From: Octopus vulgaris
Lineage: Eukaryota
Length of the DNA: 64,000 bases
Assembly (NCBI GenBank): GCA_951406725.2
Contig: OX597827.1
Coordinates: forward strand, 37,944,001-38,008,000
Direction: 5' to 3'
Below, one piece after another: positions 1-64,000 of this stretch (position 1 is the stretch's first letter; every line of letters starts with the position of its first letter). The position numbers and the translations under genes are program-made. The notes beneath the pieces are model-generated. The model made no database searches and had not been told where the DNA came from. It saw nothing but the letters and a program-made list of their open reading frames with translations.

Positions 1-2293
1 GAACAACCCAACACAGTAGCAGTCGCAGAACATAAACAGACACCACTGAATGACCAGCGCACACACAGACACAAAACATGTCCAGTTCTACCTCATATAT
101 TGGCACAGTATTTCCCCTGTTTATTTTCTTCTTTGCCAACTTGAAGCAAGTTGGTAATGTCATGTGGTGAATTTTTTGGTGTATCCAAGAAGTAAATGCA
201 AGTGTTGATTAAATAAATTATTTAAAACACAATCCGATGCTTTCCCATTGTTTTACTTTGATGTCATCCACATGCCTATTTTATCTGCTACCTCAGCATT
301 TTTTGCTACACCATCTCACTACATAATATTGTCTGTTTAAAGAAAGCTAAATATAAAGGGAAGGTGATTATAAATATTTACAAATGCTTGCTGATACAGT
401 GATGTTTGTAAATATTTATGAATGAAGAATTTTGCCAAGGCGGTAAGAGTGTGAAAGAGACAGAGATAGAGACTGTGTAGATGTTGCTTGGAAAAAAACT
501 CTCTGTGTATGCCATTAATATAATCCTGTGTAATTTTATACTTTGTATGGTTGTGTATAGAAATATAAACAAATTAACGTACGTACACACACACACAAAT
601 ATACTCATTTGTTTTGAAGTTTGTAATTTGTTGTATTAAATATATTTATCCACCTGCTATGGAGAATGAATCTGATAGAAGGCGATGGTTAGCCAGAGAG
701 AGACAAAGGTGAAGAACAGCCAGTCTCACTCAGGAAGAACTGGATGCAAGAAGATTAAACAATACATTAAGGTTATTAAATCAATCACGAGAAGTGAGAC
801 AAGAGAGATGAGTGCAAAATGCAAGAAGACAGGCTCGAAGACGTCAAAATGAAAAGGAGCACCTAATTGCACAAAGGAGAGATATCCAAAGAAAGGGAGG
901 GCAGCACAAAAGTGCCGAGATGAAACAGAAGAGCAAGCAGCAGTGAGAAGAGAATATCTAAGAATGAAAGCATCACAAAGACGATGATGAAACAGAAGAG
1001 GAAGCAGCATAAAGGAGAGAAATCAATGAGAAGAATGGAAGAATTAAACAAACCATCCAAAACAAGGCAAACTCATTGCTGGTAGGGTTTTCACTAGAAA
1101 CGTAGTGCTGAAGCAATTACTGAGATAAAGGTTGTAATGTTTTTATTTTGATTTTATTATCTGTATCATTTTCATGCTGTCATTTTTGACGGTACGGGTA
1201 CACAAGTTATCTAAGATTATTCTTAATACACACAAACACAACTCACATAATACATATCCACAAGCAATACCACTTGATTCAATAAATGAATACCAGTTGC
1301 TTGACCTGCTAGAAATAACAACCGGATCTGTTCAGTTAAGTATGGCTGTGGAAGTTAAGAAGTTTGCTTTGTAACTAAGTGGTTTTGAGTTTGATCCTGC
1401 TGCGCAGCACCTTGGACAAGTGTCTTCTACCTTACCCTCAGGTCAATCAGAGCTTCTGGAATAAAAACTGGTATATGGAAGCTATATGGATCCCATTAAA
1501 GGGGCCATTCTTGGTGATAACGGTAGACTTAATCCTTAACACAACTACCTAATCCTTGAGGAACCTTCAACAGAGTCTGCTCTTCTGCTCTGATTTCAGG
1601 ATAACCTCTTCCCTTCAGTTACATGGGTTCCTGAAATTAATAATGGATACTGTCCTTCTTCTTAATCATTAAAAAGAAAAAAGCTTCTAATAGTCCCTGA
1701 GGAATCAAAGTGAGCCATAATGGCCAATTCTGTTTGCTTGTATTCACTGCAATCATCAGTACTGTACACCAACTAAAATGAAATACGTTCCGATAGTCAT
1801 GATAAGCACTGCATATATACATGTGCAATGTGGGCCCAGACTAGAACTAAACCTTAACAACAGTCAAGTCAGTCACTTTATTGACTGATGGACAAAACTA
1901 CAGGTTTAGTTTGACTGCTAGAAATAGGGAGAAATCTCCCTCAAATCACACCTTACAGTCTGCTTGGTCAAGGATAACATTGGACTAAACAACTACTGCT
2001 ACTATTGTTGCAACAGATAAGATTGAAGATATATTTGCTATGTCACTTGGCACTCATGAATAATGATTTCTCTGAAACACAAAATCAGAAATGTGGAAGA
2101 GAAAATAAAAGTTTTAAGAACTGAAACTTTATCCTTATGTTTCACTCTGTCTACTATTTCCCAGTTTCAGTGCATTTATCACTTCCAGTCACCTCATTAC
2201 TTTTAAATCCTGCCCAATTCACTACCACTCCAATCTTTGTTTTAAACAATAATTGAAATTAAACATTTACAGAAGATATTTCTTCTTTTTCAG

Positions 2294-2394
2294 GACTGAA
2301 TGTCAAGAACAGATAAATGGTTTCTATGGCGCCAAGTTTAAGAAGTTCAGTACAGAAGAGGAAGCTCTGGCTTTTGCAGAAATTCCGGCATCAG
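2294..2394 (+). CDS. RNASEH1: Ribonuclease H1, coding exon 2 (C-terminal half of hybrid-binding domain); gene body 2294-12785, its exon 1 presumably upstream of the window
   Basis: ttttcag|G ACT GAA...TCA G|gtgaat translates (W)TECQEQINGFYGAKFKKFSTEEEALAFAEIPAS, matching the RNase H1 HBD pattern WxECxxQVxxFxxAxFKKFxTxxEAxAF. Confidence 0.93.
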
Positions 2395-2609
2395 GTGAAT
2401 AGAATTTTAGTGCTGTTTGGTATAATCAGTAGAGTGTTGAATGAATATCTTGTGGTATTTAGCTCAGTTTTTTACGTTCTGAGTTCAAATCCTAGTTAGG
2501 TCAATTAACTTTCATCCTTCTGGGGCTCAATAATGGTCCAGTACTGAGATTGATATAGTCAGCTGTTCTCTCATTGTGACTTTGTGTCTGTATCAAAAAA
2601 TAATTATTG

Positions 2610-3260
2610 TGCAGGTTTGGTTGTGTTGTGAAGAAGCTTGCTTTGCAATCATATGATTTCAGGTTCAGTCCTACTATGCTTGCATTTTGGGCAAGTGTCT
2701 TATACTATAGTCCAGGCTGACCAATACCTTGTGAGTGAATTTGGTAAACAGAACGTGGCCGATGCCAGCGCCGCCTTGACTGGATTCCGTGCCGGTGGCA
2801 TGTAAAAAGCACCAATCCAATTGTGGCTGTTGTCAGCCTCGCCTGACACCTGTGCTGGTGGCACGTAAAAAGCACCCACTACACTCACGGAGTGGTTAGC
2901 ATTAGGAAGGACATCCAGCTGTAGAAACATTGCCAGATCAGACTGGAGCCTGGTGCAGCCTTCTGGCTTCCTAGATCCCCGGTTGAACCATCAAATCCAT
3001 GCTAGCATGGAGAACGGACGTTAAACGATGATGATGATGAAACTGAAGCCCATCACACAATGTGTGTCTGTCTTGTGTTTCTGCTTGACAACCAGAGTTA
3101 GTTTGTTTATGTGCCCATAACTTTGTAGTTTGACAAAAGAAACTGATGTAGTAAGTACCAGACTTTTAAAAAATTAGTACTGGCTCACTTTGTTCAACTA
3201 AATCGTTCAAGGCAGTGCATGGCTGCAATCCAAAAGCTGAAACAAATAAAGATGAAAGAT
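2610..3260 (+). mobile_element. tRNA-derived SINE split by an inserted RTE 3' end
   Basis: 5' half 2610-2752 and 3' half 3040-3260 align with the full SINE copy at 62615-62995. Confidence 0.7.
2755..3039 (+). mobile_element. RTE LINE 3' UTR fragment with (ATG)n tail
   Basis: Matches about 29050-29356 of the long RTE: gtgccggtggcacgtaaaaagcacc units, aggaagg-catccagctgtagaaac, gctagcatgg, (gat)n tail. Confidence 0.85.
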
Positions 3261-3923
3261 TGCTGTTGTGGCAGGATTAGTAGTGTCAGACAAAATGCTG
3301 TGCAGGTTTTGTTCCATCTCTTTCTATTGTGAGTTTAAATCCTACTATGATAAACTTTGTCTTTCATTTGTTGAGGGCCAATAAAAATAAAGTTCCAGGT
3401 AAGTACTATATTGGGCCACCATTGGTCAAGGTTAACCACATATCTGCTCTCGTGTATGTTTGAACAAGATTTTTGAAGAAGACTAGCAGATACCTATTCC
3501 AGTCACCCCATCAACTTGATGCCCTTGTTATTTGCAACCCTTAAGCAAGGTAATATTTTCCCTCATAGCCAGACATGTTTTTCACAGGAGATTAGAGATA
3601 AATAGCATTGTTTTAATGATGGAGATGTTCATTTACAATCATCACATCACACACACAAGGAACTTCTTTTAGTTTCCATCTTACAAATTCATTCATAAAG
3701 CTTTCTTTGGCCCAGGACTATAGCAGAAGATATTTGGTCTAGGTGCCACTGAACCTGAAACCATGTGGATGACTAACAAATTTCTTAAATACACACACAC
3801 TCTCTCTGTCTCTCAGTGGATATATATTTAATAGTCATTTTCCCATTTTTGCTCTCCCAAGTAATTAGTGTTTTTTTGTTAATATTATGTAACTAATTTG
3901 CTATTTTATTTATATATTAACAG

Positions 3924-4244
3924 ACAAAACTCTCTCCAGTGTAGCAAAATCTATTCAACCGATTATGAAAAAACTCATGTCCAGAGTGAAAGAAGTCTCT
4001 CCTCTCTGTCAGACACTGGTGTCAATGCTGGCTGATTTGGATGACTCAGAAGAAAGCAAAGAATTTTCAACATTAGCATGTAATGTTGAAAATGATTTGG
4101 CTAAGTTGACAACAAGTGTTAAACTGGCAATTGATTCTAAGCTTTTGACAGGAACTACTAAGAGGAAGGCTTCTGATTCATCTGAAGACGCATCAGAACC
4201 TCCTGAAAAGAAGAAGTGTGTTGAAGAAGAAGGAGGTTTTACTG
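3924..4244 (+). CDS. RNASEH1: Ribonuclease H1, coding exon 3 (long connection domain)
   Basis: aacag|...ACT G|gtaatg, 321 nt, phase 1/1 joins exon 2 and exon 4 in frame; DKTLSSVAKSIQPIMKKLMSR...KRKASDSSEDASEPPEKKKCVEEEGGFT; overlaps ORF 3965-4342. Confidence 0.85.
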
Positions 4245-4399
4245 GTAATGTATCATGTTTTCATTCTCCTTTTAAGAGATTGTTAATATTTTATTATTGT
4301 TTTTTGTTAATGAAAACTTGCAGCTTATTTTGCTTGGTATGATAAAAAGTGTCAGCTTCTCCTAGCCAGCAGGCTAAAGTGACACTTGTTTACTGATCA

Positions 4400-5340
4400 T
4401 GGTTCAAGAACTCTGTGGAGAACTCTTGCAGTTCCAAGCAATGCTGATTTTTACAGGTGTTCTATTTTTACATTTGTACCAATCTTCTTGAGCTGTATTG
4501 GTATTTGATAACTGCTGATTCTTCCACCTGCACCAATCACTATTTGTATCATGTCCACTCTCTCCATTGCCCATAACCTGTGTATTTCCCACTTCAATTC
4601 ATCATAGTTGTTCACTTTTTCTTTTTCTTTCTCTTCGATCCTGTTATCACCAGACATGCTTGTCAATTATCAGGCATATTTTATTTTATTTTCTGTTCAC
4701 CACAACAATGTTAGGTTTCCATTGTCTAATCTGATGATCACACTGAATCATTGTATTTCACAGGGTTTTGCAATCTTCATTCGCAGTAATTCCCTCTGAA
4801 ATTTGGTCATACCATGTCTGATCTTTCTAGGCCATAATTTCCACAAATCTCCAATGGATCATTCTTGCCTCATTGTCTTGTCGTCTTTGTATTTACAGTG
4901 TGCTGATTTTGGTTATTCACTAACAATGCACACTGTTTCACTCCTCTCACCATTCATTTGGCATTTGTCACTTTTAGTTGTGCTATCAATTTTGCACTTT
5001 ACATAGTTTGTCCTCAATGCTTGTTCTTGTGCTGTGCATATAAGTGCTTCTGTGTCTGTCTTGGAGCTCATATCTCTTGCAAACTGACTGTACTTTTATT
5101 TGTGTTTTTTTCTTCTTTAGATTTCTCTTTCTTAACACAATTATCAATTTTAATGATTTTGGACTTCTTCACATGTATCAGCAATGGTTCTGTGGTATTT
5201 TTTACATATCATTCTAAGCTGCTTTTCTCTGCTTCAACACAATCCCAACAACTGATCAAATCCCTCCCACCCTTTCTTCTGGACAAGTACAACCTATATG
5301 TATCACTCTTGGAATAAATTGCTCCATGCACTGTCAATAG
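4400..5340 (-). mobile_element. Decayed R4/Dong-like non-LTR retrotransposon 3' part (restriction-like endonuclease)
   Basis: Minus-strand peptides GDNRIEEKEKEKVNNYDELKWEIHRLWAMERVDMIQIVIGA and RLYLSRRKVGGI-like segment resemble the RLE domain and post-RT region of R4/Dong elements. Confidence 0.7.
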
Positions 5341-6281
5341 TTTCCATGACTTCATAATCATACTCATCAGTCAATAGTTTCTGTGTCTTTGAATCCATAC
5401 TCATCATCATCATCATCATTATTATTATTGCAATCCCTACCAAGATCTACTTTGCCATTCACCTCTCCATGGTTAATAAAATAATGTACTTGTCAGTTAC
5501 AAGGCAGGTTTTGTGCCTATACTAGAAACAATTATTATTATTAGGGATTGGTAGAATCAGTAGAGCATCAAGAAAATTTCTCACATGTGTTTGCTCTGGC
5601 TCTTTATGTCCTGAGTTCAAATTCTGCCAATGCCAACTTTGTCTTTCATCCTTTCAGAGTTGACCTTGAACTCACCAATCAAGTAAGTTTAAGGTCAATG
5701 GTTTTGACTAACCTGCTCCCCTCAAAAATGTTGGCCTTGTGCCAAAATTAAAATCATTGGTATAGTCTCTCACCAACGCTTCTCAGCCTCTGGGTCACAA
5801 ACATGCTATTCCTTCACTCTGCCTTTTCTACCACTGATGCTGTGGTTTCTGCTCTTTGGAGCTGGCTGGTCTCAAGCCAATTTCTCTCATCTCTATCTTT
5901 CTTTCCTCTACCATATTGTGTCTAACTACTATGCCCAAGCCTACTTCCCCAGGGCATCAGTCCTTTGAAATTTACTTGCTATTCTTATTTTCCTGAAATT
6001 GTATAGAAACATTGATCTCACTGGATTTGGAAGATTTGTCAGATATTCGTAGAGCCCTTCCTCACAGTAAAATTGATAAAAAAGAAACAGCTTAACAATT
6101 ACATTCACTCATTTGTCTCACCCTAAATATTCTCCCTAGAGATTACACTCTCCATAATTTCTAGCCAGTTCATAGATGATTTATATAAAGAGCCAGGCAA
6201 CAATATATTTTTTATAATTTCTATAAAGAGCCAAGCTGCAATATATTTTTATATATAATTTATGCAAATTTTTCTTTATAG

Positions 6282-6396
6282 GAAAAAAATTTGCTGATGA
6301 TGATGGAGTTGTTGTTTTCACTGATGGCTGCTGTTTCCACAATGGTAAACATGGTGCCTCAGCTGGACTTGGTGTCTACTGGGGAGACGGAGAAAA
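6282..6396 (+). CDS. RNASEH1: Ribonuclease H1, coding exon 4 (first catalytic Asp)
   Basis: tttatag|...AA|gtaagt; [38 protein letters not shown](K), the canonical TDG..NG..AGxGVYWG motif. Confidence 0.96.
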
Positions 6397-6429
6397 GTAA
6401 GTTTTTTGTTTTGTTTTGTTTCTTGTTAG

Positions 6430-6630
6430 CGCCATGATAGATCGTTAGCTCCTACACGCATTTTTTTCTCTCCTTGTTTTTTTCTGCGTATCTTTCTGTT
6501 GAAGAGCGTAGGCTCGAAATGTAAAAGACTTTTTCTATTTCTATTCCTGAGCACTATACTAATACATTTGTTTGTTTGTACTCACCTGCCTTCGTCTTTT
6601 GTTTATTTTTGTAAACTTTCCCGTTATATA
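6430..6630 (+). mobile_element. Penelope-like terminal repeat remnant with degenerate hammerhead motif
   Basis: tcttt-CTGTTGA-a-gagc(gtag)gctc-GAAA-tgta-aaaga; ends in a TA run. Confidence 0.5.
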
Positions 6631-7282
6631 TATGAATATGACACAATATTATCTGTCTGTCTGTATGCATATGTATGTTTGTACAGAAACTCATTTATCA
6701 ACAAAATCATTAAAGATATTTAGTCAATTGGAGATATGACTATTGAAAGCACGAAATGTTTTATTTTCAAAAGTATTAGCTTTATTTAACTAAATGTTTC
6801 TAACAATCACATTGAGAAATTTGTGTTTATCTGTGTACATACATTCACACATACTGAGAGACAGCTAGACAATGAATACAGTTATATTCATAAGAATGTG
6901 TATGTGTGTAGTGTATCATTGTATAAGGAATGAAAGACTTGACAGACTGAAAGAATGGAGATTCTTTTTTTTTTTCTTTCCAATATTGCAATAAGCTACT
7001 TCTTCTAAAAGATCAGTCTGTCTGTCTATCTACTTACCAGCTATCTATTTAGCACTATTTTTTACCTTGAATGTGCACGATGGTGTATAGTGTGTGTATG
7101 ATGATATATGTCGGTTTGTGTGTATGTCTGTAGGTGAGTATATATGATGGTGTATATTGCTTTGTGTATGTATATGATTGTATTTGAAAATGTATATTGG
7201 TTCATTGCTTCATATGATGAAAAGCAGTGTAATTTTTATTAGTCAGCAGAATTACTAAGTCTAGCATGCTCTGTTTTTACAG

Positions 7283-7337
7283 GAACACAAGTGAAAGACT
7301 TGGTGGCCGACAAACAAACAATCGCGCTGAAATATAT
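7283..7337 (+). CDS. RNASEH1: Ribonuclease H1, coding exon 5 (catalytic Glu)
   Basis: tttacag|...TAT|gtaagc; NTSERLGGRQTNNRAEIY (QTNNRAE motif). Confidence 0.96.
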
Positions 7338-7567
7338 GTAAGCCATTCTATTTAAGTTTTCAAGTGAAAATACTGAGAGAATTATTTGTTGGGAAGCTCC
7401 TCATTAATTGACACCTTGTGTGTGGAGTGGGGTGACTTCATCTGAAGGCACAAAAAACTCTTCCCTTTCTTGCTATTGTAACTTCAACCTTTATATTTAA
7501 GCATCTAGAGATGTTTTTTTTTGTTTTTGTTTAGTCTTTTTCTAAAATGAAATTATTTTGTTTGCAG

Positions 7568-7652
7568 GCTGCCATTAGAGCTGTTGAACAAGCAAAGGCC
7601 AAAAAGATTTCAAACCTTATTATCAAAACTGATAGTCAGTTCCTAATAAACT
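7568..7652 (+). CDS. RNASEH1: Ribonuclease H1, coding exon 6 (TDS motif)
   Basis: ttgcag|...T|gtaagt; AAIRAVEQAKAKKISNLIIKTDSQFLIN. Confidence 0.96.
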
Positions 7653-8379
7653 GTAAGTTATGTTTGTTTTTCCTATGAATCAACTAATCCTTAACCTATT
7701 TAGTGTTGGTGGATGTTATTCCCTAACTTCTTTCATTTGGAACCCAAGTATTTTACTTCTATCAGTGAATGTCCAGAGAATCTCTTAGTGTTGTGTGTGA
7801 CTACATCCTATTGCAAAATTATTATATGTTAAGGTTGAAGCAGAAAATTGTGCATGTTATTTTAGATCGATGCTGATTGAACAAAGCAGACTATCCTGTT
7901 TTGTTTTGTTTTTTTATTTCTTAAATGTATCTAGAACTACATTTATCCAATGTGTCTATCCATTTTTAAGATGGTAGGGAATGATTTGAGGGAGATCAGA
8001 TTGCTATTTCTAGCATGTTAAGTAATTATAGAGCCTCCCTCATTGGCCTGGGGATTAGGTATTTCCAGAATACCTCTTTTACAATATTCACCTTTAGCAG
8101 CAGGGCTTTTTACATGTAGTCTTCCAGGAACAAATTGGCAGATGTTTATATGTTTATTGGTCAGCTTCATTGTAGCAAATAGCAGCTGGAGCTACGCTTA
8201 TCTTTGCTCTTCACAGAATATTTGTACAAGTAAATCTGTTACAGGTAATATTTATGTGGAATACTTTTGTTTTTATTTTTCAGTTTGTTTATCTACTTCT
8301 CATTCATCATAATATTGTTATTTCTGTTTGTATAGCTGTGCATGGGGAGACTCATTGAACCAAGTGACACCATAGTCAT

Positions 8380-8647
8380 GACCTTTGCTAGTGTCATGTA
8401 AATGGCACCTGTGAAATCGTAGTCATGGCTGTTACTGGTGTCATGTAAAAGGTGCCCATGCCAGTGGCACATAAAAAAGCACCCATTACACTTTCGGAGT
8501 GGTTGGTATTAGAAAGGGCATCCACCTGTAAAAACCATGCCAAATCAGACTGGAATCTGGTGCAGCTCTCCAGCTTACCACTTCCAGTCAAACCGTCTAA
8601 CCCATGCCAGCATGGTAAACAGACATTAAATGATGATGATAATGATG
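8380..8647 (+). mobile_element. Old RTE 3' UTR fragment
   Basis: Similar to the RTE 3' end, with (gat)n tail. Confidence 0.75.
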
Positions 8648-8712
8648 ATAGCCACACCCACATCTCTCATGTCACAGGTGTTATTTTATTAACCATACAT
8701 ATCTTGGAACTA

Positions 8713-9850
8713 TTGGGTCATGCCATAAATAATGTGGTTTTTTGTACTTCTTTCATTTTTCAAAATTAAGATAAACAAAATTCTTTTCCAGTCTAAAATA
8801 TACTCTCCTTCATTTTCTACAATGCTCTTCCATATATCTGGTACACTTGCCCCTCTTCCAAAATTCACTTGTCTGTGACGAAAAATACTCCTCCAGTACA
8901 GTTCTGACCTCATCTGCAAAATTCCTATTTTTTAGCCCAAATAATTTTGAAGACTGCAGAATAAATGATAATCAGATGGGGCAATGTCCGGTGAATATGG
9001 TTTCCCATTCAAACTGCTCCAGCCTTTGGAATGTCATCCTTGCTATATGTGGCTGAGCATTATTCTGATGGAAGAACACCTTTCGTCTTGAAACCAAAAA
9101 TAGTTGTTTTTCTTTTAGTGCTGACTTAAGTTGCTCAAGCTGCTCGCAGTAGATCTCCTTTGTTATTGTTTGGTTTGGGTTTAAAAGTTCAATGTGGACT
9201 AAACCTTTCATATCCCACCATACAGATAACAACACATTATGTGGTGCCAGTGTTTCTCCTTTTCCTACCCAATGTCTTCAGTGCTTGACATGTTTATAGA
9301 GAACCCATTTCTTGTCACCAGTCACTACTTGGTCCAAAAAAGTTCATTTGTGAGATGTAACAGCAAAGAAGAACACCCATTCACTCTCTGCGCGCAATTA
9401 GACTCAGGACGTTTGTGGGGGACCCATTGACCTAATTTGCTGACTTTTCTAATGGCACACAGGTGTTGATGAATGGTTGAATGACCAAATCCAAGTTTCT
9501 CTGCTAGTTCCTCAACAGTTACAATGGGATTTTGTTCCACCAGGGTTTGCAGGATGTCCTCGTTGGGCTCTACAGATCTTCCAGAATGAGGCTCGTCTTC
9601 TAGGCTGTAGTTTCTGGCTCGGAATTTCTGGAACCACTGTTGATACTGGCTTATGCTTATTTCTGAACCCCATATACTGCATTAATATACCTTGCAATTT
9701 CTGTTGCTTTGTTGCCTTTATTGAACTTATAAAGCATAATATACCGAATATGCTCCTTTGTCATTTCCATTACAGCTTTGACAAAATAACTGTTAAAATT
9801 GCACTGTACTCTTCAAAACTTGCACTAAGAATAAGCACAAGGTAAAATTA
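8713..9850 (-). mobile_element. Mariner (Tc1/mariner) transposon remnant in RNase H1 intron 6
   Basis: Broken ORFs with mariner motifs: TVEELAEKLGFGHSTIHQHL (HTH), KLGQWVPH, MLLSVWWDMKGLVHIELL, FHQNNAQPH; TA followed by a TIR-like end at 8711-8740. Confidence 0.85.
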
Positions 9851-10260
9851 GAAACAAAGTGAGGGTTGACAATAGGAAATACATCTGGCTGTAGAAAATC
9901 TGCCTTAACTATTTCAGTCTGATCCATGCAAGTATGGAAAAATGGATGTTAAATTATGATGATGGTGGTTTCTCTGGTGTTTGCTGTCATTATTGACTTC
10001 CATGATAATTACTTTGTGTATTTGTGTATCTTATTCATGAGAGAAGTGGGGCCTTAACCTGAGCGTCAACACTTCAGAGCTTGCAATAAATTTAAATTAA
10101 AAGGAACCAAGAGATTAACACAAATACTTGTAACAGAATAAGTTAGAGGCCATTAGTGACCAGAGGGTATTGTTACGCTGGGTGGGATTTTAAATGTAAC
10201 ACCAAAAAGTTAGGCCTAAGACAATAATGTTAAATCTGTTCCTTCTCTCCCTCACACCAG

Positions 10261-10385
10261 GTATAACTAAATGGTTGGAGGGTTGGAAAAAGAAGAACTG
10301 GATGAAATCAAGTGGAGAAGAAGTGACAAACAAAGAAGAACTGCAGGAATTGGATAAGAAATTGGAGGGAATCAATGTTAAATGG
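10261..10385 (+). CDS. RNASEH1: Ribonuclease H1, coding exon 7 (basic protrusion)
   Basis: caccag|...TGG|gtaagt; CITKWLEGWKKKNWMKSSGEEVTNKEELQELDKKLEGINVKW. Confidence 0.96.
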
Positions 10386-10462
10386 GTAAGTTTAAGCAGG
10401 ACAACTGGGAAGCTAAAAGAAAACTCTATCATGACATCTAAACCAACTGAAGGATTTTATTC

Positions 10463-10463
<1 letters not shown>

Positions 10464-10527
<64 letters not shown>
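10464..10527. repeat. (TG)n(AG)n microsatellite
   Basis: Seen directly. Confidence 0.95.
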
Positions 10528-10530
<3 letters not shown>

Positions 10531-12266
10531 CATGTTTGATTGTGTGCTTTGTTTTTTTTTTCCATTGTGGTCTAATTAGAAGAGGTTAAGATTACTTATC
10601 AAGGTTTGCAAAGATTTTGGTAAGAGATTAGAAAATCTGACTGTAATTTTGGAGGAGAAAAAATTTTTCAGTCTGTGTGCTTTTCACCTTTCCTACTGAT
10701 CATCTTGATGATATAGTAGAAGTTGATGATGGTATGAGGGGTTTCTTCCATATGTTGCAGACTGTTAGGTTTGGTTGTGTGAGCAGTGTGGAAGGACATA
10801 TCTAGGAGAATGGTTTCAGTCCCACATTTAACTGTCTGATGAGTCAGAGGTGAAACATATGTTGTGAAGAGTCATCAGTGTAGAACTGGTAGTGTCAACC
10901 AGTGAGTTGAGGTACCAGAGAACTGGCAAGGGTTGTTGTGCTTTGATTAGCTGTAAGTTGGAGCATTCTGTGAGGTGCAACTCTAAAAATGTTGTTGTTT
11001 TAACCCTAGATCAACCCTAATTGAACAGACTTATGATCAAAGGTATTCTAGCCAAGGCCATGCATCTTTTCTGAAGTATGTCCTATTCCAAGACAGCAGG
11101 GTGTGATTTAAGAGAAATTTGGCTTTTTCTAGCAAGTTGTTACTACTTAGATGCTCTCTCCTCCCTTTTCTCTGATAATGAAGTAAAAGCTTTGAGGTGA
11201 GAAATAGATCAATAATTTTTTAATATTTAATTTTATGGATTTGGGCAGGTGACCACACAAATTAGTGCAAAATTTAGGGATGGAAAACTGCTCATCCTCA
11301 ACAGTAGCTGCATTGGTGTAGGAGGAGTGAGAGAGGAAAGAAATGTGATGAGAATAAGTACAAAGAAAGGTGAGGCAAGATGTCATCAGTGTAAAATAAT
11401 TGGTAGTTGAACTACTGTTGATGTTGGAGAGGTTTGAAGAAAAGTAGTGGCTATAAAGAAACTTAGCAGGGAGACTTAGAGCCACAGTAACTGGAAGTCT
11501 TTTTGCTTCCACTCTCTCCTCTTCTCATCTGGTTATCAACCAAATAATACTTTTCAGTGTGTGAAGGTGGAATATAGAATGTAGTCTGAACAACGGATGA
11601 ACTGGAAATAGATGAGAAATAGCTGGCACAGAACAGAATAAAATTTGAATGAGGGAGGAGAAAAGCAAGTATGCATATGTACACCCCTGCCACACACATC
11701 CTTAACTCTCTTAAGTTTGTTTCAACTACTGAATGAACTAGCACAAAGAATTACAATGTTCCAGATGATCTATTCTCATTGACAGATTGTCAAAGAACTC
11801 TAGAAGAATTAAATGTCATTTTAATCTCTCATCAAAAATTTGAGTAGATGCCTAGAAAATTTTTCATGTCTAAAAATGTTAGTAATAACTTTCTATTATT
11901 CAAAGAAACAAGAACCTTTTCTTTAATAACCAATGAAAATAGTCATAAACAGTTGTTATTATATATTGCCTAGCACTTAGAAGAAAGGGGTTTTAAAGAA
12001 AATAGTGTATTTGAATGGTTGTTTTTAATTTAAAAAAACACTATTTTATGAATGAATCAATGCTTAAAATTTTAGACATGAATTTGAAACAGAAAAGGCA
12101 AGATGCCTACTTACCTCTTTTGAGAGAAATGTTAGTATAATTTGTAACTTGATTAACCAAGGAATGGTCAGTACTTAATAACAAACCAGTGGGACTGGTT
12201 TATTGTTATTAGAATTATTATTAAAAGAAAGAAAATTGTTGGCCTTGTGCGAAAATTATAAGGAAT

Positions 12267-12355
12267 TATCAATATTAAGGTTCATAGAAATGAATTGTGT
12301 TCATGGCCCACATATCAATATTAAGGTTCATAGAAATGAATTGTGTTCATGGCCC
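12267..12355. repeat. Perfect 43-bp tandem duplication (period 46)
   Basis: tatcaatattaaggttcatagaaatgaattgtgttcatggccc at 12267-12309 and 12313-12355. Confidence 0.9.
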
Positions 12356-12695
12356 TCTAAGAGTGGTTAAGTTGGCTGCTTCAAGTTGATTGCCACAGAA
12401 AGAACTAGGGCAGGAAGGGAATTCCAATGGAATGTTATTCAGGGAAGGGAAGGACTTGGAAGTGATTATTGTAGGCCTGGGAATACAATATGCATGTTTC
12501 AAATTGGTACTAATGTTTAGAGATTTTTAAAATTATTATTTTATTTAATTTTATAGTTTAATGAGAGTTTCTCTAATTTCTATTCTCAGTCTCCGCATAG
12601 GAGAATAAAAATAGATAGGCTGTGGATAGCCTCCTCTTTACATCAACAAGTAAATATAAAAATTATTTTGATTGCATATTATTTCTATTTCCTAG

Positions 12696-12785
12696 ATCCA
12701 TGTGGATGCTCATTGTGGAGTGGCTGGAAACGAAGCTGCTGACAAATTGGCCAATAAAGGAGCAAAACTTCCTCTACCTGAGTAG
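12696..12785 (+). CDS. RNASEH1: Ribonuclease H1, last coding exon
   Basis: tcctag|IHVDAHCGVAGNEAADKLANKGAKLPLPE* (HVxxH..GNExAD motif); AATAAA at about 12820. Confidence 0.96.
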   Translation: MHVDAHCGVAGNEAADKLANKGAKLPLPE

Positions 12786-14499
12786 ATTTTACTGCATGTT
12801 GTTAATTGGAATGTCAACAAATAAATCATAAAGTCACACACACACACAAACACAGTCTCTCTCTCTTGCACAGATATAGTGATAAGCATAATCTTACAAT
12901 AATACTTTCCAAACATCCTCTCACACAGATATATAGTAGTATTTCTACAATAAAAGATATATGCATTCATAATTTAGTTCATGTGGTTATTTCTTGTTGG
13001 TGTGTTAAATAATTATGATAAAAGTGGCATAATTGAAATATGTTTATAATAAAATAGCAGAGAAAATATAAAGACTCCAGTTACAAAGAAAAAGTGATTA
13101 GCCAGTCATCTGGCAAACAATGTGCTATTCTTATACTTTCAGTGAGTCTGTTTCTCTATTCTAACCAAAATTAGTTTTTATGTCTGTGTATCATCATTAT
13201 TTTTATATCCCCTTTTTCAGACAGACATGGGTTGGACAAGACTACAACACTAGCAAATCTACCCATCTATGATGGGGACATAAAATGAGGGAGGGCGGTC
13301 ACAAGAGCAGTATGTATTGAGAAATGTATAAATGGACTTGATAGATTACTTGGTGATGTCTTAAAGAAATCACATTATTGTTGGTGATGCAGCATTCTAT
13401 TGCAGCTACATAACATATTTGCGACTAAGTGACATGTGATGACAATTCACTCCCGAATTGAAATAAACTCCTAGCCTCTGTATCCTGAATGGTTATGGGG
13501 ACCACACCTAACAAAAGCCAGACCTTCCTTCAATCACTACACAAAAAGTATTAAGAAAAAAATGTTATTTAGATATACTTTTATTTTAGTTGTTTACACT
13601 ATTTTATGCAGGCTTATAGTCTTATACATTCAAAGTTCACAAATATCCATATTTAAATTGTGAATCATATTCCTTTCAATAATATCAATATGATTACAAA
13701 ACTTCTTTGTAGACGATATTTTCTGTTTGGTCGACACTAATTTTCAAATTACTGGAGTCCTTTTCTCTACTCATAGCGACATATAACTGGCTGTGTGTAA
13801 ACATCAGAACAGGTAAAAAATACTCCTACACGATCTAAAGTCTGGCCTTGTGCTTTGTTTGCTGTGAATGCATGCACAAGTAGAATCTTTAGGAATCTGC
13901 CCACCTATGATGGGAAATAAAGGGATAGTATCGCAAGTCTAAACCCTCAAAATTCATGAACTATATAGTGAGGGGAATCCAGAGTTAATCCTCGTCACAG
14001 GAATTTAAAAAAAAAAAAATCAAAGGTGATTTATTGATACAAAACTCGATATACAATAAATAATCATACTTCTTCACATTTTTCCCTATTTACCTCCTTT
14101 GTAATCCAGCCATTTGACCATGAATAGGGAACAGGCAGAAGGACATAACACTCATTATAAGAAGTTGACTTACTTCTTTTATTAGTTACCTCCCCTGTAA
14201 TTATTATTTACGCCTGTGAACTGAAATGAACCATTACCTTCAATATCCAATAATAATCGTAATTTTTCATGTTTTTTTCACTAAAAACTTCGCTGATTTC
14301 CTCCTTCATAATCCTGAAAAACACTGGTCCAGCTCTTTGACCATGAAGAGGGCAGAGACAGATGGATATAACGCCCATTATAGTAAAATGATATCCTTCC
14401 TGTCACCAACTCTTGTTTTTTTCTATTTTTTAAGTAAGGTATTTTTATTCCATTAGTATTAACATGTTGCTGCCAATGAAACTTGAGCTACAGGATGCA

Positions 14500-14910
14500 T
14501 TGTTTACCTTGGTAGATAAAGCAATTAAGGGTATGAAGACAGGGAAAGCTTCTAGCCCATCAGGAATCACCACAGAGATGCTTAAAATATCTAACAGTGT
14601 TGGCTATAGTCTAGTCACCCGTATAGTCAATCAGGTGACACATGAAAGAGGAGCAGCACTATAGTCAACTGCTGCAAAAGTAAAGGTGATGATGTATTAG
14701 ATACGAATAATAATAGAGGTATTAAGTTGTTGGATCAGGTAATGAAAGTCACGGAGAGGGTCAGTTTAGATGAGATGCAGTTTGGGTTTGTGCCAGGAAA
14801 AAGCACCACTAATGCTATATTTCTGGTAAGACAACTGCAGGAGAAATACCCAGCCAAAGATAAATCTCTGTACATGGCTTTTATTGACATAGAGAAAGCC
14901 TTTGACAGAC
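14500..14910 (+). mobile_element. RTE LINE reverse-transcriptase fragment
   Basis: MKTGKASSPSGITTEMLK, MQFGFVPGKSTTNAIFLVRQLQEK, AFIDIEKAFD. Confidence 0.9.
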
Positions 14911-14929
14911 CTGGGATGAGGTGGGCCTC

Positions 14930-15870
14930 ACAGTGGCGATGACAAGTTTCTCCTCCCATTCATTCTCCACATTCAGCAGTCTTTCATAATAGCATTTTGA
15001 AGCCTCTTCTTTGCATAATCATTAAATACAAGTGCACCATCATCCATGCAGACACATTTCTATCCTATGACATCATGATTTCTCTCATAAATTGTCTTGA
15101 AATCCGAAACACTCTGTATTTAAGAGCAACACTGCATCCTGCTGCTTGGTGAGAATGTAATCAATCTGGCTAGCATAGCCACCTGATTGGTAGGTTATCA
15201 GCTGGCTGGTCAGCTTCTTGAAGTTCGTGTTGCAGATCAATAGGTTATTTGCATTACAGAACACCAGTAGCCCTGTTCCCTCCAATTCCATGGCCCCCAT
15301 GTACATCATGGAAAATACCGGGCTGCCGTTTGATATGCCCATTGAAATCCCCAGCCACAAAGATTAGATTCTTGTCATTTGTCTTGGAGGTAGCCTGCAG
15401 GAGAATATCATAAAAATAGTCCTTCTGTTCATTTAGTAGGCTTGCTTGTAGGGTATAGACAGAGATAATTGATGCTATGCTATTCTGCAAGACTAGCCCA
15501 AGCTTAAGCACTCTATTGCTCACCCTGACTACTTCTATGACCTTATCCACCCATTTCTCTGCAAGAAGTATACCTACATCACCTACTCCATCACTGTTAC
15601 CTTCCTAGAAGATTTTATACCTATGTCTTGCCTGTGAGGAACATGGGTGAAGCTCCTCTCCACCTTACCTCTTGAATGCAGCATACATCAACGTGCCTCC
15701 ATTCAAGCAGCTCAACAATCTTGCAAGATCTACTTTTCAATGTGCCTATATTCACAGTGCCAACCCTGAGAACTGGGTAAGGGACACTGGAGGTTACATG
15801 GGCAGGAGAGATGGTATTGGGCACCTGAAAAGAAAGTTTCAGTGATTGTTTGGCAACAGACATGTCACAT
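14930..15870 (-). mobile_element. RTE LINE apurinic endonuclease fragment
   Basis: LRVGTVNIGTL, VCCIQEVRW, VAGDFNGH, SQIDYIL on the minus strand. Confidence 0.9.
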
Positions 15871-17756
15871 CGGTTCGTCTTGCTTTAACCTACCATCATT
15901 CAAACATGTTAAAATTGTTGTCCCTATTGGTAGTGAGTAGCGTTGTAAATATAAGCGTTACTGCTGCAAATATAAATAGGTCAATTATATAAATGATCTG
16001 CCACGGTTAGTCCATTATACATAGGGAGAAAGAGGTAGGTGGCATGTTAATTTACTAATAATTTCCTAAGTAACATATCACCCTTTGGTGCATGCAGTTT
16101 TGTTTGTAGTGGGGAAGGAGGGAAGAAGGTATGTAAGTCTTCTGGTTCAGAAGCAAGGTGGAGCCCTGTAGGGGTTTCCAGTATAGGTGGTGGGGGCACT
16201 GCAGACAAGCAATGGCCAGTTTACTATTGTTGGGGAGAGAGACATGACAATATTGAGAGACATAAGTAAAACAAGAATGCATACAAATTTTAGAGAACAA
16301 TGGCGAAAACATTATGAAACAGTGACAGAGAACTAAGATTTTAGGGAATTACAGTTTGAAGGTTATTTGAAGAATCAAACATGTAATATAAACATGATAG
16401 CACATGTTGGTATTACGGGTTACATGAGTGAATGAATGAATGAGGCAATTGAGAAAATGAGAGAAAAATTCTTAGCTATGCATATTGCAAAACAACAGTG
16501 AATCAAGTGGCGTAAAAGTCTAAGAAAACATGTGCTAAAGATCCTTTATAAGAACTACAGCCGGAAGTGGTCAAATAAGATGGTCAGTTTTATTTAAGGA
16601 AAAGTTTGGTAACAAAACTAAAATCAAAAAGGAAAATTTTTGTTTTTAGATTGAAACAATAAATCAGATTCATTTCTTTAAAATAATAATTTACATATTT
16701 TATTTACAGTTGGTAAAGAAACTTTGTTTGGACAGTATGAAATCTCTGATTTTGGCTATTCTGGTCAGTATTGTATTGGTCATGTTAGATGTTTCATTTA
16801 ATTATATTCTCAGTCAAATATACTTAGAAACCAAAGGAGTTCCTATCCACAATCTTGGTTATGTTTCTGACTAACATTAATAATATCTATGAGAAAAGCA
16901 TGTATGTCATATCTCATTCCCTTATGAAATTTTTGGGGGACAAAAACAGTTAAAAGACATTAGTATTTATTTACTTATATGAAGCATTGTAGCTTGATTT
17001 TATTATTACAGGTACAACATTGATTTTCTGAAAACTTTCAGATGACTGATTTTTCCAAACCAGGGGTGGTCACCTCTACATTAAACAAATATTAAATGAA
17101 ATATAGAGCTACCAAGTAAGCCAGTCTGGCAACTGTGAGAATTTGAAGTTCCTGTTCATAAAGTAGTGTGGATTACAAGAGGTTCTGGACCATCAGTGTT
17201 GTACCTGTATTTTATTTAGAACTTTAATATTGCAAAAGATAGGGGATGGGAGCAAATATTTGATAATTCTTGTTTGTCACAAAGCTGGACTTCTCTCCAA
17301 ACTATGTCAACATAAAAATGTCTTTCAACTAGATGTAGGGCGTTGTGTAAGATGGTGTACCAAATTCAGTGTATTACTGGTATGTATTTTGGCACAAAGC
17401 GAAGGAAATGGGATACGATATATGACCTGGTGACTATTTTTTCAACCTGCAAGGTTGAAAGAGTCTCGGTGAGATTTGAACTCAGAAAATAGATATATCT
17501 AAATATTGTCATCAACCACCTTTATGTGTAATTCTATTTTTAAACAGATACAAGAACACATTTCTAGGGAGGAGTGTAATTGACTCAATTGATTCCTCCA
17601 GTAATTCATTGGTCCCAGAAGGATGAAGGGAAAATCTGTCTTGGCTGAATTTCAATGAAAAAAGTTAAATTGTTGTAACTAAATAGTCATTTCAATTTAG
17701 AGAAGTGTGGTTGATTACAGCAACCCCAGTATTTGACAAGAAATTTATTTTATCAA

Positions 17757-18292
17757 TCAAAATCAAAATCAAAGTGAAATTCGATGACAGGCACCCGTAC
17801 TAGCAGGATGCAAAGAGCACCATATGAGCGTGTTCGTTGACAGAGCAGCTAACTGGCTTCCGTGCCAGTGGCACATAAAAGGCACTATTCGAGTGTGATC
17901 GTTACCAGTGTCGCCTTACTGGCACTTGTGCCCCATGATAGTAGGGTGCTAAGAGCACCATCCGAGCGTGATCGCTGCCAGAGTGGCTAACTGGCTTCGG
18001 TGCCGGTGGCATGTAAAAGGCACCATTCGAGCAGGATCGTTACCAGTATCGCCTTACTGACACCTGTGCCGGTGACATGTGTAAAAAGATTTGAGCGAGG
18101 TCATTGCCAGTACTGCCTGATACGTAAAAGTACCCACTACACTCTCGGAGTGGTTGGCATTAGGAAGGGCATCCAGCTGTAGAAACTCTGCCAGATCAAG
18201 ACTGGAGCCTGGTGCAGCCATCTGGTTCGCCAGCCCTCAGTCAAACCGTCCAACCCATGCTAGCATGGAAAGTGGATGTTAAACAATGATGA
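17757..18292 (+). mobile_element. RTE 3' UTR fragment with about 60-bp structured repeats
   Basis: (aaatc)n, repeated gtgccggtggca..taaaaggcacc units, RTE terminal sequence and atgatga tail. Confidence 0.85.
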
Positions 18293-19231
18293 ACCCTCGA
18301 AAGGACAAAAGGCAAAGTTCATCTCAGAGGGATTTGATTGCAAAACGTTAAACGGCTTTAACTAAATGCAGCAAAGCATTTTGTCCAACACTAAAGATTC
18401 TCCCATTCATCATCCTCTAATAATTGCTTCCAATATAGGCACAAGGCCAGACATTTAGATTGAGGAAACAGTTAATTATACTGCCTCCATAATACTTACC
18501 AAAAACTTTATTTTCCTTAACCACACCAAAGGATGGAAGGTAAAGTTGACACCAAGGGATTTAAACTTGGAATCTAAAAGGTTGTATTGAAACACCACAA
18601 GGTATTTTATTTGCCATGAATCCACATCCCTCTAGTATTAAAAGTCAGTCAGAGTTCATATTTAGAATGGAGAGACAGGAAGTTGTGACATTTAGATATA
18701 TTAGCAAAGTAGGTTAAGTACTTTCTGCATAAAACTGAAGACTAAGGTCAATCATGCACAGCTGGTGATAGGTTTATGATGTTTATGCCTTTACTAAAAT
18801 CTTTGGTAGCATAAACAAAATGGCTTCATCCAGAATGTAAAAAGGTAGTATCCTAAATATTAATATATGTATAGTGCAATGTTTGATAATATAAATAATA
18901 ATTGATTTTAATGCAGGTAAGGAGGTTGTGATGTTCATGTATCTCTGAAGAAAGTTGGTGTACCATCTTGTCAATAATCTCTACTAAATATGCCAAATAG
19001 ATTCTGTAATCATTGGTCAGCCTTAACCATACAAAAGTTGTGAAATTCATGCCTTACCTAAGGACAGGAAAAAGATACAACTGTGAATCAGATGATTTCT
19101 GAATTAAGCCTATTGAGATTGGGGAAAGGAAAAGAGTTTGTGGTATCTATTCAGGGTTTTCCTAAGAGCACCAAGTCTGAACTGTTTCTGCAGAGAATTC
19201 ATTTGCCAAGAAGACAGCTGTACATTATTTG

Positions 19232-19278
19232 TTATGATGAATTCAGGTTGTCCATTATGGTATCAACTTGTTTTAGTT
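19232..19278 (-). CDS. COMMD4: COMM domain-containing protein 4, last coding exon (gene copy lacks 5' exons in window)
   Basis: tttctag|AA CTA AAA CAA...TAA = (E)LKQVDTIMDNLNSS*, cf. COMMD4 C-terminus ELKQAQTLM. Confidence 0.85.
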
Positions 19279-20639
19279 CTAGAAATATAAAATAAAGAAA
19301 AAATTCACTTTAAGAAAAATGGAAAAAATTTTTTTAAAAATTCAATCACAGTAATCATAAATATTGCTTTCAAATTAGTTTTTCCAAATTGGAAATGAGC
19401 AAATGTTATCTCATATTTGTGGCATAATATCCAGAGACAAATCTGCCTCACTTCCTCTCACTTTGTCAACACACTTTTCATTCATCTTCTATTATTTACA
19501 TGTCCCTCTCAGTTAGCATAGTTATCTCTCCTTCATATACTGATTAATACCTTTAATGCCCTGACACTTTCTCAACTCATTTATACTGTCTCTCATAGAA
19601 GACATTATACATCCAACAGATTATATTCAACTTCTCTCTAGTCTCCATATTCAGTGTCTATATTGTTGTTATCCCCAAATCACCCCATAACTAATGTACC
19701 TTATCTATGACTCCCACCACACTCAATCAGCACCAGTGTATCAAGGAACTTTGTAGGGATGTGAGGCTTCCTCTCGGAGATACAAGCAAAGGCATCTACT
19801 CAATGTCTTTGAGCATAACAGACCTGGTCCTCTAGATTGGTAGATGGACAGAAGGTTAACAGGGCTGCCAGCTAAAAACATCAGATAGGAAGCAAAAAAA
19901 ACTCACTTATCTTGAGGAAAGAAAGTTCCCTGCCTCAGAAATTGATGACATCCTCTGGCTAAAGCTCTTCTGAAGTTAAAATGCCCTCTGACATCAGGAC
20001 ATGAAGATTATATCTATACACAAGTAATAGCACTCAAAACTATCTAACAATGTAAAATTTTCTTAAGTAACCAACAGGAATAAGAATCATCTCAGCAACA
20101 GACAAACAAGATGAAAAGAACTGGGAGTTACTAGAAAGACTGCATGAGAAAGGAGAACTTGGATGTCCTATGTATCACAGGAGACTGAAAGGCTGAGATG
20201 AACTGCAACTAAACCTACATTATTCAATATACACTTTTTTAACATGGTAAAGTGAGCTATGAGAGAGATTCAGCTGTTATTTCATGAAGGTCAAGCAACC
20301 ATTAACATTTAAACAGTGGGAAAGGGTTGCACGAATGTATGTACCAATTAGGCAAAAAGCAAAAAATATCTCAAGAGTAATTTTTATACATACCCACTTT
20401 AAATAAGCACAAAAACTATAATAATTGTTAGTCTCTTGTACAATAACATTTACAATCTCATTAAAAAGTGTTGTAAAATATTCACTTTTTTTTTTATGAT
20501 GGTTGTATCTATGTAAAACTTTTGAAACATCAATTGATAATGTCTGCTGTTTTCTATTGAAATATCAATTGATGATTTCTGCTGCTTATGGGGTAAAAGT
20601 TCAAGTATCCATCATATTCCTTTCCAAACATAAATTACA

Positions 20640-21025
20640 TCTTATCTTTTACTTGTTTAAGTCCTGAGACTGTGACCATGCTGGGACACCACTTTGAAAA
20701 ATTTTTTAGTTGAATCAATCAACCCCAGTACTTATTTTTTAAGCCTGATACTTATTCTATCAGTTTCCTTTGCCAAACCACTAAGTTATGGGGATGTAAA
20801 CAACCAACACCGGTAGTCAAGCTGTGGTGGAGGACAAACACAGATATGAAGACACATATATATACAGGATAGGCTTCTTTCAGTTTTTGTCTACCAAATC
20901 CACTCACAAGGCTTTGGTTGGCTTGAGGGTATAGCAGAAGACACTAGCTCAAGGTGTCATACAGTGGACAGAACCCAGAACCATGTGGTTGGGAAGCAAA
21001 CTTCTTACCACACAGCCACGCCTGC
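20640..21025 (-). mobile_element. tRNA-derived SINE, near full length
   Basis: Reverse complement matches the copy at 62615-62995. Confidence 0.85.
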
Positions 21026-22032
21026 ATATTATAAAAAGTTACAACCTATTTTTAGAGGATCTTGGATGTTGTCCACTAAACATATCTCTCACAATTCTTG
21101 TTAATTCCAGGTAAAATAGCTACTTCAAAAGAATAGTGGTCTCTGTACTGGTTGTAGATAAAATAAAGAAAGAACAACACATTTTACCAACTCCTTAGGT
21201 GTACTAATGGACACAGAGTAGGTTGTTTGTATTTATTCTAGCATCACTGTTGCCATTTCAGATATAACAGTATTTTAATTTAGGTCACACTTGAACTTTG
21301 ATTAGGGTTAGTAATTGTTAGAAACTTCTCTGGCCCTGAGGAAGCAAGCCAGTCTTTGCGATAGTCTTTAGTATGGTAAGGAGAGTGAGAGATCATCAGT
21401 GCTAGTGAGACCCAGCATTTGTAGCAATTATGAGTTCTGTTGCTGGTTTTTTTGTTTAATCTCTAGACAGGACAATAATGTTTTTATGATTCCTAACGTG
21501 TATATATACTGATATGAAAAACTGCTAAACATGCACGCACACATATATATTTAAACATTTTGACATCATTGTTATTATGCTTGCATGAGTCAGACAGGAT
21601 TAGCTGAAGCAGCTTTTCTATAGCTGTATGTCCATCCTGTCACCAACTCTTACTTGTTTCCAAGCAAGATAATATTCTTCCATGGCCAGACATGCTTATC
21701 AAAAATGGCTGGAAACAAATAACATCATTTTTATAAAAGTGATGCTTGTTTACAATCATCATTTGAGGAAAAGGCACATGCATGCGTGCATATACACGCT
21801 CACACATTCACATGCGATGGGCTTCTGTGTACGATATCTATTCACATGGCTCTGATCAGTCTAGGACTTTTGTAGAAGGCTCTGACCACATGTGCTGCAC
21901 AGTGGAACAGAACCCAAGACCACATGCTTCTCAACAACACAGTCACCTCTATGCCGAATCACAAAAATATCCTCTTTAGAAAACCAGGACTTAAAAATTC
22001 AAATTTAAATAGGCTTTAATCAAAAGACTTAC

Positions 22033-22147
22033 CATTTAGAAAAACACGAAATTTTTCTGCAGACATATTAAATACAACTGGTTTTGTGTTTTCTGTGTCT
22101 GGGTTTACAACTTTTAAACATATCTGTACATTTGGTTTGTTTACTGT
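22033..22147 (-). CDS. COMMD4: COMMD4 penultimate exon
   Basis: ttccag|TVNKPNVQICLKVVNPDTENTKPVVFNMSAEKFRVFLN G|gtaagt, cf. SVEEPMVHLRLEV...PVAMSLSADKFQVLL. Confidence 0.9.
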
Positions 22148-23367
22148 CTGGAAAAGAATTCAAGAACATTGAAATAACAAAAACTGACCAGCTGTTGTTA
22201 TTGCTTCTCCTCATGTACTGCAATGGCTATAGTATGAAGAATAAGGAGGATTTAAGACTCTTGCTGCTTTTTAATGCAACCAACATAATTTGCAACACAC
22301 TTTAAGAAACCAGCCAGTCGTCTCATCACCTACAAATCAAGGAAATACGAGAGGCAAGCCACTGTAAATATGAAATCCTTTCCTGGTAAAAAATGCACTC
22401 TCCAACATAAAATATTGGCTGATGACATCAGAGTCAGAGCTAGACAAACTCAGAGACAGAAGACATGGAACCTGTAGTTAGCTATAGGTTTGAAGAAATA
22501 CAACAAGATCTAGGGAGGCAAAGCTAGGTCCTTATAGCATAGATGAAGACCATGAGTTCCTCTGAGATAACCTTCTCAGGGTTACAAATCAGACACGTGA
22601 CCAAATCAAAGTTCCAGCTAGATCGAATATTGTGGTGGAATGACATGGTATATAGAGTTGTAAAGGATGTAGAAATTGAGAGAATTATCAAGTAGCTGAT
22701 AGAGAAACTCAGGGTGAACCAGAAAGGAAGAGATGTGCACGTATTCTGCAATATGAGGATCACAGGTTGAGGTGTTCAGTATCACAAGAGAGTGAGTAAA
22801 TCAGAAGGAAGCTAGATGTCATCAGAGAATAGTATATCCAAAATGATGAAAGCACACTTGTTACTTCTAATGACATGGAAGTGCTACCATGATAGGTTGT
22901 TGAATGAGCAGAATGCATAGGATAAATAAGGTTTACCTCATGCTAACAGAGTGAGCAGCAATTCAAACTGACAACAGTGTGACGGAAAGACAAAGTACTA
23001 GAGTCAATATAACTGACTAAGGTCTTGAAATTAGTATGAAGGTTAGTTGCAGTTTATGAAATGAAACTAGTAAGGGACAAAAAAATATTCAAAACATTAT
23101 ACTTCAGAGTCCTTAATATTACCACATCACTTGAGAGAAATATCTAGACCAAGAAAATTTCACAGTTAAGTAGTATGTAATACAAACATATTAACAAAAA
23201 ATTTAAAACATAGAAAGACTGATTTGAAAAAAAAATATTAGTTCAATAAATATATTTTATATTATAGTATCAATAAACAGTCATGATATATTGAAATCCA
23301 ACATTTGTAAATAGCTGAATAATAAAAAAACTTTTAAATTACTATATTATATGTCTTAATGCCTTAC

Positions 23368-23429
23368 CTTTAGTGATTTCGAACTGATAACATAATCAAC
23401 CCGCCACTGAACTGAGTTCATATGTGATA
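23368..23429 (-). CDS. COMMD4: COMMD4 exon with COMM-domain WRVD motif
   Basis: atttag|(I)SHMNSVQWRVDYVISSKSLK|gtaagg. Confidence 0.92.
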
Positions 23430-24039
23430 CTAAATTAAAAAAGAAACATAAAGAATTAATATATTTGTATACTTGCTGTAAGCCTAATTTCCTCCAATAA
23501 AGGAGGAATATGTAATGATTATTATTTTTAACTTGTTTCGCTGGAGGCCATCCATGGATTTACAATCTAGAATTGTGATGAATCATAGCCCTGCCATAAG
23601 TATACCAGGTATGCCAACAGAGAGCTTATGAAATATTTTGCCTGGATTGATAATCCCTCACTATTAGCTATATATGTATGTATATCAATATCACACCAAC
23701 ACAAATATATACATATACACAAACATATATATAAACACATATGCATACATACATAGCTTGCCAGCTGCGATGTAAACAACATTGATGATGTCAAAACTAA
23801 ATTGGTAACTCTCTCTCTCTCTCCCCTAAACAGGAAATTTTAAAATTTGTGTGTGTGTCTGTGTGTGTTCCAGTGTGTGTGCATGGTTAGTTGAATCATA
23901 ATGTATACCTGTTTGATAATGCACATTATTACATCAACCAATCACTGAGTTTTTAAAGCAACTGTAAGGATTTATCAAAGACTGTCATAAATCTGCTGAT
24001 TTAATACCTTTATAAATGACCTGATGTCATATATAACTG

Positions 24040-24432
24040 CTTGGCTATGTGGTAAGAAGCGTGTTTCCCAACCACATGGTTCAGGACTCAGTCTCAGTGC
24101 AAGCACCTTGAGCAAGTGTTTCATATTATAGCCTTGGGCTGACCAAAACCTTGTGAGTGGATTTGGTAGATGGAAACTGAAAGAAGCCTGTTGTATATAT
24201 GTACATATATGTGTGTGTGTCTCTGTGTCTGTCCTCACTACCACCACCACCACCACTTGACAATCAGTGCTGGTGTGTTTATGACCCCATAACTTAGTGG
24301 TTTGGCAAGAGATCGACAGAATAAGTACCAGTCTTTAAAAAAATAAGTACTGGGGTCAATACATTTGACTAAAAATTCTTTGAGATGGTGTCCCAGTATG
24401 GCCACAATCTAGTGACTGAAACCAGTGAAAGA
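24040..24432 (+). mobile_element. tRNA-derived SINE, near full length
   Basis: tggctatgtggtaagaag head, gtgagtggatttggtagatggaaactgaaagaagcc core, gactgaaac tail. Confidence 0.85.
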
Positions 24433-24858
24433 TATATAGTTGATATTATAAGAATTTAGAAACTTTGAGAGAATGTAAAATAATTCTTTTTCAGAATGTT
24501 TTTGAACAAATAGGGTGTGTATACACATAATAACACTTGGTAACAAATAGAGTGTCTCTATATACACTGAGTATTATCAACATAACAAGTGAGCAAAATA
24601 AGGTTCACCTCAATTGTTCTGTATAGACTGTGTTGAGTCAGTCAGCCTAAAATTTAAAGTTTGTAAGTTAGTGGATATTAGTTGATACTTTTTCAACTAT
24701 TGTACTTAAAATGTACTTAGCAGACCCAAGTCCTTATTTTTATCTCAGCATTTTACCCTGACAATATAATAAGTAGCACACAATTTCTATTGATTTAATG
24801 TGCTTTAGCTAGCATACTAACTAGAATATGTGAGAACTACTAAATATTTTATACTTAC

Positions 24859-24939
24859 TTCGTAAACTTTGTTTGCGTAACTGTTCCTGAAACTTGGTTA
24901 CATTATCACCATAGAGTTTACAAAGTGGTATAGAATGTT
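24859..24939 (-). pseudogene. COMMD4: COMMD4 internal exon with non-canonical acceptor; most 5' COMMD4 exon seen, copy probably truncated
   Basis: (E)HSIPLCKLYGDNVTKFQEQLRKQSLR|gtaagt, cf. [27 protein letters not shown]; acceptor reads ccAT instead of cAG; no upstream COMMD4 exons recognised in the window. Confidence 0.75.
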
Positions 24940-25479
24940 ATGGAATGATATATAAGATAGGTATTCAAAAATGCATTAAATAGTATCTAAAACACAATCA
25001 TCACCATCATTACATATAGGCTAGCTGGTTTTACAGGATCCAATGTGTACAAGGACCATGCTGTCTTCTAGTGTCTGCAACGGCCTAGTTTCTATGGCTG
25101 GATAACCTTCCTAACACCAATCACTTTAAAATGTGTACTGAGTGCATGGTGAGGTCACAAAACTACAAGACCTGTGGTGGTGGTGATGGTGGGTGTCGTG
25201 TATGGAAGAAAATGAGGGGTTAAAGTATGAAGGAAAGGGAGAAGGGAGAGGCAAATATGTTCTTGTAGAGGAGCAACATGGTTACTCAACTTTAAGAACG
25301 AGAATGAGAATGATTAGAAGGAGCAGCAAGTCTGGGTGTTTCCTTAATGTACAAGGTGAGTATAAGTGTGTTGAGACAGAGTGTGAGCAGGTTGGGATTT
25401 GCAAGAGTGTACGGTGAAACCAGAAGTCCTTATCTCATCTTGTCTTCCTTTGCTTTTCTTCCATGAACACCTAAAGGCC

Positions 25480-28400
25480 TTAAGCCAATACCACCCCTAC
25501 TATATAAGGTAGTGACCATACGGCGCAAAACATGATAGTGTTGTGAAGCAGGTTGAACTTAAGATCATTGCTTTGCTTATGAATTCTGCCAAATGCGAGC
25601 TTTCTTTTCAGGTACATGACACCACTGCTCCCCGTCCCTGGGCCTCTAGGGCCCATACCTTCCACACCCTCAGGGTTGGCACTCTCAACGTAGGCACACT
25701 GAAAGGTAGGTCTGGTGAGATTGTTGAGATGCTTGAACGGAGACGAGTTGATATCTGTTGCATCCAAGAAGTAAGGTGGAGAGGCGGTTCTGCTAGGTTC
25801 CTCACAGGCAAAGGAAACAGGTACAAGATTTTCTGGGCAGGAAACACTGATGGGGTTGGAGGCGTGGGTATACCTCTCGTTGAAAAATTGGTAGATAAGG
25901 TACTTGAGGTAATCAGAGTAAGTGACAGAATACTTAAGATTAGAATAGTGCTTCATCATAGATTAGCAACCATTATATTGGCCTATGCCCCTCAGCCAGA
26001 ACTACCCGATGGACAGAAAGACAGTTTCTATGACACCCTACTGCAGACCACCTCATTGATGAACGACAGGGACCTTCTCTTTGTGGCTGGTGACTTCAAT
26101 GGGCATGTTGGACGATATGCAGGGGCCTTCCATGGCGTACATGGAAGCTATGGTTATGGTTCCCGCAATGAGGAGGGAACCAGGCTGCTGGAGTTCTGCG
26201 ATGCGAATAGTCTTATGGTTTGCAACACTAACTTCAGGAAACCGACAAGCCACCTGGTCACCTACCGATCGGGCCGGCATACTAGCCAAATCGACTACAT
26301 CCTTGCCAGAAAAAGGGAAAGAAGGCTGCTTATAAATGCCAAAACCTTCCCAGGCGAAGAATGCACCCCACAACATAGACTGGTAGTTAGTGACTTTAGG
26401 ATCAGGACTAAGAGGATGACTAGAAGATGACCAACATGGAGAAGAAGGGTCTGGAAGCTTAAAGACCCTGCGAATGGACAGAGATTTAGAGATATGTTAC
26501 TTGAAGCCTTTGACGAAATAGAAGTGGGTATAGCTACACATGGGGTAGAAGACAACTGGACGCTTCTGAGGGACAACCTGCTGAAAGCCACTGACCAGAT
26601 CTGTGACTGGTGCAAAGTCCCCTCAAGACCCAAAATAACGTGGTGGTGGAACAATATTGTTGACAGGGCTATTAGACAAAAGAAACAGGCTTGGAAGGAC
26701 TGGAAGAACGGTGGTAGCAGGGAAGTGTATCAGACTGCCAGAAGGGAAGCTAGGAGGCAGGTGTATTTAGCCAGAGGGAAAGCAGATAAGAAAAAATTTG
26801 CCAACGTTCTGCGCCGTGAGGATGAAAGACTTGAGGTATTTCGTGTTGCAAGACAGTGTGTGAGAGAGAATCGTGACGTGGTAGGAGAGAAATGTGTTCG
26901 CAAGGATGACGGTTCACTTGTGCTAAATGAGGATGCAAAGTGAGAGGTTTGGAGACGCCAATATGAAAGGTCGCTGAATGAGGAAAATGAATGGGATAAA
27001 GAGAGTCTGCCGAATGTCGACCCAACAGAGGGACCAGCAATCCGAGTTGACAGTTCCTTAGTAGTTAAGGCAATTACAAGCATGAAAACAGGGAAAGCCC
27101 CAGGCCCATCAGGAATTACTGCAGAGATGCTCAAAATATCTGGTAGTGTCGGCTTTAGCCTAGTCACCCATATAGTTAACCAGGTGATACACGAAGGAGT
27201 CATACCCAATGACTGGTGTAGCAGCATACTAGTCAACTGCTACAAAGGTAAAGGTGACGCCCTAGATACAAATAACTACAGGGGTATTAAGCTGGTGGAT
27301 CAGGTAATGAAGGTTACGGAGAGGGTTATAGCCCAACTTATTAGAGAGAGAGTTAGCTTAGATGAGATGCAGTTTGGGTTCGTGCCAGGGAAAAGTACTA
27401 CTGATGCTATATTCCTGGTAAGACAGCTGCCGGAGAAATACCTAGCCAAAGATAAGCCCTGTACCTGGCTTTTGTTGACATGGAGAAAGCCTTCGACAGG
27501 GTCCCCCGATCTCTTATCTGGTGGTCAATGAGGAAACTAGGGATAGATGAATGGTTAGTGAGAGCTGTGCGAGCCATGTACAGAGATGCTGCTAGTAAGG
27601 TGAGGGTTGGCAATGAGTACAGTGAAGAATTCCGGGTAGAGGTTGGGGTCCACCAAGGTTCAGTCCTCAGTCCCCTCCTATTTATCATAGTCCTCCAGGC
27701 AATAACGGAGGAATTCAAGACAGGATGCCCCTAGGAGCTCCTCTATGCTGATGACTTTGCTCTAATTGCTGAGTCACTATCAGAACTGGAGGAGAAGTTT
27801 CAGGTGTGGAAGCAAGGATTAGAATCGAAGGGCCTTAGAATCAACCTAGCCAAAACCAAAGTCCTAATAAGTAGGAAGGTAGACCAATCACAAACGACTT
27901 CAGGTAGATGGCCCTGCTCGATCTGTAGAAAAGGTGCACCAAGTGTAAGCTATGGACACATAAGAGGTGCAGCAATGTCAAAGGAAGGCTAACTAGGAAA
28001 ATAGTTTTTGAATGTGGCTGATGCTCAGGAGCAATAAACACTGGAAATGTGCAGAGACCAACTTCTACCACGTTCCAGGGAGTCAAACTAGAAGTAGTTG
28101 ATAGCTTCCGATACCTAGGTGACCAAGTCAGTAGCGGGGGTGGGTGTGCTGAAAGTGTAACTGCTAGAGTAAGAATAGCCTGGGCAAAGTTTAGAGAGCT
28201 CTTACCCCTGCTGGTGACAAAAGGCCTCTCGCTCAGAGTAAAAGGCAGACTGTATGATGCATGTGAACGTACAGCCATGCTATATGGTAGGGAAACATGG
28301 GCCGTGACTGCTGAGGATATGCGTAAGCTCGCAAGAAATGAAGACAGTATGCTCTGATGGATGTGTAATGTCAGTGTTCATAATCGACAGAGTGTAAGTA

Positions 28401-29314
28401 CCTTGAGAGAAAAGTTGGACCTAAGAAGCATCAGTTGTGGTGTGCAAGAGAGACGTTTGCACTGGTATGGTCATGTGACGAGAATGGCTGAAGATAGTTG
28501 TGTGCAAAAGTGCCACACCCTAGCAGTTGAGGGAACCTGTGGAAGCGGTCGACCCAGGAAAACCTGGGACGAGGTGGTGAAGCACAACCTTCTCACTTTA
28601 GGTATCACCAAGGAAATGACTAGAGACCGAGACCTATGGAAGTATGCTGTGCGTGAGAAGACCCGGCAAGACTAGTGAGACCATAACCCGTGGCCTCTAC
28701 CTGGTATGTAGCCAGTCGACTTATACATACCTTTCCTTCTTGGGACACAAAACTCCACTTGTGAAGACCCGTTGAGGTAAGTGAAAATCAAAATCAAAAT
28801 CAAATCAAACCAAATCAAATCAGATATCAGAAGCAGAACCAAAATCGAAGTCGATCAACATCAATGGAAATTGCAGCTGTGATACCAGTGCCGGTAACAA
28901 GTAAGCGAACCATCCGATTGTGGCCATTGCCAGTGCCGCCCCGACTGGCCTCCGTGCCAGTGACACGTAAAAAGCACCATCCGTTCGTGGCCGTTGCCAG
29001 CACCGCCCCGACTGGCCTCCGTGCTGGTGGCATGTAAAAGCACCATCCGTTTGTGCCCGTTGCCAGCCTCACCTGGCCTCCGTGCCGGTGGCACGTAAAA
29101 GCACCATCTGTTCGTGGCCGTTTGCCAGCTCCGTCTGGCTCCTGTGCAGGTGGCACGTAAAAAGCACCCACTACACTCGCGGAGTGGTTGGTGTTAGGAA
29201 GGGCATCCAGCCGTAGAAACACTGCCAGATCAGACTGGGCCTGATGCAGCCTTCTGGCTTCACAGACCCCAGTTGAACCGTCCAACCCATGCTAGCATGG
29301 AAAACGGATGCTAA

Positions 29315-29356
<42 letters not shown>
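25480..29356 (+). mobile_element. Near full-length, inactivated RTE-clade LINE (APE, RT, PHD insert, 3' UTR repeats, (ATG)n tail)
   Basis: Single ancestral ORF about 25579-28675: LRVGTLNVG, IQEVRW, GDFNGH, QIDYIL, QHRLV (APE); QFGF, DMEKAFD, GVHQGSVLSPLLF, YADD, FRYLG (RT); RGRPRKTW-like C-terminus; several stops and frameshifts; tail about 29315-29356; 5' end approximate. Confidence 0.96.
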
Positions 29357-30062
29357 CCAAAATTTGAAACCAATATTTAGTCACATCAATGTGGTAAGCT
29401 GGCAAAATCATTAGCACACTGAGCAAAATACTTGGTGGCATCTCACCTATCTTATGTTCTGAGTTCAAATTCTGCCAAATACCAGTTGAACTATGGAGCT
29501 GATGTAATCAACTTACCCACTTCCCGAAATTGCTGGTCTTGTTCCAAAATTTAAAATCAATATTTAGTTACATATGCATTCAAACCCCATCAAAGTCAAC
29601 ACAGCCTTTTATCTTTCCAGGTTGATAAAATAAAACCAGTCAAATAATGGATTTGATTTAATCAACTGTTCTCTGCTAGCAAAATATGTAGCTTTATGCC
29701 GCCTGTTAGGAAACATTATTATTAGGATGATGGCATGTCACATTACTTCATTTATGTCCCCAATTTTGTAAGTTCATGAGCCTTTTCAAGGAATATAAAT
29801 CTACAGGCTTCAGTCTACTTGGTTGATAAAAATGCATTTTATTCTCTGTTCCCTGGGTTAAGTGGTAACAGGTAGCTGTAACTGTAAATTTGCTCCAACA
29901 CAAAACAAAAATTTAACATCTTGGCTATATGTTAACACAGAACAATGGAAATAAAACTGTCATAAAAATAGAATTCTGAGAGGATAGCTGCTTTATTTGT
30001 GTGAAAGATATAATCATTAAACCAATGATGACGGTAATAATTTCTTGATATTTTATTTGTAG

Positions 30063-30164
30063 ACTCTGAAAACATTATCTAACATGTACCTTGCTATTCC
30101 AATGAGTGGTGATAATCCATGGGTGTTGAGCAAGGAGCATGTTGTTGTGGCTTTTAGACTGAGG
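30063..30164 (+). CDS. MRPL9: Mitochondrial ribosomal protein L9, third-last exon (5' exons not found in window)
   Basis: ttgtag|TLKTLSNMYLAIPMSGDNPWVLSKEHVVVAFRLR|gtaaag, cf. MRPL9 [34 protein letters not shown]. Confidence 0.8.
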
Positions 30165-30970
30165 GTAAAGTATTCTACTGTTTAACTATTTTCTTTTATA
30201 ATCTTTAACTAATTGTGAAGATAGACTCAGCAGATACCATATTATGCTAAAGAAGATTAATTTTGATTGAATATACTTTGAGAAGAGTAAATACTGTAAA
30301 AGATATAACATGAATCTTGATTGTAGGGCCTAAATTATCCTAAAAACTTTAGAGTAACATGTAACATGCAGTGTTGCATATTTACTCCAAAAGTACATCT
30401 ATTTTAATCTAGTCAGTAGCTGACTTTCATTTTTGTGGTCCTAAAGTTTGAACTATTACATCCCACACCTTCCACTCTTGTAGGATAATTATAGAATACC
30501 TTTCAGCAAGATGTGAAAGGCCCTACTACCCATGCAAGGACTTTGAAGCCCAAAGGATGGAAAATGTGAAATCTATGGAAAAAAGGGCCATGCAGTGAGC
30601 CTCTTTCTCCCAGTAACATGCACTGAGTGATCACTGTTACCTTTTTCGATATGCTTGTTCCATGACAGATTACTAGAAATTTTTAAATAAAATTTAACCA
30701 GCACATCTCAGCTTTTGGTTTAAATTGCTATACTGTGTTACTTCTCATATAGTTTTTAAGATATGGAAGGATGAAAATTAGGCATTATTTATGCTTGATG
30801 ATATGTAGATTAATGAAATAAAACATAGCAAAGACTAGAGTTAATATAATCTTTCATTTTAAACACCTGTGAGAATACATATTACATGAACCACATTTCA
30901 CAAACTGCTCTTTTTTCTGCAATTTATTCATGTAAACTTAACTTTTATCATATTAAGAGTTTCCTTGCAA

Positions 30971-31256
30971 TGTCATTCTTTACAGACTGTTTGGATAAAG
31001 AATGTAAGCGCTCTTCAGTAATAGTAGAGTGAAATTTGTTCTTTATAAAGACTATCTTTGAGGAATTATTTTCTGCTTCGCAGCTCATGATAGACATTGT
31101 CAAGTACCTTGTATGTCATTCTTTACAGACTATATGGATAAAGAATTTAAGTGCTCTTCAGTAATAATAGAGTGAAATTTGTTCTTTATAAACACTATCT
31201 TTGAGGAATTATTTTCTGCTTCACAGCTCATGATAGACATTGACATGTACATTGTA
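30971..31256. repeat. 143-bp tandem duplication (two slightly diverged copies)
   Basis: tgtcattctttacagact...gatagacattg at 30971-31113 and 31114-31256. Confidence 0.9.
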
Positions 31257-31694
31257 TGTCCTTGTAGATGAACACAGCCAAGTGTATGCACATATTTATC
31301 TAAAGTATCTCATATCAAGAATCTTTTGAACATCTTACAAATTTTTGCTGTGCCATTAACAGATTGGATTTTTTTTGTGCAGATCCCTAGATACATAGCC
31401 TAATGCACTTATGATGATATGTAAAAATGAAAATTTATAGCCTAGATTCAAGAGCTATATATTTTGCATTAGTTTATCATAAATCTTACCTTTCACCAGA
31501 ACGTTTGAGGCCACATTCACATCTACATGCCTCGTGTAATCCCTTTATGTATGAAAAGGAATAAACCCTGTATTTCAACAATTAGTCCAAATAATAGATA
31601 TACTATCTAGCATATTCATTAGGTCAGTTAATACAATTACAGTAATATTGTTTGTTCTCTTATTTTCCTTTTAATTCTCTTTCTGTTTCTGAAG

Positions 31695-31775
31695 GGTGTT
31701 GAAGTAGCTGAAGAAGTCATCACTCTGCCTGATAAAGTAATTACAGAACCTGAGGAAATAGATATACAATTGAAA
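31695..31775 (+). CDS. MRPL9: MRPL9 penultimate exon
   Basis: polypyrimidine tract then aag|GVEVAEEVITLPDKVITEPEEIDIQLK|gtaagc, cf. [27 protein letters not shown]. Confidence 0.82.
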
Positions 31776-32331
31776 GTAAGCTTGTGTTTTCAAGTTACTT
31801 CTAGAAGATCACCGACAATTTTATTGTTGTTATTTATATATCTTGTCTGTATTTCTCTACTGTTACTCTATCTCTACTAAAACAATAGTGAAAACTAAGT
31901 TTTACTCTCAATTTTGCCTTTTCTGTTTCATTACCTGTAATACATGCATTGACTTCTTATACTAACTGGATGTATTAAAGCCAATGATGGAGACTCTTCA
32001 TGATCACCCAGTATGCCAGAAATTGTAAAACCTTTCTCAAATCTTACCGTATCATCTAAAAAAATTGAAGAAGGCTACATTGGATAATGAAGTCCTAGAT
32101 GCTCTATGCTTGAAGAGAATAATGATCATGACTGGAATACCATTAATTATAGGTCTGGCCTAGGGCTAAACAATAACTGGATGCATTGTCAGAGACTTGA
32201 ATTGGCTTAATATTAAGCCAGTTGTTGAACCAAACATGCTGTTTAAAGAAATGCATGTACTTTTATTTCACACACACACACACAAGTACACACCAGATAC
32301 CTGTGACTATATTTACTTCTTTACATTTCAG

Positions 32332-32469
32332 ATGAATGGTAAAGAAGAGGTGACGGTGAAATGCCTCATTATTTTGAAACATAAAGATCCTTCGAAAGAC
32401 GTTATTCCTACCAACTTACCAACCACATTAAAAAGACAAAAGGAGCACAGACAAATAGGGAATGATTAA
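32332..32469 (+). CDS. MRPL9: MRPL9 last coding exon
   Basis: tttcag|MNGKEEVTVKCLIILKHKDPSKDVIPTNLPTTLKRQKEHRQIGND*, cf. VNGLDTVRVPMSVV; phase 0 joins throughout. Confidence 0.8.
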   Translation: MNGKEEVTVKCLIILKHKDPSKDVIPTNLPTTLKRQKEHRQIGND

Positions 32470-32479
32470 AGTTGCTATA

Positions 32480-33246
32480 TCTCTTATTATAAAAGGCAGA
32501 TTTTATCTGCCTCCCTTTGTCAGTTATAGAAATCTACAATATAGGATTTCTTCAATTACAATTTACCTAGCATTTTAAGAGTAGAATGCATCGGGTCATG
32601 CCAGGTCCAGTTTTTAAAATTTAAACTCCAATTAAGCAAAATTTACAGAAAACTCACATTCTGGTGTGTATGTCAAATGCTTTTCTTAATGTGGTTTACA
32701 CCACACGCACACGCACACACACAGTGTGCAACGAATAAACTGAAAGTAATTCACTGTGTGTGTGTTGACAGGTAGACAATAGAATGCGATGGCGATGGCG
32801 ATGGCGATGTAATATTTGTTTCTGTCTATCACGCTGATAGATACATGAGTAAAATGTATGGCAAGCTAAGAGATAAGAGTGAGTGAAAATGTTCTTGGAA
32901 GAGAGTAAATAGCGACAGAGTGATTTGAGGAAGACTAAACTGAAAGTATTTCTATAAAACGGATCACTCATGCTATCAACATAATTTCTCCCACTTTCTC
33001 TTTGCAAGTGTACCTTAAACCACTACTCAAAAAATTAAAAAAAAACACAGCAAACAAACAAATAAATACATAACGATTTACTCCTCACACAATTTCTTCA
33101 ATTAGAGTTTACCTAAGACTTTTCAAAGTACTCCATTCGGTCATGCCATAACAAATTTCTTTCAATTTCACCCCCAATTAAGACAAAATTCGAGAAAACT
33201 CAATATTTTAACATTTCACTCCGAAAGCATTGATGTACATGTGTGC

Positions 33247-33319
<73 letters not shown>

Positions 33320-34784
33320 ATGGGTTGTGCGACACAGAAAGTGTCGTGTGTAAGTGAAGTGCTTTTGTTAGTGTGTGTAAAGAGACAGAGAGAGTGAAAG
33401 ACAGAAATAACTGAACTTTTTTTATTCACTTTTTGTAGTGAGTGACTGAGAGAGAAAAGAGAGAGAGAGGTTATGTATGTATATATGTATGTATGGCTTC
33501 AGTGACACACACACACAAAAACACATACCTACGTACACCTAAAGCACGCACACACACACACACAAGCGGAGCGCGAACTTCAAAATATTGGTAGTATTGA
33601 TTTGCGAGCGTACTTCTAAGCGCGCGTAATTGAAAGTTTTCACTATGATATCATCACGTGCGAAAAAATTCGAAGGGTTTTGAACAATTGAGATACAGAT
33701 GTCACGCCTGTATTGAAACCATTGCTAAGCTGCCGTAATTGCTTAATTAAGACTTTGTTTAAATTGAAAGGGGCAAATATGTGACGAGGTTGAAAAAAAT
33801 ACCCCAGAAAAAAAAATGTACTGCTGGTATTTATATAATTCACTACTATTTTGCTACAATGTCATGAAAAAGAAAAAATTTAGGTATGTACAACATATAT
33901 TATACATTTTTTCTATTCATTCAACGAAAATAAAAAAATCGAATTCGCCACCCCTTTTCCCCGTTCGCGTTTGTGTAAAAAAAATTATTATTTAAGTTTT
34001 AAAAATTATTTACTTTGTTCAAAAAATATTAATATTAATTAATTTTCAAGAATTATTTAATTTTATTCTGTAAAATAGTAATTAATTCATTTATCTGTAA
34101 ATCCGCGAGGTTGTTACTCAGGCACCTAGAAATAGCAGCCAGATTTTTATATTCTAAATAATTTGCAATTTCAAAAAATATATTAATTTTGCGTTATTTA
34201 ATTTGATAAATTCTACGGAATAATTTTGCGCGTTATATACGTTCGCGTTTCTGTAAAAAAAAGTAATTATTTAAGGGCGATCGAGTATCGAGTACCTACG
34301 TCTGGCTCGCACGCGCGAATCCGCGTGTGCGCAACCGGGACCACTCTGCGATACAAGTACCCATATATACATCCATACATACATGTGTGTGTGTGTCTAT
34401 GTATGTGTATTAATGTGTGTGTGTTATCTCTATATAAAGCTAAAGTTGTCTGTGTGCGCCACGTTTGGTAACCTTCAACTAACACTATCTCCTCCGAGAC
34501 CCTGCGGCGCAAGTCGACCAAAATTGAGAGTATGATAGAAGAAGGGTTGCTCTTCCTTCCGTAGAACATAAAATTCAAATCGGACCATGTTAACACCAAA
34601 AATTATTTACATCAAAAAGATGCTTTTTTCTATGAAAATCCCTATTTTTTACGATTTTTTCACTGCTGTGTCGCCACTTTTCGGTGTATTTCGACCAGAA
34701 AAATGTTCACAAAATTTTTACTCTTCAAAATTACAATTCCAGCGGGTCGAAACAAACCCGAGCAACGCCGGGCGATACTGCTAG
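32480..34784 (+). mobile_element. Non-autonomous composite Helitron
   Basis: A|TCtcttattataaaa 5' end, subterminal hairpin cccg-agcaacgc-cggg, CTAG|T 3' end, no TSD; second TC-type 5' end at 34427; internal (GT)n. Confidence 0.75.
33241..33316. repeat. (GT)n microsatellite
   Basis: Seen directly. Confidence 0.95.
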
Positions 34785-37238
34785 TATTTGCTAATTAGAA
34801 AGTTTTTTTATATTTGTTTTTAAATTAAATCATTTTAAAAAGTACCATTGTAGTTTCTTGTTTTTTAATATTTCTTTAAATTTTGCTTTTGTTTTGTTTT
34901 TGTTATAAAGTACCCTTGTTTGTTTTTTAATACTTTCAGATGTGCCTATCTAAGGTGAATCAATTTTCATAGAGGTTTTATAACATTGCTGCTATATGCC
35001 ATGGACATATTGCATAACATTTTATTTGTGAGTGTATATAATGTGTTCATCTGTAACTGATATATTTACCCTGTTTGCTCTTTTCCCTCTTCTTTGTTCT
35101 CATTAGAGACTAGCAAAAAATTCAATATCTCTAACTGTAGTGAAGGTATCTTTCTCCCTACCCACCCTGAAACTAAAAAGCAGGACGCAGGAAGTGTCCT
35201 TCACAAGGAAGTAGATTGGGAAAATCGTTAGACTCTTGGGCCAGAATGCTTCACAGTATTTGTTCTGACTCTCTGCACTCTCAATCCAAATCCCTCCCTG
35301 GTAAACTTTGCCATTCATGTTTTCAGGGTTAATAATGGTAGATTGGCAGAACTTGGATCAAGTAGGACATCTGGCAGTATCTGTTCTGGCACTTTGTGGA
35401 ACAGATACAGACTGGTCTTTCTATTGGATAAATATTAATGGTGTGAATAGGGTAACTGCTATCTTTAAGAAAGCTTGCCTTATTTTAAAAATGCATGTGC
35501 AGATGTATATTCAACATAGACTAACCAAGACCCTATCAACCTCCACAGTTTAGCTGTCGATACAAATATTGCTAAGAACTTTCTAGCTCATGTAAAATAT
35601 TTTTCAGCCTCACACAAATACCACAAAATTTTCAATGCTTACAATATTAATTTAGCTATTCTTACCTAGATAACACATACTTTCAACAGTACAGAAATAT
35701 TTGTTTAATAACATTTTATTTGTACTGTGAGTGTACACAATCTGTTCATCTGTAGATTGCCCTTTCCCCTCATTTGCTCTCATTAGAGACCAGCAAGAAA
35801 TTTGATATCTCTAACCAAAGTGAAGGCACCTGTCTTGAAGAAACTCATCAGTATAAAAGAATTTCCCTCTTGTTTAATAGATATAGCAACTTGTGAAGAA
35901 GAGAATTAAAAGTGATACATGGTGGGCAGTCCCAAATACTAACTGTGACTATGTAATATTGTTTTTTCCTCACTGCTTACTTATTTCTAGTGAGCTTTTT
36001 TTAATAATCCTTGGAAGGGTTCACAAAATAAGAACATCTAGCTGTAAAACAAAGGATGAATAAGTAATTATTCAATCTATGCTAGCATGAAAAAATGGAC
36101 ATAGAATGAATGAACAAATTTATTTATTGCTTTTCAAGTAAAGGTTATTTCTGAAGCACTTATTCTCTAAATACTTCTGGTTTCTTACAATATACAATAA
36201 TTTACTTACTGAAATATTTATCACTGTTTCAGCAATTATGGTGAAGATTTATGCTTCAATAATGAGGACAGAATTATATTGAAATATAGCTAGAGTTGAC
36301 TCCCATGCCTGCTACAAGACTGACAACACTATTAGTTATTATTCTTCAAGACTAAAAACTTAATTTTTGAGGTTGCTTACATTAAATATGTTAACACTAA
36401 CTTATTGTTGCTGGCTTTTCATGCCGATGGTGCTAGCATAACTTGCAAGAAGTGTTTCGCACCCTGGATGATGCTTTTATGGAGCAGCATGGTGTTGCTA
36501 GAGTGTGTGCCACAGAGGTAACTCTTGAGCTTTCCACTTACTGGGACAACAAGCCTACACAGGACGGATCTGTTCAGTTTCGCTCACAGATTAAAAAAAT
36601 TATCTTTTTTAACTAAACAGTTTGAAACTTCGTATACTGGTGTAATTTCTCATGCTGAACACGGTTCACTTTCAACATTTTTGACAAAATTTCGTATCTT
36701 AGAAGTTATTTCGTGTTAAAGTTGTCCTATTTGTGTAATTTTAACCAATCAAAGAGGATATGAAAAAGTAAACAATTACAACTAAGAACCATAAGAAGGT
36801 AGTAAAAATATTTTTTTATTTCGAGATTTGGAAATTAACTAAATTTGGAACATTTAGCGTGTCCCTGAAAGATCAGTACGGGACAGGAGACAAAATTATC
36901 AAATATGGGCCACATCCCCGTCTGGCAACCCTAACCTAATGTTATTTTGCACGCTATTGACTCATCACCAATAGCCACATTTGGTCAGATCTCTTTACGC
37001 CTTGACATAAATCTTCGTCGAGATTTTCAGTGGGTTTTTGTCATTGCTGACATTCCGCATCCTATTTTAGGAGCGGATTTTCTAAATAACTTTGATTTAT
37101 TGGTAGATGTCAGACGTCGGAGGCTAGTCGACAGTTCAACTACACTCTCCACGCCGACCAGAGAATCTACCGATTCAGCTCTTAGCCCGACATTTATTGT
37201 TTCTACATCTGGAGATGTTTTTCATTCTCTTTTGGCTT

Positions 37239-37670
37239 TGTAGTGATGCTGCTGTGTATGGTTCAGCGCGCATGCGTAGAATGGGACTACTTCCGGGTGG
37301 CCACCGGAAGTCTTCCCCATGCGCATGTGCGGGAAACTGACCCCTAAAATACCGTCCACTCATTCAGTCTCTCTGGCCCTGATAGCCCTCGTGAACAGAC
37401 GCGCATTGGCAGTCTCTGAGAACTATGCACTGACTTAGCAGCGGACCACATCGAACCACTTCGACCAGCCAACAAGAAGCAGTACAACAGATTCGGCTGT
37501 CGGTCCCCCTCAGAAATACGTACACCAGATCTACACCATCACGAGTAATAAAACAACATTTGCTGTCTTTCCCAGATAACCTGACTTCGTCTGTTATATT
37601 TAACTAAATTGAATGTGACGGGATCAGATCGGACACCCCTTCAGTGATATCGATTCCAGATCCTGTTACA
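37239..37670 (+). repeat. 5' LTR of nested Gypsy element
   Basis: TGTAGTGATG...CCTGTTACA; 12 substitutions vs the 3' LTR by manual comparison. Confidence 0.97.
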
Positions 37671-38056
37671 ATTGGTGACCCCGAGTAAAAAAAAAAAAAG
37701 AACAGAAGACGCAGCGAACAGGTTTTGCCAGTTAGCACACTGAACACTCAGTTTCATTATCATTTTCTTTTCCTTTCAGGACAGCGAAGGTGCGTACAAA
37801 CAAAAGTTTTATCCATCGCACTCAGTACACTGAAAAAAAACACACACACACACATTATTTTTTTTCTTTTCTGTAGCTTTTGTTTTTCCTTTGTGCACAC
37901 ACACACCTATTTCTTTACTACCCACGAGGTGCACACACACACACCAGTACACAAAACACGATTTTTTTTTTTTGGTTTGCTTTGTCGGTTCCACGTGTTC
38001 TCCACTTCTCGTTCTTACCTTCTGCCCCTTTCTGACAGGCGATTTTTCGGACAAAC

Positions 38057-38806
38057 ATGGCTGCATCAGGTTTGCCTTCATTCACAGGGGATGCGGGTCT
38101 GTGGCTTGCCCATGTGGAGTCGCATTTTGCCGCACATGCCGTTCCTCCACAGCAGCAGTTGCATCTGCTATATTCGAGTTTGCCTTCCCGACTCGCCACA
38201 TCGGTCAGGGATCTCATAATGAGTCCCCACCCTGACGCCACATACGCGCCAGTAAAAGCTGAAATCCTCCGCCGCAACACGCGGTCGGAGGAGAGTCAAT
38301 TTAATGAGCTGATGGCCGACGAACAGTTGGGGGACAGGACTCCATCCCAGTTCCTGCACCACCTAAGGGAGCTAAGCGGGAACGCAGCAGACGCACCACT
38401 CTTGCGGAAGATTTTCTTCTCCAGGTTGCCTGCCCACGTGCAGACAATGTTGGCCACGGCACTGGAGTCTGTGTCAGTAGACCAGATTGCCACGATGGCC
38501 GATAAAATATTAGAATTTTCGGGACCATCTCCATCGCGAGGCCTGTACGCATGTACAGAGCCCCCTCCGACATTTTCTCCGACGCAAAATTCTCTAGCCG
38601 AGAGGATCGATGCACTTACGCAGTGAATCAATGATCTGTGGCGTGCGATCGGGCGCCGACCTCGCAGTCGTAGTCGCAGTGGCTCTGTTTCTCGTAGTCG
38701 GAGTGACTCTGTTTCTCGTTCCGGCTGGTGCTGGTACCATTCCAAGTATGCCGAAAAGGCAGAACGGTGTACCCAGCCGTGCACTTTCCAGCCCTCGGGA
38801 AACTAA
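38057..38806 (+). pseudogene. gag: Gypsy gag with one premature stop (38624-38626)
   Basis: LPSFTGDAGLWLAHVESHF, LGDRTPSQFL, FFSRLP; same frame continues into an RS-rich tract and CWYHSKYAEKAERCTQPC knuckle, ending G GGA AAC TAA. Confidence 0.88.
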
Positions 38807-41800
38807 ATCAGGAGGAGGTGAGCACGTCACCTTCTTCTTTCTCGTTTCCCAAAAATCGTGCGTTCTTTGTAAAAGATCTTGTGTCGAAGAAATTCTTCAT
38901 GGTGGACACTGGCTCTTGTTGCAGCATCTGGCCCCTTCGTCTGACTGCAGACAAGCCCAAGCGCTCTTCAATTGTCTTGCATGCCATTGACTCGTCTCCC
39001 ATAACCACCTTCGGTCAGATTTCGCTGCGCCTCGACATCAACCTTCGTCGAGATTTTCAATGGGTTTTCGTCATCGCTGACATCCCGCATCCTATTCTCG
39101 GCGCTGATTTCTTGGATAGATTTAATCTATTGGTGGATGTCAGGCGTCGGAGGCTTCTTAACAGCACGACGTCGCTCTCGACGCCGACTGGGAGTTCCAC
39201 CAATGCGGTCCTTAGCCCGACATTCTTTGTTGCCACCTCTGGAGACGTTTTTCACTCTCTTTTGGCTTCATTTCCGGAGCTATTGGATATTGCCTTTCAA
39301 CCGGAAAAGCCTACCCACTCGACCCTTCATTTTATCACCACCACTGGGCCGCCTGTTTTTTCGCGCCCACGGCGCCTTGCGCCTGACCGTCTAAAACGGC
39401 TAGGGCGAGTTTGAGCACATGCTTCAACTTGGCCTTATACGCCCCTCCACCAGCCCATGGGCGTCTCCCCTTCATTTGGCGCGAAAGGGCGAGTCTGATT
39501 TTCGCCCGGTAGGAGACTATCGACGCCTCAATGCCGTAACAATAGCCGACAGGTATCCAATCAGAATTATACAGGACTTTACGGCAAATCTCCATGGTTG
39601 TACCATTTTTTCGAAGGTCGACCTTATACGCGCGTACCATCAAATACCGGTCAACCCAGCTGACGTTCCGAAAACTGCGATCACTACCCCTTTTGGGTGT
39701 TTTGAGTTTTTGTATATGAGTTTCGGTTTGCGGAATGCTACCAGCACTTTCCAGCGTTTCATTGATGAGGTTGTCCGCGGTCTTGATTTTGTGTTTGCCA
39801 ATGTCGATGATATACTCATTCCGAGCGACACACGTGAAAATCATCTCCAGCACCTTTCTCAGTTTTTTCAGCGTCTTCGCGCTTATAGTATACGTATAAA
39901 TCCCGACAAGTGTGTTTTCGGACGCTCTTCTCTAGATTTTCTAGGCCATCATATTGATTCGAGTGGAATCAGCCCTCTGTCGTCAAAGGTCGATGCCATT
40001 CAACGCATCGCACCCCCCACTTCCTTGCGCCAGCTCAGGCATTATCTAGGGATGATCAATTTTTACAGACGTTTTATTCCAGGTTGTGCAGATAAGCTAC
40101 TTCCTCTCACCAGGCTATTAAAGGACACTCTTAGAAAGGACGGTCAAGTCACCCTCTCTGTTGAGGCACTGACAGCCTTTGAGTCCAGTAAGGAGCTGGA
40201 TTCTGTTTCTTTGCTTGCACATCCGGTTCCTGGTGCTTCTCTCTCTTTGACTGTAGACGTATCGGACACTGCGATTGGCGCTGTGTTACAACATACAGTG
40301 GATGATCATATTCGACCTCTGGCTTTCTTTTCCCGCCAACTGCAACTAGCTGAACGACGATACAGCACCTTTGATCGTGAGCTCCTAGCAATCTATCTAT
40401 CGGTTCATCATTTCCAGCATCAACTTGAAGGGCGAGATTTTGTGATCTATACGGATCACAAGCCCCTTACGTTTGCCCTGTGTTCAAAAACGGACAAACT
40501 CTCACCTCGTGCTTTCCGGCACCTGGATTTTATCTCTCAATTTACTAGTAACATTCGACACATACCTGGAAAAGAGAACGTTCCTGCTGACGCTCTCTCT
40601 CGCCTTCTAGTCTGCGCCCTTTCGTCTCCTGCTGCTATCGACTTAAGTGCCATCTCGCAGGAGCAGCCACCTTTGGCGTCGTTAGACTTAACTTCTCCCA
40701 AGTTCTCCTGTTACCAGTTTTTCTACCCTCTGCTTCTGTCGGCCGAAGGCACCATTCTCGGTGATACTTCCACTGGTTCTCCCAGGCCACTCGTGCCTGA
40801 GAATCATCAACGCTCAGTGTTTGAAGCACTGCACTCCTTATCACATCCTGGCATCGCTGCCACCCTTAAGCTGATCACTGCTCGGTTTTTCTGGCCGAAT
40901 ATGCGTTGCACTATTACTTCTTGGACACGCACCTGCTCCAAGTGTCAACGGTCCAAGATTCAACGGCACGTTCGTGCCCCGCTTGGACATTCCCCCCTAC
41001 GGAGGCCCGTTTTCGCCATGTCCACATCGATCTGGTTGGACCATGGCCTGAGAGTCGAGAGTTTTCTTATCTGTTAACTTGTGTCGATCGTTTCTCCCGC
41101 TGGACAGAAGCCATTCCGATAGCAGACATTTCTACTGAGACTGTTGCGCGAGGCTTCGTTTCGAACTGGATTTCCCATTTCGGAGTTCCGTCCAGATTGA
41201 CTACAGATTGTGGACGTCAGTTTGAAGCTTCGCTATTTCGCGAATTGTCGCGCATTTTAGGTGTGCATCATATCCACACTACCAGCTATCATCCAGCGTC
41301 TAATGGATTAGTTGAACGGTTCCATAGACAGCTCAAGGCCGCTCTTCGTGCCTCTTCAGATCCACAGTCCTGGATTGAATTTCTGCCAATTGTGCTTCTC
41401 GGTTGTCGCACTGCTGTCAAGGCAGACCTGGGGTTTTCTTCTGCAGAGCTACTGTATGGTACCACTCTGGCATTGCCTGGTACGATGTTGGTGCCAGACA
41501 CTTCCCAGCCCCATGATCCGGCGACCTATGTCGCCAGACTGCGTTCCTATTTTTCGAATCTTCCACCCATGGTTCCCAGGAAACAATCTCCACCATCCCA
41601 TCTCTCACCGGATATGGACACTTGGTCGCATGTTTTTGTTCGGAACGACTCTGTCAAGGGACCACTTGTTTCTCCTTATAAAAGACCTTTCCGTGTGCTT
41701 TCTCGAACACCTAAGGTTTTCACCATTGAAATAAATGGTCATTCGGAGACTGTTTCCGTGGACCGACTGAAGAAAGCATACTTTGAGGCGTCTTCATCTT

Positions 41801-42009
41801 TTGATGACAACGTTGCCACACCCACCTATGCACCTTTAACAACACCTTCACCTGCACAAACACATTCACCTGCACAGACACCTTTGCCTTCACCGGCTCC
41901 CACAACACCACCTTCGCCGTCAACGGGTGCCCCGAGCACACCGTATGTTACAAGATCGGGCAGCACAGTGCATTGGCCAAAGAAACTCTCAAAGACAATT
42001 TATATTTGA
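38797..42009 (+). pseudogene. pol: Gypsy pol (protease, RT, RNase H, integrase) with frameshifts near 39408 and 40990
   Basis: VDTGS protease; SPWASP, DYRRLN, FGLRNA, NVDD (Y to N) RT; FFSRQL, RELLA, TDHKPL RNase H; HHCC, HIDLVGP, NGLVERFH integrase. Confidence 0.93.
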
Positions 42010-42147
42010 CTTTCTTTCTTTCAAATTTCTTGTTTTTTGTATTATATTGTGTACCAAATCTTCTGGGGGATCGGCAAGCCGTCTGTTTTTCTGCAGCACC
42101 ACTACAAATTTTCTTGTTTTCGTACTTCCGCACTCGAGGGGTAGCCA

Positions 42148-42579
42148 TGTAGTGATGCTGCTGTGTATGGTTCAGCGCGCATGCGCAGAATGGGATTACT
42201 TCCGGGTGGCCACCGGAAGTCTTCCCCATGCACATGTGCGGGAAACTGACCCCTAAAACACCGTCCACTCACTCAGTCTCTCTGGCCCTGGCAGCCCTCG
42301 TGAACAGACGCGCATTGGCAGTCTCTGAGAACTATGCACCGACTTAGCAGCGGACCACATCGAACCACTTCGACCAGCCAACAAGAAGCAGTACAACAGA
42401 TTCGGCTGTCGGTCCCCCTCAGAGATACGTACACCAGATCTACACTATCACGAGTAATAAAACAACATTTGCTGTCTTTCCCAGATAACCTGACTTCGTC
42501 TGTTATATTTAACTAAATTGAATGTGACGGGATCGGATCGGACACCCCTTCAGTGATACCGATTCCAGATCCTGTTACA
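42148..42579 (+). repeat. 3' LTR of nested Gypsy element
   Basis: Direct repeat of 37239-37670. Confidence 0.97.
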
Positions 42580-45500
42580 GCTTCTTTTCCAGAGCTACTT
42601 GATATTACCTTTAAAATGGCAAAACCCGTACACTCGACACTCCATTTTATTACAACTACTGGGCCGCCTGTTTTTTCGCGCCTACGGCGTCTTGCACCTG
42701 ACCGTCTTAAAACGGCTAGGGCTGAGTTTGAGCATATGCCCCAGCTTGGTCTGATACGCCCATCCCCCAGTCCATGGGCTTCACCCCTTCATTTAGTTCG
42801 AAAAGGGGATACAGATTTTCGTCCGGTGGGAGATTATCCGCGTCTAAATTCAGGACAGATATCCAATTATGAATCTCAATGACTTTTCAGCAAATCTCCA
42901 TGGCTGTACCATTTTTTCTAAGGTTGACCTCATACGTGCTTATCATCAAATACCGGTCAACCCAGACGATGTTCCTAAAACGGCAATTACCACTCCTTTC
43001 GGTTGTTTCGAATTTCTATACATGAGTTTTGGTTTGCGGAACGCCTGTAGTACGCTCCAACGTTTTATAGATGAAGTTGTTCGTGGACTTGATTTTGTTT
43101 TCGCGTATGTCGATGATATTCTCATCGAAAGTGATACACATGAAAATCATCTCCAGCACTTGTCTAAGCTTTTTCAGCGTCTTCGCGACTATGGTGTTCG
43201 CATTAATCCAGACAAGTTTTTTGGGGGGCAATCATCTCTTGATTTTCTCGGTCATTATATTGATTCGAGTAGAATCAAACCACTCTCGTCTAAAGTCGAT
43301 GCAATTCAGCGCATCGCACCACCTTCTTCTTTGCGTCAACTTCGCCATTTTTTGGGTATAGTTAATTTCTATCGACACTTCATAAACCGGTGTGCGGACA
43401 AGTTGTTTCCTTTAACGCAGATGCTAAAGGGCAATTCTAAAAAGGACGCCCGTCTTACTCTTTCAGCTGAAGCACTGTCTGCCTTTGAGTTAGTTAAAAA
43501 GGAACTAGCTTCAGTTCCTGTTTTAGCACATCCGGCTCCTGATGCTCCACTTACTTTATCTGTGGACGCATCAGATTCTGCAGTTGGCGCTGTCTTGCAG
43601 CACACCATAGATGGTGAAACTAAACCTTTGGCTTTCTTTTCTTGCCAGCTAATTGGATTTCTAGGTATGGTGTACCGTCCAGTTTAACCACAGATCGTGG
43701 TCGAGAATTCGAAGCGGTTTTATTTCGTGAGTAATCACGAATCCTGGGATGTATCATATACGCACCACTAGTTACCATCCCGCTTCTAATGGGATGGTGG
43801 AGCGTTTCCACAGGCAACTTAAGGCCGCGTTGCGTGCCTCGCCGAATCCACAGTCGTGGACTGAATTTCTTCCTATCGTCCTGCTTGAATGTCGGACAGC
43901 GATTAAAACAGACCTTGGTTTTTCTTCTGCCGAGCTCTTGTATGGTACCACTCTGGCATTGCCTGGTACGATGTTGGTGCCAGACAAGTCACAGTTTCTT
44001 AATTTAGAGTCTTATGTTGCTCGACTACGCAGATATTTTTCTGCCCTTCCTCCTATGGGCCCTCGACACCAAAATCCTCCTTCTAATGTGCCATCAGATC
44101 TTGATTCTTGGACGCATGTTTTTGTTCGTGATGATTCTGTCAAAGGACCTCTTGTTTCTCCTTATAAAGGACCTTTTCGTGTGATTTCCCGCACGCCGAA
44201 AGTGTTTAAACTTGACATTAACGGTCGTAGATCGTCTTAAAAGGGCATATTTTGAGGTGTCCACATCTTTTGATGACCCCACTTCCACAACCATCGTTGA
44301 ACCTTCACATGCACCTTTGACAACACCACCATTCACACATGCACCTTTGACAACACCACCATTTACACATGCACCTTTATCAACACCAACATCGTCGTCG
44401 CAGCCCGCATCGAACAAACCTTATGTTACGAGGTCAGGCAGAACTGTTCACTGGCCAAAGAAACTTTCAAAGACGATTTATATTTAACATTCTCAATTGA
44501 CTTCCCAGTGACAGTTACGATACTAATTGAATTTTGTTCATTTGAGTATTATTTTTTCTTTTCTTTTGCTGCATGCTTGTTTATATTATGGATTTTTTTT
44601 TGTTTTAATTTGTCATATTGTGTGCCATTTTGGTGATTTGGTATCCACCTTATATTCTGAAGCCACTACAGGGAATTTTGTTTCGTGCTTCCGCACTCGA
44701 GGGGGAGCCTTTGTAGTGACGTCATATTCCAGTGTGCGCACACGCAACATCATTCTTCAGTGTGCGTGTGCGGAACATCCTTCTTCAGTGTGCTTGTGCG
44801 GGATTGGAACCTTCTGGAAAGGCATAAGGAAGTTCCCTCATGCACATGCGCTAGAGACAATAAGAAATTCTATCGCGTTCCTTAATAGCGTCGGGGACTT
44901 GAGACACGGCGATAGAAGATAAAGGACGTATTTTTAAACGTTTGATCAGCCTATTCTCCTATCCCAGACACTTAGGATTTAACCTGTTCTATTGCTGCTG
45001 AATTGTTGTCAGAAGCTTTTACAAACGTTAGAATTCAGCCTTGCTGTGTTGAACTAGGTGGATACTAGTTATACCATCGTGTTCCATTGTTGAAACAGAG
45101 AATAAAGAATTGTATATATTTTTAAACTTGCGTTTCGTTCCTGACTGGTAGTTTCTAGAAACAAAAGAAAGGAAATTGTGTTGCACCCAAGTTGCACCCC
45201 AAAAGTGTAAAGAAGCAACCAGTTCCCTTTACAGATCTATACAAACTAAAAATGTGTGAACTAGCTAACAGCGAATGAAGTCTAGATTAGGATTCTGCAG
45301 TGTGAATATTTTTACATCTGTTTAGTTGACTTTTGGGGGTTGAGAGTGGACACCAGTCCTCTCCTCAATTTAGCACGCTTTTTATCAGTGAACAGGTCTT
45401 AATCGCAATCCATGGGTCCACTGTTGTTATAGTTGTGTAATATCTTTAGTCAGTATTTAAAACTAATCTTAAATAATTTACTTCCATAAAACGAAAGATC

Positions 45501-46836
45501 ACCAGCATCTGTGTTAAACCAAAACAAGTTAAAAAATTGATCCAATTAGCACTGTTGACTTCTTATTTATGTGTTATTGTTTACACAAATTCCGACTTTT
45601 TACACTCTACTTTCAAATTCTGTTGAGGTGAGTTTTAGTTATCCACCTCCGGGGTTGGTCGATGAAATAAGTACCAGCGAAGGTATCGATTAACCCCTTT
45701 TCCCTCAAAATTGCTAGCCTTGAACCTACATTTAGTATGTATATTACCGTTAATGTACAGAACGGTTTAGCCCCTGTCAAGGCATTCCATCTCGTCTTCA
45801 ATTCGGTGTTTCTATGATTATATTACCTTGTGTAGCCTTCCTGTTTGAAGACAGTAGAGATATTTGACGGAGATTTGACTGGTAACCAGACTAATGAATC
45901 CTTGGCATCGAGGGAAAAAATGTTTCCAGGTCTGTGGATGGCAGAAATTAAATTCAAATCTTGCTTCCCCCCCCCCATCCTTTGATTCTGTTGGGGGTGG
46001 GGTAATAAAAGACATTCTATGTGAACTGAGACTAAACAACCACCAGGTTGAAACCCAAAGCACAAGTGCCAACATGAACTATTGTTTTTAAAATCTGATT
46101 GTCATACCAAGAATGTTTAGTTGATGACAATAGGCAATCAGTTACAGGCTGTCACCATCATCAATTTAGTTTTAAAGACCCACTCCAAATAACGTCTTTT
46201 GTATAAGCTAACAATATTCACTGTCAGTTGTCTTTATGAATTTTGCCCTTGTTAATTCTGATGTCTGTAATTCATTTAGCTATGTCATCTTACAAATAAT
46301 GTTTTCAATTTTATTTGTTATAATTTAAAATTTTCCAGTGTCATTTAATTTTCTGTTATTTACTTAATCTTATATAGATCTGATATCATCAGCCTTTTCT
46401 CATTCTTTCAGGGTATATAGAACAAAAAGAATTTATAAATTCTTTCATTCTTGTGTGGTGAAATTATTCGAGCTTGGTTCTACAATTTGTGAACCTACTT
46501 GTTAGTTTCTACTTAGTTTATACAACTCTCCTTATGTCCATTTTTAATGTTTTTCTGCTTCCAGATAAGGTTGGAAGAAAGGTGCATTGCTCCAAACACT
46601 ACAAGAACAAGATAAGAATTCTCAACTCTCTGGCCCCAAAAGTTGTCATTATCTGTCCACTGGATCATTGCAGCTTCCCTCAAACATGTTTATCCTTTGA
46701 AAGATACAGTACAGCTTGTAGTATGCTGGTAAGAGCTAAGCAGTCTGAAAAACACGCCCTGTATTTAGACACCCACACATTTCCCGTTTTATTTCTAGGA
46801 AACCGTTAACTGTTGCAGATATTGTTCTATTTTTAG

Positions 46837-46982
46837 ATGACATCAGTGTTAGTTGCTGGCCTCTTAAGACGCCCGACCAGTATTTTAAATACACTCAAGC
46901 CTGCTTGCTGCTTAGATAATTTTATCGTCATGCCTTTCTATGCTGTGAAAAAAGGACATGCACCCGGGGTATATGAGACATG
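46837..46982 (+). CDS. RNASEH1: Ribonuclease H1 first coding exon (second copy or displaced exon), putative mitochondrial leader plus HBD start
   Basis: MTSVLVAGLLRRPTSILNTLKPACCLDNFIV-MPFYAVKKGHAPGVYET(W) TG|gtgaga; FYAVxxGxxxGVxxxW is the HBD N-terminal motif; phase-2 end fits exon 2 at 2294 (TG+G = Trp). Confidence 0.9.
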
Positions 46983-47145
46983 GTGAGACAATATTATTAT
47001 TAATAATTATTTGCACATAATTTGCCATTAATAGCCGACGAGAATGTATCGTAGCTCTCCACTCCGATATTCGAAACTTTGAGTACTATAATGACAACCT
47101 TTTACTGTTTGTTCTAAATTATAATATATATATATATATATAATT

Positions 47146-47234
47146 GGGCTTAGTAAAATAAATTACTTTGCCACATACTGAACTCATTAGAAATAGCAGC
47201 TAAAAAAACTTTTTTAAAACTATTTCTAATACTT
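47146..47234 (+). repeat. Fragment of the 565-bp array unit, next to a (TA)n tract
   Basis: gggcttagtaaaataaattactttgccacatactgaactcattagaaatag...ctatttctaatactt matches 55181-55269. Confidence 0.85.
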
Positions 47235-47469
47235 TCAAAACCTTTGCGGTTTCATTTATTATTTATATCCCATAAACGTGTAAATAATGAAATTATGCTT
47301 GGCATTATTCTGACTTTTGGCGGACTTTTCCAAAACTCAGTCGGACTTTACTGCCACTTAAACACCGGTAGATTTCCGAAACAACGGAGATCAACAGGCG
47401 AGTGAAGTGGTGTCGAGATTCCATTTGTTTTCTAGTCTGTCAAATTTTCTTATACTGATGGTAAAAGAC

Positions 47470-47780
47470 CAGCGCATGGCTCAGTGGTTAGAGCGTCGAG
47501 CTTACGATCGTGAGGTTGTGAGCTCGAATCTCGGACCGAGCTGCGTGTTGTGTTCTCGTGCAAGGCACTTTATTTCACGTTGCTCCAGTTCACTCAGCTG
47601 TAGAAATGAGTTGCGACGTCACTGGTGCCAAGCTGTATCGACCTTTGTCTTTCTCTTGGATAACACTGGTGGCGTGGAGAGGGGAGGCTGGTATGCATGG
47701 GCGACTGCTGGCCTTCCATAAAAACAACCTTGCCCAGACTTGTGTCTAGGAGGGTAACTTTCTAGGTGCAATCCCATGAT
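47470..47780 (+). mobile_element. tRNA-derived SINE of a second family
   Basis: A-box TGGCTCAGTGG, B-box-like GCTCGAATC, followed by tgtgttctcgtgcaaggcactttatttcac body. Confidence 0.75.
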
Positions 47781-47782
47781 TT

Positions 47783-48573
47783 TCTTCACCCGTTAGCCAA
47801 AAAAAAAAAAACTCACCTGCTGGGTGTTAACAACTGTGTAGAAAACGAATATGAGAAAAAAAAAATTTGCGCAAACGAACCGGCGGGTGGGGACAGGACT
47901 TTCGGAAAATTCACAAGATCCGATTTTTCGTCAACTTTGGGGAAAATGTATATATATTGATTTTTTTTTTTACTAGATCCAGTCCCATATTTTTGGTTAT
48001 GGAGGATCCGATTCTGAAATTTTTTTTTTTTCAAAACTTCAATTCAGACAAAACAACCGTTAATTTTCAGTGGGGAACTTTGGGTCGCAGTTTTTCATAA
48101 AAATTTGAATTTGTGTTTATTTTTTCCATATTCTTCATCTCCGTACTTTCCCACATAGATTGATTGAAAAAAAACTTTAATTTCATATTACTGCGGGAAA
48201 TTAATCTGAAAGAAATTTTTACAGGAAGGCGAGTGGATCGATTATATATTTCTTTCATTATGTTACCGAAGTTTTGTGAGATTTGGCTCTTATTTCTAGC
48301 ATGCTTGAAGGCCAAGGCCGGAGAATAGAGATTTTGAAAATGCGATTTTTGAAATTTTCTTTGCAGAATCGGATCCTCCATAACCAAAAATAAAACCGTA
48401 AAAAAAAAATCGAAATATATATCTATTTTCCCGAAAGTTATGATGGAAAAATCAGATCTTGTGAATTTTCCGAAAGTGCTCTCCCCCACACCCTTGATCA
48501 TTTGCACAATTTTTTTTCTCATATTCGTTTTCTACACAGTTGGTTTATTTTTGTTTTTGTTAACGGGTGAAGA
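47783..48573. mobile_element. Non-autonomous DNA transposon/MITE with long imperfect inverted arms
   Basis: Outer IR tcttcacccgtta / taacgggtgaaga; inner arms about 47831-48015 and 48364-48542; TSD not resolved. Confidence 0.8.
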
Positions 48574-49133
48574 TCTTTATATTAACACTTTTATGTGTCC
48601 TTACACTGATGGACACCCTCTATTCTCCAATATAGTACTATGTAAGATTCTTTTGTTACATGCCTGGTCCTTTTACTGTTCTTGCCAGTTGGTTTTCTTA
48701 CTGTTGTCGACAGAACAAATTTCAGAATATTCAGTGTTACCTACCAACTATATTTTGCAACTATTGTTATTGAAACCACTGGTATTTGTGAGCAAATAAC
48801 AAAAAGGGAAAAAATAATAAATCCTGGAAACCCTTATTCTAATTACAAAGCACATGGCTCTGTGAAAACCCTTTACCAAATTACATTGTTGCAGACAATT
48901 CTGTTACAGTCTCGTCTCCGCTATCATTTGAAATGCCCCTTTTGTTAAAAACAAAATTACTATGCACGTATATTTTATGCCAACTGTTCATATATGACAA
49001 TGGAATTATTTTAAACATTTAGGCTGCAGTGACGAGTGGTTATTTACCTAAATTTAGGGATAAGTTAGTTAAAAGTTAGCTCTACAACAACGTGGGCTCG
49101 GAGTTTATACATAAAACCTTAAATTTTCAAAAA

Positions 49134-50205
49134 TGTTTCAGCCCGAAAGCTGCAGCCATGCTAGGGCACTACCGTTGAATGTACTACACTAGTATGTGAA
49201 ACCACCTCTGATACGTGGCACTTGCTCAACAAGTTCGACGCTCCTGCTGAGAGGTAGGTTCATCTGGAACCCCTGACAAGAAGAGATCGAGTTTAGTTTT
49301 AAAGAAACCCACATCCACACCATGCAGGTCTCTGAGGCATTTAGGAAAAATATTGAAGAGCTGTGGTCCCCTGAAACCCAAGCTGTTGCAGTATCTGGTC
49401 CTGTATTTTGATGGTGATGTTGGGATTTTTTTTTAGCCCCATGAAGTGGCGCCCTGCTCTGCTGTTGGGGTAACTTTCAATGACAAAATTCGGGACAAGG
49501 CCCTCCAGGATTTTCCAGATGTATATCACTGAATATCTCTCCTACCTTCGCTCCAGGGAGAAGAGTTTTAATACTTTCATGTCAGGGCCCAGGTCATGCA
49601 CTGATTTTGACTCAGGAATTGCAGTTCTTCCTGGGCCAGTGTATCCAGTTTGCATGTTCAGCTTTGTGTGCAGGTAGCGCAGGGCTTGGAACTTTCCTGT
49701 TGTTGTCCTCAGCCAACCTGTATATTGTATCCAACTCCTGTTGCAGATGTGCAGATGTGCAATATTTCCAGGGTTTTGTATTGTCTGAGAGAGTTTTGTG
49801 TCATCTGCATAGCTAGCAAGGGTGGCCATCTTAGCAACTGAGGGCATGGCTGAAAGGGCCACTATGAACAGCAGTGGCCCCAAGACAGTGCCCTGTGGAA
49901 CAACACTTGTTATTTGTGTTTCCTTGGAGGTGGCTCCATTGGCCATCACTGCCTGCCTTCTAACTTTTAGGAAGTTGTACAGCCATTCTCCAAGATTTCT
50001 GCCTATGCCGAGATCATGCAGTTTGTGACAGATCATGCCATGGTTGACTTTATCAGAGGCTTTTGCAAAGTCAAGATATATCACATTCACACTCGAGTCA
50101 TTTAGTAGCTGTTTTAACACTGTCATAGTGTTGCAGGAGCTGTGTTAGACAGCTTCTACCTGGTCAAAATCCATGGTGGGTGTCAGTCAGCAAGTCATTT
50201 TCTTC
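49134..50205 (-). mobile_element. CR1-like LINE 3' fragment with internal deletion
   Basis: IYLDFAKASDKVNH, VPQGTVLGPLLF, YADDTK, FSLERR, IYIWKILEGLVPN; 3' stem-loop cagctttcgggctgaaac. Confidence 0.88.
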
Positions 50206-50246
50206 AAGGAACATGCATATATGTATATGCATATATATACATATGC

Positions 50247-50301
<55 letters not shown>

Positions 50302-50383
50302 GGTCCCGGGTTGAGTCGGGGTTAACCACAGTAAATAAGGTACTCAATACATAGCACAGTAAATTAATTTATTATATAGAGGG

Positions 50384-50434
50384 AGCTTCTACAGGACTAG
50401 AACTGTTTCATTCAAAAGAAATCATCAGGAAGCT
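50384..50434 (-). ncRNA. Type I hammerhead ribozyme motif within a Penelope-like repeat (about 50300-50640)
   Basis: AGCUUC-CUGAUGA-U-UUC(UUUU)GAA-U-GAAA-CAG(UUCUAGUC)CUG-UA-GAAGCU: intact core, 6-bp stem I, GUA cleavage triplet. Confidence 0.8.
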
Positions 50435-50667
50435 AGTTGACAAGAGTTGTTTTGGCATTTATACATTTAGGCAGGTTTAAAGGGGTGGTGGCGGGGGACT
50501 TTTTGGGGGTAGGCATAGCGCAAACTATCATTCTTAGGGGAGTGGTCAAAGGAATCGGTGGTAAAGTAGATAAAAGAATAAATAAAAGTATAAAAGAATA
50601 AATAGAAAAATAGAGTTTTAGGTAAATAAGGAGACTCTCACTTATACACATACATACATATATACAC

Positions 50668-50724
<57 letters not shown>

Positions 50725-51944
50725 CATATATGCACACACATGTCCATATACACACACATACACGCTTGTCCTGGCGTGTCTCTGGATCATGTCAACAGGG
50801 TGCAAAGGATCAGTAAGGGGTCAGCCAAGCCTTATTGGATTTAAAATTCTAGGTTGTACAATCGCTAGGTAAGTGTCATTTACGATACTTGGTCAATTAG
50901 GTGTGCCCTGCGGCATGCATGAAGGCCACAGCTGCGAATCTGAATAAAGCTGACCATGAACACAATACTACTTAGAACTGTCCTTGCAGAAATTTCACAT
51001 GGTAGATGGTCATTGATGGCCTTTTTTACTCATGAGTGGATAACCATCGTCATCTTCACCATATATACATACACGAAAAATTCATGTTTACATATATACA
51101 TAACTACAAACAATCATACATACACGTATAAATCCAAACATAGGTATACACACACACACATATGTGTGCAAACGTAAACAACAACATACTTAAATACAAA
51201 TACAACTGTACACATACACCCACGTACATTCATACACATGTATTTATATCCGTATATATGTACATATACATAGCTATCTGCGTACCTGCCATTTCTTACA
51301 CAATGAAACACACATTCAAATGCTGACTCACTATTTCTTTTCTTTAACAATTCTAAAATATCTCAATTTATTGTCATTGAATTTCTTATCCCTATTCAAA
51401 TCTTAGGTCAACCTTTTCCGTCAATTTAGAAACACGTATGTATGAATGTATGTGGGTGTATGTATTTAGAAAAAATAGGTAAGACCGAAATATGTATACG
51501 CTCACACCTATCCATCAATTCATCTATCTGTCTATACATACATGCATATACTCATATATACATATATATATAAATTGAATGTATATACATATAAGTATAT
51601 AATTAGGGGATATGTTAACCTTGTGAAGGGATGGTTGCATTCAAGGAAACACTGGTATTTTGGGGCAATGAAATACCTTTAAAACAATAGGTATATATTA
51701 AGAATATAGTTTATATCCATTTCAAAAAAGAAAAGAAAATGGAGATAAGGAAGTTGATAGTTGTTTATTGCTTACAAAGTGGTCATCTTCGCTGCTTACA
51801 ATTGTTTCAATAAATTAATTTACAAATTTGTACATTAATATTGCATTTATGTGACATGAGTATAATTTCATCAGAGAAAAAAAGCTGCTCCTTTTGATGT
51901 TATATATGGACCCATCTTCTTTTTTCCTTTTAAATGGATATAAA

Positions 51945-52060
<116 letters not shown>

Positions 52061-52124
52061 GTATGTATATATATATATATGTGTGTGTGTGTATGTATAT
52101 GTATATATCTGTACATGTCTCTCA

Positions 52125-52462
52125 TTGGACACTAAACTTCGCTTGCGAGGACCTGTTGAGGCAAGTGAAATCAAATTCGTTGAGATGACCGATGATAGCA
52201 CCGCCTGACTGGCAACCACACCAGTGGAATACTAAAAGCACCATCCAAGCATGAACGTTGCCAGTACCGCTGTACTGGCTCCTGTTCAGGTGGCATGTAA
52301 AAAACACCATTTGAGTGTGGCTATTGGCAGTACCACATGACTGGCTCTCGTGCCAGTGGCACATAAAAGCACCCATTACACTCTTGGAGTGGTAGGTGTT
52401 AGGAGGGCATCCAGCGGTAGAAACCCTACCTGTTCAGATAGGAGCCTGGTGCAGCCTTCTGG
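52125..52462 (+). mobile_element. RTE 3' UTR fragment
   Basis: Matches about 28740-29260 of the long RTE. Confidence 0.8.
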
Positions 52463-52469
52463 GCAGGAT

Positions 52470-54120
52470 CTTCCAGAGATATATTTCTGCATACCTCTCC
52501 CGTCTTCTCTCCAGGGAGTAGAGTCTTAAGTGTTTCAAACTTTCCCAGTAGCTGAGCTGTTACAAAGAGACGATCTTCTTTGTGAATCTTCTCTGGATTG
52601 CTTCAAGGTCCACTGTTAATTTCACACTGGTGGGTGACCGTAGCTGTGAGCAATAATCTAGGCGACTGAGGACGAATGTCTGCTAGTGGACCATCATGGT
52701 TTCCTTATCTCTGGTTCGGAATGTTCTTAGGATCCATCCAGCCAGTCGTCTGCACTTTGTCGCCATCCTGGTAATGAGCACTTGGAAAGAGGTATCATCA
52801 CTCATGTCTATACCCAGGTCCCTCACTGACTTAGGCTCTGGGGTTGAAATTCCCTGTGGACCAGTGTACCCTGTAAGTTAGGTTTTGATGCTGGTGGCGC
52901 AGGGCTTGGAATTTTTTGGCATTAACCCTTTCGTTACCAAACCGCCCAAAGCCGCCCGAAAAAATTTTGGTTAATGTGACCAAACAGCCCAAAGCCGCCC
53001 CAAAAAATTTTGGTTAATGTGACCAAACCACCCAAAGCTGCCCGAATTTGCCTATTCATATTTAAATGAGAATATCAGAGCAAATCTCTTTCGTACATTC
53101 ATGAAAACACGTAATTATACTTCGTAAACAGTTCATCTACAGTTTTGTACAAAGATCGACGTGTAATTTTAATTCCCTGAATTTTGGGAGATTTTTTTCC
53201 ACATTTTTTTCGAAATGGATTGGAGTTTCATGTTATCAAGCATTGATTCTGATTTGGAAAATTTGTGAAGCAAATACTGGGTACTGTTGTGGATTTAGAT
53301 TTTATACAGGGAAACTAATGTTAGTCAGCATGGCTTAGGGTATGATGTGGTCTGGAAGTTATTGTTTGAAGCGATCAATGCGGAAACAAACTTACGTAAA
53401 ATGTAAACAAAGACAAAATGGGGGTTCAAATTTCGGAAAATTTTTGAAGCAAATACTGGGTACTGTTGTGGATTTAGTTTTTATACAGGGAAAATAATGT
53501 TAGTCATCATGGCCTAGGGAACGATGTGGTCTGGAATTTATCACTTCCATACCATAACCAGAGCCGTATATTATTTTTTGACCGATTTCTTTAGTTCGGT
53601 CAAACTTGCGGTGAATTCCAGTATTTCACTTTATTCCACCTTTATGGTACATCTGTTGTGCATTAAATTCAACTGATGATATAGTGATGTGCACAATACT
53701 TCTTTATCAAAATTTTGTTGCATACCCATTTGAATATTAGCTGATGATTCAGTTTCTATGGTGATGTTGAAACAAAATTTTAGTATTTTTACCTTTTGCT
53801 CAATTTAAAATTATAATATTTTTACCTTTTGCTCAATTTACCTCGATTTACCTGTAATTAAAGTCACTTTGAGACAAAAGTTATGCAATAGAATTAATTA
53901 AGAAACCTTTCTTTAATTATGTTCCAAATATTACATTAATATGTTGATAAGTAAAAAAGTTACAGTTATTTAATGAAACAAGTCTAGATTCATGATTATT
54001 TTAGAATTTAATTGAAACTCATGAGGGGTGTATTTTAGTCAGAAATATAGTAATGAAAGGGTTAAACTGCATATTATTATCCTCAGCCAATCTATAAATG
54101 GAGTCCAACTCCTGCTGCTT
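52470..54120 (-). mobile_element. CR1-like LINE fragment split by a piggyBac-type element
   Basis: LEAIQRRFTKKI, SYWESLKHLRLYSLERRRERY on the minus strand (52470-52921); similarity resumes at 54066-54120. Confidence 0.8.
52926..54061. mobile_element. Non-autonomous piggyBac-type element
   Basis: TTAA|CCCTTTCGTTAC ... GTAATGAAAGGG|TTAA; subterminal about 43-bp tandem repeats 52937-53045; internal about 105-bp direct repeat. Confidence 0.88.
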
Positions 54121-54138
54121 ATACATATACCTATAGAC

Positions 54139-54564
<426 letters not shown>

Positions 54565-54566
<2 letters not shown>

Positions 54567-55052
54567 TGTTTTATGATCTAAAATGCTCCAGCTAGGGCGT
54601 GGTTGAACAAATCTTACGAAATTGAACCATATTCATTATTGAATAGAAATCTAATCTGTTTCTCCTCTAAATATTTAACTTTCGAAGTAAAGCGGCAACG
54701 TGACTTAACTATGAAAATGAGAGGGAGAGACTAAGAGTGAGAGGGCGGGGAGGGAGGGAGAGGCAGACAGACAGGCAGAGGGTGGGTGCAATAAAGCATA
54801 GAGAGATATAACAACGCAACAACTAAAAAAATCGGACAATGCCTGTCTGTCTGCCTCTCCCTCCCTCCCCGCCCTCTCACTCTTAGTCTCTCCCTCTCAT
54901 TCTCATAGTTAAGTCACGTTGCCGCTTTACTTAGAAAGTTAAATATTTAGGGGAGAAAGAGATTAGATTTCTATTCAATAATGAATATGTTTCAATTTCG
55001 TAAGATTTGTTCAACCACGCCCTAGCTGGAGCATTTTAGTTCATAAAACATA
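54565..55052. mobile_element. Fold-back MITE: about 213-bp near-perfect inverted arms, 62-bp spacer, in (TA)n
   Basis: 54565-54777 is the reverse complement of 54840-55052 with few mismatches. Confidence 0.9.
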
Positions 55053-55357
55053 TATATATATATATATAATTTCAACAATTGAGGGTAAAATTAATTAATT
55101 AATTATTAATCAATTTCACCAAGTGTTCAGTATGTAAAGGGACCATTTAAGGCGAATTCAAATTATTACATTATATAAAAGGGCTTAGTAAAATAAATTA
55201 CTTTGCCACATACTGAACTCATTAGAAATAGTAGCTAAAAAAACTTTTTTAAAACTATTTCTAATACTTAAAGAAAATCTCTCATATAGTGTTTGCTCAA
55301 TTCAACTCACGAAAGTATGGGGGTAAAGACATTAAAAAATCAAATGCAAAGGTTATT

Positions 55358-55410
55358 TGAGAACGTACGTTTCAAGATTAGTCAAACTCGACATTTCTAT
55401 CATCAGCGCA
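55358..55410 (-). ncRNA. Minimal type I hammerhead motif, copy 1 (stem I mismatch)
   Basis: ugcg-CUGAUGA-stem II-GAAA-CGUACG-UU-cuca. Confidence 0.55.
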
Positions 55411-55924
55411 GAACTCCTTGATTTGGATTTGAAAACACTGAAAGTGGGAGCATACCCTTTCGGCTTCTTATCGCTTCTGAAGATCTGCTCGAAACTAACA
55501 GTGCCAGCACACCCAAAATATGCAAGCGAAGAATTTCTGCTCTCCCCTTTCCACCAGCGTGGGTTAAAATCAGCAAACACTATGCTTTTTCGGTAAATCC
55601 GTAACATTAAATAGAGAGAGATGAATTATAATTTCAACAATTGAGGGTAAAATTAATTAATTAATTATTAATCAATTTCACCAAGTGTTCAGTATGTAAA
55701 GGGACCATTTAAGGCGAATTCAAATTATTACATTATATAAAAGGGCTTAGTAAAATAAATTACTTTGCCACATACTGAACTCATTAGAAATAGTAGCTAA
55801 AAAAAAAAACTTTTTTAAAACTATTTCTAATACTTAAAGAAAATCTCTCTCATATAGTGTTTGCTCAATTCAACTCACGAAAGTATGGGGTAAAGACATT
55901 AAAAAATCAAATGCAAAAGTTATT

Positions 55925-55977
55925 TGAGAACGTACGTTTCAAGATTAGTCAAACTCGACATTTCTATCATCAGCTCA
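55925..55977 (-). ncRNA. Minimal type I hammerhead motif, copy 2
   Basis: ugag-CUGAUGA-U-AGA..GUC(GAGUUU)GAC..UCU-U-GAAA-CGUACG-UU-cuca. Confidence 0.65.
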
Positions 55978-56379
55978 GAACTCTTTGGTTTGGATTTGAA
56001 AACACTGAAAGTGGGAGCATACCCTTTCGGCTTCTTATCGCTTCTGAAGATCTGCTCGAAACTAACAGTGCCAGCACACCCAAAATATGCAAGCGAAGAA
56101 TTTCTGCTCTCCCCTTTCCACCAGCGTGGGTTAAAATCAGCAAACACTATGCTTTTTCGGTAAATCCGTAACATTAAATAGAGAGAGATGAATTATAATT
56201 TCAACAATTGAGGGTAAAATTAATTAATTAATTATTAATCAATTTCACCAAGTGTTCAGTATGTGTTCATATTTTGGGTGTGCTGGCACTGTTAGTTTCG
56301 AGCAGATCTTCAGAAGCGATAAGAAGCCGAAAGGGTATGCTCCCACTTTCAGTGTTTTCAAATCCAAACCAAGGAGTTC

Positions 56380-56432
56380 TGAGCTGATGATAGAAATGTC
56401 GAGTTTGACTAATCTTGAAACGTACGTTCTCA
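56380..56432 (+). ncRNA. Minimal type I hammerhead motif, copy 3
   Basis: CTGATGA 56384-56390, GAAA 56417-56420, palindrome AACGTACGTT, stem I tgag/ctca. Confidence 0.65.
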
Positions 56433-56944
56433 AATAACCTTTGCATTTGATTTTTTAATGTCTTTACCCCCATACTTTCGTGAGTTGAATTGAGCAAACA
56501 CTATATGAGAGAGATTTTCTTTAAGTATTAGAAATAGTTTTAAAAAAGTTCTTTTAGCTACTATTTCTAATGAGTTCAGTATGTGGCAAAGTAATTTATT
56601 TTACTAAGCCCCTTTTATATAATGTAATAATTTGAATTCGCCTTAAATGGTCCCTTTACATACTGAACACTTGGTGAAATTGATTAATAATTAATTAATT
56701 AATTTTACCCTCAATTGTGGAAATTATAATTCATCTCTCTCTATTTAATGTTACGGATTTAACGAAAAAGCATAGTGTTTGCTGATTTTAACCCACGCTG
56801 GTGGAAAGGGGAGAGCAGAAATTCTTCGCTTGCATATTTTGGGTGTGCTGGCACTGTTAGTTTCGAGCAGATCTTCAGAAGCGATAAGAAGCCGAAAGGG
56901 TATGCTCCCACTTTCAGTGTTTTCAAATCCAAACCAAGGAGTTC

Positions 56945-56997
56945 TGAGCTGATGATAGAAATGTCGAGTTTGACTAATCTTGAAACGTACGTTCTCA
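56945..56997 (+). ncRNA. Minimal type I hammerhead motif, copy 4
   Basis: Identical to copy 3, 565 bp downstream. Confidence 0.65.
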
Positions 56998-57180
56998 AAT
57001 AACCTTTGCATTTGATTTTTTAATGTCTTTACCCCCATACTTTCGTGAGTTGAATTGAGCAAACACTATATGAGAGAGATTTTCTTTAAGTATTAGAAAT
57101 AGTTTTAAAAAAGTTCTTTTAGCTACTATTTCTAATGAGTTCAGTATGTGGCAAAGTAATTTATTTTACTAAGCCCCTTT

Positions 57181-57244
<64 letters not shown>

Positions 57245-59426
57245 TCATCATCATCATCATCATCATTTAGCGTCCGTTTTCCATGCTAGCATGGGTTGGA
57301 CGGTTCTACTGGGGTCTGTGAAGCCGGAAGTCTGCATCAGGCCCAGTCAGATCTGGCAGTGTTTCTACGGCTGGATGCCCTTCCTAACGCCAACCACTCC
57401 GTGAGTGTAGTAGGTGCTTTTTACATGCCACCCGCACAGGTGCCAGACGGAGCTGGCAAACGGCCACGAACGGATGGTGCTTTTACGTGCCACTGGCACA
57501 GGGGCCGGGCGAGGCTGGCAATGGACATGAGCGGATGGTGCTTTTTACGTGCCACCGGCACGGGGGCCAGGCGAGGCTGGCAGCAGACACGAACGGAAGG
57601 TGCTTTTATGTGCCACCGGCACGGAGGCCAGTTGGGGCGGCGCCGGCAACGGCCACGATCGGATTGTTCGCTTAACCACAGCTGCAACTTCCACTGATGC
57701 TGATCGACCTCAATTTTGGTTCTGCTTTCTGATATCTGATTTGATTTGGTTTGATTTTCATTTTGATTTTGATTCTGACTGTTCTCATTGGTCTTGCCGG
57801 GTCTTCTCACGCACAGCATACTTCCAAAGGTCTCGGTTCCTTAGTGAGACCTAAAGTTCGAAGGTCGTGCTTCACCACCTCGTCCCAGGTTTTCCTGGGT
57901 CTACCTCTTCCACAGGTCCCCTCAACTGCCAGGGTGTGGCACTTTTTCACACCCCTATCTTCATCCATTCTCGCCACATGACCATACCAGCGCAATCGTC
58001 TCTCTTGCACACAACAACTGATGCTTCTTAGGTCCAACTTTTCTCTCAAGGTACTTACACTCTGTCGATTATGAACACTGACATTACACATCCATCGGAG
58101 CATACTAGCTTCATTTCTTGCGAGCTTACGCAAATCCTCAGCAGTCACAGCCCATGTTTCACTACCATGTAGCATGGCTGTACGTACACATGCATCATAC
58201 AGTCTGCCTTTTACTCTGAGCGAGAGGCCTTTTGTCACCAGCAGGGGTTAAGAGCTCTATAAACTTTGCCCAGGCTATTCTTGCTCTAGCAGTTACACTT
58301 TCAGCACACCCACCCCCGCTACTGACTTGGTCACCTAGGTAACGGAAGCTATCAACTACTTCTAGTTTTTCTCCCTGGAACGTGGTAGAAGTTGGTCTCT
58401 GCATATTTTCAGAGTTTATTGTTCCTGAGCATCTGCCACAGATAAAAACTATTTTCCTAGTTAGTCTTCCTTTGACATTACTACATCTCTTATGTGTCCA
58501 TAGCTTACATTTAGTGCATCTTATAGAGTTTCTACCTACGCCTTTTCTACAGATCAAGCAGGGCCATCTACCTGAAGGCGTTTGTGATTGGTCTACTTTC
58601 CTACATATTAGGACTTTGGTTTTGGCTAGGTTGATTCTAAGGCCCTTCGATTCTAAACCTTGCTTCCACACCTGAAACTTCTCCTCCAGTTCTGATAGAG
58701 ACTCAGCAATTAGAGCAAGGTCATCAGCATAGAGAAGCTCCCAGGGGCATCCTGTCTTGAATTCCTCCGTTATTGCCTGGAGGACTATGATAAATAGGAG
58801 GGGACTGAGGACTGAACCTTGGTGGACCCCAACCTCTACCCTGAATTCTTCACTGTACTCGATGCCAACCCTCACCTTGCTAGCAGCATCTCTGTACATG
58901 GCTTGTACAGCTCTCACTAACCATTCATCTATCCCTAGTTTCCTCATTGACCACCAGATAAGAGATCGGGGGACCCTGTCGAAGGCTTTCTCCATATCAA
59001 CAAAAGCCAGGTATTGGGGCTTGTCTTTGGCTAGGTATTTCTCCTGCAGCTGTCTTACCAGGAATATAGCATCAGTAGTATTTTTCCCTGGCACGAACCC
59101 AAACTGCATCTCATCTAAGCTAACTCTCTCTCTAATTAGTTGGGCTATAAACCTCTCCGTAACCTTCATTACCTGATCCAACAGCTTGATACCCCTGTAG
59201 TTATTTGTATCAAGGGCGTCACCTTTACCTTTGTAACAGTTGACTATTATGCTGCTACACCAGTCATTGGGTATGACTCCTTCGTGTATCACCTGGTTAA
59301 CTATACGAGTGACTAGGCTATAGCCGACACTACCAGATATTTTGAGCATCTCTGCAGTAATTCCTGATGGGCCTGGGGCTTTCCCTGTTTTCATGCTTGT
59401 AATTGCCTTAACTACTAAGGAACTGT
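57245..59426 (-). mobile_element. 5'-truncated, little-decayed RTE LINE (RT, PHD, C-terminus, 3' UTR, tail)
   Basis: ORF 58195-59541 holds the complete RT (QFGF, DMEKAFD, HQGSVLSPLLF, YADD, FRYLG); frameshift near 58245; (CAT)n at 57245-57266. Confidence 0.96.
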
Positions 59427-59491
59427 TCCTTTCTGATAGATTTTTTCCTCTTATCTGCATGATAAGAGGAAAAAATCTATCAGAAAGGAAC
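59425..59491. repeat. Perfect 31-bp inverted repeat with 5-nt loop
   Basis: gttcctttctgatagattttttcctcttatc-tgcat-gataagaggaaaaaatctatcagaaaggaac. Confidence 0.95.
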
Positions 59492-59936
59492 TCTAATCTC
59501 TCTTTAAAAAATATATTTTGATAAGCATAACAAATGCGCAACCGGAAAAAAGAACTTTCACCTAATTAAATTACTTAAATTACTTAAATTATTTTGTCAG
59601 CATTTTCTTCATTTCCTTTTTTATATATCACAACTCGTGTTCCACTTCTCCTTTTTTAAATATATATATATATATATATATATGATCGTTGTGGTCCTCA
59701 ATAAAGAGTCCTGTGAATTCCATTTTCTGTCTATTTTATATATATGAAAGCATTTGGTGGGGGGGGGGGGACATCTCTGAGCTCTGCCTATACTGTTTTA
59801 CATTTATTTACAATATATCCAGGTTTTCTGTTACATTGTAAGGTTTATTTGTTTTAGGTGGAATTGATATTTGTTGTCTCTAAGTAGGGTGTGGTTGGCT
59901 TTTGCAAACATTTCACATGAGTATAAATGGGTGTTA

Positions 59937-59989
<53 letters not shown>

Positions 59990-59992
<3 letters not shown>

Positions 59993-60155
59993 GCAGGAGT
60001 GGCTGTGTGGTAAGTAGCTTGCTAACCAACCACATGGTTCCAGGTTCAGTCCCACTGCGTGGCACTTTGGGCAAGTGTCTTCTGCTATAGCCCCGGGCCG
60101 ACCAATGTCTTGTGAGTGGATTTGGTAGACGGAAACTGAAAGAAGCCCATCGTAT
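59990..60155 (+). mobile_element. tRNA-derived SINE 5' half
   Basis: Matches 62615-62780. Confidence 0.85.
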
Positions 60156-60196
60156 ATATGTATATATATATGTGTGTGTGTGTGTGTGTACATACA

Positions 60197-61221
60197 TAGT
60201 AGTTGATAGCTTCTGTTACCTAGGTAACCAAGTCAGTAGTGGGGAGCGGGTGTGCTGAAAGTGTAACTACTAGAATAAGAATAGCCTGGGCAAAGTTCAG
60301 AGAACCCTTACCTCTGCTGGTGACAAAGGGCCTCTCACTCAGAGTAAAAGGCAGACTGTATGACGCATGTGTACAAACAGCCATACTACATGGCAGTGAA
60401 ACATGGGCCGTGACTGCTGAGGACATGCGTAAGCTCGCAAGGAATGAAGCCAGTATGCTCCGATGGATGTGTAATGTCAGTGTACATACTCGACAGAGTG
60501 TAAGTACCTTGAGAGAAAAGTTGGACCTAAGAAGCATCAGATGGGGTGTGCAAGAGAGACAATTGCGCTAGTATGGTCATGTAGCGAGAATGGATGAAGA
60601 TAGTTGTGTTAAAAAGTGCCACACCCTAGTGGTTGAGGGAATCTGTGGAAGAGGTAGACCCAGGAAAACCTGGGATGAGGTGGTAAAGCACGACCTTTGA
60701 ACATTAGGCCTCACCGTGGCAATGACTAGTGACTGAGACCTTTGGAAATATGCTGTGTGGGAGAAGACCCTGCAGGACAAATGAGACCATAACTCAAGGC
60801 CTTTATCAGGGATGTAGCCAGCCCACTTATGCATACCTTTCCTTCTTTGGACACTAAACTCTGCTTGCGAAGACCTGTTGAGGCAAGTGAAATCGAAATT
60901 GAACCAAATTCGATGACTGCCACCTGTGCCAGTGGAGCGCTAACAGCTCCATCCAAGCAAGATCACTGCCAGAGCAGCTGTCATGTTTCCGTGCCGGTGG
61001 GCACGTAAAAATCACCATTTGAGTGTGATCGTTACCTGCATTGCCTTACTGGCACATGAACAAAACATTCGAGCGAGGTCATTACCAGTGCCCCTGGACT
61101 GACTCCTGTGCAGGTGGCACATAAAAAACACCATTTCGAGTGTGGCCGTTGCCAGTACCGCCAGACTGGCCCTCGTGCTAGTGGCACGTAAAAGCACCCA
61201 CTACACTTTCGGAGTGGTTGG
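60197..61221 (+). mobile_element. RTE LINE 3' fragment
   Basis: RIRIAWAKFRE, LHGSETWAVT, RGRPRKTW; 3' UTR repeats; tail missing. Confidence 0.9.
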
Positions 61222-61584
61222 GGTTTGTTTAAAGAAGTCTCGCCCTAGTATGTGATGTGTTTTTTATTTTCCCTTGGCGAAGGAGTAATTATCGTAATGC
61301 ACCTTCGTGCATTAAATATGGTAATGAACCCCTGGAATGGCCATAGGGAATGTAAATATGGTTTCTTCTTTTTTGCTTGGACACTGTCTTTTCATAATAG
61401 GTCTTCCCCTTATCTTAAAAAATAATTTTTAATTGAAAAAATTTCTAAACGATGAACTTTTATCTTACCATATATATTATATAAGTATATATATATGTGT
61501 ATATATATATGTGTGTATATATATATATGTGCACACACACACACACTCATGTGTATTTTACTGTCTTGAGAGGATCGTTACACC

Positions 61585-61634
<50 letters not shown>

Positions 61635-61899
61635 GTTCAATGCCACTTCTCATACAATGTAAAGATGAACATAGTAATAGTGGACTTATGATAATGAACA
61701 ATATGTCTCTTCTGTGTGAACTATATGAAATAAAGAGACATGCATAGGACTTCATGCACTGCATGCAGTTCTCTAGAAAGAAATTAGATATAAGGATGCC
61801 AGTGGAACCTGCCCTAGACATTGGGGCAAACATTGGAGCAAAATACAGAGGATTTGTGACTGAGCAAACACTTGGTATAAAGCAGATGAATATCAAGGA

Positions 61900-62330
61900 G
61901 TGATGTTTGTAGAGGTTGTGCTGCATTAGAAGTTAGCCCATAGGTTTAGAAAGGCCCTGAAGAACACCAAACTCAATGTTAAGATTGTTGAGAAACTAGT
62001 GAGATCCACAATTATGAAAGATGTGCCCCTTTGATAAGATCACATGCACTGATAAGAACTGTAGTTTATACTTTTAACTCCACTATTAACTGTAAGACCA
62101 GGAATGTGGTCTGCAGCATAAAACGCATGGAGATGGTGTACAAGATACATTTGGAGAGAGGAAATGGACACTGGTGGAAGTATGACAGGAGACAGCCATC
62201 TATACTCTATCAATATGGTGGCATGGTTGACTGAATTAACATTGATATTTTGTCTAAACATCCAAGAGACCCTTTGATTAGACAAATACATTAGAATATC
62301 CTCATAAACAAAACATTACCAATACTGAAT
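61900..62330 (+). mobile_element. Decayed Penelope-like GIY-YIG endonuclease remnant
   Basis: YTFNSTINCKTRNVVCSIK resembles the CxxxNVVYxIxC start of PLE GIY-YIG domains; ends in a PILN-like motif. Confidence 0.5.
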
Positions 62331-62614
62331 AGAAAATACAGATAATAGGTTGTAGAAATTCAACGTTACTATTACCACTCATGTAATATGCATACATGGG
62401 TGTGTCCATGTGGGTGGATTGGTAGGCATGTGTATGATGATATAGGCAGGTATAAAAAAGGTTGGGGTAGAATAACAGTAGAATGCAAGTAAACCCATAC
62501 AAATAGATACATGTAAGTATGCACAATTGCACATGTATAGGCATGGGTAAGTATAGATAATGTAGGAAATATGACAGAAGGCTATCAGGGAATGCATACA
62601 AATAAATACATATA

Positions 62615-62995
62615 GGCGTAGGAGTGGCTGTGTGGTAAGTAGCTTGCCTACGAACCACATGGTTCCGGCTTCGGTCCCACTGCGTGGCACCTTAGGCAAG
62701 TGTCTCCTGCTATAGCCTCAGGCTGACCAAAGCCTTGTGAGTGGATTTGGTAGATGGAAACTGAAAGAAGCCTGTCGTATATATGTATATATATATGTCT
62801 GTGTTTGTCCCCCCAACATCGCTTGATAACTGATGCTGGTGTGTTTATGTCCCCATAACTTAGCGGTTCGGCAAATGAGAATGATAGAATAAGTACTAGT
62901 CTTACAAAGAATAAGTTCTGGGGGTCGATTTGCTCGACTAAAGGTGATGCTCCAGCATGGCCGCAGTCAAATGACTGAAACAAAAGAGTAAAGAG
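62615..62995 (+). mobile_element. Full-length tRNA-derived SINE
   Basis: tRNA-like head (TGGCTGTGTGG, TTCGGTCCC), conserved body, internal TA tract, tail ccagcatggccgcagtcaaatgactgaaac. Confidence 0.9.
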
Positions 62996-64000
62996 TATAT
63001 AGGTGTGAACAATGCCTATACACAACCATACACATGCACACATAAACACACAGAGGAACACAACCACACACATACATGCAAGCATACACACAGATTCTTG
63101 CTTATTTAAAAGAACTGCCAGATATGCACACACACATGCTGGAATACACTCAGATAATACACACATACACACATACATACTCACTGAACTGACTAAACCA
63201 CACAAATATGCATGCTAGACCACACACTTGTGCACGATCAGATGCTCACACGTACATCATCCCTGTTCTCCCCTCCCCCTCCCTACATAAAGAGCTACAC
63301 TTCTTCACTAATGGGATCCAAACACTGCAATGTTGATGGAAGAAGTGTGTGGACCACAAGAAGGACTATGTTGAAAAATAAATCCCATTTGATCACATTC
63401 CATGAGAGTTTTTTGGTTAGCCAAAGAACTTTTCAACTGGTCCTTGGGATCAGTGTTACTGCAGTAAAATAGATTTATTTTGACCAAACATGCAATATTA
63501 GTTATATCACTCTAGGTACTGAGTTCAAATCACACTGGAAATGTCTTGGCTTTTTGTTTTTATAGAATCGGTAAAATAAACGGAAGACATATATTGAAGT
63601 TTATTGAAGCCAGTGTCCTCCCTCAAAATAGGTGGTATTGTGCTAGCAAGCTGGCAGAATCGTTATTGTGGCAGACAAAATGCTTAGCTGTGTTTTTTCC
63701 AGTTTTATGTTTTGAGTTCAAATGTTGCTATAGTTGATAGTGCTTTCATCTAAATCATTAAATGACTACCAGTTGAGGATTGGAGTTGATGTAATTGACT
63801 AGCCCCCTCTCCTAAAAATATTTCAGGCCTAGTACCGTTAGTAGAAAGAATCATTATGACTCTCTAATTCCATATAATTAAGTGGCTTCTCAAGTAGGCC
63901 TCTTAAAATGTCAGATTACTAATCCAACTTGTTTGATTTTCCAACAATCATCAAGTGTTCTTGGTTTGCTAAACTAGAACCTGATTGATTATGCCAGTGG

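Follow-up and report, generated by a model that had tools for sequence, protein, structure and literature searches.

In a 64,000-nucleotide window of Octopus vulgaris contig OX597827.1, a 565-bp non-coding unit builds two back-to-back arms of 2.13 and 1.63 units that read outward and carry four hammerhead ribozyme motifs. Judging from sequence, we favor, with somewhat better than even confidence, the reading that this array is an insertion of a non-autonomous hammerhead retrozyme mobilized by Penelope-like machinery through an RNA intermediate that was probably circular. The class assignment as such, which covers this reading together with one in which the template was an uncut linear multimer, is quite likely correct, and the element is a real and probably still selected hammerhead retroelement. 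The initial annotation, whose interpretation is partly supported, had proposed a retrozyme or Penelope-driven RNA element, a class to which the anatomy of the array, its high copy number, and variation sparing the core and the sense-strand structure lend support.

The array, previously placed at 55066 to 57187, was found to extend from 55065 to about 57188, and the arms meet at 56265-56267, in agreement with an inversion point proposed near 56265 (Table 1). The 5' end of the left arm corresponds to unit position 56658. Start-to-start spacing of the units was 565 in the right arm and 562 and 567 in the left arm, unit-to-unit identity was 98-100%, and the GC content of the unit was 0.336. Head-to-tail joins between units are seamless, and the arms go round the unit twice. 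The right-arm units have no differences across their overlap, and the left-arm units differ from each other by four substitutions and three indels. At the junction of the arms, the extra bases restore a 7-nt word found 10 nt upstream, from which we infer slippage or microhomology joining. The 3' ends of the left arm, the right arm, and a separate piece near 47 kb all merge into (TA)n. That piece had been taken as evidence of dispersal at 47146-47234; it was confirmed and is slightly longer, and it bears alleles other than those of the right arm. Both flanks of the array are (TA)n, inside which a target-site duplication is unreadable, and no LTR-type layout was visible in the array. A 520-bp palindrome (54549-55068; 229-bp arms with seven mismatches and a 62-bp spacer) directly adjoins the array and lies between (TA)n runs. 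It occurs once in the window, contains no hammerhead core, and could represent a MITE or a further retro-insertion of the head-to-head kind.

Table 1. Coordinates of the array, its hammerhead motifs, and related features (positions in the window)
Feature	Position	Strand	Remarks
Separate 5'-truncated 100-bp insertion, same family	47135..47234	-	95% identity; ends at site A in (TA)n
(TA)n target, left flank	55051..55068	.	shared by the end of the neighboring palindrome
Left arm	55065..56264	-	1200 bp, 2.13 units; 3' end is site B
Hammerhead motif 1	55358..55410 (core 55362-55406)	-	core intact; stem I pair broken at 55408
Hammerhead motif 2	55925..55977 (core 55929-55973)	-	intact
Junction of the two 5' ends	56265..56267	.	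three extra bases
Right arm	56268..57188 (end approximate)	+	1.63 units; 3' end is site A
Hammerhead motif 3	56380..56432 (core 56384-56428)	+	type I; predicted cut after 56428
Predicted monomer, 565 nt between cut sites	56429..56993	+	folding z -6.7 linear, -7.9 circular
Site A	56616..56623	+	longest TA run of the unit, mostly unpaired
Site B	56725..56728	+	4-nt TA run, about 107 nt 3' of site A
Hammerhead motif 4	56945..56997 (core 56949-56993)	+	intact; predicted cut after 56993
(TA)n target, right flank	57181..57242	.	

The unit is ORF-less, as first described: its longest ATG frames encode 21 aa on the ribozyme strand and 95 aa on the antisense strand, and a Pfam scan of seven of seven unit frames gave 0 families. 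No RT or GIY-YIG ORF lies within the array, which at this locus is not an autonomous element, and GIY-YIG was absent among the 16 window frames scanned; the window's other retroelements have ordinary RT or AP-endonuclease domains. Retroelement copies and remnants were seen at 25516-27531, 57807-59565, 38036-44240, and 49542-50144, and consist of a LINE in two copies that carry AP-endonuclease or RT domains, two remnants of Gypsy-like LTR retrotransposons, and an additional fragment with RT. We take the two-copy LINE to be RTE-like. Dispersed tandem repeats of 61-67 bp (17801-18070, 28888-29168, 57413-57631, and 61050-61193) form one SINE-like family, and several of them adjoin (ATG/CAT)n or (TA)n runs. 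The ribozyme strand of the 565-bp unit has ten T runs of four or more, which argues against an RNA polymerase III promoter. Two 7-of-8 matches to the octamer motif are no proof of a promoter. The AUG of the ribozyme core starts a 16-codon frame across the ribozyme (56387-56434), possibly a vestige or a chance occurrence; the ORF of Anolis Poseidon begins in stem II.

All four hammerhead cores were found exactly where the initial annotation had put them, on the same strands, and the core pattern had 0 matches in 100 dinucleotide shuffles. A stricter descriptor, requiring a 4-bp stem I and a palindromic helix III, matched three of the four motifs and had 0 matches in 100 block-shuffled windows. 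The four copies are one repeated motif and not four independent observations. The change to UGCG noticed in stem I of copy 1 lies at 55408, and the predicted cut positions, after 56428 and 56993, were correct. When 45000-60000 was compared with Rfam, 98 matches had E ≤ 1; every one scored under the gathering threshold, and no hammerhead was among them.

The motif has a type I layout with a stem I of 4 bp and the triplet GUU. Helix II is composed of a U·U, 3 bp, a 3x3 internal loop, a further 3 bp, and a variable loop, and helix III has one pair beyond A15.1-U16.1 and a palindromic tetraloop. The 10-nt helix III sequence is self-complementary. Stem III had been described as palindromic and unstable in the monomer, and energy predictions agreed, with closure of helix III in the monomer costing +1.4 kcal/mol and the dimer duplex, which comprises 8 pairs of the active dimer, reaching -9.8 kcal/mol. 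The motif MFE of -7.1 kcal/mol is under the cut-off of -5 used in a recent preprint (bioRxiv 10.64898/2026.07.22.740005), and the MFE structure is not exactly the active fold. In predicted folds, the active helices are just 4-15% populated, and an alternative helix competes with them. The fold z of the monomer on the ribozyme strand was about -7.0 linear (-6.7 in a second run) and -7.9 circular, compared with -5.1 and -4.3 for the antisense monomer (60 shuffles each), and no shuffle folded as well as the monomer (0/100 and 0/60).

A GUU triplet cleaves less well than GUC. Published hammerhead data describe a consensus in which H17 can be U and name U10.1-U11.1 as the best tolerated mismatch at 10.1-11.1 (PMC3088659). 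The minimal hammerhead consensus of Penelope-like elements has a G10.1-C11.1 pair following an extra nucleotide at 9/10.1 (PMC4209133). The motifs do not fit this consensus, since 10.1-11.1 is U·U in the window, whereas other members of the family have U-A or, probably, A·A. The palindromic 15.2-16.2 plus loop 3 and the helix I of 4-5 bp that also characterize the minimal Penelope type are both present.

The ribozyme-unit stretch was present in 20 of 24 listed runs, covering eight studies and four organism labels. In four runs, 9802, 4653, 3085, and 1946 contigs matched the unit, mostly 90-100% alike, and these thousands of varied contigs per run indicate that the family is abundant and varied; read depth was not accepted as a measure of copy number. 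Among the listed runs holding the unit, none was an RNA run. X8 and X9, which were guessed to be RNA runs and gave 73 and 15 ribozyme-region contigs, were not taken as evidence of expression, and none of the pieces listed for them spanned the cut site by 31 bases on each side.

Two variant tables combined gave 19 listed variable positions in the 91-nt ribozyme stretch; the tables are incomplete, one holding 40 of 59 rows and the other omitting 56358, 56372, and 56464. The 12 fixed core positions contained none of the 19 (P=0.049), and neither did the 18 that make up core plus helix III (P=0.009); the variants come from related subfamilies, so these P values are optimistic and indicative only. 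A lack of excess core conservation, named in the initial annotation as evidence against a ribozyme, was therefore not what these 18 positions displayed. N7, which can be U, C, or A, was the sole varying core position among the variants listed. The invariant stretch extends beyond the core to 56441, and all three listed changes in active helices preserve pairing. In the loose ends of divergent contigs, both core boxes are kept and the length of loop II varies. One divergent X8 contig seemingly has U-A for C-G in distal helix II (a single loose end). A distal extension of helix I is not supported, two of four listed variants breaking it; the alternative blocker helix is broken by two of five.

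Outside the ribozyme, 4 of the 36 listed variants break a confident sense-strand pair compared with 10.0 expected (P=0.005, likewise optimistic and indicative only), and in the antisense control 8 listed variants break pairs compared with 8.4 expected, that is, no effect. The scarcity of pair-breaking changes on the sense strand, and the lack of such an effect on the antisense strand, points to selection on RNA structure. The listed changes at 56538 and 56560 hit one pair and would be compensatory if they occur together. Among listed variants, A>G plus C>U changes numbered 24 and U>C plus G>A changes 13 (P=0.03); RNA editing is not claimed because the direction of change cannot be read.

Other relatives were also seen. 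Contigs of 630 nt in X1 and X3, about 87% alike, of low depth and under two organism labels, represent an old copy that is without 56360-56437 (the entire hammerhead) and skips 56616-56769. Loose ends in X8, X9, and X1 belong to a divergent subfamily in which N7 is C, 10.1 and probably 11.1 are A, loop II is longer, and stem I may reach 6 bp. A specific ribozyme pattern had 0 matches in metagenome contigs. A looser pattern matched 4 viral and 68 metagenome loci, near the rough chance estimate of tens; only four of these loci had three or more pairs in stem I, BLAST showed no resemblance to the unit in any, and an ORF check of 16 picked loci found nothing notable. Nine metagenome loci (L009, L017, L018, L030, L035, L039, L055, L060, and L066) have related hammerhead-like motifs with a U after A9 and the identical palindromic tetraloop; they are possibly host DNA, and no ORF longer than 165 aa was found in them.

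The 3' ends of the insertions provided information on how the copies were made. The right arm (at 57181-57188) and the 47-kb piece both terminate 3' at site A, and the left arm (at 55065-55068) terminates 3' at site B. All three ends fall in TA runs, of which the unit has four short ones covering 19 of its 565 positions; the ends use two of the four, and two separate insertions share one. From these ends, we propose that short homology between the (TA)n end and UAUA may guide priming. Sites A and B lie 190 and 300 nt 3' of the ribozyme cut. Each arm traverses two intact cut sites, so the template would have been a ligated circle or an uncut multimer. In public contigs, 24 joints were found in total, and 7 of the 15 listed run from antisense to sense, after 2 hairpin-variant, 4 sense-to-sense, and 2 opposite-strand joints had been left out before counting. 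We read the antisense-to-sense joints as further head-to-head insertions; their contigs are short (20-28 nt on the shorter side) and lie beside a near-palindrome. No enrichment of inverted junctions near site B is claimed, since the listing began at 20 bases for joints on one strand and at 31 for joints between opposite strands. One joint begins 1-2 nt past the predicted cut, with a 6% chance of coincidence, and is a lead only. The share of contigs continuing into unlike sequence was 0 in four runs, where contigs are short.

The arms differ at four sites. At two of these, 56551 and 56609, which are covered twice per arm, the units agree within an arm and the arms disagree. The right arm's allele at 56551 is scarce throughout the four runs, making up about 0.1% of the depth in X1 and being nearly absent from X5, and both arms have an uncommon haplotype at 56751-56753. 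The arm-specific alleles suggest two RNA templates, and the simplest reading would be two RNA molecules from closely related sources; this concerns one locus and two sites, one of which is a homopolymer indel. At the left-arm rate of difference, identical right-arm units have P=0.08, and later homogenization of the right arm is possible.

We compared the unit with known systems. Like the metazoan non-LTR retrozymes of coral, mussel, and axolotl described in PMC7229834, it is non-coding, repeats in tandem with a single type I hammerhead per unit, has a GC content under 50%, and has a highly self-paired predicted monomer. Individual irregularities of the ribozyme also occur in that group: axolotl HHR_Amex2 has U·U at the base of helix II, HHR_Amex1 has a one-pair helix III with a palindromic tetraloop, and in some mussel circles the ribozyme is predicted to be partly blocked (PMC7229834). 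Axolotl retrozymes with the U·U or with the one-pair helix III, each separately, cleave as dimers (PMC7229834). Of the features by which retrozymes are recognized, those compared here are present: the right arm has two consecutive intact type I motifs and the unit has the appropriate lack of coding capacity, GC content, self-pairing, unit length, and dispersal. Its 565 nt exceed the range of 150-450 bp given for non-LTR retrozymes in PMC7229834 and fall within the 51-972 bp given for retrozymes in the 2026 preprint (bioRxiv 10.64898/2026.07.22.740005). It differs from retrozymes in the 3x3 internal loop and distal hairpin of helix II, in the GUU triplet, and in head-to-head arms in (TA)n, an arrangement undescribed in the portions of these two sources that we used. 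In that preprint, one of nine predicted Xenopus retrozyme dimers cleaved in vitro.

Resemblances to Penelope-like elements were equally specific. The unit shares with the hammerheads of Penelope pseudo-LTRs a 4-bp helix I, a long helix II, a palindromic helix III predicted to require a dimer, and close opposite-strand pairs, and differs from them in the lack of G10.1-C11.1, in its interrupted helix II, and in having no RT/GIY-YIG ORF attached within the window (PMC4209133). Dimeric cleavage is known to rest on a palindromic helix III of this kind, stable only as a dimer (PMC4209133). Insertions of endonuclease-positive Penelope-like elements (Naiad, Neptune, and Poseidon) likewise have partial tandems, an inverted 5'-truncated arm, and a (TA)n target, and (TA)n is listed as the target of Octopus Naiad families; Naiads, unlike the 565-bp unit, are without canonical hammerheads in the account of PMC8557442. 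At AT-rich DNA, the Penelope-like protein of Anolis Poseidon acts on both strands, which it cuts and extends, and it initiates internally at two sites 3' of the hammerhead; in vitro, in the one Penelope-like system to have been reconstituted, hammerhead cleavage was not needed and priming proceeded without homology (PMC11167929). Three ends of the 565-bp unit point to two internal 3' end sites downstream of its hammerhead, about 107 nt apart as opposed to 30-40 nt in Penelope-type insertions, and these ends match short TA homology to the target.

The retrozyme class and its Penelope origin are already published (PMC7229834; bioRxiv 10.64898/2026.07.22.740005), and the 565-bp unit is likely a new family. 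Retrozymes have been presented as non-autonomous Penelope derivatives in 31 vertebrates, 3 insects, and 1 anthozoan (bioRxiv 10.64898/2026.07.22.740005). We found no cephalopod retrozyme in our literature searches. The repeat paper on Octopus vulgaris describes 30 recently active Penelope families, and the word 'ribozyme' is absent from it and its supplement. Two short motifs of the unit were absent from the PMC8557442 supplement.

Four other explanations of the array were weighed against a circular intermediate. An appreciable possibility is Penelope-type insertion without a circle, the template being an uncut linear multimer transcribed from a tandem source locus and the hammerhead cutting seldom, or only when assisted by protein, as that of Anolis Poseidon does. 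The weak ribozyme features and low predicted folding fit such a template, as do the use of unprocessed RNA by Anolis Poseidon, whose hammerhead needs protein (PMC11167929), and the four substitutions and three indels between left-arm units, which could equally have separated units of a multimer. Against it, the presence of the rare 56551 allele in both right-arm units is explained simply by a circle, the conserved core implies a role for cleavage at some stage, and one joint begins just past the cut site, though with a 6% chance of coincidence. A further alternative, that an autonomous Penelope-like element has the unit as its pseudo-LTR, with the array made of its clustered 5'-truncated ends and no separate non-autonomous family involved, is unlikely. 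Xenopus retrozymes are indeed homologous to pseudo-LTRs (bioRxiv 10.64898/2026.07.22.740005), and truncated Penelope-like elements have opposite-strand hammerhead pairs 100-700 bp apart (PMC4209133). However, the head-to-tail units are seamless and the arms circle the unit twice, the contigs of the four runs, short as they are, never run into unlike sequence, and structure-preserving variation covers the whole unit and not the ribozyme alone.

We regard as very unlikely a satellite formed at the DNA level by unequal crossover and fold-back repair, with the ribozyme a dead relic. Local amplification of pseudo-LTR-derived satellites has been proposed (bioRxiv 10.64898/2026.07.22.740005), and recent duplication would also yield identical right-arm units, but dispersed 5'-truncated copies share 3' ends in (TA)n, the conservation of pairing is strand-specific, and the arms, differing at four sites, are not mirror copies. 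An assembly artefact, a false inversion or duplication of one unit, is scarcely credible: arm- and unit-specific differences, a junction with three extra bases, and other inverted junctions in public contigs all speak against it, although none of the contigs listed spans the array and Penelope-type structures do trouble assemblies (PMC8557442).

Under the favored reading, a retrozyme moved by Penelope-like machinery, read-through transcripts of two or more units would be cut slowly as dimeric hammerheads, since helix III gains stability only when two copies pair. The released 565-nt monomers would be circularized by a host RtcB-type ligase, as in mussel and axolotl retrozymes. A Penelope-like GIY-YIG endonuclease would cut both (TA)n strands, and each cut 3' end would pair with a UAUA run in the RNA (site A or B) and prime reverse transcription. 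The arms would be copied from two RNA molecules, and short-homology repair would link the two cDNAs where their 5' ends are truncated.

A more detailed version, which we put forward tentatively and consider rather doubtful, is that every insertion of this kind reflects two circles reverse-transcribed at once from the two ends of one (TA)n break, each end priming at one of two UAUA sites in the circle, that their cDNAs fused at the 5' ends, and that the hammerhead is of a new, tuned-down type. The tuning would lie in the free 10.1-11.1 pair, the 3x3 purine loop in helix II, and the fixed GUU, and the alternative helix would keep the ribozyme off in the circle so that it cuts only in tandem RNA. 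Both the copying of retrozymes into the genome and the origin of Penelope tandem and inverted structures have been proposed in print and not shown (PMC7229834, PMC8557442, and PMC11167929). If true, the two-circle version would provide evidence from a genome that Penelope transposition can be rolling-circle, double-ended, and homology-assisted. Both processes become testable on genome data and with one in vitro template in a family that is young and abundant and has defined end sites and arm-specific variants, and its ribozyme variant offers a natural trial of how far helix II and the cleaved triplet can stray from the consensus.
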